This document shows, piece by piece, positions 1 to 64,000 of a stretch of DNA of 64,000 nt; position 1 is the first letter of the stretch; each line of letters opens with the position of its first letter. The stretch is from the IMG/VR virus record IMGVR_UViG_3300026290_000007; one strand, given 5' to 3'. This stretch comes from a virus. Both the position numbers and the translations under genes were made by a program. The notes beneath the pieces are model-generated. The model saw only the letters and a program-made list of their open reading frames with translations. It did no database searches and had not been told where the DNA came from.

Positions 1-95
1 AAATACTCAAGCTTGTAAAAAGCCTAGGATCTATGAGACTCCAATTATAATGTGGTATGCAACTAAAAGGAATTTACACAGAAAATAAATTCAGA

Positions 96-125
96 TTGCA
101 TATTATGTATCACCTTGGTTATACT
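96..125 (+). promoter_or_regulatory. candidate sigma70/sigmaA-type promoter of the only plus-strand gene
   Basis: TTGCAT (96-101), 18-nt spacer, TATACT (120-125). AGGAGG at 132-137 and ATG at 146 follow. Pattern match only. Confidence 0.4.
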
Positions 126-145
126 ATATCCAGGAGGAATGTAAT

Positions 146-736
146 ATGCCTGGAAGACGATTCACAGAAGAAGAACGGAAAACAATACTGGAAGGTTGGT
201 TTGATCCCAAGAACAGAAAAGAGATATGCCAAAAGCTACAACGTACAGAAGGTACTTGTGCGTTTGAATACTACAGGATGCTTAGAAAGCGTGGGATATC
301 TCCCGCTGAATACAAGAAAAGTCTGCTTGATCAAAGTGTAATTCAGAGAGTCCAAGAGAATTCCAAAGCCGATAACAAAGATTTTCTTGTGTTGCAACTG
401 GAGAATCTTATAACTCTTATAAAACAAAAAGAACCTGTTAATATACAGGTTCTTTTACAGGAGAACTTAGTCCTGAAGAGCAAAGTTGCGAGCTTAGAAA
501 CAAAGCTCAATGAAGTGCAGTCTACGCTTAAAAGCGAAAGAGAGGCATATCAGAAAACCTACAAGGAACTCGACTACTGGCTCAATCAATACTTTAACTT
601 GACTAGCATCGAGAAACTGGCTAGCCTTAAAGATTTCCTTCCTAGGGTCAAAACAGTTGTCGATAAATACGGCACCGTGGTGGGCCTAGTAAAAGAAGGA
701 GATCTTCATCCGATGCTCAAGGTATCAACTAGCTGA
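146..736 (+). CDS. hypothetical coiled-coil protein, possible DNA-binding regulator
   Basis: 196-aa ORF with ATG start and AGGAGG 8 nt upstream. Basic helical N-terminus (RRFTEEERKTILEGW, Myb/SANT-like flavour) is followed by a long heptad-rich region. No family recognised. The 3' end overlaps the convergent 725..1435 gene by 12 nt. Confidence 0.6.
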   Translation: MPGRRFTEEERKTILEGWFDPKNRKEICQKLQRTEGTCAFEYYRMLRKRGISPAEYKKSLLDQSVIQRVQENSKADNKDFLVLQLENLITLIKQKEPVNIQVLLQENLVLKSKVASLETKLNEVQSTLKSEREAYQKTYKELDYWLNQYFNLTSIEKLASLKDFLPRVKTVVDKYGTVVGLVKEGDLHPMLKVSTS

Positions 737-1435
737 CCAGCACGTATCATGGTAATCGCACCACTTACATTCATAGCTGCTCTTGATGTATTCACGTCGA
801 GGCAGCTCTTTTTTTGTAACGCAATCGTTCACCATGACAACCTTTTCGAGGAGACGTTTTCCAAACTCGGGATCATAATCAACCAGGAACTCTAAAATTT
901 CCTGGTTATTTTTATTCTCGATAAATATTAATCCATAAGGTATCTTGAGGAGTTCCATGTATAACTGAATCTGAGCATAGTAATCAGGATTAGGTTCATT
1001 GCTCTTGACCATCTGGGCAAACTTCTTGTCATTAGCACTTTTTAGCTCAACAATGGCAACATCATCCACGCCAGGTATAATGTCTTTAGTCGTAATGATA
1101 GAATCCAATCTCCCAGATATTCTAAGCTCAGGAACCTTAATAGGAAACTCATTTGCTACAAGTATCCCCATTTCTTCAAACCATGTCTGATACCTTTCAT
1201 GCATTGAATTGCCGTTCTCCATTATCCGTATAAGTTTCGGCTCTTTTGGAGGTTTTGGATATCCAAGCATATCATACACTATGTAACGTGAACATTTGTT
1301 GGCACTAGAGGGATAGAATCTTGGGCCTTCCAGCTCTGTCTTCTTCGCTCTTTCGACGTTAGATTTAGCATCCTTGTCTAATAAGTGGCTTGCAATTTTA
1401 GCAGCTAATAGTTTTTGTGAAATTATCATAATCAA
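725..1435 (-). CDS. Cas4/RecB-like PD-(D/E)XK exonuclease with 4-Cys (Fe-S type) cluster
   Basis: Motifs 'GRLDSI' (D), 'VELKS' (ExK) and 'QIQLY' (QxxxY). N-terminal Cys ('NKCSRY') plus C-terminal 'CKWCDYHDTC' (CxxCx5C). AAGGAG lies upstream. The track start is TTG at 1435; an ATG at 1429 is an alternative. Confidence 0.75.
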   Translation of the reverse strand: MIMIISQKLLAAKIASHLLDKDAKSNVERAKKTELEGPRFYPSSANKCSRYIVYDMLGYPKPPKEPKLIRIMENGNSMHERYQTWFEEMGILVANEFPIKVPELRISGRLDSIITTKDIIPGVDDVAIVELKSANDKKFAQMVKSNEPNPDYYAQIQLYMELLKIPYGLIFIENKNNQEILEFLVDYDPEFGKRLLEKVVMVNDCVTKKELPRREYIKSSYECKWCDYHDTCWSAS

Positions 1436-1453
1436 TATCTTCTCCTTATAGAT

Positions 1454-1482
1454 ATTATTATATGCGTTTCATTGTTAGTCAA
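1454..1482 (-). promoter_or_regulatory. candidate sigma70-type promoter for the Cas4-like gene
   Basis: Minus strand reads TTGACT (1477-1482), 17 nt, AATAAT (1454-1459), then AAGGAG and the start codon. It lies directly downstream of the tandem terminators. Confidence 0.4.
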
Positions 1483-1517
1483 CGAATAAATTTCATAGAA
1501 AAGAATAGAATAAATAT

Positions 1518-1587
1518 GGGCACTATCCCCTTTGTCCAAGACAAAGGTGCCCAATAGAAAAGCCAGGGTCGGGTCACCCTGGCTTTT
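1518..1587 (-). terminator. tandem rho-independent terminators ending the long minus-strand transcription unit
   Basis: Hairpin 1 (1558-1587): AAAAGCCAGGGT / ACCCTGGCTTTT around a 6-nt loop that contains the stop codon of 1574..2302; a T-run follows on the minus strand and A/T runs flank both sides. Hairpin 2 (1518-1552): GGGCA-CCTTTGTC-ttg-GACAAAGG-(bulge)-TGCCC, followed by a U-rich stretch. Confidence 0.55.
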
Positions 1588-2302
1588 TAAATGTAGCTAA
1601 CTGAGCTAAGTTCATAATGTGATCACAACATACAGACGTGTTTGCCCATATGGTAAATCTCTTAGCTTTAGCGTCTTCGCAGAATGTTATGTCTTCACCT
1701 TGACGATGGTATCCATACCTTACTCCAGCTTCTAATACTCTCCTAGATATGAGATAAACTGCCCCCGTAACATCGCACTTAAATAGAGAGTTCTTTGGAA
1801 AATCAAAATAATGTCTTATAGTACCAGCTTTGTTCTTCATGAGTATATTAGGATATCTTTTGGAAGCATCATTCCATATTTGTGCTGCAACAATATCTTT
1901 ATCTGATTTCAAAAGTTCATTAAGAGTCTCAGGTTGAACCAATATATCAGAGTCAACACTAAACAGGTAATCTGCTCGTGAACGCAACGCGGTGTCTAAG
2001 AACTTGTTCCTAACAATCGATAGCGTATGATAGATTTTTTCTCGAACGTAATGAGTACGCTCATCTGGGATTTGTCCTTGGTTACAGTGCACAACAATTG
2101 TTGAGCTGTATTCTTCTCCATATTCTGCAAGCCATTTATTAATGATGCTTTCTGAAGCATCTCTTGAATCGTTAATCACGAAACAAAGAATGATCTTTTT
2201 TTTATCATAGTTAAGATTATAGATGTGTTCCAGATAAGTTGGTAGTATCCATGCCCTATCTCTGACGGGTGCCCCCACCATAACTGTAGGTGTCTTATCC
2301 AT
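1574..2302 (-). CDS. GT-A fold glycosyltransferase (Anp1/Mnn9-like or GT2-like)
   Basis: 242 aa. N-terminal 'VMVGAPVRDRAWILPTYLEH...CFVINDSRD', DxD-type 'SVDSDI', C-terminal 'GEDITFCEDAK'. No TM segment. ATG start. Confidence 0.65.
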   Translation of the reverse strand: MDKTPTVMVGAPVRDRAWILPTYLEHIYNLNYDKKKIILCFVINDSRDASESIINKWLAEYGEEYSSTIVVHCNQGQIPDERTHYVREKIYHTLSIVRNKFLDTALRSRADYLFSVDSDILVQPETLNELLKSDKDIVAAQIWNDASKRYPNILMKNKAGTIRHYFDFPKNSLFKCDVTGAVYLISRRVLEAGVRYGYHRQGEDITFCEDAKAKRFTIWANTSVCCDHIMNLAQLATFKKPG

Positions 2303-2304
2303 AT

Positions 2305-3411
2305 TTAAGCAGCTCCACTTTTAAGATATTCTAGCACAAAATCTATAATTTTCTCGCTAGCATGTCCATCCCCATAGGGACTTACTGCCTTAGCCATTTG
2401 TTCATACTGAAATGTATTAGTAAGCAAACGGGCTGCCGTTAGGCCAAAGGCCATAGGGTGGCACAATCTCGCAACCCCTGCTTTAATTCCCTCTGTTCTC
2501 TCTGTGCTTTCGCGTATAACAATAACAGGTTTTCCAAGCGAAGGAGCCTCTTCTTGTATTCCTCCAGAGTCAGTAATAACTAACTTACATCGCGCCATTA
2601 CATGGGTTAATTGTCGATAATTCATAGGAGTAGTGAGCATTATCTTAGAGTGATTGGATAATTTCCTATATACCATCTCTTTTACGTTTGGATTCGGATG
2701 TACAGGGAAAACAATATAACACCCAGTACTTCTAACTAAATCTAATATCTCATTACATATCTGTTCTATATACTTGAAGTTTTCGCGCCTGTGCGCCGTA
2801 ACTAAAACAATGTCGCCCTTTACGCCGTCAACAGGACAGACTTCTGAGTCAGATGAAGTATTGACAACATCAAGAAATGCATCTATACCGGTATTGCCAG
2901 TAACAACAATAGTTTTTTCGGGAATTCCTTCTTTGATAAGGTTGTCGCGCGACTCTATTGTTGGAGCAAAATGATGCATTGCTAATGGGGATATCATTCT
3001 CCTGTGAGCTTCCTCTGGGAAAGGATCATAACGATACGTCCTAAGACCGGCTTCAACATGTCCAATCGGAATGTTTCTATAAAATCCAGCCAATGCTCCG
3101 AAAAATGCTGAAGAAGTATCTCCCTGTACCAAAATATAGTCAGGTTTTTCTGTCACGATAACGTCATCTAATCTAGTAATAAGTCGTCTCCCAAGCATAG
3201 CAAGGCTTTGGCCATGCATCGTACCTAATACATCAAGGTCGTAATCTGGTTTGATATGGAATACATCAAGAGCAGACTTAAGCATTTCTGATGAATGTTG
3301 CCCAGTGGATACTGTGACCACGCCAATCTTGCGTTTCTTTAGTTCTTTAATAATAGGCGCCATTTTTATTGCCTCTGGCCTTGTGCCAAATACTGCCATT
3401 ATTCTTTTCAT
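2305..3411 (-). CDS. wecB: UDP-N-acetylglucosamine 2-epimerase (non-hydrolysing), WecB/MnaA family
   Basis: Full-length 368 aa with hallmark 'MAVFGTRPEAIKMAPI', 'HVEAGLRT' and 'DSGGIQEEAPSLGKPV'. Confidence 0.92.
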   Translation of the reverse strand: MKRIMAVFGTRPEAIKMAPIIKELKKRKIGVVTVSTGQHSSEMLKSALDVFHIKPDYDLDVLGTMHGQSLAMLGRRLITRLDDVIVTEKPDYILVQGDTSSAFFGALAGFYRNIPIGHVEAGLRTYRYDPFPEEAHRRMISPLAMHHFAPTIESRDNLIKEGIPEKTIVVTGNTGIDAFLDVVNTSSDSEVCPVDGVKGDIVLVTAHRRENFKYIEQICNEILDLVRSTGCYIVFPVHPNPNVKEMVYRKLSNHSKIMLTTPMNYRQLTHVMARCKLVITDSGGIQEEAPSLGKPVIVIRESTERTEGIKAGVARLCHPMAFGLTAARLLTNTFQYEQMAKAVSPYGDGHASEKIIDFVLEYLKSGAA

Positions 3412-3421
3412 TATATGTTAC

Positions 3422-3514
3422 CTACTTGTTTAAGAAGTTCTGCAGTTCTCTCGCCAGACCTTCCTCAATCTCTCCGTACAGTCCGCCAATACGGACAAAG
3501 TTAATAGACTTCAT
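3422..3514 (-). pseudogene. 30-codon relic resembling the N-terminus of the TagF-like paralogs (or a tiny ORF)
   Basis: Minus-strand ORF MKSINFVRIGGLYGEIEEGLARELQNFLNK in the otherwise unexplained 105-nt gap. Compare 'MKPINFVMKNTGAFY' (3517..4431) and 'VKKINLLAVGGPYEKI' (5671..6543). GAGGAA lies upstream. Confidence 0.25.
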
Positions 3515-3516
3515 GC

Positions 3517-4431
3517 TTAAATGCTTCCTCCCGCTAGTTTTAGTAGCATGCTGGCACTTTCTTTTCCAGATTTACCTCGTAATTTTTGTGGGAAAATATC
3601 TTCTATGAAATCTTGTGTTGTCTTATCTATGCCTTTCTTGTATGCCAACCTAACAAGTTCACATAGATCCTTCATGTTTGTTGCATGGTAACCGATTTTA
3701 TTTTTATATATATAATCTTCGAAAGAATTGTTATAAGTTTTCTGTATGTAGTCTTTAACAAGCCAATCTGGAAAAACAACAGGCTTGCCTAAAGACCATG
3801 CTTCATAAATGATGCTACTACAATCGCTAATTACAACATCTGCATTTGCTAATCCTTGTAGCGTAACTACACCTTTAGCGTTAGCTGGATGCAAAGATGT
3901 TATGGTTTTAAACTCTTTAGGCATATTTCCAAGTAGTTGCATAAAGTTAGGATAAGCTGATGCACCTTTCCTGCTAGTCCATCCTGGTAAGTTATGTGTG
4001 GGTGCATATAACACAACAGGCTTATCGCTGCTTTCCTTAACAATCTCTCCTTGAAAAATAGGGTCTAGTTTTGTATATCCAACAACTAGAATTTTGCTTT
4101 TATTTAACCCTTGGCGGATCATTTTGTTTACCCACGATGGTCCTGAAACACAAACGTAGTCAAATACTTTTACTTTACTAGCGTTTCTCCAATTCTTATC
4201 TGCTATCCCATGAGAAATAAAAACATTTGTACCCGTCACATTGATCTTCTTGAAATAATTTATGGGGTCTAAAAAGAAATGCACATTAATTGCATTCTTC
4301 ATGCAATCGTTCGTTTCATAAAACTCAGGCAGGTATTTTTCGATAGGATCAATTAAGCTTCTAACTACACCTAGGTAGAATGCGCCTGTGTTCTTCATAA
4401 CGAAATTAATAGGCTTCATCTGGCTATACAC
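3517..4431 (-). CDS. CDP-polyol:polyol-phosphate transferase, TagB/TagF family (minimal catalytic domain)
   Basis: 'ISHGIADKNW', 'YAPTHNLPGW', 'SLHPANAKG' and 'DCSSIIYEAWSLGKPVV' fit the Glyphos_transf pattern. 304 aa, no TM. The track start is GTG at 4431; ATG at 4419 (MKPINF) is more likely given the paralog N-termini. Confidence 0.78.
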   Translation of the reverse strand: MYSQMKPINFVMKNTGAFYLGVVRSLIDPIEKYLPEFYETNDCMKNAINVHFFLDPINYFKKINVTGTNVFISHGIADKNWRNASKVKVFDYVCVSGPSWVNKMIRQGLNKSKILVVGYTKLDPIFQGEIVKESSDKPVVLYAPTHNLPGWTSRKGASAYPNFMQLLGNMPKEFKTITSLHPANAKGVVTLQGLANADVVISDCSSIIYEAWSLGKPVVFPDWLVKDYIQKTYNNSFEDYIYKNKIGYHATNMKDLCELVRLAYKKGIDKTTQDFIEDIFPQKLRGKSGKESASMLLKLAGGSI

Positions 4432-5050
4432 CTCTTACTCTGATGTTTTGACCATCAATCAAATCACCGTTGTCAACTAGAAAGGAAACTATATCTGCTA
4501 CATCTTCAGGTTGCATGATACTTGTTTGATCTTCATCTGGAGCGAGCTTCTTCCTAAGTGCAGTAGCACACCTTCCAGGAGAAAGACAATATACTTTGAT
4601 ACCATAAGGACTTAGTTCCTCTGACATTGTTGCAGAAAAATTAATCACGGCTGCCTTGGCTGCAGCATACGCACTCCAACCAGGTTGCGCCCTCATTCCT
4701 GCGGTAGAAGCAATATTGATAATCTTACCTCCGACGTTCTTAGCATGTTTGACAAATTCACGCGTGCAAAAGAACGTACCGCTTAGATTGGTATTAATGG
4801 TTTGATACCATTCCTCGTCTGTTATTTCAAGCAACCCTTTTGGCTCTACGAATCCTGCACAATTAACAAGCACCGACGGAATTCCGTGAAACTTGACTAT
4901 CTCGCTGAATAAGAAACTTACATCCCAAGGACTGGTTACATCAAACCCAGCTGATCTTGATAAGTTCCACACTTGATGTGTCTCTGACAATTTTTTAGAT
5001 ATAGCAAGACCTATGCCGCTACTGCCTCCTGTTACAACCGCTATCTCCAT
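4424..5050 (-). CDS. short-chain dehydrogenase/reductase (classical SDR); candidate pentulose-5-P reductase
   Basis: 'VVTGGSSGIGLA' (TGxxxGxG), 'NCAG', and catalytic 'S...YAAAKAA' (YxxxK). The ATG start lies 32 nt inside the preceding cytidylyltransferase gene. Confidence 0.85.
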   Translation of the reverse strand: MEIAVVTGGSSGIGLAISKKLSETHQVWNLSRSAGFDVTSPWDVSFLFSEIVKFHGIPSVLVNCAGFVEPKGLLEITDEEWYQTINTNLSGTFFCTREFVKHAKNVGGKIINIASTAGMRAQPGWSAYAAAKAAVINFSATMSEELSPYGIKVYCLSPGRCATALRKKLAPDEDQTSIMQPEDVADIVSFLVDNGDLIDGQNIRVRGV

Positions 5051-5678
5051 AAAGAATCGCCTCCGCTAATCTGAAGTCCAATGGTGTTGTTATTTTAATG
5101 TTATGCTCTAGTCCTTTTATAACTGCAGGTGAAATCCCGAATACATCTTTGAGTAAACTTGAATCATCAGTATAAGTCTTGTCAGCTAAAAAGTGTGCTC
5201 CAGACAATATTCTTCTGTCGAACACTTGTGGAAGTTGTACATTAAATACTGTATCCCGCGAAGGGAACAGTTCCGACGATGTATCATACAATGTAAAGTT
5301 CAAACTTTCAATTGGAATTACTGCTGTGTCGTCTATCGACAATAGTTCGCGCACATGTTCCTTTGTTATAAAAGGTCTAACAGCTTCGTGAATTATGACT
5401 CGGTCTGTTTGGCAATAAACAAGAGCATTCTTAACAGATTCTTGTCTGGTGTCTCCGCCTTCGATAACGACTGCCTTTGATATTTTATATTGATCAATAT
5501 ATGTCTGTACTCTATTGTCCCTAGACGCAACAATAATCCGCGATATCTCTTCCATAGACTCAAACAATTCTAATGGATAAACCACAATAGGTTTGCCGCC
5601 CAACAGGTAAAACTGTTTTGGATATGATAGCCCCGATCTCAAGCCTAATCCTGCAGCAAGTAAAATAACATCAAACAT
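5019..5678 (-). CDS. IspD/TarI-family cytidylyltransferase (polyol-phosphate cytidylyltransferase)
   Basis: 'VILLAAGLGLRSGLSYPKQF' matches the IspD/TarI signature (AAGxGxR...PKQ). 219 aa. The ATG start overlaps the stop of the upstream TagF-like gene (ATGTTTGA). Confidence 0.87.
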   Translation of the reverse strand: MFDVILLAAGLGLRSGLSYPKQFYLLGGKPIVVYPLELFESMEEISRIIVASRDNRVQTYIDQYKISKAVVIEGGDTRQESVKNALVYCQTDRVIIHEAVRPFITKEHVRELLSIDDTAVIPIESLNFTLYDTSSELFPSRDTVFNVQLPQVFDRRILSGAHFLADKTYTDDSSLLKDVFGISPAVIKGLEHNIKITTPLDFRLAEAILYGDSGCNRRQ

Positions 5679-6543
5679 TTGCTATACTCCTTAGAAGTGA
5701 AGCAGTCTCTGCTCCAGATTTGCCTCTCAAAGAAGAAGGTAATATACCTTCCATGAACTTGGTAACAGCAGGAGAAAGAGAATTTCTTAAGCCGTACGTT
5801 ATCATTCTCATTAGTTCGCTTTCGTTGTTGGCATGCAGGCCGAGCCTGCCATTGAATACTTGAGATTCAAGGCTGGATCCTCTGACCAAACTGGGCCTTA
5901 ATAGCCATGAAGGGAATACTACTTGTTTACCTAAAGCCCATGCTTCATATAATGTACTTCCAGAGTCCGCCACAACAACGTCGGCATTTACTAACTTTTG
6001 CAAGGTCGGTTCATGATTATCGCTGTTAGCTGGATGCAGGGAAGTAAGAACCTCATACCCCTTCTTGGTGAGCATCTCAAAAAATCTAGCAAGGTGAGGA
6101 TAACTAGACATTTTAGGATTGGAATTGTGGGTAGGTGCCCACAGTATTCTTTTTTTGGCCGAGGGTGTTTTAACAATCTTACTTTGAAATATAGGATCAA
6201 GCTTTGCATATCCGTTAACTAGAATTTTGTTTCTAGGGATGCCGTCTTTCAGCATTTTATCTACCCATGTTGGCCCAGACACACAAACATAGTCAAATCT
6301 TGATACGCTGCGTCCATCTCTATATCTCTTATCTGCTATACCGTGAGACATAAAAACCATAGTTCCAGTTTCTCTATACAACCAATTTTCTACAAAGAAA
6401 GTAACATTGATTGCATCAGGCTCAGGAACAGTAGTCACGGTCGCTTCTGGCAAATGTTCTAAGATTGGATTAATCATGCTTTTGATTATCTTTTCATACG
6501 GCCCACCGACAGCAAGCAAGTTTATTTTTTTCACAGTGCTCAC
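5671..6543 (-). CDS. CDP-polyol:polyol-phosphate transferase, TagB/TagF family (second paralog)
   Basis: 'MSHGIADKRY', 'WAPTHNS', 'SLHPANS' and 'DSGSTLYEAWALGKQVV', collinear with 3517..4431. The track start is GTG at 6543 with GAGGA abutting it. GTG at 6534 (MKKINLL) has better SD spacing. Confidence 0.78.
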   Translation of the reverse strand: MSTVKKINLLAVGGPYEKIIKSMINPILEHLPEATVTTVPEPDAINVTFFVENWLYRETGTMVFMSHGIADKRYRDGRSVSRFDYVCVSGPTWVDKMLKDGIPRNKILVNGYAKLDPIFQSKIVKTPSAKKRILWAPTHNSNPKMSSYPHLARFFEMLTKKGYEVLTSLHPANSDNHEPTLQKLVNADVVVADSGSTLYEAWALGKQVVFPSWLLRPSLVRGSSLESQVFNGRLGLHANNESELMRMITYGLRNSLSPAVTKFMEGILPSSLRGKSGAETASLLRSIANV

Positions 6544-6546
6544 TCC

Positions 6547-7194
6547 TCATAGTCCACTTTGCTTCACTAGGTTTGTCACCGTAGTATGCATGTAGTTGTT
6601 TGTTTGACTTACAACAACATTGCCCACTCTCTTTTCAGGCGATAAGACAGCTAAAGCAAGACCCCCTACGTATGTATTTCTAAAGAGATCTCCAGTTACA
6701 AAGTCTGTTTCAATTTTATGTACATGTGGATTGCCATTCCAGTCGGCATCCACAAAGGCTTGCCTGGTTTCTGGATACCACGAATCATGTCCCATAATTA
6801 TCATGTCATGGTTTACATGTAACTTAAGCAGGTTATTAATATCTGCCAATACTGTTTTATAAGAATGATCTCCATCAACCATTGCGAAATCAACACATAC
6901 ACCGTTGGTATTTAACTCGGATACCAAAGCTGGCAATGTCTCTTTGGAATCGCCTTCAATCCATTTAGCATTTGGATATAAAGACTTGTCAAGGTTTGAA
7001 TGGTTTATATCTAAAGAATACACTGTATCAAAATTTCGGCATAAAACTCTAAGGAACCCACCCTTGTAGCTTCCAATTTCTATTGCTACTTTCTTCCTGG
7101 GAATCTTGTTAAATAAATAGAAGATTGTCATCCTCTCAGCAAAGCTCATCTGCCATAATATATCTTGCGTAAAGATCTCATTTATATCTATCAT
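6547..7194 (-). CDS. class I SAM-dependent methyltransferase (CmcI/Methyltransf_24-like, sugar O-methyltransferase type)
   Basis: 'VAIEIGSYKGG' (motif I), 'SLDIN', and 'FAMVDGDHSY' typical of the CmcI-like family. I prefer ATG 7194, which forms an ATGA overlap with the upstream stop. The track's TTG at 7236 would add 14 aa. Confidence 0.72.
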   Translation of the reverse strand: MIDINEIFTQDILWQMSFAERMTIFYLFNKIPRKKVAIEIGSYKGGFLRVLCRNFDTVYSLDINHSNLDKSLYPNAKWIEGDSKETLPALVSELNTNGVCVDFAMVDGDHSYKTVLADINNLLKLHVNHDMIIMGHDSWYPETRQAFVDADWNGNPHVHKIETDFVTGDLFRNTYVGGLALAVLSPEKRVGNVVVSQTNNYMHTTVTNLVKQSGL

Positions 7195-7841
7195 TGAACC
7201 CTTATCCTTTCCTGAATCCGTGTACCTGGAAGCCAACTTCCAGCAAACATATGATAAGTGTAAGCTTCTGGAGTCACTATAGGTTGTAGCTTGGCATGGT
7301 TAAAACTGCAAAAGGTACTTACTGGAAATATGACAACTCCGTCCTGCAAGTAAATTCTACCGTTCTCTTTTTTAATCATTAAAGGCCAAGAAAGGTCTGT
7401 GATCAGTTTGGTATTTGGCGATACACGATGCGGATCAAAATCGGTACTATCATAGTAGTCAAGCATTGTCTTTACCCATGGGTGCCCAAGTTCGCTACCC
7501 ATGGTGGCGGTAACCCAAAGCTTTTCTGTCTCACATCCAGTAAATGCCCGAAGCGATAAAAACCCATCTAAGGGTTTAACCACTTCTACGTCAGAGTCTA
7601 GATAGATTCCTCCTTCGTTGTACAGCGCCCACATTCTTAGATAATCAGTTACAAATGCAAACTTCTTGGCATCGTATGCTTTTTTAGCATATGGATGAGC
7701 ACTAAGATCAAAGTTCTTTTCGTTCCACTCTTTAAATACATACCCGCGGAGGTGTCTTGACCAGCTACTTATGCATCTCTGTATCAATGGAGACTTTGGA
7801 GCTGAACCGAACCAGCAAGTATGAACGATTTTAGGAATCAT
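7191..7841 (-). CDS. GT32-type glycosyltransferase (DXD sugar-binding region, Och1/capsular type)
   Basis: 'IPKIVHTCWFG', 'FVTDYLRMWALYNEGGIYLDSDVE' (DxD). 216 aa. ATGA overlap with the upstream gene. Confidence 0.8.
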   Translation of the reverse strand: MIPKIVHTCWFGSAPKSPLIQRCISSWSRHLRGYVFKEWNEKNFDLSAHPYAKKAYDAKKFAFVTDYLRMWALYNEGGIYLDSDVEVVKPLDGFLSLRAFTGCETEKLWVTATMGSELGHPWVKTMLDYYDSTDFDPHRVSPNTKLITDLSWPLMIKKENGRIYLQDGVVIFPVSTFCSFNHAKLQPIVTPEAYTYHMFAGSWLPGTRIQERIRVQ

Positions 7842-8629
7842 CTGACCACTCTCCTATATTCATCAGCCCATTTGTTCCAGATCTGATAGAAGGGAGCTTT
7901 AGTGCTACCAGTCCACGGTTTAGTTTCTTTAGATCCAGCAAAGTGCATTATCTTTATATCCTCTGGCTTGATACCAAGTCCTGTAGATAAAGATACGTTA
8001 TATGCAAGGTCTACTGTCTTTACCCTGCCTTTGCATGTCATGTTTATGACGTCCTGATCATGACAGCCATAAAGCTTGGCATTTATTTCTTTTAGCCATG
8101 TGTCACATAAGCTGAGATTTCTTATCTCTTTCCAGTTAAAAAGCATTACGCCTGCGTTGAGGTATGGATCTTTTTCTGTAAGACCTATGTTGTATAACAT
8201 ATATTTGTATTGTGGTAAATATATTCCACTATCAATTACTCCTGCAATCAAGTTATCTTCAAGATCCATATTAAAGAAATCGGACAGATTCCCATTGACT
8301 ATTGCATCCGCATCGATATAAAGAATTCTATCGTCTGTAATTATCTTGGGTAGTACTAGTCGATATAGGGTATATTTTGTAAACCGCCCGTCAACATTAA
8401 CGGTACTTGGAACAAACTCATTATACAGTTTTTCTACATTTAAGTATATATACTCATAGCCTTCACCGAAGGTTTTTTGAACTTTGGAAAATTCATTCAA
8501 AGTAGATTCACTGAGGAGATCAGAAACCAAGTACACCTTGACAGGCGCAGGATTGTTTTTGAATATCGCGTATAACTCAACTGCTACTGCTTTTGCCCAG
8601 TCTTCGCTAAACACCAATACAATGTTCAT
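7838..8629 (-). CDS. GT8-family retaining glycosyltransferase (RfaJ/LgtC/GspA-like)
   Basis: 'YIDADAIV' (DxD), 'LNAGVMLFN', 'HDQDVIN' and 'MHFAGSKETKPW' are classic GT8 blocks. Confidence 0.87.
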   Translation of the reverse strand: MNIVLVFSEDWAKAVAVELYAIFKNNPAPVKVYLVSDLLSESTLNEFSKVQKTFGEGYEYIYLNVEKLYNEFVPSTVNVDGRFTKYTLYRLVLPKIITDDRILYIDADAIVNGNLSDFFNMDLEDNLIAGVIDSGIYLPQYKYMLYNIGLTEKDPYLNAGVMLFNWKEIRNLSLCDTWLKEINAKLYGCHDQDVINMTCKGRVKTVDLAYNVSLSTGLGIKPEDIKIMHFAGSKETKPWTGSTKAPFYQIWNKWADEYRRVVR

Positions 8630-8631
8630 TA

Positions 8632-9033
8632 TTATTTCTCCTTGCTGCGTAGTGTATCTTTTCTGCCTGACTTAACAATCCTCATTTTTATGTACTCAAC
8701 AGAAAGCTCTTTGGTGTAATCGATACATATAAGAGTAATACCAAGCTTCTTACAGAGTTCTTTTTTGAGACGGTCACAAGTCTTCAGATATTCAAATTGT
8801 TTTTTGTTTTTGAAGAAAAACTTGGAGTACCTGCTATGTTGTTTGCCCTGATGCTCAAAGGCAATCTTGAGATCTGGATAGTAAATGTCTAATTGGAGGG
8901 GCTGTTTCTTGGGGCTGACAAGAAAAGAATAGTAACCATTTCTAATATAATATTCTCCAGGATAGATTTTCTCTAAGATTTTGAATAGTCTACCTTCTCT
9001 GACGGGTTTAACTCTTTTGCTCATTGGCTTCAC
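8632..9033 (-). CDS. DUF559/Vsr-like restriction-endonuclease-fold protein
   Basis: 'LQLDIYYPDLKIAFEHQGKQH' fits the D...(h)E-x-(D/Q)-G-x-x-H pattern of Vsr/DUF559-type nucleases. Track start is GTG at 9033; ATG at 9024 is an alternative. Weak call. Confidence 0.45.
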   Translation of the reverse strand: MKPMSKRVKPVREGRLFKILEKIYPGEYYIRNGYYSFLVSPKKQPLQLDIYYPDLKIAFEHQGKQHSRYSKFFFKNKKQFEYLKTCDRLKKELCKKLGITLICIDYTKELSVEYIKMRIVKSGRKDTLRSKEK

Positions 9034-9811
9034 TCAACAATCCAAGCTGCCTTGCTTTAATCATTACCTTCTCTACAGCAGCTCGTCGTTTCAGCCATAT
9101 CGAATTTCTATGAAAGCCTAGCTTGTTAGCAATTTCTGTTTCGGTCATGTTGTCAAGATAATATAGTTTAAGTATTAACCTTTCGAGAGGAAGAAGATCT
9201 TCAAACGGATCGCCACAAGTGAGCCCATAAATCCAACTATTGCTGAGTTCTTCTGTGTTGTTAGACGCTAATTTTTCATCAAGATTAACTACGTTACATG
9301 ATGATTTTGCTACCGTCTTAAATAGTTCATCATCAAAATCTCCGATGACTGCAGTGCTTATAGGGTTTTGTAATACTTTCTTAACAAGTCTTGATACTTC
9401 GTAAGGAAACGAAGCCGCAATATATGCGCAAAATCCTTTGTCTACTTTGTACTTATGTACAGACTTTAGAAATATAACAATAAAGTCATGATATAGATCT
9501 TCTTCAAATATTTGATTATGTGCACTGTTAATTATGTATAATGCCTTATATGCAACTTCTCTGGTTTTCTTTGATTGGAAATGTCTTTTGAGACCCGCTC
9601 TGACTTTTTGGTCAGCAATGAACAAACTTATAAAATGACGGGATTCATAGTCACTGAAATCAAGCACTCCCTTTTTGATGATCTTGATGTATTTGTTGAA
9701 CAACGGAGCAAACATTTCTATGAGCTGGTTGCCTGCTTCTTCACATTCTCCGCCCTGATATCGCTTCACTAGGTTTTCAATTTGTTCATAGCGCTCTTCT
9801 GAAAAGATCAT
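9008..9811 (-). CDS. phage-encoded sigma-70-family RNA polymerase sigma factor
   Basis: Region-2-like N-half ('LVKRYQGGECEEAGNQLIEMFAPLFNKY', 'DLYHDFIVIFLKSVHKY'). Region 4.2 HTH 'LERLILKLYYLDNMTETEIANKLGFHRNSIWLKRRAAVEKV'. Confidence 0.75.
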   Translation of the reverse strand: MIFSEERYEQIENLVKRYQGGECEEAGNQLIEMFAPLFNKYIKIIKKGVLDFSDYESRHFISLFIADQKVRAGLKRHFQSKKTREVAYKALYIINSAHNQIFEEDLYHDFIVIFLKSVHKYKVDKGFCAYIAASFPYEVSRLVKKVLQNPISTAVIGDFDDELFKTVAKSSCNVVNLDEKLASNNTEELSNSWIYGLTCGDPFEDLLPLERLILKLYYLDNMTETEIANKLGFHRNSIWLKRRAAVEKVMIKARQLGLLSEANEQKS

Positions 9812-10107
9812 GACTCGTCATCCTCTTCGTCGTCTTCGTCGATAAACTCTTCATCATCTTCCAGTAACTGTAAACCCTCAAGTAAACCTTCGATATCCAA
9901 CTCTTCATCGTCGTCACAAATCTCGTCTTCTACAACAAACCCAAGATTCTTTTCTCTAAATCTATTTCTGTCGTTTTCTGTATTGCTCACATAGACCGAA
10001 TATAAGGTGCCCACTACTTTTTCAAGGAGTTGTTCATCTACTAGCCTCTTTAGGTCTTCGACGCTATCTACCCTGAAACCTACGTTATGAATATGGAACT
10101 CAATCAT
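9808..10107 (-). CDS. hypothetical protein with hyper-acidic C-terminal tail
   Basis: 99 aa. The last ~45 residues are mostly D/E ('DDDEELDIEGLLEGLQLLEDDEEFIDEDDEEDDES'). ATGA overlaps at both ends, with ruvC upstream and the sigma factor downstream. Confidence 0.6.
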   Translation of the reverse strand: MIEFHIHNVGFRVDSVEDLKRLVDEQLLEKVVGTLYSVYVSNTENDRNRFREKNLGFVVEDEICDDDEELDIEGLLEGLQLLEDDEEFIDEDDEEDDES

Positions 10108-10598
10108 GATGCTTCCTCCTCTTGAAAGAAGAAGGCTAAGCCTATAGATATTGCATCCGACACATCTTCTGGAAGATCGCCCTCCAGATTGAGTCTTTCT
10201 TTTATGGCTGCTTTAACTTCTGACTTAGATGCGTTGCCCTTTTTTGCTTTCTTCTTTGCCGTCTTATTGTTGATAACAATTAGTTCCTTTTTCCTCTGTT
10301 CGGCAAGAAGCATAATAACGCCCCGTGCCCAAGACAAAGCCTTGATTGTATTTACATTAGATCCCAAAAACTGATCCTCAACTGCAACAGCATCAACTTC
10401 ATTTGCCTCCATAATATCTATTAGCGCATCGTATAGATCCTTGAGGCGACGCGATGTTGGTCTTGAAGCAGGAGAATGGATAAGGCCACGCGACAAAACT
10501 TTAAGATCGCGTGTTACTACTGCGAAACCTGTGTTTACGGTTGCTGCATCTAGCGCAAGTATAGTGTTTATGATTTTAGGCAATCTCTTCTTCGGCAT
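10104..10598 (-). CDS. ruvC: RuvC-like Holliday junction resolvase
   Basis: 'ILALDAATVNTGFAVV' (first catalytic D), 'AVAVEDQF' (E), C-terminal 'DVSDAISIGLAFF' (D..D). 164 aa. Confidence 0.8.
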   Translation of the reverse strand: MPKKRLPKIINTILALDAATVNTGFAVVTRDLKVLSRGLIHSPASRPTSRRLKDLYDALIDIMEANEVDAVAVEDQFLGSNVNTIKALSWARGVIMLLAEQRKKELIVINNKTAKKKAKKGNASKSEVKAAIKERLNLEGDLPEDVSDAISIGLAFFFQEEEAS

Positions 10599-11151
10599 TG
10601 TAAGTCCATCCTTTGTACGATTTGTATTTGCCAGAAATAAGCCGATACAGACAGCCTCTGTCTATTTTGTTTTCTCTACAAAACCTAGCAATGTTTGTAA
10701 TTACAATAGGATCGCCACTAGGATCTCGAAATCCGTGATAACTACTCCAGTGCGTAGCCTTACCTTTATGAGATTCCGACAATCTTTGTTTAGTTAGCTC
10801 AGAGAGTGGCGGATATTTCCTGCCCTTCGGACTTGGTGGTTTTGCAGCTACAGGATTAATGTTATAACCTCGGGTTAGATTACAACAATCTAGCATATCG
10901 ATCCACCACTGCTCTCTCGTCAAAAGTACGCTCTCATTACATACAACTTCAAGTATACTGAATACAAACGCAGCTGGATTTTTGTTCCAGCTACGTTGTA
11001 AATGTAGAGAATGGTGCTTTCCAGTATTTAGATCAGACCGATGATTTTTCCACCGATGCCTGATGTCTGAAGCACTTCCAATATAAACTTTGCCGTTAAG
11101 AGTATTTTCAATACAATATATTCCTGATACCTTACTCTTCTTCCTTGTCAT
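10576..11151 (-). CDS. free-standing GIY-YIG homing endonuclease (Seg-like) with NUMOD-type DNA-binding tail
   Basis: 'GIYCIENTLNGKVYIGSASDIRHRWKNHRSDL' (GIY-x10-YIG...R...H). 'GRKYPPLSELTKQRLSESHKG' is NUMOD3-like. C-terminal 'FCRENKIDRGCLYRLISGKYKSYKGW'. The 3' end overlaps the ruvC start by 23 nt. Confidence 0.87.
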   Translation of the reverse strand: MTRKKSKVSGIYCIENTLNGKVYIGSASDIRHRWKNHRSDLNTGKHHSLHLQRSWNKNPAAFVFSILEVVCNESVLLTREQWWIDMLDCCNLTRGYNINPVAAKPPSPKGRKYPPLSELTKQRLSESHKGKATHWSSYHGFRDPSGDPIVITNIARFCRENKIDRGCLYRLISGKYKSYKGWTYNAEEEIA

Positions 11152-11254
11152 CTTTGCCGTCTCCAGGTGTTTCTTCTTGAACTTCTGGTTTGTTGTTATC
11201 TTCTACAACCTGAAACTCAGCGCCGATGTCTTCGATAATTTTCATTATCTTCAT
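11132..11254 (-). CDS. possible 40-aa acidic small ORF
   Basis: My own translation: MKIMKIIEDIGAEFQVVEDNNKPEVQEETPGDGKDDKEEE. GGGGAGG lies upstream, and there is an ATGA overlap with the stop of 11251..11574. It fills an otherwise non-coding 100-nt gap. It is too short for the ORF track. Confidence 0.3.
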   Translation of the reverse strand: MKIMKIIEDIGAEFQVVEDNNKPEVQEETPGDGKDDKEEE

Positions 11255-11574
11255 TTGGGTGCCTCCCCACTATTGTTTGTTGACTGGACTATGTGTTTCT
11301 GCATCAACATTTTGATGTACTCACTGACATAAGTAAGCAATCCGTGAGCAGCTATAAGATCTCCTTGGAGATTAACCATTGGGCCATTGTTGGTAATGGC
11401 AGCTTCAATGATACAGATAGCATTAATTTGTTGTTCCGCTGGCACTTCTTCAACTTTCTCTGCTTCGATATCGATTACATCAGAATCAGAAGCTTCTTCT
11501 TTTTGTTTTAATAAAGCGCCTCTTAGTGCATCAAGTTCTTCTAGGGTTTTGTCGATTGATTTTTTCTCCATTGT
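11251..11574 (-). CDS. hypothetical protein
   Basis: The track ORF extends to 11658, but that would overlap the upstream gene by 77 nt. An internal ATG at 11574 (MEKKSIDK...) is preceded by AAGGAGAAG and lies just after the upstream stop (11582). Confidence 0.55.
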   Translation of the reverse strand, partial: TMEKKSIDKTLEELDALRGALLKQKEEASDSDVIDIEAEKVEEVPAEQQINAICIIEAAITNNGPMVNLQGDLIAAHGLLTYVSEYIKMLMQKHIVQSTNNSGEAPK

Positions 11575-11581
11575 CTTCTCC

Positions 11582-12325
11582 TTATTTCCATACAGTACAA
11601 TAATTTTTGTAATAACATGAGTTACAAAGGTAACTCTCTTTTGGATAAAACAGTCCACGGGAAATAGACTTTACAACCTGATCCACTGTAGTGGCCATTC
11701 TATCATAGTGCTCTGGCAATCTGTGAGTCACGAAAATACGATTGCTTCTTAAGTAGTGAGCAGCAATTCTCTGCTCCTTTGCTCCGAACAATGTTCGGAA
11801 AGCATATGAGGTCAATGACAGGTTCAGGTCATAATCGACGTTCCATTGCGTAGGCAACTGGCTTCCTGTCTTGTAGTTGACAATTTCTATTACTCTTCGT
11901 GGCCCATCTTGTAACTCTCTAACTAATTCGATAATACCAGAAACTTCGTGGTCTCCGATATTAACTACAAACTCCTGTTCAATGGCAAGCGGCATTCCTG
12001 GGGCAGTGCAACTGGATTTATAGAAGTTATCTACCATCGGTAATGCTTTGTGTCCTGCCTCTGCTCTATCGTTTTTTGGAGTGAGTATGTACTCCATAGG
12101 ATCCATTTCACCATACCACAAGCTGTTCCATTTTTTCTTAATGGAATCAAGATGAGGAATATCTTTATTCATAATCCGATAGTAGAAGTAGTAGATCAGT
12201 CGATGTATTTTGTCATTTAGCTCTTGGTTGACACCTGCATCTTCAGGAATACCATCAGTGTATTTGAACTGATAGTAGAGAGGACATTTGCGATAGCTGT
12301 GTATCTCCGCAACACTTATCTTCAC
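11582..12325 (-). CDS. Cas4/AddB-like PD-(D/E)XK family protein with 4-Cys cluster, non-canonical active-site residues
   Basis: N-terminal 'YRKCPLYY' plus C-terminal 'CNSCYYKNYC'. Core blocks 'SGIIELV' and 'IVNYKTG' align to the usual 'GxIDxx' and 'xxDYKTG'. GTG start with AGGTGA upstream. Confidence 0.65.
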   Translation of the reverse strand: MKISVAEIHSYRKCPLYYQFKYTDGIPEDAGVNQELNDKIHRLIYYFYYRIMNKDIPHLDSIKKKWNSLWYGEMDPMEYILTPKNDRAEAGHKALPMVDNFYKSSCTAPGMPLAIEQEFVVNIGDHEVSGIIELVRELQDGPRRVIEIVNYKTGSQLPTQWNVDYDLNLSLTSYAFRTLFGAKEQRIAAHYLRSNRIFVTHRLPEHYDRMATTVDQVVKSISRGLFYPKESYLCNSCYYKNYCTVWK

Positions 12326-12356
12326 TGTTTATTTCACCTATAAATATTATATGCTA

Positions 12357-12905
12357 TTACACTATTGCAATTGGATTAAAAACAATTATCCGTTTTTTGA
12401 TAGTGTCATTGATAAATTCCTGATTGAAATCGCCGTATGCATATTCTACTGCAGTGTTTCTAGGATGAATATTTGTATTTTGTCGATCTGTGTCGTAAGC
12501 CCAAACTAATAGCTGTGCGCTATGATGACAAGCGTTATGTAGATCTGTATAATGACTATCGCTTGCAAAATTGAAATGTATATACCTTTGTTCAGGCGAA
12601 ATACAGTCAAGGATGTTCTGGGTTCCCTGAATTACAGTAGATATTAAACGGTCTTTGTCATATGTATCGATACAGTTGATAATGTGGGTAGCGTCAGCTA
12701 CTGCTAGCTCGACAAAGTAAATGTCTTCGACGCTACCCAAGTAGAAGTTGAAGCGGGAATTGCTATGAAGATACCTAAGTTTTTCCATAGAGCCTGTAGA
12801 CAGATTGTCTATAGCTGTGACGTGCGCATCTGGGAATTCATCTAGTATGAACTTAGATACTTCGCTGCCAACATTGCCAGCTCCACCAAATATAGCTACC
12901 TTCAT
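12357..12905 (-). CDS. NAD(P)-binding Rossmann protein, truncated/degenerate extended-SDR (sugar epimerase/dehydratase-like)
   Basis: 'MKVAIFGGAGNVGSEV...AIDNLSTGSMEKL' resembles GalE/RmlB N-termini. It is only 182 aa, and no YxxxK is visible after 'FASDSHY'. Confidence 0.6.
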   Translation of the reverse strand: MKVAIFGGAGNVGSEVSKFILDEFPDAHVTAIDNLSTGSMEKLRYLHSNSRFNFYLGSVEDIYFVELAVADATHIINCIDTYDKDRLISTVIQGTQNILDCISPEQRYIHFNFASDSHYTDLHNACHHSAQLLVWAYDTDRQNTNIHPRNTAVEYAYGDFNQEFINDTIKKRIIVFNPIAIV

Positions 12906-12918
12906 AGCTTACTCCTCC

Positions 12919-13254
12919 TTAGCCTTCTACGGTCGCAATAATATCCTTTTCATGTAGCACAAGATACTTAGTGCCATCTATTGTGATATCAAAACCTGCA
13001 TACCTTGGGAACACTACTGTTTTTCCTACCGAGATCTCTGGGTTTACTGGCCGTTTAACGAATGTCCTGACAACATTATCGCCCTCAAGTTTATACCTTT
13101 CAGTATAGACACCGTCACCGACCCCTACTACTTTACCAAAGATACCAGTTAATTGCTGCTTTTTTCTAAACTCTTCTGGAATATAGAATGATCCGATTTT
13201 TTCCTCTGCTTCTTGAACCTCAACAATAACCTGCGCACCTTTAAGTTGAATCAT
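12919..13254 (-). CDS. groES: GroES/Cpn10-like co-chaperonin
   Basis: 111 aa. 'LKGAQVIVEVQEAEEKIGSFYIPEE...GKVVGVGDG...GKTVVFPRYAGFDITIDGTKYLVLHEKDIIATVE' follows the GroES beta-barrel and mobile-loop pattern. Confidence 0.78.
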   Translation of the reverse strand: MIQLKGAQVIVEVQEAEEKIGSFYIPEEFRKKQQLTGIFGKVVGVGDGVYTERYKLEGDNVVRTFVKRPVNPEISVGKTVVFPRYAGFDITIDGTKYLVLHEKDIIATVEG

Positions 13255-13568
13255 TACTGTTTGCCCTCCACACGTTGTTTTCTCTCTAGTTCTTCTAGTG
13301 CTTTTCGTTGAGCCTCAGCACGTGCAGCTGCCTCTTTGCTAGCTTGCTCTGCAAGCTCAATATTCTTGGTTCTGCGACATCCAGTATGCTCGCGGCGTTC
13401 TCTGTCTCCAGGCATTGTATCGTCGTTATTGGCAGTTGATAGATCAAGAATCTCTTTGCCGCAAATCTTACAATATACTGGAATGCTCTCTTGTTTCATG
13501 AACTGATCAATCATTATCCGTTCATGTTCTGTGTAGTTGGTTTTTGGGTTATTAAAATTTCGTGCCAT
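13254..13568 (-). CDS. hypothetical protein with putative zinc ribbon and charged helical tail
   Basis: 'CKICGKE...HTGCRR', then 'AEQASKEAAARAEAQRKALEELERKQ'. ATG with GAGGAG upstream. Confidence 0.5.
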   Translation of the reverse strand: MARNFNNPKTNYTEHERIMIDQFMKQESIPVYCKICGKEILDLSTANNDDTMPGDRERREHTGCRRTKNIELAEQASKEAAARAEAQRKALEELERKQRVEGKQ

Positions 13569-13729
13569 TTGTTTAATTGCTCCTCACTTGGTCTTGTATA
13601 GTGCCACCAATAGTCATAGACATCGGTGATATTGTTGCCATAGAACAGCTTAACCATATGCGCCTTCCATGGCGTAAGTCCATTATTTTTCTTGTGGATC
13701 TCTGGTTTGTCCTCTACTGGCGTTCTCAT
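13514..13729 (-). CDS. hypothetical small protein
   Basis: 71 aa. ATG with AAAGGAG 8 nt upstream. It overlaps both neighbours out of frame. Confidence 0.45.
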   Translation of the reverse strand: MRTPVEDKPEIHKKNNGLTPWKAHMVKLFYGNNITDVYDYWWHYTRPSEEQLNKWHEILITQKPTTQNMNG

Positions 13730-13961
13730 GGAAAAGCTCCTTTAGTTGTTGTTTAATATCGTCGGGAAGTTTCATTTCAAAGTTTTCACGACGGATCATT
13801 AAGGCAATGTCTGATTCTTTATGCGTGCATTTATCTACGCTGTAGATACACCTTAGACAACGCTGATAACGATGAGGCGCAGCAGCACGACATTTGTTGC
13901 ATAACGGACACTGCTCAAGCCATTCGCACTCAAATTCAATTATCGGCATCGGCTTCAGCAC
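13683..13961 (-). CDS. hypothetical Cys-rich (zinc-finger-like) small protein
   Basis: 'CEWLEQCPLCNKCRAAAPHRYQRCLRCIYSVDKCTH' (8 Cys in 36 aa). Start is GTG 13961 or ATG 13949. Confidence 0.5.
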   Translation of the reverse strand: MLKPMPIIEFECEWLEQCPLCNKCRAAAPHRYQRCLRCIYSVDKCTHKESDIALMIRRENFEMKLPDDIKQQLKELFHENASRGQTRDPQEK

Positions 13962-14217
13962 TTTCTAATACTATTTCTTCATTGTTATTGAAATCTTCGG
14001 CTCTAACTAACTCTGCAGTAGCCTTGCTTCTTTCTTCCGCTTTACTATCGGCATATTTTACAAATCCATTGGCGATAAGCTTTGCTTTAATCCATGCGAT
14101 TTTCCGCCGATTGTGACGTGACAATGCGGACCTTTCGTGAGAAAACTCGTCTTCCATTAGCTCGCGAAATACTTGATGAGCCATAGCCCTCTTTGTTGCT
14201 CTACTTACTGTACTCAA
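13936..14217 (-). CDS. hypothetical protein
   Basis: 93 aa. TTG start with AGGAGG 8 nt upstream. Helical and charged. Confidence 0.5.
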   Translation of the reverse strand: MSTVSRATKRAMAHQVFRELMEDEFSHERSALSRHNRRKIAWIKAKLIANGFVKYADSKAEERSKATAELVRAEDFNNNEEIVLESAEADADN

Positions 14218-14249
14218 TATGTATCCTCCTACACCTTAATTAGTTGCTT

Positions 14250-15524
14250 TTACAACAATTGTGCTGCCAAACCTGAGAGTCTTGATCGCTCTGCTTTCTT
14301 TAGTGTTACATGAGCGAATTCTTTTTGGCCTTTAAACCTCTCAACTGTATAAACGAGACCATTGTTTTGACTGTCCAAGTACGGATGGTCAATTTGATGG
14401 GGATCACCAATTAATATAACTTTTGTTCCTTCCCCTGCTCTAGATATCAGAGTTTTAACTTCATTCGGAGTAAGATTTTGCACTTCATCTACTATAATAA
14501 ATAATTGCGGCAAACTTCTTCCTCTGATGTAAGTTAACGATGAAAGCTCGACTTGCTTTTTCTCAATGAGTTCCTGCAGGGCATCTTCTGAGCCAAGCAT
14601 ATACTCGAAAGCGTCATAGGCGCTTCCCATCCATGGAGCTAGCTTCTCGTCTAGTTCTCCAGGCAGTGCCCCCATGTCTTTGCCGATTGGCACGATAGAT
14701 TTGTAGTAAATCACTTTGTTGTATACATTGTTGTCTACTGCTTGAGCACCGCCAGCTGCCAAAGCCAAAAGTGTCTTACCTGTTCCTGCGCTTCCTATTC
14801 CTGTAACCAACTGAATCTTTGGGTCAAGCAATGCTTCCATGAAGAAGATTTGCTCGAGATTTCTTGGGCTAACATCCCACGGTTTATAATCTGTATATTG
14901 CAATGCTATAAAGTTTCCATTGCAATATTTGGCAAGCGCAGTATGTTTTTTGTTACATTCATCCTTTAAGACTATGAATTCATTCTCATAGAACTCCTCA
15001 TCTTCAAGACAAGGTAGTTTCTTATCTTGATAGAAGAGGTCTACAGCCATGCCAGGTACAAGAACTTCTTTTACTCCTGAGTAGATATCTTCTACTTCTA
15101 CTTCAATTCTGTCCTGGTCAAAAGCTTCTGAGGGGATCCCAAAAGCCCTAGCTTTAACTCTGCAGGCTCCATCATTACTGATGAGCTTAACATCTTCACC
15201 CTCGTACATCAGATGATAGCACACGGCAATAATTTGGTTATCAACTTTATTACCATCTAATTTTAGTATATGCGCCGAATCAGGTGTGCGAGATTCAATT
15301 CTGACTCTAACTCCGCCTTTGAGTTTCATTTCGCCAGACTCTTGGAGCTTGTCTATTGTCTTAATGGCTTTTCTTGCATTTCTACCAGCGTCATCTTGCC
15401 TCTTCTTTTGGTTATCTAATTCTTCAATAACACAAATAGGAATAACAATATCACATCTCTTGAACGCGCTTAGCGCGTTGGGGCTGTGTAGAAAGACATT
15501 GGTGTCAAGAACGACAGTTGCCAC
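14250..15524 (-). CDS. phoH: PIN-domain/PhoH-like ATPase (YlaK-type)
   Basis: N-terminal PIN 'VVLDTNVFLH'. Walker A 'GSAGTGKT'. Walker B 'IIVDEVQNL'. 'GDPHQID'. GTG start with GGGGGA upstream. Confidence 0.88.
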   Translation of the reverse strand: MATVVLDTNVFLHSPNALSAFKRCDIVIPICVIEELDNQKKRQDDAGRNARKAIKTIDKLQESGEMKLKGGVRVRIESRTPDSAHILKLDGNKVDNQIIAVCYHLMYEGEDVKLISNDGACRVKARAFGIPSEAFDQDRIEVEVEDIYSGVKEVLVPGMAVDLFYQDKKLPCLEDEEFYENEFIVLKDECNKKHTALAKYCNGNFIALQYTDYKPWDVSPRNLEQIFFMEALLDPKIQLVTGIGSAGTGKTLLALAAGGAQAVDNNVYNKVIYYKSIVPIGKDMGALPGELDEKLAPWMGSAYDAFEYMLGSEDALQELIEKKQVELSSLTYIRGRSLPQLFIIVDEVQNLTPNEVKTLISRAGEGTKVILIGDPHQIDHPYLDSQNNGLVYTVERFKGQKEFAHVTLKKAERSRLSGLAAQLL

Positions 15525-15543
15525 ATATATTCCCCCTGAGTAT

Positions 15544-17616
15544 TTAGTTTTGCATTTTTCCGTTGTAAAACTTAGCTCCTTCAGTACCTACTGGGTCGAT
15601 ATAAGAATATCCTGGATACATGTGATAGAACATTCTTCCGTGATGCTCTCCAAGCTTATTCTTAGCTACGTGCACTTCTAGAACTGGTTGTTTCCCGTCT
15701 TTTCCTAGTATCTGGTGATATACGTCAGCTCGTTCCCCTTTCACTTGAACTTCGTTATAACACAGCATGACAGCAGAAGCATCATACTGTAATTCAATGG
15801 TATCCTTGAGATCGTCCAGTATCGGACGGCGGACGCCATTTAATTTCTTTAGTTCTCCAGTACAGAAGACTGGAACTAAATCTGTTTCACAAAACTCATC
15901 TAGCTTTTCGGATACTATCTGAAGATTAAGCTGAGGGTCTTTTGCTTTTTCTTCTGTTCTGACATCATAAAGATTATCTATAAATATTGCTAGTTGTTTT
16001 GGAGGCTCCCCAGTTTCTTGGGATATAGCCTCAAACTTAGCTTTGTGAGCCCTAGCAACTTGTATCATATATTCGGCACTATAGCCAAATTTTTTATCCA
16101 ATAACTTAAATCGGTTAACGGTTCTCCTTAATGCTGTAAGTCCTTTGTCGCGCTTCTCCATTAGGATTGGATTATCTGCATACTTAGCTGGAATCTTTGC
16201 CACATTAATCGGTATGCGCTGGTCAATCGCCATAAGTCTGGGTAGAATCGCGACATCAGGATCGTCTATGGCAAAGTATATTACATACGCGTTCTCGTTG
16301 TTTTGAATAACATTCCAAGCGAGTTGTAAAGCAAGCATGGATTTGCCGATATTAGGTTGCCCAGCAAGAACATAAAGAGCTGGCTGTAGTCCATTAAAAG
16401 CTTCATCAAATTCCTTATCTCCAAAACTAAGACCTCCAAGTGCCCCACGACTCCAATTGTACTCTTCTACTTTATCAATGATTGCCATCATTTCTTGTTC
16501 ATAATCGTAGCATTCACGACCAAGCAATAGTTTGGATGCACTTTGAATCTGTTCAATATTTTCTGGTGTTACAAGTTTAAGACACGGCGTAGCCGATTGC
16601 ATCTGTTCTCTCCTTGCCAATTCACATTTAGTTGGTTCGCATGTTGCTAAATCTTTAATGGTCTGACAACCGTAACTATACTTGTTATCAAAAACCTGTT
16701 TGACTGTTCGTTCGATTTCATTCTCTGGAAGAGGATTTTCTAACACTTGCGCGTTCCAGTTTAGAATACTGTCCAATACCTCTTCGTAACTAAATCCTTT
16801 TTGTCTGTAATGACTTGCTAATACAATCGCCGTATCATTTCTTTTACCCTTGCCTGCCCCGTAGTATAGAATCCATTCGATGCAAGGAGGAGTAGATTCT
16901 AACCTAATTATCTTTCCGCTGCGCTCTCTAATTCTATTTTTAGAAGATTCATACTTTGTTATATAGTTTCTAAAAATGGATGCCGCTTGTTCAATCCTGA
17001 TAGGGCTTTCTTTGGTTGTTAATTTTCTATGACTTGTAGCAAGATCCAGAATGGCTTCATATTCAAGATTCTTTAACTCTTCATATGTCAGTGGAATCTT
17101 ATAAAGACCAGTCTTCTGATGAACACTATTAACAAGCCTGAATAATCTTACCTTGTCATATATTACTGTATCAAGGGTGTTATTGGCTAATGCTGCATTA
17201 ACATCTGTGGCTATAAGTTTATAAATTTCGTTGAGATTTTCGGATGGCTCTGCTCCCAAACACTCCGCAGGGACAGTGATATGTACACCTTTATGTCCTG
17301 AGAAGTAAATGTTGGGAATATTGTAATCAATTCCGAAAACTGTTTTGATATAACTTAATGCGGTTAAGGCGTCTTTCCTTACAGCTTCGAAATCATCTTC
17401 TTTGTCAAAATCGAAGTAAAGGTCAGAGTATGCTTTACTATCTCTGATTTTTTCACTGTCGTATCGATATGCTGTTATGTATACGCCTGTATTGTTGTAT
17501 CGCTTACGAAAGTCATCTACCTTATTAATAGGAATAATTATGTTTCTTCGAAACAAATTATCGGGTAGATTGACTCCTGCTTCTACAAAATTAAATTCAG
17601 CTAGGTTCGCTGACAC
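15544..17616 (-). CDS. bifunctional AEP-type primase (prim-pol) / DnaB-family replicative helicase
   Basis: AEP motifs 'LYFDFDKEDD' (DxD), 'FSGHKGVHITVP' (sGxGxH), 'RLFRLVNSVHQKTG'. C-half has Walker A 'GQPNIGKSMLALQLA' and Walker B 'IFIDNLYD'. GTG start. Confidence 0.87.
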   Translation of the reverse strand: MSANLAEFNFVEAGVNLPDNLFRRNIIIPINKVDDFRKRYNNTGVYITAYRYDSEKIRDSKAYSDLYFDFDKEDDFEAVRKDALTALSYIKTVFGIDYNIPNIYFSGHKGVHITVPAECLGAEPSENLNEIYKLIATDVNAALANNTLDTVIYDKVRLFRLVNSVHQKTGLYKIPLTYEELKNLEYEAILDLATSHRKLTTKESPIRIEQAASIFRNYITKYESSKNRIRERSGKIIRLESTPPCIEWILYYGAGKGKRNDTAIVLASHYRQKGFSYEEVLDSILNWNAQVLENPLPENEIERTVKQVFDNKYSYGCQTIKDLATCEPTKCELARREQMQSATPCLKLVTPENIEQIQSASKLLLGRECYDYEQEMMAIIDKVEEYNWSRGALGGLSFGDKEFDEAFNGLQPALYVLAGQPNIGKSMLALQLAWNVIQNNENAYVIYFAIDDPDVAILPRLMAIDQRIPINVAKIPAKYADNPILMEKRDKGLTALRRTVNRFKLLDKKFGYSAEYMIQVARAHKAKFEAISQETGEPPKQLAIFIDNLYDVRTEEKAKDPQLNLQIVSEKLDEFCETDLVPVFCTGELKKLNGVRRPILDDLKDTIELQYDASAVMLCYNEVQVKGERADVYHQILGKDGKQPVLEVHVAKNKLGEHHGRMFYHMYPGYSYIDPVGTEGAKFYNGKMQN

Positions 17617-18034
17617 CTCGTATGCCCTCCCCTTCCTCTCTAGCCTTCTTTGTTTCTAGCGTTTCCTGGCCATAGGGCAAATAACGTTGGATATCAAATG
17701 GTACACTGGGAGGCATTATGTTTTCAATCTGCATAAGATCTCTATGATAATCTATTGTGAATAGCACACTATCCAACCCATAACGATTAACCATATAAGA
17801 AAGAGCGTTGGTAAAACGTTTTACGTCATCTGGGTGCGACATCTTAACGTTGAACGCTTCTTCGTAATACCTAAGAAGATCTTTATCTGTGAAGGATTCC
17901 CTAATGCTGATAGAGAACGATGGAGCTCTCAGCCAAACTACTGTTCCGTCATCTGCTATGTAAGACACAGGAGGCGGCGGAAGAATGCGCAGCGCATTGT
18001 GATAGTAAAATTTACCTCGTTCTATCAGTTCCAC
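17597..18034 (-). CDS. hypothetical protein (early/replication module)
   Basis: 145 aa. The GTG start overlaps the upstream TAG by 1 nt. No motif recognised. Confidence 0.5.
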   Translation of the reverse strand: MELIERGKFYYHNALRILPPPPVSYIADDGTVVWLRAPSFSISIRESFTDKDLLRYYEEAFNVKMSHPDDVKRFTNALSYMVNRYGLDSVLFTIDYHRDLMQIENIMPPSVPFDIQRYLPYGQETLETKKAREEGEGIRGVSEPS

Positions 18035-18324
18035 TATTCAAGACCCGCCTCCGTTAACATCGTTTGAATGAATTCGTCTAGGCCTTCTTCACCGTATTCT
18101 TCTACAAGTTTAGTTCTTAGATATCGTGTAAATGCTTTGATATTATCTTGGGTTATTGACTTGTGACTTTTCCATACTCCATGTGACCATGCGTCTACAT
18201 ATGAGTCGCAATCGCTTGGGGTAAGCCCCGCCCACAGCCGCAACGCTTTTAGAGTTAGACCGTCTTTTCTATTCCATGCAGATTGGGCCAACACATTATG
18301 GGTTGCTGGGACATTTGCTTCCAT
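18034..18324 (-). CDS. hypothetical protein, first gene after the strong promoter
   Basis: 96 aa. ATG preceded by AAGGAGG. Directly downstream of the consensus promoter. Confidence 0.55.
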   Translation of the reverse strand: MEANVPATHNVLAQSAWNRKDGLTLKALRLWAGLTPSDCDSYVDAWSHGVWKSHKSITQDNIKAFTRYLRTKLVEEYGEEGLDEFIQTMLTEAGLE

Positions 18325-18353
18325 TATAGAACCTCCTTGCCTCTGATGGGTAT

Positions 18354-18382
18354 ATTATACCATCCCAGAGACAAAAAGGCAA
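18354..18382 (-). promoter_or_regulatory. near-consensus extended -10 sigma70/sigmaA promoter
   Basis: Minus strand reads TTGCCT (18377-18382), 17 nt, TGgTATAAT (-10 at 18354-18359, with TG at the extended -10 position). AAGGAGG and ATG at 18324 follow. Confidence 0.6.
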
Positions 18383-18408
18383 TACCCCTGTGCCCATTTT
18401 TTAAAAAA

Positions 18409-19170
18409 TTATGCATCAATTTGTGCATGGACTAAGCCGATATTGAAATCTTTTTCCAAATCGATATCTAGGCCGTGAACTCTGCCACTACCATTGGCAA
18501 TACAAATCTTCCTCGATTTGACATCAGCCACAAATTTTGGATTGGACGCTTCGGCACGTCTGACAGCGAGGATCTTCATCTTCTCTATCTCTAGTTGATT
18601 ACAAGATATCCGTGGTTCGAGTTTGGATAGATCGTCGTTGTATCTATCAATAACTGAATGGTAAATGGTTCCACATTGCACACAGATATCGAAACATAAA
18701 GCAAAAGCCCTCTCTGACCAGAAATTAAATTGCTTAAAATATCTTAGAGCATTATCAAAATAAGGTTTGCTTGCTTCCATTTGGTATTGTTGACATTCTG
18801 TTGTGCGACCGAGTTCTTTAAATTGAGTTTGCCACTCTTTTTTTAGAGATCTCTTAGATGTACCAACCGATATAGAATCAGCCCAAGCAATCTGACGAGC
18901 AGTAGATATTGGTCTTGAAATGTCTTTTAGTTCTTGGTAGTTATCACCAAATATGTCTTTCATGAGACTGTCGTGGCTAGTAAACATTTTTCGCAACATA
19001 GGTTGCAAAGTTCCACTCTTCATATTGAACTGCAAAACTCCAAAGCTCATGCCCGCTCCGTCAAAGTTCCCAGTAACACCTGCAAAACATTCTGGAGGTA
19101 ATTCACTGGTCTCGTAGGTTCCAGTCAAAGCTAAAACCCTGAGCTTAAGTTCTTGTTCTTTAATAGACAT
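18409..19170 (-). CDS. endolysin, GH46 (chitosanase)-like lysozyme-fold glycoside hydrolase
   Basis: 'LTGTYETSE...GNFDGAGMSFGVLQFN' and 'CQQYQMEASKPYFDNALRYF...FALCFDICVQCG' resemble the catalytic Glu/Asp blocks and the ...D..VQ.G block of GH46 chitosanases (from memory). It is about 250 aa and collinear with the C-terminus of the hub protein (60109-60882). No signal peptide. It sits next to the holins. Confidence 0.65.
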   Translation of the reverse strand: MSIKEQELKLRVLALTGTYETSELPPECFAGVTGNFDGAGMSFGVLQFNMKSGTLQPMLRKMFTSHDSLMKDIFGDNYQELKDISRPISTARQIAWADSISVGTSKRSLKKEWQTQFKELGRTTECQQYQMEASKPYFDNALRYFKQFNFWSERAFALCFDICVQCGTIYHSVIDRYNDDLSKLEPRISCNQLEIEKMKILAVRRAEASNPKFVADVKSRKICIANGSGRVHGLDIDLEKDFNIGLVHAQIDA

Positions 19171-19189
19171 AGCCTATCCTCCTTTTAAT

Positions 19190-19217
19190 AAAAAGAGGGG
19201 AACATAAAGTTCCCCTC
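19190..19217 (-). terminator. rho-independent terminator-like hairpin immediately upstream of the endolysin RBS
   Basis: Minus strand: GAGGGGAAC-tttat-GTTCCCCTC (9-bp GC-rich stem) followed by TTTTT, then AAAGGAGG and the endolysin ATG. Confidence 0.6.
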
Positions 19218-19222
19218 AAAGA

Positions 19223-19795
19223 TTATCTGATTGCCAATGGGATTGAAGCATATACTCTAGTTTCAAATTCGCCAGACTTGAAACTAACTGTTTCTTCTAT
19301 CCCAACGTGGATTCCTCGGTAGACATTGTACGATATACCGAGACCTGCCTTATCCAGATAAATAACTCCGTCAATAGAAAACTTTTTGTACTGGAATATT
19401 TCGTATCCTATTCCGATATCTTCGACATCACATACAAGTTTGAATTTATACTCAGGCTCCTTTACCACAACAGTTGTTGGTATTTCTACCGTAATTGTTC
19501 CATCATCGTTTGGTGTAACAGTAGCTGTTCCATCATTAGTAGTTGTTGTTCCGTCTGGTGAAGTAATATTAGTAGGGACAGTTGTGGGAGTAGTAATGTT
19601 AGGCGGAATTACAACCGTATGAACAATGGTTGTAGATGTGTCTCCTGGAGATACGGTATCTGGATCTGGATTAATAATAATTTGATGAGGCGGTGCATCA
19701 TGACTTCCGCTAGGCGTTTTAGGTTGTAGCATGTGACCTGCAAATAAGAAACAGGTCACTAATGCTACAAGAAGAATCTTGGACTTTAGTGTCAC
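19223..19795 (-). CDS. membrane-anchored/secreted protein with Thr/Pro-rich linker and beta-rich C-domain
   Basis: N-terminal 'KSKILLVALVTCFLFAG' (signal/anchor). 'TTPTTVPTNITSPDGTTTTNDGTATVTP'. C-terminal alternating beta pattern. GTG start. Confidence 0.55.
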   Translation of the reverse strand: MTLKSKILLVALVTCFLFAGHMLQPKTPSGSHDAPPHQIIINPDPDTVSPGDTSTTIVHTVVIPPNITTPTTVPTNITSPDGTTTTNDGTATVTPNDDGTITVEIPTTVVVKEPEYKFKLVCDVEDIGIGYEIFQYKKFSIDGVIYLDKAGLGISYNVYRGIHVGIEETVSFKSGEFETRVYASIPLAIR

Positions 19796-19819
19796 TTGGA
19801 TCAGTCCTTTTTTAAAACA

Positions 19820-20020
19820 TTACTGTTGATCTGTTGGTTCAGTAGGCGCAGGAGGATTCAGTGCCAAGAAGCCTAAAAGCTTCTTAATGGTAGCTAGGAT
19901 CTCGTTATCTTTAGTTGACGGTGTCAAGTTCACAAGAATGGAAGCAGCTGCAATAATATAAGCAATCGTATCAGTGATATCTTTCCAATGCTGAAGGATC
20001 CAATCTAATACAGTCATCAC
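19820..20020 (-). CDS. small single-pass membrane protein (holin-associated)
   Basis: 66 aa. One TM 'IAYIIAAASILVNL' followed by 'TPSTKDNEIL'. Start is GTG 20020 or ATG 20017, after AAGGAGGG. Confidence 0.5.
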   Translation of the reverse strand: MMTVLDWILQHWKDITDTIAYIIAAASILVNLTPSTKDNEILATIKKLLGFLALNPPAPTEPTDQQ

Positions 20021-20040
20021 CTTGTTCCCTCCTTTACTGA

Positions 20041-20655
20041 TTATTTTGTAGGCTTTTTAGGCCTACAAAAATTGGTCTTGAAAATTTTGTTTATTGTATT
20101 ATAAAATAAATCCTGAACCCAGTCGCGTTCAATCTTAGCAACTAGCACTGGGTCTTCGTGGTTAATAAAACCTAGTTCTCTTACTTTGTTAACTGCGGCC
20201 TTGAATGTGCCAAGCGATATAAGCAATTCTAGCAACATGAAGACAATGAAGCTTGGGCATGGATGGATCTTAAGCAAGTAAGTTAACCCTGAATGGAGAA
20301 CAGATCCTGCTAGCGCTCCCTCGTACACATTCAGTGGCGACTGCGGTCTCAGATGGCTAAACATCGCGTATGCATACATTCCAAAGAATACTGTGGCAAT
20401 ATTGATTGCCATATGCATACTACATCCAGCAAGAAGACCCCATATGAGAGCAATTAAAAGTCCTGGGAGTGCACTCTTGTAGGTCGATATACCTGCAAAT
20501 GACATTAGCAATGCCCATCCTACCAGACCATCTAATGAATATTGCCCTATACTGATTGTGGTAAGATTGGTAAAAAACAATAGAGCTGTTGCTGCACATG
20601 TTGCTACTACAAATTCAAGACAACTAGTTTTTTCTCGGAGTAGATTATTTCCCAT
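20041..20655 (-). CDS. polytopic membrane protein (about 5-6 TM) of the lysis cassette
   Basis: The track ORF reaches 20775, but its first 40 codons lie inside the holin gene. ATG at 20655 (MGNNLLREK...) is the likely start. Multiple hydrophobic helices. Confidence 0.55.
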   Translation of the reverse strand: MGNNLLREKTSCLEFVVATCAATALLFFTNLTTISIGQYSLDGLVGWALLMSFAGISTYKSALPGLLIALIWGLLAGCSMHMAINIATVFFGMYAYAMFSHLRPQSPLNVYEGALAGSVLHSGLTYLLKIHPCPSFIVFMLLELLISLGTFKAAVNKVRELGFINHEDPVLVAKIERDWVQDLFYNTINKIFKTNFCRPKKPTK

Positions 20656-21088
20656 CTTCGTTCGTTCCGCCCCTTTCCTCAGTATTTTTGAGTAGGGTGT
20701 CCTCAAGAACTTGCGCTTCTTCTTTGTACCCAAGCGTTTTGAATTTACCCAAGAAAGAAGGGGCTTCTTTAACAAGCAATCCTAGGATTACTGCACCTCG
20801 TACTTGGTTATCGTTCAGGCCTCCTACCATATCTCCAATGTGCCCTGCGGCAATTAATAAAGTGTATATTACAAATTTCTCGATAGTTTTTGCTATGAGG
20901 TATTTTCTTGAGAAATTTCCTGTCTTACAAGACAGCCATACTCCTAGACATGTGTCTATTAACAGACCTAAATAAAAATATTGTATCTGTTGATTAAGAG
21001 TACCTAGCAAGAAAACAAGACAGACAGTTACAACATGTATTGCAGTTTGTAACATATTTCCGATGTCGATTTCAATCGGCGCTCTCAA
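20645..21088 (-). CDS. holin, TcdE/Phage_holin_4_1-like
   Basis: 'LLIDTCLGVWLSCKTGNFSRKYL...KFVIYTLLIAAGHIGD' and 'LVKEAPSFLGKFKTLGY' parallel the 'FDTLLG...K.RKF.S' and 'E..SIL.N....G' blocks of TcdE-type holins (from memory). About 3-4 TM segments. TTG start. Confidence 0.65.
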   Translation of the reverse strand: MRAPIEIDIGNMLQTAIHVVTVCLVFLLGTLNQQIQYFYLGLLIDTCLGVWLSCKTGNFSRKYLIAKTIEKFVIYTLLIAAGHIGDMVGGLNDNQVRGAVILGLLVKEAPSFLGKFKTLGYKEEAQVLEDTLLKNTEERGGTNEDGK

Positions 21089-21107
21089 ATAACATCCCTG
21101 CTTTCTC

Positions 21108-22385
21108 TTATGTTGATTCGTACTCCATAACTAGCCCACTAAGAAGAGGAGAAGTTTGACTTGACAATGACAGACCTATCTCGACATAAACTCTATGAAC
21201 GCCTGCTGGCAGAGCCTCACCTAGGTTTGCTTCTCTGTCTATGCCCGCTAAGTTGTAATGAATTTTGTAGACTGAGAATAAATCGGAGCCACTAACACTT
21301 CCATTAGAGAAAACAGGATTGACACTTAGAATCGAAGTGAACATCTTGGTTGGATCTGGAATATCAAAGGCTACTCTGACTTTGGAAGGTTCTGTCTTAA
21401 AGGCCATGTAGTTTACATCAATGTTTCTGAAGCCATAGTAAAAATTTCTTGTCTCGTTCTCTAGGAACCAGTTGGGTTGTTTACAGTAAATACGGACGCC
21501 AACAACATCTCTTGTTGGAAAACAAAACTTGATCCTTCCAAGTTCGCTAATCGAAACAGGTTCGATTTCTCCACCGACTTCTTGGACAGGATACGATGGG
21601 AGCCTCTGCCAGTCGTTGACCGTTCTGTACTGAATATCCAGTAGCGTCATAGACGATAATGGAGTTGGATCAATAGTCAGAATGTTAGCCCTCGTGTGAT
21701 TAATGATGTTAATAGGCAATTCTAGCTCTATGCAGAAATATATGTCTGTTATGCTTGAATCGTACTGCGACTTTCTGAGCCAGAATGAAGACTTATCTCC
21801 ATCAAAAGCATTTAGTAGATCACTATCTCCGTCAGCTACTTTGATTAGTCCATCGCCTGGTTCTATTGTTGCTACGCTGATGTCTATAGGTTCTACTGAT
21901 TCGTACACTTTTGCGCCGAATGTTTTCGGTATAAAATTCTGTTTGTTTAAATCTACCAAGTAGATCTTAGAAATCTCTTGAACATGAGGGATTTTTAAAA
22001 GCCCAAAGTCTGTGTCGTGCTCAAGATTAATACCGTCTGTGGGGTCATCAAAAGTAGTACTGGATGCAAAAGATTTGTAAAGCACTTTGAAAGTTATGGG
22101 TGTTGTATGTTCCTCTACTGGAGTAGTGTGTATGTTTATACCCTGCTCGGCATAGATGAGTTCTATGTTGTCTATTAGACTCTGCAAGGAGTTAATCTTT
22201 TTTTGTAAACATACATTTTCAACAACAAGCATTTCCATATTTCTTGGGATCTTGATCCCATATTCTGTGGCGAAGTTGAACAGCTGAATTAGATCATAAT
22301 AGCTGTCATCCATCCACTTATTGAAATCCTCACTTGAGGAAGGCCCTCTGAATTGGGCTTCTCTTTTTTCAGATATAGGTTGCAT
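21108..22385 (-). CDS. virion fibre/baseplate-associated protein (shared N-terminal module, discoidin-like motif)
   Basis: 425 aa. N-terminal 'FRGPSSSEDFNKW', a coiled coil, and 'LNAFDGDKSSFWL' (discoidin-type A-x-DG...W). Confidence 0.5.
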   Translation of the reverse strand: MQPISEKREAQFRGPSSSEDFNKWMDDSYYDLIQLFNFATEYGIKIPRNMEMLVVENVCLQKKINSLQSLIDNIELIYAEQGINIHTTPVEEHTTPITFKVLYKSFASSTTFDDPTDGINLEHDTDFGLLKIPHVQEISKIYLVDLNKQNFIPKTFGAKVYESVEPIDISVATIEPGDGLIKVADGDSDLLNAFDGDKSSFWLRKSQYDSSITDIYFCIELELPINIINHTRANILTIDPTPLSSMTLLDIQYRTVNDWQRLPSYPVQEVGGEIEPVSISELGRIKFCFPTRDVVGVRIYCKQPNWFLENETRNFYYGFRNIDVNYMAFKTEPSKVRVAFDIPDPTKMFTSILSVNPVFSNGSVSGSDLFSVYKIHYNLAGIDREANLGEALPAGVHRVYVEIGLSLSSQTSPLLSGLVMEYEST

Positions 22386-22759
22386 TAACTAAGCCTCCTC
22401 AAAATATTAAGCGCTCTATCTTTTGCACTTTGATACTCATTATTTATTCTATGAATAGAAATGAAGTTATAAGAACCTTCATTGCCTCCAGGCGTAGTGG
22501 GAATTATAGGAGAATCGGTTTCTAAAACTATGTTGCCATTTTCGTCGGCAGCAAATGGATGATACGAATTATCTGGATAAGGAAGATCGCTGTCTATGAT
22601 CTTATCTAAATCTTGTTGTAATGCATCTGCTTGTTCGGTAAGAATTGCCGCCATCCTTGTAATTTCCACTAAAAACTGATTGGCATACAGATTAAACTTC
22701 TCTGAACTATGATCTCCGCGCCATACCATTCTGGGCTTAATTATAATAGGTCTCTCCAT
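22385..22759 (-). CDS. small virion-associated protein sharing the N-terminal 'RG..SSE.FN' module
   Basis: 124 aa. 'WRGDHSSEKFNLYANQF' followed by a short coiled coil. TAATG junction with the next gene. Confidence 0.45.
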   Translation of the reverse strand: MERPIIIKPRMVWRGDHSSEKFNLYANQFLVEITRMAAILTEQADALQQDLDKIIDSDLPYPDNSYHPFAADENGNIVLETDSPIIPTTPGGNEGSYNFISIHRINNEYQSAKDRALNILRRLS

Positions 22760-24871
22760 TTAGGTCACCCTTACCTTGTAATAGTTTAGCTTCGGAGTAA
22801 GACTTGGATCCGAACTTCTAGATAGCTCTGCTTTAAAACGAACAATATTAGAGTAGCCCTGATCTATTGTGAAGTTGTATGAGAATGAATACCTCGCACC
22901 TTGTGATTTTTGATACTCGCCAATTAAGATTAGATTGTCAGGGGTAACTGTGTATTTCTCTGTATCCTTTTCATATACATTGTACAGATAATCAAATAAT
23001 GGCACATAAGTCATAGGTTCTTGATCTACTCTTACTATCTTACTAAGAGATAGTGGATATATTCCTAAGTTTAATGTGGTCTGACTATTGTCGGGCTTAT
23101 AGGCAAGTATTGTAATCGTGTTCCATCCATCTGTAAACGGCCAGTTAACTGTGATAGTTTTACTAGGAGTTAAGTAATGATCAGTTGTTATTGGCATTCC
23201 GTTTACTAGGATGTGTATATTTAGTTTAAAATCTTGCAGATTTGACGTCGCTCTTATAACAGAGGCAAGAGGCTTTCTGGCATTTTCCATAAAGATTGAA
23301 GTAGTAATCCTGTAGTTGTACTTAGATTCTGCACTGGAAAATACAATGGTATTATTGGCATCTGCGTATCTTGTAGTGATAACTCCCTTTTGCTTAGTGT
23401 TGGGATCAACTGGAAGATCAATCCAATCAGCTCCGCCAGGTATATGTTGTTCTTCGTCGCTAGGATCATTGATAAAAGACTCTATTCGGAACTGCTTAAT
23501 CCCCTTATACAATGAAGGAGTATTACTTCCGTATATTATTTGAGTGCCTTGAGGAATGGCGGTTCCAGTTTCAAAATGGTAAAACTTTAAACCATTAAAT
23601 GTTTCTTTGTCACCATCATAGTACTGAACTGCATTTACAGCAAGCAGATTATCGATTGGATGAGTACTAGACATTGACTTTAAATCCACAATCTTAGGGA
23701 ACACTCCTGTGTCTCTATCGATTGGAGTTATAGGTTGCCAGTTAAGAGTTTCTCCTGAGCTCTTTTGAAGAGCAACATAGTAATTAATCTCAGTTCCTTG
23801 AGGAACATCATCTGTCACTTCTATACTTAGTTGATCAATCGACACAGGATTACCTTGGCGATCTTTAATTGTTAATTCTTTTGACACAAACTCAGCAACG
23901 TCTTCAAATCCTATCTTGAGTAAACTGATATTAGTAATACCAACATAATAAACGTAGTATTGTTCTCCATTTGGCCCAGACTCTGTTTCGTCGAATTTGG
24001 CTTTGGTAAGAACTATTTCTAATCCTTTAAACCATGCCCTAGAGAAATCGTATGCCATCGTTTCTTGAGCAAAAGAATTGCCGAGTTCTCTCCAGTTTAA
24101 GTTGTCCTCTGTATACCTAATAGTAAAATGTGTCTTTTCTGTCACATGAGGATTGACAACAAGACGGGTTACTTCACTTCCATCAAGAACAATCCTAACA
24201 GAGTACTTGAATTCAATCTCTTTGTCTGTGACAACACGCAACACCCAGGCTGTATTTGTTGTGTCGTCTAGAATATTAGCCAAGGGTTGCATCTCTGTAA
24301 TTGATATAACATTGTCAGCAACAAGAGGATCCCCAGAGATTTCGCTCTGGCTAAGATCTATCTTGACATTGCCAGTTTTGGCATGTGGCAAACTGACGTG
24401 ACCGAGCTTAAGATCAACCCAAGCAGTGGTTTGACCAGTGTCGATCTGATTTAGGTTGCGGAAGTTGTCATATACAGAATACAAATAACCATCTGCGTTT
24501 TCATTTAACAGAAGCAGTTCTTCGATCTTGTCTTCAAGCTCTCCAAGATTTCTTTCGAGTCTTCTTTTCTCTGTCTCAAAATAGTCAAAATCATTGATAA
24601 TGCGTTCTACTTGCTCTGAATTTTCTTCATAAAGAACAGTAATGTCTGTATCTAGTTCTTCAACTGTATCATTCCAATCTTGAGGAACAGATCGTCCTCG
24701 ATATGGAGCAGGCCTAAACTTAGTAATTGGCTTACCAATCATGCTCCCATCAACTATAATTTCGGCCACCATTGTCATCAATTGATCTACTGTAAGGATA
24801 ACGCCCTCTCGATATGCCTCTTCAAGAATCTTATTTGTAATTGTCTCTATCTGCTTTTTAGGAATACTCAT
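22760..24871 (-). CDS. large fibre/baseplate-associated structural protein
   Basis: 703 aa. 'YRGRSVPQDWN', coiled coil 'RRLERNLGELEDKIEELLL', 'ILDDTTNTAWVLRV', beta-rich remainder. Confidence 0.5.
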   Translation of the reverse strand: MSIPKKQIETITNKILEEAYREGVILTVDQLMTMVAEIIVDGSMIGKPITKFRPAPYRGRSVPQDWNDTVEELDTDITVLYEENSEQVERIINDFDYFETEKRRLERNLGELEDKIEELLLLNENADGYLYSVYDNFRNLNQIDTGQTTAWVDLKLGHVSLPHAKTGNVKIDLSQSEISGDPLVADNVISITEMQPLANILDDTTNTAWVLRVVTDKEIEFKYSVRIVLDGSEVTRLVVNPHVTEKTHFTIRYTEDNLNWRELGNSFAQETMAYDFSRAWFKGLEIVLTKAKFDETESGPNGEQYYVYYVGITNISLLKIGFEDVAEFVSKELTIKDRQGNPVSIDQLSIEVTDDVPQGTEINYYVALQKSSGETLNWQPITPIDRDTGVFPKIVDLKSMSSTHPIDNLLAVNAVQYYDGDKETFNGLKFYHFETGTAIPQGTQIIYGSNTPSLYKGIKQFRIESFINDPSDEEQHIPGGADWIDLPVDPNTKQKGVITTRYADANNTIVFSSAESKYNYRITTSIFMENARKPLASVIRATSNLQDFKLNIHILVNGMPITTDHYLTPSKTITVNWPFTDGWNTITILAYKPDNSQTTLNLGIYPLSLSKIVRVDQEPMTYVPLFDYLYNVYEKDTEKYTVTPDNLILIGEYQKSQGARYSFSYNFTIDQGYSNIVRFKAELSRSSDPSLTPKLNYYKVRVT

Positions 24872-26835
24872 TCTGTAGCGTCAACCTCCTTGGTAACAAT
24901 TCTAATCTGATAATCATAAATGACAGGTGTCATAGTGTCAAGGCTTCGCGGTCTTGAGATCTCGGCCATTAGCTTGATGCTTGTTGGTATTTGATCGACC
25001 TTTATGAATGTTTTTCTAGCAACCTGATCTTCCATGTCAGTAGTAACAAAAGATATTACTTTAGATGGAAAGTTTGTCTCTCCATAAACTGGAGATCTTT
25101 CAAGTGGGGATATAGCAGTCCAGGTTGTGCCGTTATCATGTGACAAATAATATCGAATAAAAGTATTTTTCTTAGTCAGATTATCTTTAAAGAACTCATC
25201 AGGTATAAGCTCTGATACTGATAGACTTACTTCTTTAACGCCTTTTTGTACCTGGAAATTCGTCGAGACAAATACGTTATTTTCTTCATAGGTATTCGTA
25301 TTTATGTCAAGGTTTCTGCAACCAAAAAGCCATCTCCATGCTTTGTCGTCGCCTTCATACCCATCTATGCCGACTCTACTTTTTTGATTGACTATTTCTT
25401 TTTTGGTGCTCCATAGTCCGCCGAGAACACTTCCTAGGGCTGCTCCTAAGATACCGCCACCCGCCCCAAGAATTGCTCCTAGCGTAGACTTATCTTTATA
25501 GCTTAATAGTCCTGTTTTATCGATCTGTCCTTCAACGCGCTCAACGTAATGTTTTTCTGATGAAGATTTTTTCCAGAGTCGTTTCTTGGTAGTTTTAATA
25601 TCGTATTCAATCTCGAAGAAGATGTGTCCAATGGCAGGAAAGTAAGGCCGCTCAACTGTGAATTCAAAGCGAACATACTCGGCATCACGATCTGGAAATG
25701 TCCAAGTCCCATGTCCCTTGAATTTTTCTCGATCTTTAAAATCAACCCCAGGCATAGTTTCTGCGCCAATACGAGTACCGCGGTCTCCAGGATCAAGAAC
25801 GGTTACGTAATCTCCAGCATTGTTTAAAGAAGTCTTGATGTCGTTAACTTTTATGTAGCATCTTGAATCGGGAAAATAAGGAAAGAAATCAATCCAGTTT
25901 ATTTTACACTTTTCCTCTAGTTTTACAATTATGTCTACATTCATATAGTCGCGGTTTTTATCTCCTTGGTACAAAGGAGATCCGTCTTGCCATTTCCATC
26001 CATATCCAAGCGTATCAGGATCAGCGCCAGGCTTTTTGAGATCTTCACGAACATTGATAAGTTGATGCTCATACCACGTTTGGGCTTTGCCGTCAAGCAT
26101 TGTAGAAGGATCATCGTGGGGATCTTTGGAATACAAAAGCTCCCATTCTTCTTTTGGCCCGCTTGTAGTTCCACTCATGAAAGTACCTATTTCGATATTT
26201 TGCTGAGTGCCCTTCTTTTCCAAACATAGAAAATTACCAGGCATTGCCGCCTCTGGAGTAGATCTTACACTGATTACCTTGGCTGACTTACTTCTGTTTA
26301 TCTGGCCATTAACCTTTAATGTTACAACGCCAGATCTGATATCTAGATTTGCAGGATTACCAATAAGATCTAGGTCTGCCTTATTAGCATCAATAAAACT
26401 GTCTTGGATTACATAGTTTCTACTTAGGGCATTCTTGGCTGTTACTACGTAGTCATTGACCTTTTCTCCAATATATTTTATCCGATTCCTAAGACGAATC
26501 CTTTCAGTCGTAGACCAGTTGAAATTCTGCACAAACGAATCCCCAAGCAGCTTTTGTTCATCGTCCATTAATCTTAAGTCGTTATACAGTTCAATAAAAG
26601 AATTGTTTATGTCAGCGGAACATGGAGGCGACCCGTCGTAGACATGCCTCTTTTTGAAAGTCGGTCTTCCAAGCGTAAGAAAAAAATTCTTAATCGAAGC
26701 GAGCCACTCTCGCATTATCGTTGCTTGATCTTTAGTGACTGAATCTTCTAAAATTTTTTCTTGTGTTTTAGTGGCAAACTGTTGTGCTCTGATTGTTAGA
26801 AATTTACTAGGACTCCGTAATAAATCTTTATTCAC
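24868..26835 (-). CDS. large structural protein with internal glycine-zipper hydrophobic segment
   Basis: 655 aa. 'MLDGKAQTWYEHQL' and 'TLGAILGAGGGILGAALGSVLGGLW' (aa 451-475). GTG start after GAGGAGG. Confidence 0.5.
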   Translation of the reverse strand: MNKDLLRSPSKFLTIRAQQFATKTQEKILEDSVTKDQATIMREWLASIKNFFLTLGRPTFKKRHVYDGSPPCSADINNSFIELYNDLRLMDDEQKLLGDSFVQNFNWSTTERIRLRNRIKYIGEKVNDYVVTAKNALSRNYVIQDSFIDANKADLDLIGNPANLDIRSGVVTLKVNGQINRSKSAKVISVRSTPEAAMPGNFLCLEKKGTQQNIEIGTFMSGTTSGPKEEWELLYSKDPHDDPSTMLDGKAQTWYEHQLINVREDLKKPGADPDTLGYGWKWQDGSPLYQGDKNRDYMNVDIIVKLEEKCKINWIDFFPYFPDSRCYIKVNDIKTSLNNAGDYVTVLDPGDRGTRIGAETMPGVDFKDREKFKGHGTWTFPDRDAEYVRFEFTVERPYFPAIGHIFFEIEYDIKTTKKRLWKKSSSEKHYVERVEGQIDKTGLLSYKDKSTLGAILGAGGGILGAALGSVLGGLWSTKKEIVNQKSRVGIDGYEGDDKAWRWLFGCRNLDINTNTYEENNVFVSTNFQVQKGVKEVSLSVSELIPDEFFKDNLTKKNTFIRYYLSHDNGTTWTAISPLERSPVYGETNFPSKVISFVTTDMEDQVARKTFIKVDQIPTSIKLMAEISRPRSLDTMTPVIYDYQIRIVTKEVDATE

Positions 26836-26847
26836 CTAAATTCCTCC

Positions 26848-29361
26848 TCACACAAGAACTTTAAACTTAAGACTATACCAGTCAACTTTTGGACTGTAAG
26901 TAGCTTCTGTTCGATATGTTCTACGCATAATAATTTTAACTCTGACACCTGAAACAAGATACTCATATTCAACTTTAACAATTGCATTTCCATGACTGTC
27001 AGAATAATTGTCGATAGGCCCATCGTGCCTGAAAGTCTCTGGCAGATAAACTCTTTTGCCGATATGATAATACTCAAAAGTAGGAATAACGTCTGTTTTG
27101 ATATAAGGATTCAATATGGGGATATCACTTGAAAAATAATCGGTAACGTTAAGGCATCTAGCAAGAGGCTTGTTCTCTATATCTGTACTAGGATCTCGAT
27201 AGGACGCAATTGGAGAAGTAATAATTTTTGTTGAGCCTTCAATCCTGTGAATGCTAGAATTTAATTCATGCTCTGCTGGATTAAGCACTATCTTAATAGG
27301 GTTATAAGAATAGTCTTGGGTAAGCGAACCATTTCCTGTTCTTGTAGCAAGTTTAGATCTGTTCACGTATGGATAATAGGTCAACTTGGCAGAACAGTTT
27401 TTATCGATTATGTTCTCACCTTCGCCGTTGAAGTATTCGGTAATAACCTTTGGAGGCCTTGATCCATCATCGGGCGGAGTAAAATCAATTTCGTGAACGC
27501 TGCCTGTGGATTCATCTGGAGTATAGTCTATTGTGTATATAGATGAGGGATCCCAATAAGGAGGGTATATTTTAATCCGTTTGTTTCCTGTCATTAGTTC
27601 CCAGTAACCAGGGAGCAACGGAAACTCGTCTTTGTATACCTTTATATCTTTGCTATCATCTGCCATAAACCTTAAGTCTGCTTCGCCTATTGCTTTGTCT
27701 GGGAACAACAACATCTCATTGTTTACAGACACTTGAGTTGTCGGCAATATAGGAGTCCATCCATCTGAGTCATTAGAACAGATATAATATTCAATACTTG
27801 TGCGTCGCAGATCTTCACCAGTAGTTATTAATGTTCCTGAAGAGTTATAGGCTTTTTTCTTAAGATTATTTCCACTAGCCAATGTAAAAGTCGGATGCCA
27901 TTCTTCTACTTCAAGAGCAACTTTTTGAATGTTGCCATTTACGCTATGAGGTTTGGATACATAAATTCCTGTCGAATTGTATTCTTGGCCTCTTACTTCG
28001 ATCTCATATGCTCCAAGTACGTATTCGTACTTTTCTACTTGAACACGCTTTGGTTTGGCCCTGGACGCTATTAGATCATAGAAATAGGAATCAGCTTTAA
28101 ATTCTGCTTTCTTAACTTCTACCAAGTATTGTTGCCATCGAATGTCAAATTCATCAACCTTATCTTGTGACAATGTAGGGTTTATCGTAATTGGATCTTC
28201 GTCAACCCAAACAGTACCTAGTGTTGTGCTTTTTTCGGCAGCCGCAATTTTGTTCCACATAGCTCTGTCGTTGCGTTGTTCTTGGGTCACGGTATAGTAG
28301 TTCTTATGAGCACTCGTCTGTCTGATTATAACAAATAGAGACTTTGCTGTTACACCAGGGAAATCTATTGTGATTCCTTTGTCGGTAATAATTGGATTAT
28401 CGGGATCATACGGAATTGGATATCCAGAAATATAATCACTATCATCGACAGAATAGGCTACCGTGACTATCTCGATAGGGAATTCGCAGTAAGGTTTAAA
28501 ACCGAAACTGCTGACAGTGGATGGTGTTGGGAATGTAATCTTTAGCTTGCATAGAGCGCCACCAGTGAGAGTAACACTATCATTGACAACCATAGGGACT
28601 TGTAAAACTCCGTCGGCTAAAATAACTTCTCCCCAGAATGTATCATGTCTTCCGTCTATGGCTCGATCTGGAATATACCTTGGGTCTTTATCAGAAAAGC
28701 CCTCACCTACTTGTTCGACTATAGAGATCTCAGCTAAGGTGGCTCCCGTACTGGTGTGGAGTCTGTCATAATTACTTGTTGTACCAAGCTTCAATGTGCC
28801 TTCGAGTTTATCAACGACACAATTAAATGAAGATGAAATAGGAGTTCCATCCCTGTCTACGAACAACGACCCAAATGTCTCACGGTCTGCTTCAAATAAG
28901 GATTCGTCAGCAAAGTTTTCTTTGCTGGCAGTTCCGTAGCCTTCTACGTTGTCTGCCAGCAAATTCATTGAGTCTATCCTTGCTTCTAGTCTCTTTATAT
29001 CTTTTTCCAAATTGGCCACGATTGACTTGTTTAGTTGTTGATGATTAGTGATCAACGCATCAAGCAAATTGGATTCTTCGTATAAGGTTTTTAAGTCTTC
29101 GATAACTTCAGACATGGTTAAGTTATAACTATCGGAGTTGGTTTGTCCGCCTTCCTCTTGAAGCCTTAGCTTCATTGTCATTCTGCCTTGACCAAGCTGA
29201 GCCATCATTTCACGAATTTGTTCTTCGAGTTGACCCTCGGCTGTTAGGTCTGTGCCTTGGGTTACGGGAACAGCCCCTACATTTAGAAAACCCTGAAGTC
29301 GCTCTTTCTGGGATTCTGGTAAAAGTGCCTCGTAGTTTTCGATATAGTTTTTCACGGACAC
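26848..29361 (-). CDS. large fibre/baseplate-associated structural protein (coiled coil plus discoidin-like domain)
   Basis: 837 aa. 'LEKDIKRLEARIDSMNLL' and 'PDRAIDGRHDTFWGEVI'. GTG start. Confidence 0.5.
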   Translation of the reverse strand: MSVKNYIENYEALLPESQKERLQGFLNVGAVPVTQGTDLTAEGQLEEQIREMMAQLGQGRMTMKLRLQEEGGQTNSDSYNLTMSEVIEDLKTLYEESNLLDALITNHQQLNKSIVANLEKDIKRLEARIDSMNLLADNVEGYGTASKENFADESLFEADRETFGSLFVDRDGTPISSSFNCVVDKLEGTLKLGTTSNYDRLHTSTGATLAEISIVEQVGEGFSDKDPRYIPDRAIDGRHDTFWGEVILADGVLQVPMVVNDSVTLTGGALCKLKITFPTPSTVSSFGFKPYCEFPIEIVTVAYSVDDSDYISGYPIPYDPDNPIITDKGITIDFPGVTAKSLFVIIRQTSAHKNYYTVTQEQRNDRAMWNKIAAAEKSTTLGTVWVDEDPITINPTLSQDKVDEFDIRWQQYLVEVKKAEFKADSYFYDLIASRAKPKRVQVEKYEYVLGAYEIEVRGQEYNSTGIYVSKPHSVNGNIQKVALEVEEWHPTFTLASGNNLKKKAYNSSGTLITTGEDLRRTSIEYYICSNDSDGWTPILPTTQVSVNNEMLLFPDKAIGEADLRFMADDSKDIKVYKDEFPLLPGYWELMTGNKRIKIYPPYWDPSSIYTIDYTPDESTGSVHEIDFTPPDDGSRPPKVITEYFNGEGENIIDKNCSAKLTYYPYVNRSKLATRTGNGSLTQDYSYNPIKIVLNPAEHELNSSIHRIEGSTKIITSPIASYRDPSTDIENKPLARCLNVTDYFSSDIPILNPYIKTDVIPTFEYYHIGKRVYLPETFRHDGPIDNYSDSHGNAIVKVEYEYLVSGVRVKIIMRRTYRTEATYSPKVDWYSLKFKVLV

Positions 29362-29397
29362 ACTTCCTTTTTGTTAACTACTTAATATTATATTCGT

Positions 29398-32300
29398 TTA
29401 AATGTTAAACACCGTATATATAATTTGCGAACCCTGAACAATATTCGCAGCAAACGAAATAGTTGTAGCGTCTATCTCTGAATAGCTAGAATTTGACATC
29501 AGCTTACCATCTAAGAATACTTGAAGATTATTAGAACCAGGAACGTACACTAGCCCTCCAGGGATAACATGGTAAGTTCCACTCGTTATTTCTTCCATGA
29601 CTGCTTCTTCATATCTACTTATTGAAATAACATAAGGAGTGGTAGGAGTTGCAGACTCATACGGCGTGGCTGCTTGTTCAACTAGATCATTGACTGTTGA
29701 TTGGATCTGACTCATGTCGTATTGAAGATTTGAAACATCTACTGTAATGGTTGTAACATCTTGTTGTAAAGTATCGATATCACTTTCAGTAGAAGACATT
29801 CTTAACTGCAGGTCAAGTATGTTTGTCTGATCGGTTCCGATATCTCCCTGAAGATCATCTATGTGACTTTCTATGGTACCCAAGTTCAAATGAACTGCTG
29901 TTGAATCCAATTGTAACTCAGCCACATCCGACTGCAGAACGCCGATATTGTACATTGAATTGTTTGCATCTAACCTGAGCAGTGGGATGTCTATTCCACA
30001 AACACTCACAGCTTGAATCGAAGATACTTCAAGAGATCCATAAATCCAGACGTTTTTGGCAAAATATGCATTGCCAGGTTCACTATCTAAAAACATTGGC
30101 GTTGAAGAGCTGGCAAATAGAATATGCCAGTCATTATAATTCCCGCCTACATATAAGTTCTTTGCCGCCAATCCTTTTGGAACCCTAATGGTTTCGATAA
30201 TAGGTTCTAAAGGAGTCGTCGGTGTTGTAGGCGTGGTTGGAGTAGAATCTTCCTCTGGAGTAGTTGAATCTTCATCAGGTGTAGCTGATTCGTCTACAGG
30301 AGTTGTGGGCTCATAAGGAGTTGCAGGTTCGTAAGGAGTTGCAGGTTCGTAAGGAGTCACAGCAATTTCCTCTACACCATAAACGGCAAGGAAGTCGTCC
30401 CACATGTTAAGATCGATGCCTGGTGTGTTTAGCTTAAGATGCCCACTAATAGTGATGTCATCGGCCAACAAATCTCCAGTTACCTCAAGAGGCTGTATCC
30501 CGTAAGACATTTCCATCCATGGACTTTCATGTAAATCTCTATCGACTGTCCTTATTCGGTACTTGTACCAGCTGGTCACGTATACTTGTAAATCTACAAG
30601 AACTTCAGCTTTGACAGTGGTTAACGGTTGCCAATTGGTGTAAGTAATATCGTCAAAAGATTCGGCTCTTTCTATTTCATAATATAGAAAATCTTTTTCT
30701 TGGGCTCTGTTCCATACACCAACAATCATCCTTACCAAAGGAGTAACAACAAATGTGGCATTCGGAGACGGGATAGACTGATCTTTTGGAGTCGATATGG
30801 CTGTCTCTTGTTTTATGCTTTCGTTTCCTAACCTGTCAATAGCGCTAACAGATATAGAATATACCGTTCCAGTTCTTAGATTGGAAATTCTAAAAGACTT
30901 GACATTGTAATTAGGATCCTCTGGATCAACAATTTCTGGGAAGTCAGGATTATAATCTGTGGTAAAAACACAAGGGAACCCTGCGTCCACTTCTACGTCT
31001 TTAATATAGATTCTAAAACATGCTGGGTCTGTATAAGGAGAATCATCTTCTTTTTCGGTTGGAATAGTCCAGCTGACTACGGCCTCTGCAGTATCATGGC
31101 CATGAGTCTGCTTCAGTTCGACAGAATGGATTAGGTTCGTCGGAGACTTTGGCGCAGTGTTATTAAACTTAACCGCAGTAAGTGAGTTATCTTTTAACGC
31201 CGAAGGTTCAAGTCCAGTAGGAGTAATTATATAACCAAGATCCGCACCATTCGAAAAAGTTCTAATCCCGCTACCGTCGATCACTACTTCATCAGAAATA
31301 GTTTCTTGTGCTCTAATCCCTGTTGAATTTATTACAACTTTCTTGCCTTCACTGAATCCAGTTGCGATGTCAATCTTTCCATTGGGGATATATAATCCGT
31401 CTTTGTCGATTCTTAAAGCAAGAGTGTCAGCGTGACCTCCGCCAAGAGCTAGCCTATCAGCATAGGTAGTAAGAACTCCGCCGCTTAAGATGAATAACGA
31501 TCTATTAATCTCGCCCGCAGCGCCAGATGGATAACTATCCAATGTGTTCTCGGCAAAGATACTGCTAGAGTCTATTAGCCATCCACCCAGACTACCACTG
31601 GTTCCTGTAAGCGAGCCTACAAACTCACCCTCAAGATATACGTCTTTTGCAGCTAAGTATCCATCATTAGATAAATAGAGGCGATATGCTTCATCACTAA
31701 CTGGCCCGAAGATACCCGATCCCAAACATATGCTGCCGTGTTTAAAACTGATTCCGCTAGAACTTATAACTGAATTGCCAGCTGTTATCTGTCTTAGTGA
31801 CCCATTAAACTTTAAGTTGGGATCCCCACCTATTGTCACTGTTCCAACAACGTTACCAGAGGTCATATTTATTTGGCCAGTAACAATAGCATTTGTACAT
31901 TGAAGATTGCCATTGTTGAGATTGAATTTGCCCCCACCAAGAGACAAGTTCAGGATACTAAAACTAGGCCCCGTTGGAGTGAATGTAACTCCTGGCAAGA
32001 CAAGCTGCCCTTGTCCAGACATTTCAACGATACCAGTTATTGTACCGCTGGTGATGTTAACTTCTCCAGTAACACTTGCTTTCTTGGCATAAAGAAACCC
32101 ATCTCTGTTTAAGCTCCATCCAGTTGTTGATGATCCGAAACCGTTTACATATATACCATTAAGGCTGATCTGGGCCCCGCCTACGATACCTGCGTAAAGC
32201 TCGAAATCTCCAGAGCTTACTGTGACTTTACCAGTTATATCAACATCTGTAGCTGTTAGCTTTCCTGTATAGTCTACAGAAAACTTTGTACCTATGTTGA

Positions 32301-32922
32301 TAGTTCCTTGATTAAAACTAAATGATGAACTTGTCAGCTCATTTGTACCAGCAACAATCTTTCCTAATGATCCGATTACAAGTTCTTTGGTTCCACCTTT
32401 AAGCACTATACCTGTTGACCCACCGACGTTTACATCCCCGAGGATGTTGCCACTTTCAACCGTAACTGTGCCAGTAAATTGGCTACCAGTTAAAGCGTTG
32501 ACATTGCCCCTTACTGTCACATGGCCGTTATTATCTACTAACAAATTAACATTGGTTCCATCAGTGCATAACAGCCCGTGCAATCCTGTGTTGTACTCGC
32601 CTAGTTTGATAATTTCTATATCATTGACTCCACGGATTTTAATTCCTCCACTTGAGCCAAATGTTAAAATTCCATCTATTGCGGCATTTCCTGCTACGCC
32701 AAAAGTTCCAGAAAGAGATATATCTCTGATGGACGCGTCTGATGTTGAAATTAACTTAGACGCGTCCAACGAAGATATACTGCTATCTGAAAGTATTATC
32801 TTTCCTGTCCCTGAATCAATATCAATAGCAGATTCAATATTGTTGATAGCCGCATATATACTATTTATCTCTGTATGGATTAATGTATCTAGATAATTCT
32901 TTAGCTGAAAATTAGTAGCCAT
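29398..32922 (-). CDS. tail fibre protein (beta-solenoid repeats, 2 FN3 modules, TP-rich linker, coiled coil, C-terminal knob)
   Basis: 1,174 aa. N-half has repeated 'G.V.V.G...(T/S)G' strands. FN3 signatures 'VVSWTIP...YSISVSAIDRLGNES' and 'YKYRIRTVDRDLHES'. '(V/A)TPYEP' x3 plus 'TPTTPTTPTTP'. Heptad region 'DIDTLQQDVTTITVDVSNLQYDMSQIQSTVNDLVEQ'. Confidence 0.7.
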   Translation of the reverse strand: MATNFQLKNYLDTLIHTEINSIYAAINNIESAIDIDSGTGKIILSDSSISSLDASKLISTSDASIRDISLSGTFGVAGNAAIDGILTFGSSGGIKIRGVNDIEIIKLGEYNTGLHGLLCTDGTNVNLLVDNNGHVTVRGNVNALTGSQFTGTVTVESGNILGDVNVGGSTGIVLKGGTKELVIGSLGKIVAGTNELTSSSFSFNQGTINIGTKFSVDYTGKLTATDVDITGKVTVSSGDFELYAGIVGGAQISLNGIYVNGFGSSTTGWSLNRDGFLYAKKASVTGEVNITSGTITGIVEMSGQGQLVLPGVTFTPTGPSFSILNLSLGGGKFNLNNGNLQCTNAIVTGQINMTSGNVVGTVTIGGDPNLKFNGSLRQITAGNSVISSSGISFKHGSICLGSGIFGPVSDEAYRLYLSNDGYLAAKDVYLEGEFVGSLTGTSGSLGGWLIDSSSIFAENTLDSYPSGAAGEINRSLFILSGGVLTTYADRLALGGGHADTLALRIDKDGLYIPNGKIDIATGFSEGKKVVINSTGIRAQETISDEVVIDGSGIRTFSNGADLGYIITPTGLEPSALKDNSLTAVKFNNTAPKSPTNLIHSVELKQTHGHDTAEAVVSWTIPTEKEDDSPYTDPACFRIYIKDVEVDAGFPCVFTTDYNPDFPEIVDPEDPNYNVKSFRISNLRTGTVYSISVSAIDRLGNESIKQETAISTPKDQSIPSPNATFVVTPLVRMIVGVWNRAQEKDFLYYEIERAESFDDITYTNWQPLTTVKAEVLVDLQVYVTSWYKYRIRTVDRDLHESPWMEMSYGIQPLEVTGDLLADDITISGHLKLNTPGIDLNMWDDFLAVYGVEEIAVTPYEPATPYEPATPYEPTTPVDESATPDEDSTTPEEDSTPTTPTTPTTPLEPIIETIRVPKGLAAKNLYVGGNYNDWHILFASSSTPMFLDSEPGNAYFAKNVWIYGSLEVSSIQAVSVCGIDIPLLRLDANNSMYNIGVLQSDVAELQLDSTAVHLNLGTIESHIDDLQGDIGTDQTNILDLQLRMSSTESDIDTLQQDVTTITVDVSNLQYDMSQIQSTVNDLVEQAATPYESATPTTPYVISISRYEEAVMEEITSGTYHVIPGGLVYVPGSNNLQVFLDGKLMSNSSYSEIDATTISFAANIVQGSQIIYTVFNI
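30307..30360 (-). repeat. 3 x 18-nt tandem repeat inside the fibre gene
   Basis: ggctcataaggagttgca / ggttcgtaaggagttgca / ggttcgtaaggagtcaca (plus strand). Encodes VTPYEP-ATPYEP-ATPYEP. Confidence 0.85.
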
Positions 32923-32940
32923 TCTGGTTCATTCATCTCC

Positions 32941-35900
32941 TTAAGCTAAGACACTTTTGCCTAGTCTGAAATTACCTAGAACAGATCCGTAAGGAATCTG
33001 GTAATCTGTTTCTACTACGGCTATCGTGTTATTGTTCGAGCCTTTGGTTTCGAACTTGTAATGATATGTTTCTCCAGGAGTTACATTTTGATGTTCGTAG
33101 ACAGAATCTGTAACTGTTACAGTAAACTGCGAAGTTGTCGGAGAAGATATCGTGATATCTGTATGATCATAAACATCGCTGATAACGACAGAGGTTTCTG
33201 CAAACTCTGACCGCACGCCACACATATCTCTAGTTGCAACTGAATATTCATACTCAGTTCCTGATTGTAACGGAATACCCCATATGATTGTTACGTTATT
33301 TAATATTGGATCTCTTGTGAAAGAGTATTTTGGAACTCCGCCAGTGTTGGTGAAACCGTAAACATTGATAACATCGTTATCAATGAACTCTTTTTGGTCT
33401 GTAGTTTTAACAGTGGTGCCAAATTTTTTAACAATGTACGGCTCTTTAAAATCTATACCTATGTGCGGAAAGTCCATTTTAGTTACATACTGAGTTGTGT
33501 AGTATACACTGTCTAGATATAATATTCCTGTACCTTCTTTTTTATTGACACCAATTTTCATACCAGAGATCGTCTTGGCATTAATATTTCTTGTATCTAT
33601 CACAACAGGAGTCCACAGTCCTGGCGTAGGAAGTTCCTCTATAAATAACCTTGATTCACTTCCGATTTCTCCATCTGGTTTCCTGTCTTTGCTCCAATAA
33701 TGTGAATGTTCCCAACCATTATCGTAGAAAGAAAACCAAAAGCTGTCTGGAACATTGTCTTTGTCTAAGTATATCCATGCTACTATATAGCCTTCGGGCA
33801 TTGTCGTTGTAGCTCCAGAAAATGATGGCTCAACAGTGCCATTGGTTGATGTTATTTTTATACTGGTATCTCCATGGTACCTGAAGTCGGAAACTTCCAT
33901 CCCTTGTTGATCTATCCAAGAAGATCCGTCGGGTAAGTAGTCATTTAGCCATGCCACGTCAGGTGACGGAGCATATTTTTCTTGTTGGTCGCTTCCAACA
34001 GGTACGGGTTTAATTGTTATAGGATATCCATCTATTAAAGGATTGTCCCATTGCAATTGTACTCCGTTTGTTGTGCGTGTAGCAGTAAGGTTCCTAGGCT
34101 TGAGATCCATCATAACTTTGTAATGTGGTCGTCTTTGATGCGGAGCTGTTCCCATTTTATAATATGCCTGACCAGGTAAGTCAGAGCGGTACACATTGTA
34201 ATAAGCAGTGCCAGAAGTCGGAATCCAGTGGACTCTTCTAAAGCCTATGATGTATAGGTAATAGTCCATGTCTACCGAACAGTATGGATACGTACGAATA
34301 CGGGCTGTCCCTCTTATGATGTGTTCATTAGCAGGAGGTATCCTAGCTCTGCCGTTTGTTCTAGCATGTCCAGTAATCGATGTTATTGGATACATATGTA
34401 TCTTTGTAGCATCGACTTTTTTTGTAGAAGTTTGTGTTTTACCAGTCGTACTTTGTACGCTATAAAAATAGTTATTGTGTGCCCTAGGAATAAACCGCGA
34501 TAACGCTGTAGACTTACACGGGAACGTAATCTGACTATCAAGAGAACCTACCGCAATGGAAATATGGCCATCAGCAGATACAATATGGCAAAAATGCAAT
34601 TGGCCGCCAGTATTTATTCCTATTGTTGTAGCGTGTCCACTAGCAGTTGCGACATGAGTCCACCAGTTATAAACATGAATATGGCCACCAGCAGTAAGTC
34701 TGTGCTTTCTGAATACAGAAGCTTTCTTTTTTATAAGTCTTGCTCGGCCTGTCGTAGACTTAATTCTATACTTGGTATTTGGAGCAACTGCTCTCCCAGT
34801 AGTAATAGAATATGCACTGGCACGAATAGAGATAAGCTGGTTTTGTACAATTGCAGTCTCGGCTTTATTGCTAGAAGTAGTTGCTTTACCGCTTAAAGAA
34901 GTTACTTCATGTTTAATATTTAATAGCGCTATAGACCTAGAATAATATCCCCATCCATAAGGGCCACCGCAAACTCCGATGTGAGAACGAGTTAAATTAG
35001 GATTTGATATACTTTGGTCTCCCATATTCCTAATGTCTGATGGGAGCTCGGCAAGATTCCAATCGTTTGCTGTTATTGCTCTAATAACGCAATACTGTCT
35101 TGTGCCCATACTGGGCGTAAAATCAAATAAACAGTTTACATACAGAGGAGATCCTGTTTGGTCATAATAGTCATCAGAAATTCGACCATTTGATTTAACA
35201 ATACAGTTATATACTTTAAGTGTTCCATCGGCGCTGTCATTGTGATAATGCATCGATATACTTGTGGATGAAGATTTATTTTCAATCCAACAGTTGCGAA
35301 CTCGTCCATACACCCATCTAAAAACAGCATTGCTATAATTCGTACCTCTGTTTGGGTAGTAGTGGAAAGTGATATTTGAAACTATAGTTCCACTGTTATT
35401 TATTTGCATTAAGTTTGCATCACGTTCGCTAGAATCAGAACCGTAAAAACTTAATACTGTTTCATTGTCATAGCCCTCAATATACAACTTTTTCCCATAA
35501 TCATATAAACCTACGACCGCAAGAGTACTTAACACGATTGGACTTAATCTATAGTTTCCAGGGAGTATTCTAATTCCGTGTCCACTAGATGCAGATTGAA
35601 GAGCCTTTGCGACAGTTTTATAAGGTTTCTCTGAAGTGCCATCTCCAGTGGAGTCATTACCTGCAGTACTTACATAGTTCCATGTAGTAGGATAATTTTG
35701 GTCATCTTTTCCGCGTTCTATGGTGCCAGGGAATATATGACCAGCTGCTTTAATATTGTATATAGCATTAAGATTAGCACTACCTGATGAAACAATTAAA
35801 CCTTGTGCCTTGGTATAGCCAATTATCTGTGGCTCAGATACGGCAACAGAGGTTAATGCGTGTCCAGTAGCGGTAGCCCAATAAGGGATATGCGCATCTA

Positions 35901-36696
35901 TTGGCGCACAATCAGTTGTTATGTGTCCAGAAGCTGTGGCAATAATCTTCGGTATTTCATAATAAGAGAGATCGGCTACACCACTAGTTGTAGCTCCACC
36001 AGAAGCTCCGAGAGAGACAACTCTTATTGGGTGTTCTTTTTTAAGTAGTTCACTCTTATAAAGGATGCCGTTGTCAAAAGCAAAGCTTCTTTCATAATAA
36101 TGAGGAGAGCCAGAGGTGTATTTATGCAGTAGACCGTCTTTAAAAAACAGTTTCCCTGGAGGAGTAAAGACACTTATATACTTATAGGTCTCTGCATTTC
36201 CATATGTTACGCTTGCTCCTCTGGCAGAACAGATATGCTTTGTTCCTTCGAAGGGATGACAGCTACCAGAAAGAGTTCCACTAACTACAAATACTCCTGA
36301 GCTTTGAGCAAGTACTATTTCTGGTCTGACAGATCCGACTTTCTGCCAAAGGTATCCTTGCTTGACTGAAAAACCTGTGGTGATATTGCTCCAGGTTTTT
36401 TCTAAAATACCCCCACTGAACTTAAAACCTAGGCGCTGTATCCCTCTTAAATGAGGAACATATTCCAAAAAAACAGAAGCGTTCCCGCTAGCAACTATAG
36501 GTATTTTGTTGTGAACAATTGATACTTGATTAGAAAACGCCAATCCTTGAGTTACACTGTTGGCGCTTGCGGTTATAGCAATATTGTTAGAACCAAGATG
36601 TTCGTGTTTCTGCCATAAATAACCTTGTTTGGTAGAAAACGAATCGATCCTAGTTGGCCAAACTTTTTCTAAATAACCCTTGTTAAATTTAAACAA
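32941..36696 (-). CDS. tailspike-like protein with pectate-lyase-type right-handed beta-helix and FN3 modules
   Basis: 1,251 aa. 'YVSTAGNDSTGDGTSEKPYKTVAKALQSASSGHGIRILPGNY' is a typical beta-helix N-cap motif. There are internal N-terminal duplications and C-terminal FN3-like 'YEYSVATRDMCGVRSEF'. TTG start after GGGGG. Confidence 0.6.
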   Translation of the reverse strand: MFKFNKGYLEKVWPTRIDSFSTKQGYLWQKHEHLGSNNIAITASANSVTQGLAFSNQVSIVHNKIPIVASGNASVFLEYVPHLRGIQRLGFKFSGGILEKTWSNITTGFSVKQGYLWQKVGSVRPEIVLAQSSGVFVVSGTLSGSCHPFEGTKHICSARGASVTYGNAETYKYISVFTPPGKLFFKDGLLHKYTSGSPHYYERSFAFDNGILYKSELLKKEHPIRVVSLGASGGATTSGVADLSYYEIPKIIATASGHITTDCAPIDAHIPYWATATGHALTSVAVSEPQIIGYTKAQGLIVSSGSANLNAIYNIKAAGHIFPGTIERGKDDQNYPTTWNYVSTAGNDSTGDGTSEKPYKTVAKALQSASSGHGIRILPGNYRLSPIVLSTLAVVGLYDYGKKLYIEGYDNETVLSFYGSDSSERDANLMQINNSGTIVSNITFHYYPNRGTNYSNAVFRWVYGRVRNCWIENKSSSTSISMHYHNDSADGTLKVYNCIVKSNGRISDDYYDQTGSPLYVNCLFDFTPSMGTRQYCVIRAITANDWNLAELPSDIRNMGDQSISNPNLTRSHIGVCGGPYGWGYYSRSIALLNIKHEVTSLSGKATTSSNKAETAIVQNQLISIRASAYSITTGRAVAPNTKYRIKSTTGRARLIKKKASVFRKHRLTAGGHIHVYNWWTHVATASGHATTIGINTGGQLHFCHIVSADGHISIAVGSLDSQITFPCKSTALSRFIPRAHNNYFYSVQSTTGKTQTSTKKVDATKIHMYPITSITGHARTNGRARIPPANEHIIRGTARIRTYPYCSVDMDYYLYIIGFRRVHWIPTSGTAYYNVYRSDLPGQAYYKMGTAPHQRRPHYKVMMDLKPRNLTATRTTNGVQLQWDNPLIDGYPITIKPVPVGSDQQEKYAPSPDVAWLNDYLPDGSSWIDQQGMEVSDFRYHGDTSIKITSTNGTVEPSFSGATTTMPEGYIVAWIYLDKDNVPDSFWFSFYDNGWEHSHYWSKDRKPDGEIGSESRLFIEELPTPGLWTPVVIDTRNINAKTISGMKIGVNKKEGTGILYLDSVYYTTQYVTKMDFPHIGIDFKEPYIVKKFGTTVKTTDQKEFIDNDVINVYGFTNTGGVPKYSFTRDPILNNVTIIWGIPLQSGTEYEYSVATRDMCGVRSEFAETSVVISDVYDHTDITISSPTTSQFTVTVTDSVYEHQNVTPGETYHYKFETKGSNNNTIAVVETDYQIPYGSVLGNFRLGKSVLA

Positions 36697-36707
36697 TGTA
36701 AGGCCCC

Positions 36708-38891
36708 CTATTGCGGGTCACTGAATATCGCATAGCTCCCGCTTACTGGATTGCGCGAAATAAGGCGAACTACCATCACACCAGATTTACTTGGAGTAAA
36801 AGTAACGGACAACTTCTGCCATATGTCTCTATCAGCAGTACAAGAATCTATTTGGTCTACTCCAAAGCCTTCAACTTTTAATTGAGGCTTTAAATCATTA
36901 TCTATCTGTTCTCTAATTAAGGTGCCCCAAATTTCAAAGTTGTAGATATTTAGTACAGAACCAGATTGAACGCTAGATATAACAAGGCGATATTTTCTAT
37001 ATACTGTCTCATTAGAAAAAGTAAATGTTTTAGTTTGTCCACTAGTCCATACAACATTGCTTTGAGTGTCGAGAGTAACCCACTGGCTGCCATCCCACGC
37101 CTCAAGTACGAAATCTTTAGGAGAAAAATTCTGAGCATTAGTAGGAATACTAAGAACATATTTATTCACTATTGCATCGCTTGGAAATTCATAGCTTATC
37201 CATTGTGGAAGTTCTCCAGAAGCACTCCAATATGTTGTAGTTCCAGAAGAATCAAAAACTCTCCATGGTTCGTATCCAACTACGTTAGTGCTGCTATCGA
37301 CTGTATACCCTGCAGGTTCGGCGTTTGAAGTCATACTGGCATTGAGTTTTATATTTTGGGTGTCTGGCTCAAACCACTTTACATAAACACTCTTTGTGAT
37401 TTCTTGTCCTTCTTTTACTGGCAAGTCAAAAATAATCTGATTGTGCCCATTAATTTTTAGTGCTGGTTTATTTAAATAAAAATCATCATGCTCTAAACTA
37501 TGGTCGGCAAGCTCCCATGGGCCTATATCTGCTGTGCTAGAATTTCTTGCGATGCCGTCAATATCTGTCATTGCTTCTGCAATAGCGCTAAGGTCATATC
37601 CCCAATCAGCCAATCCTGTTCTTAAGGTGTTTGTCAAATTAAGTTTTTGAATTGCAATAGGAGAAGTATTTATTATAGAAGCAGATGTTTGCCCACACAT
37701 AGTTCCTGTCCAGCCAGTAGGAAGAGATGTTACATAACATTGACTTGCCAAGCAATTAGCAGCAGAACCTCCATTGGCAACAGAACTACATAACCAGGCC
37801 TCACTGTTATATACTTCACTATTGGAATATCCAAGGCTACACATAAAGGCAAGACTATTATATGATTTACAGCTATAATAGCCGCTATTTGTGCTACCAA
37901 TAGCAATACAGTTGAAAGCATTTACCTTGCCAAAACCCATATAGTTGCACATAGCTGTTGTATTGTATGCATCAATATTATAACATCCGATTGTTTCAGG
38001 ATGTGATGCAAAAATTTTAACGTCTCTTGCAATTTGATTGCCAACATTTTCTCCATAAATCGCTACTGAAGTGAAATTAGAGCAAGCAATGTCTACGTTT
38101 CTAAGCTCGACGAAAGGTCTATTATACATATCAAAAATAGCACGAAATCTTTGTGCGTCTGATCTAGTTATAACAACATTACCAGGACTATCATTAACTA
38201 AATGTAAACAATCTTGATCCCCAGCGTAAATAATACGATGCTGACTGTCTAGTCCTGGGTAAGCGATATTGCTTGTGGAATCATCTAAAGAATATGTCCC
38301 AGGCCCAATGAAAATCTGAGTGTCTGTGGTCGTATTAGCCTTGGCATTTTGCATAGCTTTGTCCAAAGTTGACCAGGGTGTTTCAGGAGTAACCCCGTCA
38401 TTATTATCATTGCCATTCTGCTGACTTACATAGTAAGTCTCGAAGTTGCCAATGATATCTTCAGGCATTGGAATGACGTTCCTTGGTAATCCATATAATT
38501 GTACTTCCCACAAATACCTGCCGCTTGCTCCACTTGGAACCCGCACTCGAATCCAGCTACAAGAAACAATATCTATGTTCGCATATGCCCACGTGCGATT
38601 TGATACGACAGTGCCTACGTTTGTCCAATTTGTACCATCTGTACTTACATCTAGATAGGCATTTACGGAATAATACGTACTTCCACTTCGCCCTGCACAA
38701 AAACATCCCCAACGATTAATATCGTATAATTCGCCTAAATATAATATCACCCACGGAGCAGGCTCAGTAGTAGAATTAATGTAAGTACTTGTAGTTCCAT
38801 CAAATACTCTCCATCCATTTGCATGGCTTGAAGACACAACGAATGGTGCAGGAGTAGTATTGCTGGTCATTCTAATGTTTAGCAAATCCAT
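36708..38891 (-). CDS. tailspike/depolymerase-like receptor-binding protein, paralog 1
   Basis: 727 aa. N-terminal discoidin-like 'MTSNTTPAPFVVSS...WRVFDG'. 'YYVSQQNGNDNNDGVTPETPWSTLDKA' followed by a Cys-rich beta-helix. The C-terminal module is shared with the next two genes and is interrupted by a second discoidin-like domain. Confidence 0.62.
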   Translation of the reverse strand: MDLLNIRMTSNTTPAPFVVSSSHANGWRVFDGTTSTYINSTTEPAPWVILYLGELYDINRWGCFCAGRSGSTYYSVNAYLDVSTDGTNWTNVGTVVSNRTWAYANIDIVSCSWIRVRVPSGASGRYLWEVQLYGLPRNVIPMPEDIIGNFETYYVSQQNGNDNNDGVTPETPWSTLDKAMQNAKANTTTDTQIFIGPGTYSLDDSTSNIAYPGLDSQHRIIYAGDQDCLHLVNDSPGNVVITRSDAQRFRAIFDMYNRPFVELRNVDIACSNFTSVAIYGENVGNQIARDVKIFASHPETIGCYNIDAYNTTAMCNYMGFGKVNAFNCIAIGSTNSGYYSCKSYNSLAFMCSLGYSNSEVYNSEAWLCSSVANGGSAANCLASQCYVTSLPTGWTGTMCGQTSASIINTSPIAIQKLNLTNTLRTGLADWGYDLSAIAEAMTDIDGIARNSSTADIGPWELADHSLEHDDFYLNKPALKINGHNQIIFDLPVKEGQEITKSVYVKWFEPDTQNIKLNASMTSNAEPAGYTVDSSTNVVGYEPWRVFDSSGTTTYWSASGELPQWISYEFPSDAIVNKYVLSIPTNAQNFSPKDFVLEAWDGSQWVTLDTQSNVVWTSGQTKTFTFSNETVYRKYRLVISSVQSGSVLNIYNFEIWGTLIREQIDNDLKPQLKVEGFGVDQIDSCTADRDIWQKLSVTFTPSKSGVMVVRLISRNPVSGSYAIFSDPQ

Positions 38892-38902
38892 TGTAATTTC
38901 TC

Positions 38903-40621
38903 CTATAATATGTTGCTAAATAAGCAATACGCATTTGGATTTGGATCACGAGCGGATAGTATCATTTCCATAACACCGTTAGCTGGCGATATAAAACTTA
39001 CTGTCAATTGTTCCCACTCGTTACTTTCACAACTGGCGGTTTTGATTAGTTCTATACCTAATCCTCTTATAATAACCTGCGGTTTTAAATCGTTTGCGGT
39101 ATTAAAATGTTTGACTGTGATCTGTTTAATGACAGTACTTTCTTCGTTAACCCTAAATGTAAAACTTAACTGCCCGCTTCTGTTTATTTGAACAGAAGGT
39201 GCTGATATATAGAAGTCATCATAATTTAAAGAATAATCGCAATTTTCTATTGGGCCTATGTCTGGTAAGCCGTTGCCAGTATTTCTTTCTAATCCAATAA
39301 TATCTGTTGGGTTATTAATAACTGGGACTCCTTTATTTAAAAGCCCATTATTGACTAGTGTCTTTATTTCTGGCAAGAAATAGAAAGCACTTCCTGCTGA
39401 GTCTCCTGTATTGGCAGAACAACCGATACTTTTTCTGTTGCTACCAGCAGTAGAAGTAAACCCGTTTTGACAATTTGAGGCTATGCAGTTATAACAAGAG
39501 CCAGAACTAAATCCAGTCATAGAGTATTGGGCTGCACAATTATATGAACTGCAACTACTGAATGCTATGTTATTAGCCATACTATAACAATGATAGCACG
39601 TTGCATATTGAAAACCTATTCTCCCAAACACAATGCAATTATAAGCTAAGTTTGTTGCTGCTGGAACACCTATTAGCCCACAATTGCCTGCATATACTTC
39701 ACAATTTTTTATATATGGAGAGCCGATAATTCCATTTAATCCTGCCCATATTTTACAATTTTCTAAGTAAGGGCCGACCACTCCTTCATATGGGCTATGT
39801 ATTTCAATATTTTTCAAAATAACCGATCCATAAGACACAAAAGTAATCCCTATCGGAGTTTGTTCATCTGCATTATATCCGCTTATTATAACAGCTCCTG
39901 GGCGTCCATCAGTAAAATAGAGACATTCCGAATCTCCATAGAATACAACTTTGTCATCTGGCAACTCCGAGCCAGTAAACGAAAGCGATTCTCTGTAAAT
40001 ACCTGGGGCTATATATACGAATACTGTATCGTTTAATTTTGGTTTAACGGTTATGACAGCTTTATTTAATGTGGCCCATGCTGTGCTTGGAGTAAGACCA
40101 TCATTGTTGTCATTTCCGTTTTGTTGATCAACATAATAAGATGTTGCTGTGCCGTATTCTGTAAATATGTCTGCATCTCTATACAGATAAAATTGTCTAA
40201 TACTTACGTGAGCATTCCCAACTACAGACATGACATTTATTCTATAGTACAGATAGGGTTTTGTATTACTAACAGGGAATTGCTTTAATTCTCCTACAGC
40301 AGACCAACTTACATTTGATTGTGTATCTATAACTTCCCAGTTTTGTCCATCTCTACTTCCTTCAAAGCTCCAGCTTGTTGGCGCATGAGAAAGACTGTCA
40401 CACATGACAGTGTAACGGTCACATATTTCTGCTTTTCCTAAGTATATACCTAACCACGATTTTCCACCTTCATTAGCAGATTGCCAATAATCTCCTAGAA
40501 TACCATCAAATACACGCCATGGTGCTCTGGCGACAACATAACTAGGATTAACAGAACTGTATACTACGAAATGTGGAACGGGCGCATCGTTTGCAACCAT
40601 TATTGGATTTATCTGCGGCAT
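38903..40621 (-). CDS. tailspike/depolymerase-like receptor-binding protein, paralog 2
   Basis: 572 aa. 'PWRVFDGILGDYWQS...WSFEGSRDGQNW' (discoidin). 'YYVDQQNGNDNNDGLTPSTAWATLNKA'. 'YNC' repeats. C-terminal 'DIGPIENCDYSLNYDDFY...LKPQVIIRGLG...CLFSNIL'. Confidence 0.62.
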   Translation of the reverse strand: MPQINPIMVANDAPVPHFVVYSSVNPSYVVARAPWRVFDGILGDYWQSANEGGKSWLGIYLGKAEICDRYTVMCDSLSHAPTSWSFEGSRDGQNWEVIDTQSNVSWSAVGELKQFPVSNTKPYLYYRINVMSVVGNAHVSIRQFYLYRDADIFTEYGTATSYYVDQQNGNDNNDGLTPSTAWATLNKAVITVKPKLNDTVFVYIAPGIYRESLSFTGSELPDDKVVFYGDSECLYFTDGRPGAVIISGYNADEQTPIGITFVSYGSVILKNIEIHSPYEGVVGPYLENCKIWAGLNGIIGSPYIKNCEVYAGNCGLIGVPAATNLAYNCIVFGRIGFQYATCYHCYSMANNIAFSSCSSYNCAAQYSMTGFSSGSCYNCIASNCQNGFTSTAGSNRKSIGCSANTGDSAGSAFYFLPEIKTLVNNGLLNKGVPVINNPTDIIGLERNTGNGLPDIGPIENCDYSLNYDDFYISAPSVQINRSGQLSFTFRVNEESTVIKQITVKHFNTANDLKPQVIIRGLGIELIKTASCESNEWEQLTVSFISPANGVMEMILSARDPNPNAYCLFSNIL

Positions 40622-40634
40622 AGCAACTCTCCCC

Positions 40635-42863
40635 TTAGATTATATCTGAAAATAAAGAATACGAAGTAGCTTCTGTATCGTTCGTCGTAAGCACAAACTC
40701 CATAATACCTGTTTTGGTAGGAGTAAAATAAACAGTAAGCTGTTCCCAAGTGTCACTTTCGGCAGTTGCAGTTGAAGAAAATTCCATGCCCAATCCTCTG
40801 CAAACCAATTGAGGCTTTTTGTCCACGGCAGTATTGATGTGCTTTACTCTTACTAGTTTTATAACGTCTCGGTTTGCTTCAACTGGAAACTTAAATACTA
40901 TCTGGCCAACTCCTTGTAATTTTAACGCAGGGGGTTTTTCAAAATAATTTTCCCAATCAACAGAATAGTCAGGAGTTTCAAAAGGACCCAGATCAACAAC
41001 ACCATTTCCTCCAACTCGCTCATTACCCACAATATCTTTTGGTAAGGCTAGTCTCATGGTTTCGCCGAAACTAAACTCTGCAATACACAGGTATGAATGT
41101 CCATTGTTTGCTGTAACGTTAATCCTAAAATAACGATACCAGACAGGGCTAGACAAATAATATGTTTTTTCTTCGGCGTTGTCAAATGTTTGTTCTGTTT
41201 GCGTATCAATAACTTCCCAGTCAACGTTATTATTGCTTCCTTCAAATGTCCAATCTCTAGGTGATGATGTAATGCCATCGGTGTGGTTTCTGCTAGCTAA
41301 CCTGTAATAATCTACCCTGGTATTTCTGCCAGTATCATATGCTAACCAACCAGTAGTTGTTCCGTTGACTGTAGCCCAGCAATCAGTGTTATCAGTGTTA
41401 GTTTGATTAAATGCTTTCCAGCCTTCGTAGGTAGAATTATACACAGAGCTCCGCGAAACAACATAAGGAGCAGGAGCTGAGTTCGATGTCATTACTCTGG
41501 TTGCAGGGATAAAAGCTAGACCGCCGTCTGCAATGCCTTTCCTCATTAATATGTCTATATTGATGTCTAATAAAAGCGGTGCAATATTAGAAGTAGAGCT
41601 AGACTGGTACGACTTAATATTAAGATGTGTTCCTGTGTTGTATGCAGCTCCAGTAGTCCAAAACGTTGCACAATTGTTACTGTAGCCTCCATAGTAACCA
41701 TAGACATTATACATAGAAATAGAGTTATAGCTCCATCCTCCGTAGTAGCCATAGTATCCGCCCATTGCTAGGCAGTTAAAACTTCTACTGCCGTGAAATA
41801 CTCCAGCATTAGTATTGGCTCCACCCATTCCTGTGCAGTTGTAACATTCGCAGTATGAATATCCCATATACCCGCCTGCGAAACAATCATAGCAAATAAG
41901 ATAACCAAATCCATTATATCCATTGGCTCTAACTCTTCTGCATATTTGTCCATTGCCGCCATACTGTACAGTTCCATAAAGTAAATATTGGTTATAGACT
42001 CCACCATCAACCCAAACATCCCAAAGCTCCACGTATGCACCAAACCATTTTATTAACGGAGTTGCAGCTGTGTTTGGTACTTCATTAACATCGCAACCAG
42101 TTATCCTTACAATTCCAGGATGGTCGTTTGTTAAATATAAACAATTAGGGTCTCCAGCAAATATAATTCTGTGCTCACTATCAGTTCCACCATTAACAAA
42201 TGAGACATATTCTCTATATGTTCCTGGGCCTATATAAACATAAGTATCTCCGTCTAATGTGCTCAAGACCTCATTGGCTGCTTTAGAAATTGTAGCCCAT
42301 GCTGTTGTAGGGCTTAGCCCGTCGTTGTTGTCGTCTCCATTCTGTTGACTTACATAATAAATACTATCTCCAGGGATTGCCTGCCAAAGGCTAAATTCGT
42401 CAAGTCCAGTGTTTGCTACCCCGCCCTGGTTTGCAGTTATATATATCCTATAATATCTGTAAGCCGTTTCGTTGGGGATTGAAAAAACTTTTGGTTCGTT
42501 ACCATGACTCCATACAACTGTTTGTGTGTCAAGTACATCCCATGAAATATTATCATGACTTCCCTCGAATGTCCATGTTTTTGGACTTTGAGCAAGACCT
42601 GTAGATGCTTCCCAAACGCTACTTCGAGCAACTACTTTATAAGCGTTAACCAGCTGTGGCGTTGACAAATCAACAGACAACCAACTAGGAGTTGCTTGAT
42701 TAGAAATAGTTGCCCATCTAGAATTAGCATCAACCCCGTCAATTGCATAGTTAAACGCGCACCATGCTTCATGGTCTGCTGCATAGGCAGAACTACGCGC
42801 CACAACGTATGGTTCTGGAGTTGTGTTACTTGTCATTATAGGGCTTATTCTTTTGTAACGCAT
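40635..42863 (-). CDS. tailspike/depolymerase-like receptor-binding protein, paralog 3 (two discoidin modules)
   Basis: 742 aa. 'MTSNTTPEPYVVARSS', 'YYVSQQNGDDNNDGLSPTTAWATISKA', a second 'MTSNSAPAPYVVSRSS...WTFEGSNNNVDW', and C-terminal 'DLGPFETPDYSVDWENYF...KKPQLVCRGLG...SLFSDII'. Confidence 0.62.
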   Translation of the reverse strand: MRYKRISPIMTSNTTPEPYVVARSSAYAADHEAWCAFNYAIDGVDANSRWATISNQATPSWLSVDLSTPQLVNAYKVVARSSVWEASTGLAQSPKTWTFEGSHDNISWDVLDTQTVVWSHGNEPKVFSIPNETAYRYYRIYITANQGGVANTGLDEFSLWQAIPGDSIYYVSQQNGDDNNDGLSPTTAWATISKAANEVLSTLDGDTYVYIGPGTYREYVSFVNGGTDSEHRIIFAGDPNCLYLTNDHPGIVRITGCDVNEVPNTAATPLIKWFGAYVELWDVWVDGGVYNQYLLYGTVQYGGNGQICRRVRANGYNGFGYLICYDCFAGGYMGYSYCECYNCTGMGGANTNAGVFHGSRSFNCLAMGGYYGYYGGWSYNSISMYNVYGYYGGYSNNCATFWTTGAAYNTGTHLNIKSYQSSSTSNIAPLLLDINIDILMRKGIADGGLAFIPATRVMTSNSAPAPYVVSRSSVYNSTYEGWKAFNQTNTDNTDCWATVNGTTTGWLAYDTGRNTRVDYYRLASRNHTDGITSSPRDWTFEGSNNNVDWEVIDTQTEQTFDNAEEKTYYLSSPVWYRYFRINVTANNGHSYLCIAEFSFGETMRLALPKDIVGNERVGGNGVVDLGPFETPDYSVDWENYFEKPPALKLQGVGQIVFKFPVEANRDVIKLVRVKHINTAVDKKPQLVCRGLGMEFSSTATAESDTWEQLTVYFTPTKTGIMEFVLTTNDTEATSYSLFSDII

Positions 42864-42881
42864 AGTTCTTCCCCCAATCTA

Positions 42882-43334
42882 TTAGTCAATCGAGAATGCA
42901 AGACCATCAGCATAGAATACTAACATATCTCCAGAAGCAGGTGTTTTTGATGCATCTAAAGACATATAAGCAAGAATGTTCCCTGAACCGTTTTGAGCAT
43001 CAGTAATGAAACAATAAGTGATTGCAGTGCCTTCTCCAGCAGCCCATGGGCCAAACTGAATATCCGCAGCATTCTTGACAACAGCATATCCAGTTACATC
43101 TTCAACGGGTTCTGTAAAGGTAAAGTGCTGTCTGTGGTAGTTTGCGTCTGTAACTTCAGTAACCTGTGTCGTTAAAATATTGGTCTCTGTAATAGTTCCT
43201 TTTGCAAGACCTATGTAAAGACCAGATGCTCCGTCTGGAGCAGATGTTGGCGATCCGCCAGGTGCGGCCATTCCCTTTCTAAATAAGATATTCATTGCAA
43301 GTTTCTCGCCATAGTTTGTTAAACTTCCAGCCAT
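42882..43334 (-). CDS. small fibre-associated virion protein (unknown family)
   Basis: 150 aa and beta-rich. 'NYGEKLAMNILFRKG...LYIGLAKGT'. Located between the giant fibre gene and the tailspike array. Confidence 0.45.
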   Translation of the reverse strand: MAGSLTNYGEKLAMNILFRKGMAAPGGSPTSAPDGASGLYIGLAKGTITETNILTTQVTEVTDANYHRQHFTFTEPVEDVTGYAVVKNAADIQFGPWAAGEGTAITYCFITDAQNGSGNILAYMSLDASKTPASGDMLVFYADGLAFSID

Positions 43335-43337
43335 TGA

Positions 43338-43502
43338 TTAATTCCTCCTATTTTTAAATGCATCGCTAAAATTAGTTAGTGGTAATTTAAGATGAGCCTC
43401 AATATTATTAATAGCTTTGACTACAAGGTCTTCAAAGCTTTCCGAAGCCGCATCTAGAATAAACTTATTACCAACTTTAATTGCTTTTTTCTTGATACTC
43501 AT
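43338..43502 (-). CDS. hypothetical small protein
   Basis: The track gives a TTG at 43529. ATG at 43502 (MSIKKKAIK...) forms an ATGA overlap with the upstream stop and is preferred. Confidence 0.4.
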   Translation of the reverse strand: MSIKKKAIKVGNKFILDAASESFEDLVVKAINNIEAHLKLPLTNFSDAFKNRRN

Positions 43503-43948
43503 TTTGCAATAACCGCCTTTGGACAACAATGGACATTATCATCTTCTACAGTTATTATATGCAATCCTTTTATTTTGGTGGCAAAAATTAATTGTCCTTT
43601 GTTGTTTTGGTCAATATCAGTAATGATTTCCGCTCCATCGATGTCTACAACTACTGTTTTAATCCTCTCTTCTGGTTGCAAACCAAATAAGGTGACCGTC
43701 ACTAAAACCTCACTGTTTCCATCGGCAAAGACTTCATTTTTATCAATGTCAATGACCGCAGAAACTTTAGAGACAACTCTTTTCTTAAAAAGACGGAGAA
43801 GGGTTGGAGCCTCGTCTGGTGGCACGACGAGGCTACTTTTTTTGATTTCCAACCCTGGATATTGACTTTCAATTTCAGAAAGTGTATGAGTATTACCATC
43901 AAAAGCCTTAATTATTTTGTTGTCTTGAACCACAACATACATAGACAT
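43499..43948 (-). CDS. hypothetical protein with Ig-like (Big-type) segment
   Basis: 149 aa. 'VFADGNSEVLVTVTLFG...VVVDIDGAEI' resembles bacterial Ig-like domains. Directly downstream of the giant fibre gene. Confidence 0.45.
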   Translation of the reverse strand: MSMYVVVQDNKIIKAFDGNTHTLSEIESQYPGLEIKKSSLVVPPDEAPTLLRLFKKRVVSKVSAVIDIDKNEVFADGNSEVLVTVTLFGLQPEERIKTVVVDIDGAEIITDIDQNNKGQLIFATKIKGLHIITVEDDNVHCCPKAVIAK

Positions 43949-43960
43949 GTTAACTTCTCC

Positions 43961-46900
43961 TTAGCCATCGATAACAAGATAATTTACTTGAGGGTGTATC
44001 CCAGAGGGATTTACTTCAAGGTCTGCATAATAAAGAACTCCACGATGATACATCCGGCAGTCTTTCTGGTTTGTTGTAACATAGATATCGAATCTCATTT
44101 TTCCGGGAGGATGAACGTCACTCCAGAACCAGGCAGTACTAGTACTGCTATAATAAGTACTTTTATACCATTCATTTACCAATATGTCATTCCAATATAT
44201 CCTTACATAGAAACGAACATAGTGGTGCCCTCGGTGACGTCCGTGCCATTCACAATAAACTCCAAGCTGCGTAGCTGTATCATATATCGTCGATCCAGAT
44301 GAATGCTGGCCTGCCAAAATGTCAACATTCATTCTTTTCGAAGTCCAACTAATAGCGCTTTCTGTTTGTGAGGTAGAATATATTGGATATGTAACATAAG
44401 GAGTAAATTTGAAGTTGTTCTGGGCATCTCTTCCTGTAACTACATGAAACTTAGCATATTGATGACAATCACGATAAGCGCTTTCTGCATGATAAGTTTG
44501 GAAAAGCGCAGGAACAATAATAACTTTAGGGTTAGCCAACGCCCCAAGGGTTACTGTAGTACCTGAATAAACAGGGCCTCCTACGACGACATTCTTGGCG
44601 TAGTTAGAAATATGCGCACCAGTCGTAGAGTTATGAACCTCAAGACCGCTTGCTGTTAATACAGAACAGGTTCCATTCGCAGGATGGTTGATTCTAATCT
44701 CTTGATCTGAAATAGATACAGTACCACCGCCATCGGTATTGGTTAACTTAAATCCTGCACCGTTGACCAAAATCCCCTGAGTCATCAAGCCTGCACCAGG
44801 TTTACCCTCGGTATTGCCGATATTTACTATTTCTTTACCAGATGAGTTTTTAACAGTTATTCTGTCATTGGTAATCTGCAAGGCGGCATTTTCTGCAGAT
44901 GACGAAAGATTAAAAGCTCCATCGTTAATCGTAAGGCCATTAGTATCAAGTCTTACTTTTTCTGTTAGCCCATGCGATACTGTTATCGAATTAGGATTGA
45001 TCTTAAGGCTGCCGTCTTCAGATACGATGTTTAAGAATCCACCATGCACACTCAGTCCGTTTTCATCCAGTGTTACGTATTTGTTAACATCGGTTGAAGA
45101 TGCTACTTTAATGCCGTATGTGTCATTGATAACAACGCTTTTGCTTGGAAGATTTAATCCGAACCCGTTTTCGTTTAAAGCAAATATCTGATGAAATCCC
45201 TTGGTAAGACTAAGACCGAGTCCGTCCAGAACAAGACCGTATTCTTCACCTGAACCTAAAACTGTTTGCATTGAAAACTTACCATTGGTTACTTTGATCC
45301 CTGTATCATCTATTACTACATTACTATCACAAGAATCAATTTCGTTTGAGTGATTTACAAAACCGTGAGGTACGTCTCCGATGCTTAGCATAATGTCAGT
45401 GATAAATGCGTATGTCCCATCTTGTATTGCTGTAAATCTAACAACAGGAGGAATATCATGCTCCTGCATTACAGGAAGCCTTAGCAGAACATATTTGTAA
45501 GCTGAGTAACCATATTGTTGGTTGATACCTGGATCGTATACAGTTGCTACAATAGTATTATCATCAGGAGTAGTTGCAGGTGTAGCTCCAGTCGGTCGCT
45601 CTATAGTTATATTTAATGCTCCACTTATTAAGTAAACCCAGCAAGTAAAGATATACTTATTGCCAACAGCAACGTCATCTACAGTTTGGTAGAAATCGTC
45701 TCCAGTGTCTCCATTAAATTGAAACGCTGTTCTACCAGAAACCCCTGCTTTAAGCTCTGGACTTGAACCAGGGATTATAACATCAAGACCCGTTGTGATT
45801 TGTGCCGTTCCTTCCCAAGGAATAGTATTGAGTTTTCCTCCTCTACCGTTCCTGATTAGGTTAGATCCACCAAGACCTATTCGAAGTCCTGTTGCTACAA
45901 TTTGGCCATTTTCCATATAAATGTTGCCGTCTGGGCCTGTAATACTTAGAGATCCATCGAAGACATGAATGCCTAGCTTGTTTATTTCGACTTTCAGGAT
46001 ATTGTTGTCTCTTACTTCAATTCTAGGTCTGATATCCCCAGAAGTTCCATCAATCGTAAGAACCCCTGTTGTGATTGCATTGGCATGTATTCCATATTTG
46101 CCAGAGATAGCAACTGTCGGCTGAACTCCTGGGAGCATACCCTCTGGATAAAACGAAATACTTCCTCCGTCGCTATCAGGGTTCATGGTTCCAATGATCT
46201 TGATGCCGCCATCTTCTAGAATCTTAATCCCTTCATGATCCATCTTGACAAACGTTAACGGCGTAGCATCATTTGACTTAATAGAAATACCTGCAGTACC
46301 GCTGACTGTTATCCCTTCGGCCCCAATGTGTACGTCTCCACAGTTAATGTTTCCATTTCTAATATGTAGTCCTGGAGAAACGCTGTCGTGGCCTTTTGTT
46401 AGCTCAAAGCTAGAGTCGGCAAATGTTCCTAGGATTCCGTTTTCGTCTATAATAACACTGCTATCGAGCGAAGCAGATCTGATCTTGAAACTTCCGCTGA
46501 TGAGCATTTTTACTCCCTCACCAGGAATATCAGTGCCAGACATTTGAATTATTTTTTCGCCGATCTCGTTGAGAATACTGATTCCTGAGCCGTCGATACT
46601 TACTTTGTTTCCAAGCTGACCTTCGGGAGCAGTTGAAATATCAAAACCCCCGCCGTATAAAAATAGTTTATTATTCGGAATGTCTAAGTTGAAAAATCTA
46701 GAGCTATCCGCTCTATATGCACTCAAGCCGTTTTGGTTTAAAACAAGGCCTTGGTTGATGGAACTCTCGGCAGCAGTTTTAATTTCAAACTCTCCACCGT
46801 ATAGCGAAAACTTGCCTGTTGCTGAGTCTATTCTTACTGTCTTGGTGATATCGTTTTTGTATCCAGTAAGACCATCGCTGTTAATGATGAGCTTTCCAGT

Positions 46901-49900
46901 ATTAGGAGCCAAAGGAAGAAGACTAAGTTCTCCGTTCCAGATCCTTACTTGCCCGTCGCTTCCAATGTCTAATGTCTGACTGCTGTTGTTATAAGCCTTG
47001 ATGCCGTGCTCGTCAATCTCAACTCTCGCCATCGTAACAGGAGTGGTGCCTTGTTGCCAAGCAGTACTAATCGAGAAAGCTCCACCCATAATGGTGAGAC
47101 CGTCTCCGTCTAGTTTAGCGAATTTTAAAGGATCTCCATATGCGTCAGTTGTTTTGATAGCTGTAATTCCTTGAGAGGTAATCTTTACTTTGCCATATGC
47201 AGATTCAACATCAATAGCACCACCAAGAACTTTAATTCCTGCGCTGTTGATTTGAACCTTGCCGTTGGCTCCATATACTTCATCTCCATTTGGATTCCAT
47301 TGAGTCGCAAGGTCTCCGTCTTCAAGCTGTACCTTTGTTATCTTCAAAGTCCCTGTGCTTGTACCATACATGGTAATTTCAAGAGCAATCGAGATGATAC
47401 CAGAAGGCATTGTAACAGTGTGAGTAGATCTTACCCATCCGTCAGTGGTTCCCATTATAGGCTCATCTGCTAAGTTAACATATCCAGTAGCGGTGTTCAC
47501 AACAAGACGAATCCTTGCTTGTGTTCCTGTTATGTTTTGTGTCCATCTGTCATAAGACAGAGTAACAACCTTTCCATCCATGCCCACAGTGGGAATATTT
47601 TGTGTTACCGATATCGGGCCACTGATCTCGTACTGTTTATATAGTCTTAAACAATACGGCATACTCTCTGGCAACACTGCATCTTCTTCGATTGAAGCAA
47701 CGCTACCGCTGATGTTCCAGTTAAGTCCTAGGTTACCGCTAAAATCTTGCATACCAAAGGCAGAGTTAAGGATGTAGTTGTAACCACCCATTGTCAAATC
47801 AAGATTTTGGGCTCTGATCGCTTTGGCTGCAATCTTTTCTGAAGTTATAATTTCAGATTTAATATGCCTTGCTTCAATTGCTTCGGCTGCAATATTGATA
47901 GCATTGATAGTATTAGCATAAATTTGATTGCCGTGGATGGCGTCTACTGCTATGTCTTCGTTTCCGACTTGGCCAGGGACATAGTCGCGAGACTCATAAT
48001 CAGACGGAGAATAGTTAGAAACATTGCCAGCAGAGTCTGCGGTAGCCACTCTATATTGGTAGAACCTAGTGTACTCTAGAGGAGTATCAATATGGTATGA
48101 TCCTCTTCCGACGTATATGACTTCCCAGTTTGTCCATGTTCTGTTCTGTGCATCATGAGGGTCGGTTGTTGATCTTCTCTCTAAAACATTTCCAACAACC
48201 TTACTCATCGAAATAGGAACGTCCCAATGCAAGGCAATAAGGTTTTTACCGATGTTCACTCCGAAGTTAGTTGGAGCATCTATTGGACGTACGACACTGG
48301 AAGACAATCCAGATGCAACTCCGCTAAATGGGCCTTCATCGTTGAACTTGTTTGACGCTGTTACTTTAAAATAATAGATGGTGTTCGGAAATAAATTATG
48401 AGCTACGAAATCAACGTAAATAGGAGTAATGGTTGTCCCAGGATCTCTTACTGTTCCTACTTGGTAGTAAACCTGGTTGTCTTCGCTCATGTAGATTTTG
48501 TAATGATCGGCATAGTCAACCTGTAACCATCTAAGCTTGATCCAGACGTCTGGTTCATCTCCGTACAGAATGTTGGGAGTTACTGCATTATCTGTTTGCC
48601 ATATGACACCTGTATCTAGAGGCAAATCAATTGTTACTTCTCCTGGAACTATTCCTCCGCCAACAAAGTCAGTGATGTCGATAGATCTTATACCATCGCT
48701 AATCACCATTGCTGAATGGTTGCCAAAACTGTCTACAGCTCTGACTCTGAAATACCACAGATTATGATCAGACGTGTCGTATAGGTAATTAGTAATAACA
48801 GAAGGGATATTAACTGTTCTTGATATAGGATTAAATTCAGGATTGTCGGCAATATCAAGAGCATAATACGACAAATCAATACAAGTAGACTCATCTGTAT
48901 TTGTGGTTACAGGCTCCCACTCCACTCCGATTGCAAGTACCTTAGAGTTAACTCTTATTTCTGATGGAGCATTTGGAATAGTATCGTCGTCTGGAGCACC
49001 AGAAACCCAGTATGGAGTAGACCATATGTGGTATTTATTTTCCACAACAACCGCAAAGTCATGAATTACTCCACCTTCAAGTCCTGATACCCTAAAAGTC
49101 TTAGTATTTTTGTCCCTTATCGCAGTAAGTACAACAGGGGTTGCTGCGCCACCGTATAACACATTGTAGCTATCAAAGTAATCTAGCTCATTGCCTACAG
49201 GGTAATATTGCCATGAGATTATAGCATCAAAGAAGTTATTTCCTTTTGGTTCATATCTAATAGAGATATCATATTGATCAATGTCGCTTGGAGCTATATT
49301 GTATGTAGCCTGGAAAACATCTTCTACATATGTGCTTTCTGTGCCAGGAATTGATACCGCGGATATCCTATAATACACGTATGATCCATAGGGTACTGTA
49401 AACGAATAATATGAGCCTCCTGCTTCGTAAGGAACAGCTTGAGGAGCTGCCCATCGTATTCCGTCGTTTGACAGATATACATTATAATGTCCTACCTCTT
49501 GCGTACAAGAAATATCAAATCCTATAGTTGCAATCTCAGTACTTGTGGGAGAAAAATAAGGAGTTAGAATTACAGATGGTTGAGGTGGCTGAGTTGTATC
49601 TCCAGCTGTTACTGGCCCAACTTCACACGGATAGCTCTCTGCTCCGACTCCGTTATACGCAATTATCCTGTATAGGTATTCTCTACCATTAACGAGTTCC
49701 ATATCTGGGTACTCATATGTTGCAGACCCAGAAGGAATGTCGGCAATCATTTTGAACGGAAGACCTTGAGACGATCTATAGATTCTATAACCTTTAAGTG
49801 CAACGACAGGCGTCGGCGTAGCTTCATCGTTAGTAGTTACTTCACTCCACTCGAGTACAACACCAGAAGTACCATTAAATAGCCCTTCTGCTGTCACTAG

Positions 49901-52204
49901 TGGAGGGCTTGGTTTAAACGCGATATCGCTACTGATAGATCTAATTGTTACATTGGATAAGTTGCCTGACTCGTCTTCAGCTCTGAGCTGATAGGTGTAG
50001 GCAATCTGGCCAAGCACTCTTGCATGGATATATTTATATTCTCCATCTTCCCGTTTAGGCACAAACTGCAGTGGCTCATAGGATCCTATGTCAGATCTCA
50101 TGACATATATCCAAGTCCCTTTCAGATCAGACTCTTGGTCAGTAGTCCAAGATAAGATATTGTCAATAGAAGAATCTTCGTTGATTCTGGCTGTAAGGCT
50201 TAGCCAAGTTGGAACGTTAGGAGGAACAGAATCTCCTGCTTCTACTGAAACAACTGCAGACATATCTGATATTGCATTGTTACGATAAGCAACAACTGCA
50301 TAGTAATATGTTACATTTGCAGAAACAGATCTGTCTTGGTAAGTATAAGTATCAGATTGTGGGTTTTGAACTGGAACTTTACCAATCTCGAAAAGCGTAA
50401 AAGCATCCAAGCCTCTATAGACAACGTATCCAGTAAGTCCGCCAGGTAGTGATATTTCGGAATCATCTGTATATTGAGTTACCTTATCGAAAGTTATATT
50501 TACTTCATTACTTCCATTTGGCATGACTACGATGTTTGTGGGAGACTTTGGGATATCTCCTCCTGCGACAATGTTTATCTCGCTAGAATAAGATGATTCA
50601 TTTAAAGATCTGTCTACTGCCGTCACAACAAATCTGTAAAGTGATCCTGCTAAGAATGTGTTTCCTGTCCACTCCCTGATTTGGTTAGCTTGTACTACAG
50701 CCAACAAAGTAGCAGGGTCAGTTGAATTGTCATAGATCCTGTAATGATCTAGATCTAAAATTGTCGATCCGTCAGTATTGGTAGTAACCTGATCCCATTT
50801 AATTTTAATCCAACATGTTTGTGTACCGTGATCTCCATAACCAAGGAAGTCGGTGGTTATGGGATTGACAAATGCCCACTCGGGAGAAGAAGGAATTGTT
50901 AAGTCTCCAGCAGAAACTGTGATTGAGTCACTTCTTGGAGATTGCGCTTTAAGTTTGTTCTCAGCACTAATACAGTATTGGACTGTCGCCCCGTTATGTA
51001 AGTTGCGATGACGATATGTGTTAAATCCCTTTGGCACGAAAGACAGCAGCTGCCAATTGTCCATTAGCGCTGTTTTGTACCATAGCCGATACCCGCCAAA
51101 GTTTTGTTCTGTGTTTGGTGACCATGACAAATCAATATAGAAATCTGATCCTGCTCCGCCACCCGCTCCTGTAAGACCTGTCGGAATTGCAGGAATTGTA
51201 TAATCATCAGCTGGAACGTCAAGCCTAGTTGTTGGGCCAAAAGAAGACTCGTTGCTACCCCAATCGACGGCTATAACTCTATAGTAGTACGTTTGGCCAG
51301 CTATTACTGCCGTATCGACGTACTCAGAAGAATCTCTTTCAACGTTACCGATGGGTTTAAAATCTTCTACTGGTGGCTCAATTAAAGGAGAACCAGCAGC
51401 TCGGTAGATTCTCCATTGTTTGAGGTTGATCTCTTTATACGGAGTCCATGCAATAGCATACTGCAAAATTTCAACACTTTGATCATAACTTACAAACAAG
51501 TCTAGCGGAGCCCATAGAAATCTTGTATCGACAACTGTTATATCTCCGTTTAGATCAATAACAATTTTGGCAAGCCTTATGGCGTTGGCCGCATACAAAT
51601 TCGTATCCCAAGTACAGTAACCTATTACGCCATCTGGGTTAACATAGACAGCATAAGTAACGTTGGTAGTATCTGGCAAACGAAGACCTACCTCTTTGGC
51701 AATAAGAATTCGTTTGCCTCCAAGATACGCAGTTCCAGGCTGAACTGTAACGTTGGCACCTTGTCCTTTTTCTACAACTAAACCGTCCTTGACAAAGAAC
51801 TGATTGGTTTCAGCATATTCCGATCCAGTAATTTTTACGTCACACGAAGTAAGAGACCATTCACTTTCAATGCCCTCTGTCTTACTAATGGACTTAACGC
51901 GCAAAGAAAGTGTTCTGTCAAGATAATCTGTTTCAAAAATTACCTTCTGGGGCGGCCCAATATCTTTGGTGTTATCCTTAGATGATAAAATACCATGGAA
52001 GCCGTCATATGGCTTCCATGATTTAGTGTTGATATCCCACAGCTCAACTATGAAATATTTTACAGCCGACACGTCAGGAACAGACCAGGACAATCCTACA
52101 TTCTGCCCATCTCCCATGTTTGTGGCTTGTAGATTCGATATTGTTATCTTGTTTCTCTGAGCCAGAACGCTTAATTGGTTCTGGAGATTTCCAAGTTCGG
52201 CCAT
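43961..52204 (-). CDS. giant tail fibre/central fibre protein (2,747 aa) with 12 FN3 modules and repetitive beta-rich distal half
   Basis: Twelve 'W-x..-Y-x-[IV]-[YW]-R ... Y-Y-[RK]-V-x-A-x-D-x-x-G-N-x-S' FN3 signatures in aa 1 to about 1310. Two jelly-roll/CBM-like blocks ('YNYILNSAFG...VQLEDGDLATQWNP'; 'SNLIRNGRGG...'). Many 'xDxxG[IL]xxxxGxFxI' repeats. ATG start. Confidence 0.7.
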   Translation of the reverse strand: MAELGNLQNQLSVLAQRNKITISNLQATNMGDGQNVGLSWSVPDVSAVKYFIVELWDINTKSWKPYDGFHGILSSKDNTKDIGPPQKVIFETDYLDRTLSLRVKSISKTEGIESEWSLTSCDVKITGSEYAETNQFFVKDGLVVEKGQGANVTVQPGTAYLGGKRILIAKEVGLRLPDTTNVTYAVYVNPDGVIGYCTWDTNLYAANAIRLAKIVIDLNGDITVVDTRFLWAPLDLFVSYDQSVEILQYAIAWTPYKEINLKQWRIYRAAGSPLIEPPVEDFKPIGNVERDSSEYVDTAVIAGQTYYYRVIAVDWGSNESSFGPTTRLDVPADDYTIPAIPTGLTGAGGGAGSDFYIDLSWSPNTEQNFGGYRLWYKTALMDNWQLLSFVPKGFNTYRHRNLHNGATVQYCISAENKLKAQSPRSDSITVSAGDLTIPSSPEWAFVNPITTDFLGYGDHGTQTCWIKIKWDQVTTNTDGSTILDLDHYRIYDNSTDPATLLAVVQANQIREWTGNTFLAGSLYRFVVTAVDRSLNESSYSSEINIVAGGDIPKSPTNIVVMPNGSNEVNITFDKVTQYTDDSEISLPGGLTGYVVYRGLDAFTLFEIGKVPVQNPQSDTYTYQDRSVSANVTYYYAVVAYRNNAISDMSAVVSVEAGDSVPPNVPTWLSLTARINEDSSIDNILSWTTDQESDLKGTWIYVMRSDIGSYEPLQFVPKREDGEYKYIHARVLGQIAYTYQLRAEDESGNLSNVTIRSISSDIAFKPSPPLVTAEGLFNGTSGVVLEWSEVTTNDEATPTPVVALKGYRIYRSSQGLPFKMIADIPSGSATYEYPDMELVNGREYLYRIIAYNGVGAESYPCEVGPVTAGDTTQPPQPSVILTPYFSPTSTEIATIGFDISCTQEVGHYNVYLSNDGIRWAAPQAVPYEAGGSYYSFTVPYGSYVYYRISAVSIPGTESTYVEDVFQATYNIAPSDIDQYDISIRYEPKGNNFFDAIISWQYYPVGNELDYFDSYNVLYGGAATPVVLTAIRDKNTKTFRVSGLEGGVIHDFAVVVENKYHIWSTPYWVSGAPDDDTIPNAPSEIRVNSKVLAIGVEWEPVTTNTDESTCIDLSYYALDIADNPEFNPISRTVNIPSVITNYLYDTSDHNLWYFRVRAVDSFGNHSAMVISDGIRSIDITDFVGGGIVPGEVTIDLPLDTGVIWQTDNAVTPNILYGDEPDVWIKLRWLQVDYADHYKIYMSEDNQVYYQVGTVRDPGTTITPIYVDFVAHNLFPNTIYYFKVTASNKFNDEGPFSGVASGLSSSVVRPIDAPTNFGVNIGKNLIALHWDVPISMSKVVGNVLERRSTTDPHDAQNRTWTNWEVIYVGRGSYHIDTPLEYTRFYQYRVATADSAGNVSNYSPSDYESRDYVPGQVGNEDIAVDAIHGNQIYANTINAINIAAEAIEARHIKSEIITSEKIAAKAIRAQNLDLTMGGYNYILNSAFGMQDFSGNLGLNWNISGSVASIEEDAVLPESMPYCLRLYKQYEISGPISVTQNIPTVGMDGKVVTLSYDRWTQNITGTQARIRLVVNTATGYVNLADEPIMGTTDGWVRSTHTVTMPSGIISIALEITMYGTSTGTLKITKVQLEDGDLATQWNPNGDEVYGANGKVQINSAGIKVLGGAIDVESAYGKVKITSQGITAIKTTDAYGDPLKFAKLDGDGLTIMGGAFSISTAWQQGTTPVTMARVEIDEHGIKAYNNSSQTLDIGSDGQVRIWNGELSLLPLAPNTGKLIINSDGLTGYKNDITKTVRIDSATGKFSLYGGEFEIKTAAESSINQGLVLNQNGLSAYRADSSRFFNLDIPNNKLFLYGGGFDISTAPEGQLGNKVSIDGSGISILNEIGEKIIQMSGTDIPGEGVKMLISGSFKIRSASLDSSVIIDENGILGTFADSSFELTKGHDSVSPGLHIRNGNINCGDVHIGAEGITVSGTAGISIKSNDATPLTFVKMDHEGIKILEDGGIKIIGTMNPDSDGGSISFYPEGMLPGVQPTVAISGKYGIHANAITTGVLTIDGTSGDIRPRIEVRDNNILKVEINKLGIHVFDGSLSITGPDGNIYMENGQIVATGLRIGLGGSNLIRNGRGGKLNTIPWEGTAQITTGLDVIIPGSSPELKAGVSGRTAFQFNGDTGDDFYQTVDDVAVGNKYIFTCWVYLISGALNITIERPTGATPATTPDDNTIVATVYDPGINQQYGYSAYKYVLLRLPVMQEHDIPPVVRFTAIQDGTYAFITDIMLSIGDVPHGFVNHSNEIDSCDSNVVIDDTGIKVTNGKFSMQTVLGSGEEYGLVLDGLGLSLTKGFHQIFALNENGFGLNLPSKSVVINDTYGIKVASSTDVNKYVTLDENGLSVHGGFLNIVSEDGSLKINPNSITVSHGLTEKVRLDTNGLTINDGAFNLSSSAENAALQITNDRITVKNSSGKEIVNIGNTEGKPGAGLMTQGILVNGAGFKLTNTDGGGTVSISDQEIRINHPANGTCSVLTASGLEVHNSTTGAHISNYAKNVVVGGPVYSGTTVTLGALANPKVIIVPALFQTYHAESAYRDCHQYAKFHVVTGRDAQNNFKFTPYVTYPIYSTSQTESAISWTSKRMNVDILAGQHSSGSTIYDTATQLGVYCEWHGRHRGHHYVRFYVRIYWNDILVNEWYKSTYYSSTSTAWFWSDVHPPGKMRFDIYVTTNQKDCRMYHRGVLYYADLEVNPSGIHPQVNYLVIDG

Positions 52205-52216
52205 GAGTTAAGCCTC

Positions 52217-55200
52217 CTATTTGTTAGGGTCATATTGAACAAACACATAAATGCCGTAGGCAACGTGCTGATTAATAATTTCAAGAATATCTTCTTCGGT
52301 AAACTTACCTCCGTGCTTTTTGAGCAACGACTGAGGCAATGTTATTTCGATAACTCCGTTGCTTGGATAAGGCAGTCCATCCCATGATCCTACATCCCAA
52401 ATGTATGAGGATTCTGGATCTTTGACTGCCTTGACTGCTTCGGGAGAAAGCTTATCTTTAAACCCGCCCCCGCGTCTTCTAGCATCGGTTGATTGAACCA
52501 TAGAGGGTACCGCGGGCCGTTTAAGATGCACTTTAGCAATGACGATTACTCCTCCAGCATATTCTTCAACAGGTGTGGTATCTGATGGAGTTGTTGGCTC
52601 GTAAGTAAGACTGTCAATAATTTCTGCTACAGCCTCTGATTCTGTCTTTGTTTTATCAATTATCTTATGACGCAAAGAAAACACAACAGGGTCTGTAGTT
52701 TCACCTGTATTTCGATTATAAATATACGTAGGAACAAGATAGAAGTATATCGATTTATTAAGCAACTCCAAACTAGGAGCTAACTCCCCAGCGTCATTGG
52801 TGTATACATGCCCAGGCATTGGATTTAAATCTAAGTAATAGAACTTAGAAGTATTGACATCTCCATACCCTTTGTAGACAAGGTGCTTTTGGTGGAAATA
52901 GTAATCAACATAAATTTTATCTGTATACGAGAGCTGTCGATCAAGTCTTATTTCTCCAGTATACATGTTCCAATTTATAATAGGAATCTCAGTTATAACA
53001 TCTTCGATATCCAAGTACACCTTAATATTAGTCGGATTACCGTCTTCATCACACACTACGTGTAGTGGAGTATGCTTAACTGTAATAGTAACAGCATCAT
53101 ATATTTCTGCCTGTTCCTTTACAACGTAGCTGTAAGGAACCTCTGGATGAAAAGCCTGGCTAGCATATTCGGGTAAGTGATAATCCAAGAACAAATCCTG
53201 GGTTGCATCTTTTTTCTCTCTAGTCATCCGCCCGTTATTAACTTTCGGGAGCCACATTTCGTCTTTATCCATGCTCTCAAAGGGGAACATAAAGATCTTA
53301 CCGCTCTCGTCGTTCTTGGCACTAAACATTCTAGAGTAATATGCCTCTTCTGCTTCGCTGTTTATAGACATTACTATGCTATAGTCGGTTATGTCTGGAT
53401 AAGTAAAGTAGATCCCATCTTGGTCATCTGGTAATCTTCCAAGGGGATATCTCCAATTCCATAGATTGCCCGAGCTTTTTTTGATCGCAGAAAGAGATGC
53501 ATAAGGGTTTGCTGGTATTGGAGTAGTAGCAGTTGTATCTCCCAAAGTAATTCTATACTTTAGATTATCCTTAGTATACTCTTCTGGAATCATGTCGTTC
53601 TCAAGTAACAACTGGTAAAGATCAATCTTATAAGGAGAAGCTTTGCTTACCGAGAACCCTAAACTGATCTTGGTATCACAGTTGTGTTCTATATCTGGTG
53701 GATCGTAATAATTATATGCATTTACCTCGAACAGTTCGAACCCCGATTGGTAAAGATCCCTGTAATATTTCTTCCACAATTTTCTTTTATACACGTAACT
53801 TCTTGTATACCAAACACTAGGAGTAATCGTGATAAGTAGTTGTGTTACATCTGAAACAAGACCGCTTGTATTTTCTGCAGTGTAGTATCTGCCGTATCCA
53901 TAGAACACTGTCTCAGTCTCGTTTAAAGTAAGGGTGACCAATGTTCCATTAGATTGCCTAGCTCGTACCTGGGCAAGGTTGCCTCTAAGACCCATAACCA
54001 CTTGAATCTTGTGAAGATCGGTTGATCGTTGTAAGTTAACAGTAACAGTTACAGCAGCAGTTGGAGGGCTGGTATCCTCATCACTTCTGACATAAAAAGC
54101 ACCCACGTAATCCTGCCCCCACCAGCGGTCGCCTGGGCTTCTACCGTCTATAGCACACGCTGGACTTGTAGAGTAAGGGTATTGACTACTATTGAGATTA
54201 GATGTAGCAGTAGCCCCAACTGAAGTTTTCGATACATTAGTTTTAACAACAGGGATAACTGTCACGTCAGGAGGATCTAGCCATCTTTCAATTGTTATGT
54301 CTACTGGAACTTGTTCATATGCTTTGTCTATATTTCCTGGCTGGTCTATTTTTCCGCCAGTATCGTTCATAGTCCAAGCAAGCAATTGATTTCCATTGAA
54401 CTCAAAGTAAACTGTATTGCTAGAATCTTGAACCCACGAAGACGAATCAGGATCCCATATCTCGTATTCCACAGAATAGCTCGGGACTGCTCCTGCAATT
54501 TCATCTGCAATATTTTCACTTAATGTTTTTTTGGCCACACCGTCTTCTTCTGTGTAAACAGTTTTACCGCCAAATGTAAAATCTTCTTCGTATAAAGAGC
54601 CTAGACTAAGTAGATATTCACTTTTCCAGGTTGACCTCTTGTCGTTTCCTTCTCTGAGCCTCCACCTAAATAAGACCTCATTACGAATCAGCATATCTAT
54701 ATCTTCAGCAGTATAGACTTTGTACCCTTCATCGGTAACGACTTTTTCAAGAGCAAATATGTTTGAGCCATCTTCTGCAGCCAACACTTCGTTTTTTTCG
54801 GCCTTAACAAATAAGGGCTCCGAGTTATAAATTTCTTCAAAACCGTGCTCGGCAATCTGATTAGTTGCGTTCCACTTGGAATATTCGACAACATAGTATT
54901 TGTCCACAGAAGAAGTAAAGTCAGAATAGATGTGCACTTTATAGATTTCTTCAGAGCCGATAGATTCTAGACATACGATATAGTTGCCTTCTGGCGGAGT
55001 ATCGTTATCATGCAATCTAATATTGTGACCAAGATAAATTCTCTGAAGATCATTTGGAGCTCCATCTGTCGTCAGAGGAGGATTTTTTTCATAATGCTTA
55101 AATCTTGTGACGTAGTGATAATACATCGGTATTAGTTTTCCGTCAGATAGTTCCTTATAATAGTTGGTAAAAAGAACGTTATCTATTGGTACATAGGAAG

Positions 55201-55441
55201 TTCCAGAGCTATCTTTTACAAGTCTTCCACTTCCAGCCCAAAATGTTTTTTCAAACTCTTCTACAACAGTAGTATTTTCAGGAATATTATTGCTGTAGTC
55301 GTACAGTTCTACCACATCTTCAGAAATGAGTTCTGGGCTATTTACATACGCAAGATTAACTGTGTTGTCTGGTAAAACAGCTCCAACTCTTACTGAGGGT
55401 TCTGTGTTTGCGTCGTCTATGTTATCTTTGAATCTATGCAT
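52217..55441 (-). CDS. large baseplate/fibre-network structural protein
   Basis: 1,074 aa. Discoidin-like 'CAIDGRSPGDRWWGQDY'. Lies between the baseplate genes and the giant fibre gene. Confidence 0.5.
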   Translation of the reverse strand: MHRFKDNIDDANTEPSVRVGAVLPDNTVNLAYVNSPELISEDVVELYDYSNNIPENTTVVEEFEKTFWAGSGRLVKDSSGTSYVPIDNVLFTNYYKELSDGKLIPMYYHYVTRFKHYEKNPPLTTDGAPNDLQRIYLGHNIRLHDNDTPPEGNYIVCLESIGSEEIYKVHIYSDFTSSVDKYYVVEYSKWNATNQIAEHGFEEIYNSEPLFVKAEKNEVLAAEDGSNIFALEKVVTDEGYKVYTAEDIDMLIRNEVLFRWRLREGNDKRSTWKSEYLLSLGSLYEEDFTFGGKTVYTEEDGVAKKTLSENIADEIAGAVPSYSVEYEIWDPDSSSWVQDSSNTVYFEFNGNQLLAWTMNDTGGKIDQPGNIDKAYEQVPVDITIERWLDPPDVTVIPVVKTNVSKTSVGATATSNLNSSQYPYSTSPACAIDGRSPGDRWWGQDYVGAFYVRSDEDTSPPTAAVTVTVNLQRSTDLHKIQVVMGLRGNLAQVRARQSNGTLVTLTLNETETVFYGYGRYYTAENTSGLVSDVTQLLITITPSVWYTRSYVYKRKLWKKYYRDLYQSGFELFEVNAYNYYDPPDIEHNCDTKISLGFSVSKASPYKIDLYQLLLENDMIPEEYTKDNLKYRITLGDTTATTPIPANPYASLSAIKKSSGNLWNWRYPLGRLPDDQDGIYFTYPDITDYSIVMSINSEAEEAYYSRMFSAKNDESGKIFMFPFESMDKDEMWLPKVNNGRMTREKKDATQDLFLDYHLPEYASQAFHPEVPYSYVVKEQAEIYDAVTITVKHTPLHVVCDEDGNPTNIKVYLDIEDVITEIPIINWNMYTGEIRLDRQLSYTDKIYVDYYFHQKHLVYKGYGDVNTSKFYYLDLNPMPGHVYTNDAGELAPSLELLNKSIYFYLVPTYIYNRNTGETTDPVVFSLRHKIIDKTKTESEAVAEIIDSLTYEPTTPSDTTPVEEYAGGVIVIAKVHLKRPAVPSMVQSTDARRRGGGFKDKLSPEAVKAVKDPESSYIWDVGSWDGLPYPSNGVIEITLPQSLLKKHGGKFTEEDILEIINQHVAYGIYVFVQYDPNK

Positions 55442-55446
55442 CTGTT

Positions 55447-58056
55447 TTACCTCACTTTAATCTCTGCTATTTCACTGGCGATTCCGCTAGTGAAAGTTAT
55501 CTTGGTCGAACAAGGAATAATATTGTCATTCACGTCTAACGGCATGTCGTCGCTATCAGGAGCAATATATCTATAAACTTTTCGGTTATAGAAAGTCCCA
55601 ACTAATTCAAGGGTTCCGTTTACTGCAACAACAGATCCTGTATCATCCCTGGTCATTTCTACGGAATAGTTGGGTTCGACATTTAAAACAGGATTACCAT
55701 ATCTGTCTATGCAATCTACTATTATAGTACATGAATCCACGGCATCTGCACAAATTACGTCAGGATGAACCTTGATATCAAAATCATTCAACTCAGGAAC
55801 AGCTCCAGTAATGTACACAAATCCGTCTGTGATATGAGAAAACATAGGATCGAAACTCAGCAAATCATATTCACGATAGGCCGTTTGATCTTGTGACTCT
55901 AAGACAACTTCTATATCAGCATATTCATCAGAGAAAATCAACTTGGCTGTTCCGTCTTCTACAGTTAAAACAAACGAATCTTGTTGGCGATACAACACCG
56001 AAAGCAATTCGTCCGACTCTATCGTACGATCTAGCATAATGATGTTCTCATCCGTAGCTAACACTTCGCACCCGCTAACAACAACCCCGATAGGGTCAGC
56101 ATAATTTAGAGCAATCTGGTTTGTTCCGTTCCCGTATATCTCCTCTACATTTACAATAGAAGGCTCTCCACCTACAACGAAACTCACCTGTGAAAGTGTT
56201 ATTTGTTCGCTATCGCGTGTTGCATTAACAATTATAGGAGCTCCTTGCATTGGAAAGTTCTCGAGTGTCACCTCTGAGGTGGGGCCGATGAAGTTTTCTA
56301 TAGCACTCTTTGCGTAAACATAGTGTTCAGCACAAAAGCTTACAATTAGCATAGACCCTGCAGCGACTGGTGATGTTTGAATTCTGTTCTTTTTGACACC
56401 GATAACAGTAGGACTTATTTTGTTACCGCTTGGGTCAGTTCCAGTTATTGTCACAAACTGAGGATTTTTGTATCTAGTATATATTATATTCGTTCCATCG
56501 GCAGTATGTGTTTCTTTTACCGAAAGATAATAAAATCCTGAATGGATTAATGGAGACCACGAGACGTCTTCAAATTTGATCTTGCAATCATACCCATCAC
56601 CGATACCTGTTTGGAGATATGCGTTTGCTATTTCTCCTAGCCGCGGATCCCACTTGTTAGGCAACACATGAAGACCCATGAGGTTTTTACCTACAACATC
56701 CCAGTAACTTTCGTCCCATTTCCATTTGCCCCACATAATAGGCACAAATGTATTAAGTTCGTCTACATAATTCTTTAGTTTCTGGGAAGGGCTTCCATCT
56801 ACTTCAAACAAACTATTTCTGAAAGCATCGTCGTGTAGAGCTTCCATTTGGACATCGTGAATACACGAAACTACAGCCTCTTTTGGCACGTACTCAAGCG
56901 TGATGTTTCTAAGTTCTACTGTGTCTGTTCTAAGAGGACGCGACAGAGTTATAATAAGTCTGATAGGTTCTTCAATACGAATAGGCGTTGTGCCCAATAA
57001 ATTTGTGACTCCTGTTATTCCTTTAACAATGTAAGCTTTGCTTTGATCGACGTACTTATCAAAATCATATCTAACTATATCGACTTTGATGTCGCCATCT
57101 CCATCTATCACTATTGTGCTCCATTCTTTTAGATTGGATGGATTAATAACAGGCGTTATTATGTGGCCTTGTTTTACTCCGCTAACAAGTTTGACAGTTT
57201 TTGTCGGAGACAACACAGTGTTGCTAAATTGATATGATAAATTCTTATCATAAAAAACACGATACTTGGGGTATATTGTATATTCTTTTGTAGCGTAGTC
57301 ATACTCATATTGACCATCTTGCAGAACTTGACCATTAACGATAAAGGTTTCTGGAATAATTGATATCCCCTCGATTTCCTCGTTAATTACAAATGAAGTT
57401 GAATCTTCTGGCCAAGTTGTGGAAAATACCAATCCTAACTCTCTGCCAACAGCTCTTTGAAGACCTAGCTTGGTAGAATTGCCAGGAAATCTGAATACAT
57501 CTAAGACTCTCTCTTTTAGTTCTGAATTCGTTTCCATAAACCTTCTTCTGATGCCTAATAGAAGGGCAAACTCATCAAATACATTCCATACATGATGAGC
57601 CAATATGTCTGTAAGACTTTCAGAACCAAATTTTATCCAGCTGTAGTTTTGTTTGAAATAAAGAGTCTTGGCCCCGAAATCAATAATGAAAGGATGATCG
57701 TCTATATTAGAACCATAAAACTCAAACAAAGTAACGCACTCTTGCATATCGGTCGGATTTGGTGTTGCACTAAAGTCAAACCCTTGCACAATTGTCACAG
57801 AGTCTGCATCATCTGTTTTGAACCTTGTCTTATAAATCCAGGCCACTTCTCCAATATTCGCTGTACCTATGTATTGATTGTCTAAGGCAGCTTGTAGAAA
57901 TCCATCTACTTCTTGTACTTCAAGACCAAATACATTTAGGAATTGAGCTCCAAGTGCATTCGGATCTTTTCTTATTTTTGTCCACGTCGGAAAGGCCCTA
58001 ACTAGTTTGGCCGTAACATATGAGTAGGGAAAATCAGCCGTATATCCGTTAAACAA
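55447..58056 (-). CDS. large baseplate wedge/peripheral protein
   Basis: 869 aa. Immediately downstream of the baseplate-J-like gene, the usual position of wedge/fibre-attachment proteins. TTG start 7 nt after AAGGAGGG. Confidence 0.5.
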   Translation of the reverse strand: MFNGYTADFPYSYVTAKLVRAFPTWTKIRKDPNALGAQFLNVFGLEVQEVDGFLQAALDNQYIGTANIGEVAWIYKTRFKTDDADSVTIVQGFDFSATPNPTDMQECVTLFEFYGSNIDDHPFIIDFGAKTLYFKQNYSWIKFGSESLTDILAHHVWNVFDEFALLLGIRRRFMETNSELKERVLDVFRFPGNSTKLGLQRAVGRELGLVFSTTWPEDSTSFVINEEIEGISIIPETFIVNGQVLQDGQYEYDYATKEYTIYPKYRVFYDKNLSYQFSNTVLSPTKTVKLVSGVKQGHIITPVINPSNLKEWSTIVIDGDGDIKVDIVRYDFDKYVDQSKAYIVKGITGVTNLLGTTPIRIEEPIRLIITLSRPLRTDTVELRNITLEYVPKEAVVSCIHDVQMEALHDDAFRNSLFEVDGSPSQKLKNYVDELNTFVPIMWGKWKWDESYWDVVGKNLMGLHVLPNKWDPRLGEIANAYLQTGIGDGYDCKIKFEDVSWSPLIHSGFYYLSVKETHTADGTNIIYTRYKNPQFVTITGTDPSGNKISPTVIGVKKNRIQTSPVAAGSMLIVSFCAEHYVYAKSAIENFIGPTSEVTLENFPMQGAPIIVNATRDSEQITLSQVSFVVGGEPSIVNVEEIYGNGTNQIALNYADPIGVVVSGCEVLATDENIIMLDRTIESDELLSVLYRQQDSFVLTVEDGTAKLIFSDEYADIEVVLESQDQTAYREYDLLSFDPMFSHITDGFVYITGAVPELNDFDIKVHPDVICADAVDSCTIIVDCIDRYGNPVLNVEPNYSVEMTRDDTGSVVAVNGTLELVGTFYNRKVYRYIAPDSDDMPLDVNDNIIPCSTKITFTSGIASEIAEIKVR

Positions 58057-58069
58057 TTAAAGCCCTCCT

Positions 58070-58888
58070 TTAGTTTACAACTATATCGTATTGGCTATCT
58101 ATATATAGTTGTTCATCCCAATATGGTTTATAGTTCCCTATAAGAATTTGTCTGCGGTTTACTTCCATCCTGCGTATTTCTACGTCTTCTATAATTCCTT
58201 TACCTACTTCTTTTGCAACATAGATAAGGTCGCTATACACTAGTTGTTGCCCCATAGTGAGTTTATTAATGTGATTAATTAGCGCGGCCTTGATATCATT
58301 GCTAGTCATTGCTCTGATTTCATCAGATATGTTTCCAAAGAAGGCCAACACAACGTCGAAGAACACAGGAACTTTTTTAGGAGCAACAGCAACTCCTTTA
58401 ACTCCAAAAGCTTCTACCCTATCTAGTTCTTCTTGAACCTTAAATACGGCATTGTCTAGATTTTCCATGTTGTCAACTATTACATGAACTGTGAATGAAC
58501 CCGTACCGAACACAAACGGAGTTAGTTCAACATTAACGACGTGATCTACACTAAGTGCTGCCAGTCTAATAGCCGTTTTGTTAGCACCCTCTACAACGTA
58601 TACGTGATTGCTAATACGGTATCGGTAGTTGTCATCGCTCTCTCCAGGTGTACGTGAACAGTTGAGCAACACACCTATTTCATCTAGGAAAGCGCCAGTT
58701 GCTCTACTGACAAATGCCATTACAACATTAAAGTCCAGTGCTTGATAATATGTAGCCAATATCTTGTTAAAAATTAATAAGAGAGCTTGGGCTCTCGCTC
58801 CAGGACTTGTGTTGCTTATGTCAGTATTCTCGAGCAGGCCTTCTGCCATGGCATTGAGTTCTTGCTCTGATTTGTTATATAAAATCAT
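58070..58888 (-). CDS. baseplate J-like protein (P2 gpJ / Mu gp47 / XkdT type)
   Basis: 272 aa. 'SRTPGESDDNYRYRISN' (the E-x-D-x-x-[LY]-R-x-R block of baseplate J). Position is after the gp25-like gene. Confidence 0.68.
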   Translation of the reverse strand: MILYNKSEQELNAMAEGLLENTDISNTSPGARAQALLLIFNKILATYYQALDFNVVMAFVSRATGAFLDEIGVLLNCSRTPGESDDNYRYRISNHVYVVEGANKTAIRLAALSVDHVVNVELTPFVFGTGSFTVHVIVDNMENLDNAVFKVQEELDRVEAFGVKGVAVAPKKVPVFFDVVLAFFGNISDEIRAMTSNDIKAALINHINKLTMGQQLVYSDLIYVAKEVGKGIIEDVEIRRMEVNRRQILIGNYKPYWDEQLYIDSQYDIVVN

Positions 58889-58891
58889 TTC

Positions 58892-59287
58892 TTAACCTCC
58901 AAATCCTGAAAGCTTTATTGGGTATTGAATAATATCTTGTTCTCCATCCTCACGCTGCACAACGATGTAATATTTTATTTCATCTCCAGCTGGGAGGGGA
59001 ATAACAGTAAGGTCTTCAGATCCAACCAATCCATTCGCTACAAGAGTACTGAATATCCGTGCCGCTCCCTCTTCTCCGATTTCTCTAGAATTAGGAAACC
59101 CAATCAGTTCTTCAAGATCAGCTCCGAAATCTGGATAAACATCAGAATCGTTTTTCTGAGTTTTGACAGCAAGAGAGATATCGTCTTTAGTGCAATCAAA
59201 GCCTTCGGCTAAAGCAAGATCACCAGTTTCGTCTAAAACAAAATCCCCGTCATTGTCTAGGGCAAGATCTGTTTTATTATATTCCAT
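58892..59287 (-). CDS. baseplate wedge protein (gp25/GpW-like or XkdS/DUF2634-like)
   Basis: 131 aa. 'DLALDNDGDFVLDETGDLALAEG' and 'FGADLEELIGFPNSREIGEEGAARIFSTL'. Confidence 0.55.
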   Translation of the reverse strand: MEYNKTDLALDNDGDFVLDETGDLALAEGFDCTKDDISLAVKTQKNDSDVYPDFGADLEELIGFPNSREIGEEGAARIFSTLVANGLVGSEDLTVIPLPAGDEIKYYIVVQREDGEQDIIQYPIKLSGFGG

Positions 59288-59290
59288 CCT

Positions 59291-59749
59291 TTAACCTCCT
59301 ACCTTCATTAGTGCACCTACTGCATTCGATACATAACTAGAAGCATCTTGAAAAGCAGTATTGTACGGCATTAGAGTTCCAGGCTGCACTACGACTGGGC
59401 CAACAGCGCAACCGCCAGTTAGTATAAACGCAAGGTTTAAGGGGAACTTATTCCACTTTAGCCCTAGTGTATCTGTATACATATCGAATTGTTTTGTATA
59501 CACATTAAATTTTGAACAATAGAAAGAGATTGAATCTGTATCTGGATCAATTTTAATACCCAAACCTTCTTTGCTAAAGATGTCGATACCTCCGTTGTCC
59601 CTAACAAACACACTGCCACCATTTGCTCCAACGAGACCTGGTTCTGTATTATGAGCTGTCACCTGTCTATCTAGAGCTTTATCTACATCTTTACAAGAGT
59701 TGCGATCCATCTCGCGTAGTCTTACTTTCCAATTGCTTGCTGTGGCCAT
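59291..59749 (-). CDS. hypothetical baseplate component
   Basis: 152 aa, between the spike-like and gp25-like genes. No motif recognised. Confidence 0.4.
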   Translation of the reverse strand: MATASNWKVRLREMDRNSCKDVDKALDRQVTAHNTEPGLVGANGGSVFVRDNGGIDIFSKEGLGIKIDPDTDSISFYCSKFNVYTKQFDMYTDTLGLKWNKFPLNLAFILTGGCAVGPVVVQPGTLMPYNTAFQDASSYVSNAVGALMKVGG

Positions 59750-60106
59750 TTATATACCTCCTGATATCTTTGTCGTGTAAGTCCCAGCGATTCGTTCGAC
59801 ATAATTTTGCTTAGGAATGGTACACGCAACCACTGGAGCGTTTGAGCTTCCATTTAGAAAACATATTAACACGAAGTCTCCAATGCTAACAGTGCCATGG
59901 ACATTCCCCATTTTACTAACATCAACTTCGTCTAGATCAACAACGTTTCCATTGGTAGGATCAACATACTGAATAGACACTCGTCTAGTGTCCTCATTGT
60001 AATAGGTGATACTCCCCAGAGTTGGGAGTATTTGATTCGTCAATCTTCTTACCTCTGGGGATTCTTTAACTATCTCATATATTTTTTCGTGTAGTGGGTT
60101 AGCCAT
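59750..60106 (-). CDS. baseplate central spike/OB-fold protein (gpV / XkdR-like)
   Basis: 118 aa. 'GTVSIGDFVLICFLNGSSNAPVVACTI' matches the 'GDxVlv.F..Gd...P.V.g' block of Phage_base_V-type spikes. Confidence 0.55.
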   Translation of the reverse strand: MANPLHEKIYEIVKESPEVRRLTNQILPTLGSITYYNEDTRRVSIQYVDPTNGNVVDLDEVDVSKMGNVHGTVSIGDFVLICFLNGSSNAPVVACTIPKQNYVERIAGTYTTKISGGI

Positions 60107-63100
60107 TATCCTGCATTAAGCCTCCTGTCGATGCTTATGTCAAACATGGTATACAAGTCGAATGCAACTCCATGACAAGTGCCTTCTCCGTTTACAATGA
60201 CCAATTTTCTTTTTATGAAATCGTCTTTAATCATTTTTTCTCGGTTGGCCCTTGATTTTTCACTCTCACCAGGATTTGCTTTTATTTTGATTGCGCCATG
60301 TTTAAGATGAGCAATTGCATGCATCTTAGAATACTCTAGCTCCTGGGCTCCAAGAGATTGGCTGAATGTTTCAAATTTTCTTTTCATGGCATCCATGTTG
60401 GCGATGCTTATACTTCCTGCCTGAACAGCAATGTCGAAACACAAAGCAAATCCTCTTTCGGTTTGCAATCCTAAGTATTTAAAGTAGCTTAAAGCTTTAT
60501 TAAAATACTCTTCGGCTGCTTCCATTTGGTATCGCTGACAGTTAGGATCTGCACCTAGCCTATGAAAGTAAGTGTTCCATGGCTCACGGACATATCTCTT
60601 GTAGTCCTTTCCTTTGGTGTAAGAAAGCTTGTCTCCCCAAGCGATAGCCTGAGAGGGTGTCATCCTAAGCATCCGCTGCAATTCTCCGTAGTCTTTTCCA
60701 AAGATTGACTGAACTGTTGATGAATGACTAGCAACCATCCTCTTGAGCAGTGCTTGCAAAGTTCCAGATTTTAAGTTGAATTGTAAAGTTCCAAAACTTA
60801 GCCCTGCTCCATCAAAGTTACCAGAGACAACAGCAAATGAACCAGGAGGAGCAATACTCGTTTCAAACGTGCCTGTCATCATTAAGATTTTTTTCTTAAA
60901 CTCATCGTCATAGTTGACTGTATTTGCACCAAAGAGTGCATCGCCAACTTCAACGCTGCTGCTTCCGAACAGTATCCTAGGACTGAGGTCTGGGTCTTCA
61001 GTATTAAACATTGTTTGAACCCACCCTGGCAAGGTTTGAATTATCTTATCCCACCAGCTGATCTTACTCTTGCCACCAACTGAACAGACAGTTATTCCCT
61101 TGTGACCAGTTATCCCTGCAGAGAATTCTTGACCTTTAACTTGCAGTAGGCTCATAACAACACACTGAGCCTCGCTTAGTTTACGCTCTACCATGTTAGA
61201 AATAATCTTAGATGCTAATATCAGCGAAGCCGTGACAGCAAGCATAGCCCAACCAGGCACGGCAGCAGCTTTAACAAAGTTGCCTGCTTGAGTTAAAGCG
61301 TTTTGGGTTTGGCCTAAACCTGCACTGGCCTGCCACAACCCTTTGGTAACTACTCCTGTTCCGTATCTGTCCATTAACCATGTAGCACTTTGGGCTCCCC
61401 TGCCCATCATCTGTCCTAGCCTTAACAACATTGCTCCTCTAAGCGACCCTGCTCCTTGGCAAGTCAATCCCCAACTGAGTAATGTTCCCGATGCTACTGA
61501 AGCTGCCCATACGAGCCGATCAGAAAATTCTGATTCCATTACTCCTGCAGCACAATCTGGGGAAACACTAGAGATGAAGCCTGTATCTAATGAAAATTGA
61601 TGAACAACTTGCTTTACAAATGCGGCACCGAACATCTCGTTATAAGCATCCCCGATATACATTCCGTCGTGGGGTTTGACGCTAGGATCACCCATAATGA
61701 CAAGATCCCCTTGATACATGTCTTTCATATAATCTCTGACAGTGCTCATGGCAAGGAACTGCGCTGTTTTCAAAGTGCCTAATTGCATTTGACACCATTC
61801 ATAAATTCCAGAAATAAACGATAAGAACGCAAAAGGCTTCCTTGCATATAGTTCGGAAACAATTGATGTGGTTCTTTGGATATGTGGATAAATATCCTTA
61901 TCAGCATTCGCTTTTACTGTTTCTTCAACAATAGAATGGTCTAGATTAAATATCTTGTCTCGAGCTACAGTTGCAATAACGTTATGATACATTCCTTGAG
62001 ATGTAGCCTTCACTCTATTATCTAGTATATGTCCGAAAGAGGTATACAGATGCCATTGCCGAAACGGTTTTTTCTTAGCCCGCACGTAGAATCCTAGTTT
62101 TCTTTTTGTACCATCTTGATAAGAATGAGCTTCGGCGTATCCTTCCTTTTTAGTGGAAGATATGTCGTACCCATATGTTAGCGGCCACCACGGCTTTCCA
62201 TAAAAGAGTGTTGATCTAAATTCAAACGGGTGAACTGCAGCTGTGTAATTTGGAACGTACATCGATAGTAGCTGTGCGACATCCCAGGTGGTCTTGCCTT
62301 CCATCATCAGATGGATATTAGGCTCGTCATTTGCATCCAGCCCCAGCTCGCCGTTTTCGCGAATGCCTGTTCCGTTTCCAGGATAGATGTTTTGTCCGAG
62401 TTCGCCCGCATCTTCATATAGGCCCATTAAAAAGTTCGGAGTTCCAAAGTGGGTTATTCCGTGACTGTCATCTAGCATCCAGTTTGTTTTGATCGCAGAC
62501 CAAAAACGGCTGAAGCCTTGCTTGTCTCCTCTGATGAGCAGTCTAGCGAGCATGTTGCTAGGCTCTTCGCCTTGCTTGAGATTACCAGCAACCCACCCGT
62601 TTCGGTAGTTTAGAACACTACATAACTCTAAAGCGTCGCTCTGCGCAATAACATTCAATATCTCTCCACAGCTGACTTCAGTAACTGTGCCGTTAAACAT
62701 TATCGGCAACTCAGTTAAGTTGTTGCCATAACCCATTCTGACATGCAATCTTGCTCCAGGCAACAGACCCATATGCTCTTGAATAGCTGCGTGTCGTTGT
62801 TTCATTTCTTCATCGATAGAAAGCTGAAAGAATCGGTTTAGGTTGAACTCTACTTTTCCTATCTTGAATTTTCTATCTACAAATCTTTGATAGGTATTGG
62901 CTACCGACATAAAAACAGTATCGGCAGCAATCTTTCTGCTCTTAACAACATCGATGCTGCTTATTGCGTTGAGCCCATAGAAGTTGTCCCAGAGTTTGTA
63001 CCAACCTATTCTTACACCTTCATCTACAAGAAAAACATGACAAGTCGGAAAAGCCCTAGCCATAGTTCCTGTTTTGTCGTATGTCTTAGCGTCGTGCCAT

Positions 63101-64000
63101 TCACTGCTCCACTCTGGTTCCGCTGCTCTCCCTTCGGGGCCATATCCTATCGGTCTAGGCTTACCATCGTCTGGAATATATTCGACATCATATAATTCTG
63201 TCAGCATATTTCTTTTTACTGCTTCATCATATGGCAAAACTTTGTATCCCATCTCAGCTGCTATTCTATAGCCTTCTTGCTTGGCTCGTTCTTCTATGGC
63301 AGTTTTGGAATATTTTTCGTTATATTCTTGGACGCTTAATTTACGAGCGTCTCTGAATTGACCAGCTTCAGCAGCGTTTTGGATGCTACCAAGATGTTTT
63401 TCGATAACCTTTTCGGGGTGTTTTGATAGCTCAATAGCCTCCTGGACATAGAACTCTACACTCTTCATGTAGTTATCGTGTTGTTCTTTGGCACTTTCCG
63501 AAATAAGACTTTTCGACCTTGAGTTTATCCTATCCGAAGTTTTATCACCGATCTTGAAGTCGTATTCGTAAACTCTGGAAGTGGAAGTATCTGTCTCGTA
63601 GATAGTCATCTCTGGTTGGCGGGCAATAACTTCTTTAGTCAAATGTCTCATATCAAAATGGGGCCTAAAATAAAAATCGGGATCAACATATACTCCTGCA
63701 TTTTCTGGACGTGGATAACCTTCTTTGCGACCGATGCTCTTTAGAAACTTATCGACCTCGTCATAAGTTGGCAAATCTAAGTCTGGATAGAGATTGATAT
63801 TTTTGAATAGCGATTCAAGACGTGCCCACTCTATTGTTTCATTTACAGTGTTTGGCTTAATCCCTTTAGGAAAGATAACATATCCAGGCTTAAATGTTTT
63901 GGAATTAAAGATAGAAGGCGAAGTATTAATTATCGGATTCTCTCCATCATGAGAGATAATTTCGCCGTATTCTCTCTTCTTCTGTGTTATATCAAAATCC
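60106..64000 (-). CDS. baseplate hub / tail-associated lysin (gpD/XkdQ-like core, Gly/Ala-rich hydrophobic region, C-terminal GH46-like muralytic domain); 5' end outside the window
   Basis: The track starts it at a TTG (63772-63774). I translated 63775-63999 in the same frame (…DFDITQKKREYGEIISHDGENPIINTSPSIFNSKTFKPGYVIFPKGIKPNTVNETIEWARLESLFKNINLYPDLD-LPTYDEV…) and found no stop, so the ORF is open to the window edge. Core blocks 'CHVFLVDEG...SSIDVVKSRKIAADTVFMSVAN' and 'GARLHVRMGYGNNLTELPIMFNGTVTEVSCGEILNVIAQSD' look gpD/hub-like (about 62620-63060). The hydrophobic region is about 61190-61525. The last 258 aa (60109-60882) are paralogous to the endolysin. Confidence 0.65.
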   Translation of the reverse strand, partial: DFDITQKKREYGEIISHDGENPIINTSPSIFNSKTFKPGYVIFPKGIKPNTVNETIEWARLESLFKNINLYPDLDLPTYDEVDKFLKSIGRKEGYPRPENAGVYVDPDFYFRPHFDMRHLTKEVIARQPEMTIYETDTSTSRVYEYDFKIGDKTSDRINSRSKSLISESAKEQHDNYMKSVEFYVQEAIELSKHPEKVIEKHLGSIQNAAEAGQFRDARKLSVQEYNEKYSKTAIEERAKQEGYRIAAEMGYKVLPYDEAVKRNMLTELYDVEYIPDDGKPRPIGYGPEGRAAEPEWSSEWHDAKTYDKTGTMARAFPTCHVFLVDEGVRIGWYKLWDNFYGLNAISSIDVVKSRKIAADTVFMSVANTYQRFVDRKFKIGKVEFNLNRFFQLSIDEEMKQRHAAIQEHMGLLPGARLHVRMGYGNNLTELPIMFNGTVTEVSCGEILNVIAQSDALELCSVLNYRNGWVAGNLKQGEEPSNMLARLLIRGDKQGFSRFWSAIKTNWMLDDSHGITHFGTPNFLMGLYEDAGELGQNIYPGNGTGIRENGELGLDANDEPNIHLMMEGKTTWDVAQLLSMYVPNYTAAVHPFEFRSTLFYGKPWWPLTYGYDISSTKKEGYAEAHSYQDGTKRKLGFYVRAKKKPFRQWHLYTSFGHILDNRVKATSQGMYHNVIATVARDKIFNLDHSIVEETVKANADKDIYPHIQRTTSIVSELYARKPFAFLSFISGIYEWCQMQLGTLKTAQFLAMSTVRDYMKDMYQGDLVIMGDPSVKPHDGMYIGDAYNEMFGAAFVKQVVHQFSLDTGFISSVSPDCAAGVMESEFSDRLVWAASVASGTLLSWGLTCQGAGSLRGAMLLRLGQMMGRGAQSATWLMDRYGTGVVTKGLWQASAGLGQTQNALTQAGNFVKAAAVPGWAMLAVTASLILASKIISNMVERKLSEAQCVVMSLLQVKGQEFSAGITGHKGITVCSVGGKSKISWWDKIIQTLPGWVQTMFNTEDPDLSPRILFGSSSVEVGDALFGANTVNYDDEFKKKILMMTGTFETSIAPPGSFAVVSGNFDGAGLSFGTLQFNLKSGTLQALLKRMVASHSSTVQSIFGKDYGELQRMLRMTPSQAIAWGDKLSYTKGKDYKRYVREPWNTYFHRLGADPNCQRYQMEAAEEYFNKALSYFKYLGLQTERGFALCFDIAVQAGSISIANMDAMKRKFETFSQSLGAQELEYSKMHAIAHLKHGAIKIKANPGESEKSRANREKMIKDDFIKRKLVIVNGEGTCHGVAFDLYTMFDISIDRRLNAG

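Follow-up and report, generated by a model that had tools for sequence, protein, structure and literature searches.

A phage-borne nine-gene cassette with a recurrent core module, predicted to build a polyol-phosphate-containing glycan

Dozens of uncultured phages share a core module made up of an IspD-type cytidylyltransferase, an SDR and a minimal TagF-like protein (mini-TagF). Capsid or tail genes are its usual neighbours, which suggests, short of proof, that such phages decorate their own virions with a glycan. Recognition of the module as recurrent in viruses is new here; the literature searched contained no account of one in phages. The nine-gene cassette considered below lies in a 64,000-nucleotide stretch of viral DNA (the window). 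At a probability of roughly 45%, its preferred reading is that virion proteins are decorated in the cytoplasm with a methylated, polyol-phosphate-containing glycan. The first-pass annotation had proposed that a complete pathway of this type in a virulent-looking phage would be new. The cassette is not a one-off: many uncultured phages carry its core module, so the window represents one member of an undescribed class. Two options had been offered, namely reworking of host wall teichoic acid (WTA) or capsule intermediates and decoration of an acceptor in the cytoplasm, for instance virion proteins. Comparative genomics favours the second, because the core module lies inside head/tail operons of many phages and its cellular homologues lie outside WTA loci. 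The first is still viable.

Locus and transcription unit

The DNA is of phage rather than host-chromosome origin; its source is a ~224-kb jumbo myovirus that was assembled independently three times. All nine minus-strand ORFs are co-oriented at 1574-8629 as first annotated, and an independent gene caller recovered the same genes on a 224,398-bp contig. The gene-caller start of the methyltransferase is 7194, giving 215 aa. The tight packing described earlier is real: junctions are overlaps of 4-46 nt or gaps of 2-3 nt, with one exception. This sole sizeable intergenic gap (105 nt, 3412-3516) separates mini-TagF B from WecB and contains what remains, over 30 codons, of the N-terminus of a third mini-TagF. 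The remnant aligns locally with family N-termini at a score of 55 (shuffles 27 ± 3.9; 0 of 300 reach 55). Cassette G+C is 0.39-0.40, the same as in the remaining window. The transcription unit ends at a hairpin (ΔG -21.5 kcal/mol, z -3.5) matched in stability by none of 200 shuffles. Upstream genes (8632..9811, minus strand) adjoin the cassette with no intergenic space and are probably co-transcribed with it; a sigma-like and HNH-like pair likewise precedes a variant cassette in another phage locus (L009). The same-strand flanks are as previously claimed, with a Cas4-type exonuclease at 725-1435 and the sigma-like protein and RuvC at 9008-10598.

The surroundings are those of DNA metabolism: Cas4-like and PD-(D/E)XK nucleases, RuvC and a primase-helicase, with weak dNMP-kinase and NUDIX matches, a Dam methylase and a UDG-family gene just outside the window. 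DNA glycan hypermodification is a third option, absent from the two first proposed. Hydroxymethylated or otherwise activated phage bases would carry sugars and polyol phosphate, evading restriction and CRISPR. Besides the gene neighbourhood within and just beyond the window, this idea has a precedent: phage glycosyltransferase clusters, some with epimerases and cytidylyltransferases, attach glycans of one to three sugars, and also sugar acids, to 5hmC, their enzymes resemble those of WTA and LPS, and they may lie near structural genes (bioRxiv 10.1101/2023.12.21.572611; PMC13326640). Neither a TagF-type enzyme nor ribitol is mentioned for 5hmC systems in these two reports, however. Among ORFs of at least 150 aa in the 64-kb window and 10 kb beyond, there is no thymidylate-synthase-like hydroxymethylase, TET/JBP-type dioxygenase or C5-methyltransferase, which also argues against it. 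In addition, a set of several glycosyltransferases, a sugar methyltransferase and two polyol-phosphate transferases would be expected to make a glycan larger than any DNA adduct known to us. Hypermodification is judged very improbable.

Enzymes of the cassette

Family calls were made by Pfam and NCBIfam profile searches, with scores in bits.

Table 1. Features of the cassette and its immediate borders (all on the minus strand).
Feature	Position	Size	Basis
Intrinsic terminator hairpin	1558..1587		overlaps GT-A stop codon; 12-bp stem then U-tract
GT-A glycosyltransferase, Anp1/GT62 and COLGALT1-like type	1574..2302	242 aa	PF03452 Anp1, 64.7
WecB/MnaA non-hydrolysing UDP-GlcNAc 2-epimerase	2305..3411	368 aa	TIGR00236, 396; PF02350, 342
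Remnant of third mini-TagF N-terminus	3422..3514	30 codons	local alignment
Mini-TagF B, predicted polyol-phosphate transferase	3517..4431	300-304 aa	PF04464, 29.0
Classical SDR	4424..5050	208 aa	PF00106, 140; TGxxxGIG and YxxxK motifs
IspD/TarI-family cytidylyltransferase, predicted CDP-polyol synthase	5019..5678	219 aa	PF01128, 139.6
Mini-TagF A, predicted CDP-polyol:acceptor polyol-phosphate transferase	5671..6543	287-290 aa	PF04464, 17.9
SAM methyltransferase	6547..7236		PF13578 Methyltransf_24, 41.7
GT32-like DXD glycosyltransferase	7191..7841	216 aa	PF04488, 44.5; PF05704, 29.8
GT8-family retaining glycosyltransferase (first cassette gene)	7838..8629	263 aa	PF01501, 118
HNH/homing-endonuclease-like protein	8632-9033		HNH matches 5e-14
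Sigma-like factor	9008-9811		PHROG sigma-factor matches 2e-8; Pfam sigma region 4 below gathering score

Profile, structure and synteny agree with the biochemical reading first proposed, which comprises CDP-polyol synthesis, TagF-type transfer, UDP-ManNAc supply and several glycosyltransferases. The 219-aa protein belongs to the IspD/TarI family as annotated, with PDB sequence matches to IspD (5ddt, 1e-26) and TarI (6xhp, 7e-21) and readable AAGxGxR...PKQ and KITTPxD motifs. Its score of 156.6 does not reach the NCBIfam equivalog cutoff for IspD (181.3), and the family match therefore assigns no substrate. The SDR is predicted to be a ketose-phosphate or CDP-ketose reductase supplying the polyol. 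WecB, above the TIGR00236 cutoff of 210, is predicted to supply UDP-ManNAc.

Placement of the two TagF-like proteins in PF04464 (gathering score 22.1) holds for mini-TagF B; mini-TagF A falls below the threshold, yet shares 44% identity with B along its entire length. A is also 58% identical to a homologue in phage locus L015. The AF2 model of B (pLDDT 93) retrieves TagF 3L7I (E 8e-12), TarL 8VA1 and Cps3D 8QOY as top PDB folds, and the family profile matches TarL with 96% probability. TagF-family motifs APT(H), HP and D-x-SS-x2-YE are retained in the alignment to TarL. An invariant H74-G75-x3-K79 follows a β-strand; on motif inspection it matches the H-G-x3-K of Staphylococcus aureus TarF and the H300 motif of TarL, a catalytic-histidine pairing that the hhalign alignment with TarL fails to recover. 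Compared with the TagF catalytic fragment, mini-TagF is ~100 residues shorter, and the TM-score on the target is 0.47.

The GT-A protein has an invariant DxD (S115-D117-D119). Its AF2 model (pLDDT 96) has COLGALT1 (E 1.6e-18, TMq 0.79), LH3 and Mnn9 as top PDB folds; TarP matches at only 1e-9, and the E-values of the protein-modifying enzymes are nine orders of magnitude better. Fold likeness to COLGALT1 does not define the acceptor of GT-A. The GT8 protein shares 45% identity with the corresponding part of a GT8+GT32 fusion in phage locus L010 and 55% with that of a GT-A+GT8+GT32 triple fusion in L015, the GT32-like homologue being part of both fusions. The methyltransferase is probably a sugar O-methyltransferase. 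The earlier label 'CmcI-like' stands as far as SAM methyltransferase (PF13578); CmcI itself is backed only by a weak RMNT_CmcI match in the L010 orthologue (44% identical) and a weak NCBIfam rhamnosyl O-methyltransferase match.

The core module and its acceptor

Among 77 IMG/VR loci with mini-TagF, ~35 carry IspD, SDR and mini-TagF in fixed order and strand, with the SDR always in the middle. In ~33 of these the module sits in the head operon on the same strand, downstream of a Phage_min_cap2 minor capsid protein and 4-6 genes upstream of scaffold, major head protein, head-tail adaptor and tape measure. Frequent companions there are nonulosonic-acid pathway genes: PseB-like, aminotransferase, GNAT, NeuB, CMP-sugar synthetase and GT29-like. 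An ORF with at least three TM segments occurs within eight same-strand genes in only two of the 77 loci. The order in L010 is a YomU_Tube tail-tube gene, mini-TagF, methyltransferase, IspD, SDR, a glycosyltransferase and the GT8+GT32 fusion, with counterparts of six of the nine window genes at 44-57% identity. Elsewhere, a GT4 and mini-TagF lie between large terminase and portal (L007); tail fibres, endolysin and the triple fusion precede mini-TagF (L015); tail genes and an O-methyltransferase precede a TagF-like gene in Thermobifida phage P1312; and a GT-A homologue lies immediately upstream of capsid genes in archaeal virus PhiF1. Cellular mini-TagF homologues form small stand-alone modules of TagF with an NTP-transferase or with IspD and SDR, some adjoining spore-related genes. 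TagO, TagA and TagGH are found in none of these modules, and none of the homologues lies in a WTA locus.

On these grounds, the cassette may encode a self-contained cytoplasmic pathway and be expressed as the last part of a long phage operon. The following steps are suggested by the enzyme families and by the conserved gene order. (i) The cytidylyltransferase and SDR would yield a CDP-polyol; CDP-ribitol is the simplest guess, with CDP-arabinitol, -glucitol and -mannitol equally allowed. (ii) WecB would provide UDP-ManNAc. (iii) GT-A, GT8 and the GT32-like enzyme would build a short glycan. (iv) The two mini-TagF enzymes would add polyol-phosphate units from the CDP-polyol. (v) The methyltransferase would cap a sugar by O-methylation. 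(vi) The acceptor, to judge from the genomic context of relatives, would be a soluble cytoplasmic substrate, most likely at least one virion protein of capsid, tail tube or fibre, and progeny particles would therefore bear a teichoic-acid-like, polyol-phosphate-containing glycan. Lipid primer, flippase and ligase would be unneeded because assembly and attachment would occur at the virion assembly site. Such a glycan could bring shielding, altered adsorption behaviour or stabilization. The reported lack of a primer and exporter holds for the 64-kb window and the 10 kb beyond, and not for the whole ~224-kb genome. Actinobacteriophage cassettes offer a precedent, their O-methyltransferase and glycosyltransferase being described as modifying structural proteins of capsid and tail tube (PMC11600133, citing Freeman et al. 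2023). DNA-glycosylation clusters are also reported beside structural genes (bioRxiv 10.1101/2023.12.21.572611). The cassette in the window is not adjacent to capsid genes; it follows sigma-like, RuvC and homing-endonuclease genes, which counts against the virion reading. Morons and conversion genes, too, typically lie next to structural or lysis genes.

The principal competitor is remodelling of the host envelope, in which phage enzymes at the inner membrane face would rework undecaprenyl-linked WTA or capsule intermediates. Host TagO and TagA would prime, and host TagGH and LCP enzymes would export and attach. The surface would be rewritten during infection for receptor masking, superinfection exclusion or keeping progeny off debris. 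In WTA synthesis, the cytoplasmic steps are those of WecB/MnaA, of IspD-type enzymes that make the CDP-polyol and of TagF-type transferases, and WecB with TagF-type enzymes is the signature of its linkage-unit chemistry. As previously noted, none of the nine proteins has a TM helix (no 19-residue Kyte-Doolittle window reaches 1.6). This fits peripheral WTA enzymes too: TarS, TarM, TarP, TagF and TarL also have no TM helices, and the lack is therefore compatible with a lipid-linked acceptor. Its distant relatives include jumbo phages that infect Bacillus and Moorella, so it is plausible that this phage has a Gram-positive host with WTA. Prophage tarP is a precedent for phage-borne WTA modification, and the L015 genes follow a lysis gene, a classical moron/conversion position. 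The ~33 head-operon loci, however, are not conversion-gene positions, and the cellular homologues outside WTA loci and the shortened mini-TagF also weigh against remodelling. With pI values of 9.3-9.6, both window mini-TagF proteins have the basic character that membrane-surface enzymes should show, but the family is not uniformly basic (median pI 7.6) and extends to Proteobacteria, Acidobacteriota and Bacteroidales MAGs, groups that have no WTA. No integrase or lysogeny gene was seen in the window, and rewriting a thick wall would be slow for one lytic cycle. Remodelling is considered rather unlikely, although clearly ahead of the other alternatives.

A different product or target is improbable: the pathway would make a teichoic-acid-like oligomer that stays free or is secreted, or would glycosylate a host protein or a phage protein that is not part of the virion (jamming host signalling or serving as a decoy, for example). 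Bacterial stand-alone TagF+IspD+SDR modules likewise have no evident acceptor gene, and the window cassette adjoins no single structural gene. Against this, no exporter is present (the nine proteins have no TM helix, and polytopic membrane proteins are absent around mini-TagF in 75 of the 77 loci), no positive evidence singles out another target, and the recurrent head-operon placement is left unexplained.

For decoration of virion proteins, two Thr-rich tracts had been put forward as fibre linkers. The protein at 19223-19795 is rejected as a fibre acceptor: it carries a hydrophobic anchor at its N-terminus, and its gene belongs to the lysis cassette, where it neighbours a Phage_holin_4_1 holin. 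The 1174-aa virion protein at 29398-32922 has a 50-residue Pro/Thr/acidic linker, which is a plausible candidate acceptor.

A nine-gene cassette in the genome of a jumbo myovirus

Nine consecutive minus-strand ORFs at 1574-8629 form the cassette. In transcription order, they encode GT8, GT32-like, methyltransferase, mini-TagF A, IspD, SDR, mini-TagF B, WecB and GT-A proteins, the mini-TagFs being TagF-like proteins of about 290 aa. The ORF listing reproduces exactly the coordinates of the first-pass annotation, and an independent gene caller predicts all nine as well on an ENA contig of 224,398 bp (ERZ795066 NODE_34), whose GT-A is 100% identical. The junctions, described in that annotation as mostly overlapping or tight, are 4-46-nt overlaps or 2-3-nt gaps; the sole exception is a 105-nt gap from 3411 to 3517. 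A 30-codon ORF in this gap, MKSINFVRIGGLYGEIEEGLARELQNFLNK, resembles the mini-TagF N-terminus and looks like the deletion scar or remnant of a third paralogue. The flanks are phage genes, also as first described: a Cas4-type exonuclease lies on one side, and a sigma-like factor and RuvC on the other. Further flank genes encode an HNH-like protein, a GIY-YIG homing endonuclease, a PD-(D/E)XK exonuclease, PhoH and a primase-helicase. Farther along the window, a holin and other lysis genes are followed by about 40 kb that encode baseplate, tail-fibre and virion proteins. Distant relatives of the large virion proteins, at about 25% identity, occur in four jumbo phages of Bacillus (KLEB27-3, WH1, Edson, 0305phi8-36) and in Moorella phage MTATph1. 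Cassette G+C is 0.39-0.40 versus 0.37-0.43 in the rest of the window, GC skew is negative throughout, and the minus strand carries 51 of the 53 non-overlapping ORFs. Three independent assemblies of about 224 kb (ENA, JGI, Logan) agree. Gene calls, assemblies, composition, phage flanks and the likeness of the virion proteins to those of Bacillus and Moorella phages together show that the window really belongs to a jumbo myovirus with a genome of ~224 kb, whose host is probably a member of the Bacillota. An origin from host chromosome or from chimeric assembly is ruled out by the agreeing assemblies, the uniform composition and a variant cassette at the same locus of a related contig, L009.

The sigma-like, HNH-like and GT8 genes abut with zero intergenic space, an intrinsic terminator overlaps the GT-A stop codon, and a separate TTGACT-17-AATAAT element and ribosome-binding site serve the Cas4-like gene downstream. 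The cassette therefore closes a long minus-strand operon at its 3' end. A pattern scan found 31 sigma-70 promoter-like sites, below shuffles (mean 40.7, sd 6.1), and 10 terminator-like sites against 9.1 expected; it overlooked the real terminator after GT-A. The homing-endonuclease-type genes flanking the cassette may help it to move.

Cassette genes and other features of the window (strand in brackets) and of loci on other contigs (L-numbers)
Feature	Location	Description
GT8		PF01501, 118 bits
GT32-type (DXD)		PF04488, 44.5 bits
Methyltransferase		PF13578, 41.7 bits
Mini-TagF A	5671-6543 (-)	PF04464, 17.9 bits (gathering score 22.1)
IspD		PF01128, 139.6 bits (threshold 27); G-x-G-x-R...PKQ and KITTPxD motifs
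SDR		PF00106, 140 bits
Mini-TagF B	3517-4431 (-)	PF04464, 29.0 bits (gathering score 22.1)
WecB		TIGR00236, 396.4 bits (equivalog cutoff 210.15), full length
GT-A		PF03452 Anp1, 64.7 bits
Intrinsic terminator hairpin	overlaps GT-A stop codon	12-bp GC-rich stem and U-tract; dG -21.5 kcal/mol, z -3.5
Terminator hairpin	427-456 (-)	strong, 12 bp; inside convergent ORF 146-736 (+; 196 aa, no family match); marks end of long minus-strand gene array
30-codon ORF	3422-3514 (-)	putative mini-TagF remnant
HNH-like gene	8632-9033	directly upstream of cassette
GIY-YIG gene	10576-11151	near cassette
182-aa protein	12357-12905 (-)	N-terminal GxxGxxG Rossmann motif; weak sub-threshold matches to families of NAD-dependent sugar epimerases/dehydratases; perhaps a divergent or truncated enzyme of sugar-nucleotide metabolism, outside the cassette
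GroES/Cpn10 co-chaperonin	12919-13254 (-)	phage-encoded; PF00166, 50.9 bits
253-aa lysis-region protein	18409-19170 (-)	domain phrog_30036, common to C-terminus of 1222-aa virion protein
Lysis-cassette protein	19223-19795	membrane-anchored
1174-aa virion protein	29398-32922	Pro/Thr/acidic linker
Three adjoining large tail proteins	36708-42863 (-)	727, 572 and 742 aa; repeated phrog_17517/16348 domains; paralogous tail-fibre or receptor-binding array
1222-aa virion protein	60106-63774 (-)	also bears endolysin-type domain
Early block	L106:12454-20729	beyond window position 1; divergently transcribed
Double fusion, GT8 + GT32	L010:6639-8252	537 aa; adjoins mini-TagF
RRXRR HNH gene	L010:4291-4944	inserted between IspD and SDR
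Triple fusion, Anp1-like GT-A + GT8 + GT32	L015:7811-9979	722 aa; adjoins mini-TagF
Nonulosonic-acid genes (examples)	L037:256-1206, L049:3965-5050, L030:4336-4896	between Phage_min_cap2 and scaffold
Nonulosonic-acid genes (further examples)	L082:5144-5809, L050:3412-4077, L062:6610-7377	
Major head proteins (examples)	L086:11868-12863, L037:14839-15840	from the 33 adjoining the module (L018-L089)
Solitary mini-TagF	L002/L003, ~10001-10903	188-kb bacterial contig of a spore-former; between SleB-type cell-wall hydrolase and SASP plus spore-photoproduct-lyase genes

Enzyme families and the teichoic-acid parallel

The family assignments made at first pass are borne out by profiles, apart from the threshold for mini-TagF A, whereas the only matches behind the label 'CmcI-like' for the methyltransferase are weak. 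This enzyme has zero sequence relatives in the PDB, and tblastn against phages is likewise empty. The cytidylyltransferase belongs to the IspD/TarI family, as proposed, by profile score and signature motifs. For substrate subfamily, it scores under all NCBIfam cutoffs, whether equivalog or subfamily (IspD 156.6 < 181.3; ribitol-5-P 101.8 < 166), its PDB sequence matches mix IspD and TarI structures, and human ISPD (4CVH) is matched at 4.6e-8. PF01128 enzymes that are paired with a reductase yield CDP-ribitol and CDP-glucitol, and CDP-mannitol is a predicted product; CDP-fructose/glucitol is made also (PMC10918830). The AF2 model of GT-A (pLDDT 96) has a fold closest to the human collagen galactosyltransferase COLGALT1 (E 1.6e-18, TMq 0.79), followed by LH3, yeast Mnn9 and mimivirus R699, with TarP only at ~1e-9. 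Collagen-like repeats, sought as a possible COLGALT1-type acceptor, were not found.

Both TagF-like proteins had been placed in PF04464. B passes the gathering score, whereas A falls under it but aligns with B from end to end at 44% identity. A family alignment of 37 mini-TagF members was the input to an AF2 model (pLDDT 93), which displays the two-Rossmann, GT-B-like TagF fold. The best PDB match of this model is TagF (3L7I; E 8e-12, TMq 0.60-0.62). TarL (8VA1) and the TagF-like capsule polymerase Cps3D (8QOY) come next, and UDP-GlcNAc 2-epimerases rank behind. The family profile matches TarL and Cps3D at sequence level as well. Compared with S. aureus TarL, it reaches 96% hhalign probability over the nucleotide-binding domain, and the APT-, HP- and D-x-SS-x2-YE motifs are kept. 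(The S. aureus TarL and TarF sequences were taken from one UNVERIFIED 'phage' record, its sole use.) Residues P144-T145, H181-P182, D203, S206 and E210, the CDP-polyol-binding motifs of the C-terminal domain, are invariant in the 37 members. In TarL and TagF, the catalytic histidine lies in the W-H-G/A motif of the N-terminal domain (TarL H300, TagF H444). By motif inspection, its putative mini-TagF counterpart is an invariant H74-G75-x3-K79 directly after a beta-strand, which shares its spacing with W-H-G-T-P-L-K of TarF and resembles V-W-H300-A of TarL; this segment is aligned neither by hhalign (profile against TarL and TarF) nor by HMMER. The model and motifs predict that mini-TagF is a polyol-phosphate transferase of the TagB/TagF type. 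A BFVD fold search returns generic GT-B proteins only and no close structural counterpart, and neither the two mini-TagFs nor the IspD protein are represented by a PHROGs family. Isoelectric points do not discriminate between a membrane-surface and a soluble role for mini-TagF.

The wall-teichoic-acid (WTA) pathway of Bacillota (MnaA, TarI/TarJ, TarB/TarF/TarL or TagB/TagF, TarS/TarM/TarP) draws on the same families for UDP-ManNAc, CDP-polyol and TagF-fold transfer, and its donor step likewise pairs an IspD-type cytidylyltransferase with a reductase. Canonical WTA transferases, however, measure 410-720 aa versus about 290 aa in the cassette, and TarJ is an MDR-type reductase whereas that of the cassette is a classical SDR, which resembles the H. 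influenzae Bcs1 arrangement (see Pereira & Brown 2004, as cited in PMC10918830). The virus-encoded GT8, GT32, Anp1-like GT-A and methyltransferase are a further difference. Unlike WTA loci, the window lacks TagO/TarO, TagA (GT26), TagGH and LCP. These absences were apparent at first reading and persist: polytopic ORFs besides holin-like proteins number zero in the window and zero in the 10 kb beyond, so that a TagO/WecA-type primer is missing from this stretch of ~74 kb, and there are zero Pfam or PHROG matches to TagA, a TagGH exporter or an LCP ligase among the scanned window ORFs or in L106, the contig region of the same phage beyond window position 1. The nine proteins are free of TM helices, as previously read; every 19-residue Kyte-Doolittle window mean is below 1.6. 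We infer that the cassette very probably makes CDP-polyol and UDP-ManNAc and assembles a methylated, polyol-phosphate-containing glycan in the cytoplasm.

Two other envelope systems are comparable in part. Gram-negative TagF-like capsule polymerases (Cps3D; Cps1B-type, 8A0C) are among the best structural and profile matches of mini-TagF. They join a TagF-fold domain to GT domains and make sugar/polyol-phosphate heteropolymers, as is proposed for the cassette, but are multidomain proteins of more than 1000 aa from ABC-transporter capsule loci with a lipid-anchored primer. The cassette proteins are separate and minimal, without capsule export genes. TarP, from an S. aureus prophage, is a phage-borne teichoic-acid enzyme whose GT-A fold is distantly like that of the window GT-A. 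This single temperate-phage gene only adds GlcNAc to host-made poly-ribitol-phosphate, whereas the cassette is predicted to be a complete donor-plus-transfer pathway in a jumbo phage.

The core module in viruses and cells

Megablast searches of 50,697 GenBank phages with the cassette and with 20 kb of structural genes give zero matches. At the protein level, mini-TagF has 267 database relatives. A pattern scan of IMG/VR detects at least 83 mini-TagF loci, of which 80 were kept; viral status follows from the IMG/VR call plus structural genes, and neighbouring ORFs were clustered and the cluster representatives annotated. About 35 of the 77 viral loci carry the core module IspD-SDR-miniTagF with its genes in this order and on a single strand, as in the window (5678 to 3517). 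At about 33 loci, mostly on 55-61-kb contigs, the triplet lies downstream of Phage_min_cap2 and 4-6 genes upstream of the head scaffold, major head protein, head-tail adaptor, tail chaperone and tape measure. It is often part of a larger island encoding a PseB-like dehydratase, aminotransferase, GNAT, NeuB, CMP-sugar synthetase, GT29-like transferase, methyltransferase and GT32-like transferase. Judged by gene content, this island is a near-complete nonulosonic-acid (pseudaminic/legionaminic-type) pathway. The major head proteins adjoining the module share an invariant C-terminal Ser (33/33), preceded by 4-5 variable residues (...RYPFAVLGxxGS, ...GEAAS, ...EEAS); it could be a modification site or mere family conservation.

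Other relatives vary this arrangement. On contig L010, a tail tube gene (YomU_Tube) is followed by mini-TagF (57%), methyltransferase (44%), sulfotransferase, IspD (47%), HNH, SDR (55%), GT and a GT8+GT32 fusion (45% each). On L015, tail fibres, endolysin and a GT-A+GT8+GT32 triple fusion precede a mini-TagF (58% to A). Because of these gene fusions, GT-A, GT8 and GT32 are assigned to one pathway alongside mini-TagF. A third contig, L007, carries GT4 and mini-TagF between the large terminase and portal. In the cultivable Thermobifida phage P1312, tail genes are followed by an O-methyltransferase, which has zero detectable similarity to that of the window, and then a TagF-like gene; in Methanobacterium virus PhiF1, a GT-A homologue directly precedes the capsid genes. 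L009 has acidic-protein, sigma-like and HNH-like genes in common with the window (53-82% identity). At the cassette locus, it carries a different 378-aa GT, then IspD (51%), SDR (68%) and mini-TagF B (96% identical). By this comparison, the locus is a glycan island that varies around a conserved core; the third-mini-TagF remnant and neighbouring homing endonucleases fit ongoing remodelling. Searches of IMG/VR and metagenomes with the sigma-like protein returned nothing, so L009 is the only close relative seen. Exact 40-mer searches of IMG/VR and JGI metagenomes also gave nothing. Against phages, GT8 gives matches of only ~25% identity, mostly in host-contaminated or fragmentary records, and many 'phage' matches for IspD and WecB were rejected as bacterial contamination in UNVERIFIED records. 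The window cassette is the richest version seen here, with nine genes, two TagF paralogues and one remnant.

Membrane partners are rare: an ORF with at least three hydrophobic segments lies within eight same-strand genes at just 2 of the 77 viral loci. In cellular genomes, strict patterns find 12 mini-TagF loci among 185,579 species. These are small modules (TagF+NTP-transferase, TagF+IspD+SDR, or GT-IspD-TagF-TagF-IspD-SDR-TagF-GT) with TagO, TagA and TagGH absent nearby. Some adjoin spore-associated genes (SASP, spore photoproduct lyase, SleB-type hydrolase), and the solitary mini-TagF of one spore-former hints at a role in spore-surface glycosylation.

Such contexts bear on the proposal that the phage remodels the host envelope. 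WecB, CDP-polyol synthesis and TagF-type transfer are WTA chemistry, canonical WTA enzymes also lack TM helices, and both mini-TagFs of the window phage are basic. Yet the core module sits in head operons, the cellular homologues occur in non-WTA contexts, family members are found in phyla without WTA, and the genome looks lytic. Host-envelope remodelling is plausible but less likely than not; if it is true, the cassette would be the first case of a virus that encodes a complete pathway of teichoic-acid type.

Virion proteins and DNA as possible acceptors

To our knowledge, no phages other than a handful of actinobacteriophages are known to glycosylate their virions, and these use plain sugars. 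Cassettes of an O-methyltransferase and tandem GTs there modify capsid and tail-tube proteins, according to two papers citing Freeman et al. 2023 (PMC11600133, PMC13313380). Like the window cassette, they are phage-encoded and cytoplasmic, combine a methyltransferase with several GTs, and have no primer or exporter; the known examples lack CDP-polyol synthesis and a TagF-type transferase, both predicted in the window. A GT and an O-methyltransferase in or next to a virion operon are seen in L010, L007, L015, the ~33 IMG/VR loci and P1312. In the window itself, about 12 kb separate the cassette from the nearest virion gene, which lies upstream on the same strand, and the cassette does not adjoin capsid or tail-tube genes. 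A virion protein is the leading candidate for the acceptor of its glycan, at slightly less than even odds. The Pro/Thr/acidic linker ATPYEPATPYEPTTPVDESATPDEDSTTPEEDSTPTTPTTPTTPLEP of the 1174-aa virion protein is a candidate acceptor site. The second candidate of the first-pass annotation, a supposed fibre at 19223-19795, is dropped, its product being a membrane-anchored protein of the lysis cassette. The broader reading, with a probability of roughly 0.4, is that a widespread, undescribed class of phage systems uses its own CDP-polyol and minimal soluble TagF-type enzymes to attach teichoic-acid-like polyol-phosphate glycans directly to virion proteins in the cytoplasm, some lineages adding nonulosonic acids.

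Mammalian ISPD/FKTN/FKRP offer a parallel: CDP-polyol from an IspD-family enzyme serves to place polyol phosphate on a protein-linked glycan of alpha-dystroglycan (PMC4873967). That modification occurs in the Golgi lumen, and the likeness to the cassette is a functional analogy only. FKTN and FKRP are not known to have a TagF fold.

Phage glycosylation cassettes are familiar, and so are TagF-type enzymes; joining the two with virus-encoded CDP-polyol synthesis has no known precedent. Full-text literature searches (phage with glycerophosphotransferase, CDP-ribitol, or teichoic acid and cytidylyltransferase) found no description of such a module. Polyol phosphate from virus-made CDP-polyol, as predicted here, is a different chemistry from those plain sugars, encoded in one jumbo phage and dozens of uncultured phages, mostly within capsid or tail operons. 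With a virion target, this would be the first case, in viruses or in bacteria, of a protein known to be modified with polyol phosphate; the modification would be a prokaryotic-virus equivalent of the ribitol-phosphate that alpha-dystroglycan carries, and a new post-translational modification for phage biology. It would explain possible mimicry or avoidance of the hosts' teichoic-acid-rich surface by particles, and would bear on immune recognition of therapeutic phages. Whichever the target, the mini-TagF enzymes, at ~290 aa, are of interest as minimal catalysts that transfer polyol phosphate. An acceptor other than virion protein, host envelope or DNA is improbable.

Hypermodification of DNA, which would yield a new class of DNA adduct, is very improbable. 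Phage clusters that stem from cell-envelope pathways and combine GTs with an epimerase or a cytidylyltransferase glycosylate 5hmC and may sit near structural genes (bioRxiv 10.1101/2023.12.21.572611). The cassette has a like gene set and lies amid DNA-metabolism genes, and weak dNMP-kinase and NUDIX matches, a Dam methylase and a UDG-family gene occur just past the window. DNA-hypermodification clusters are, however, defined by an adjoining C5-methyltransferase/5mYOX or hydroxymethylase. No base-activating enzyme of this kind (C5-MT + 5mYOX/TET, dNMP hydroxymethylase) is present near the cassette or elsewhere in the ~74 kb examined (window and L106), and the implied glycan exceeds any known DNA adduct in size. 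The genes past the window belong to the early block of L106, in which the weak kinase match is T4-gp1-like, the Dam-type N6 methylase is a MethyltransfD12 protein, and PDDEXK_11 and Phage_ABA_S are also encoded.
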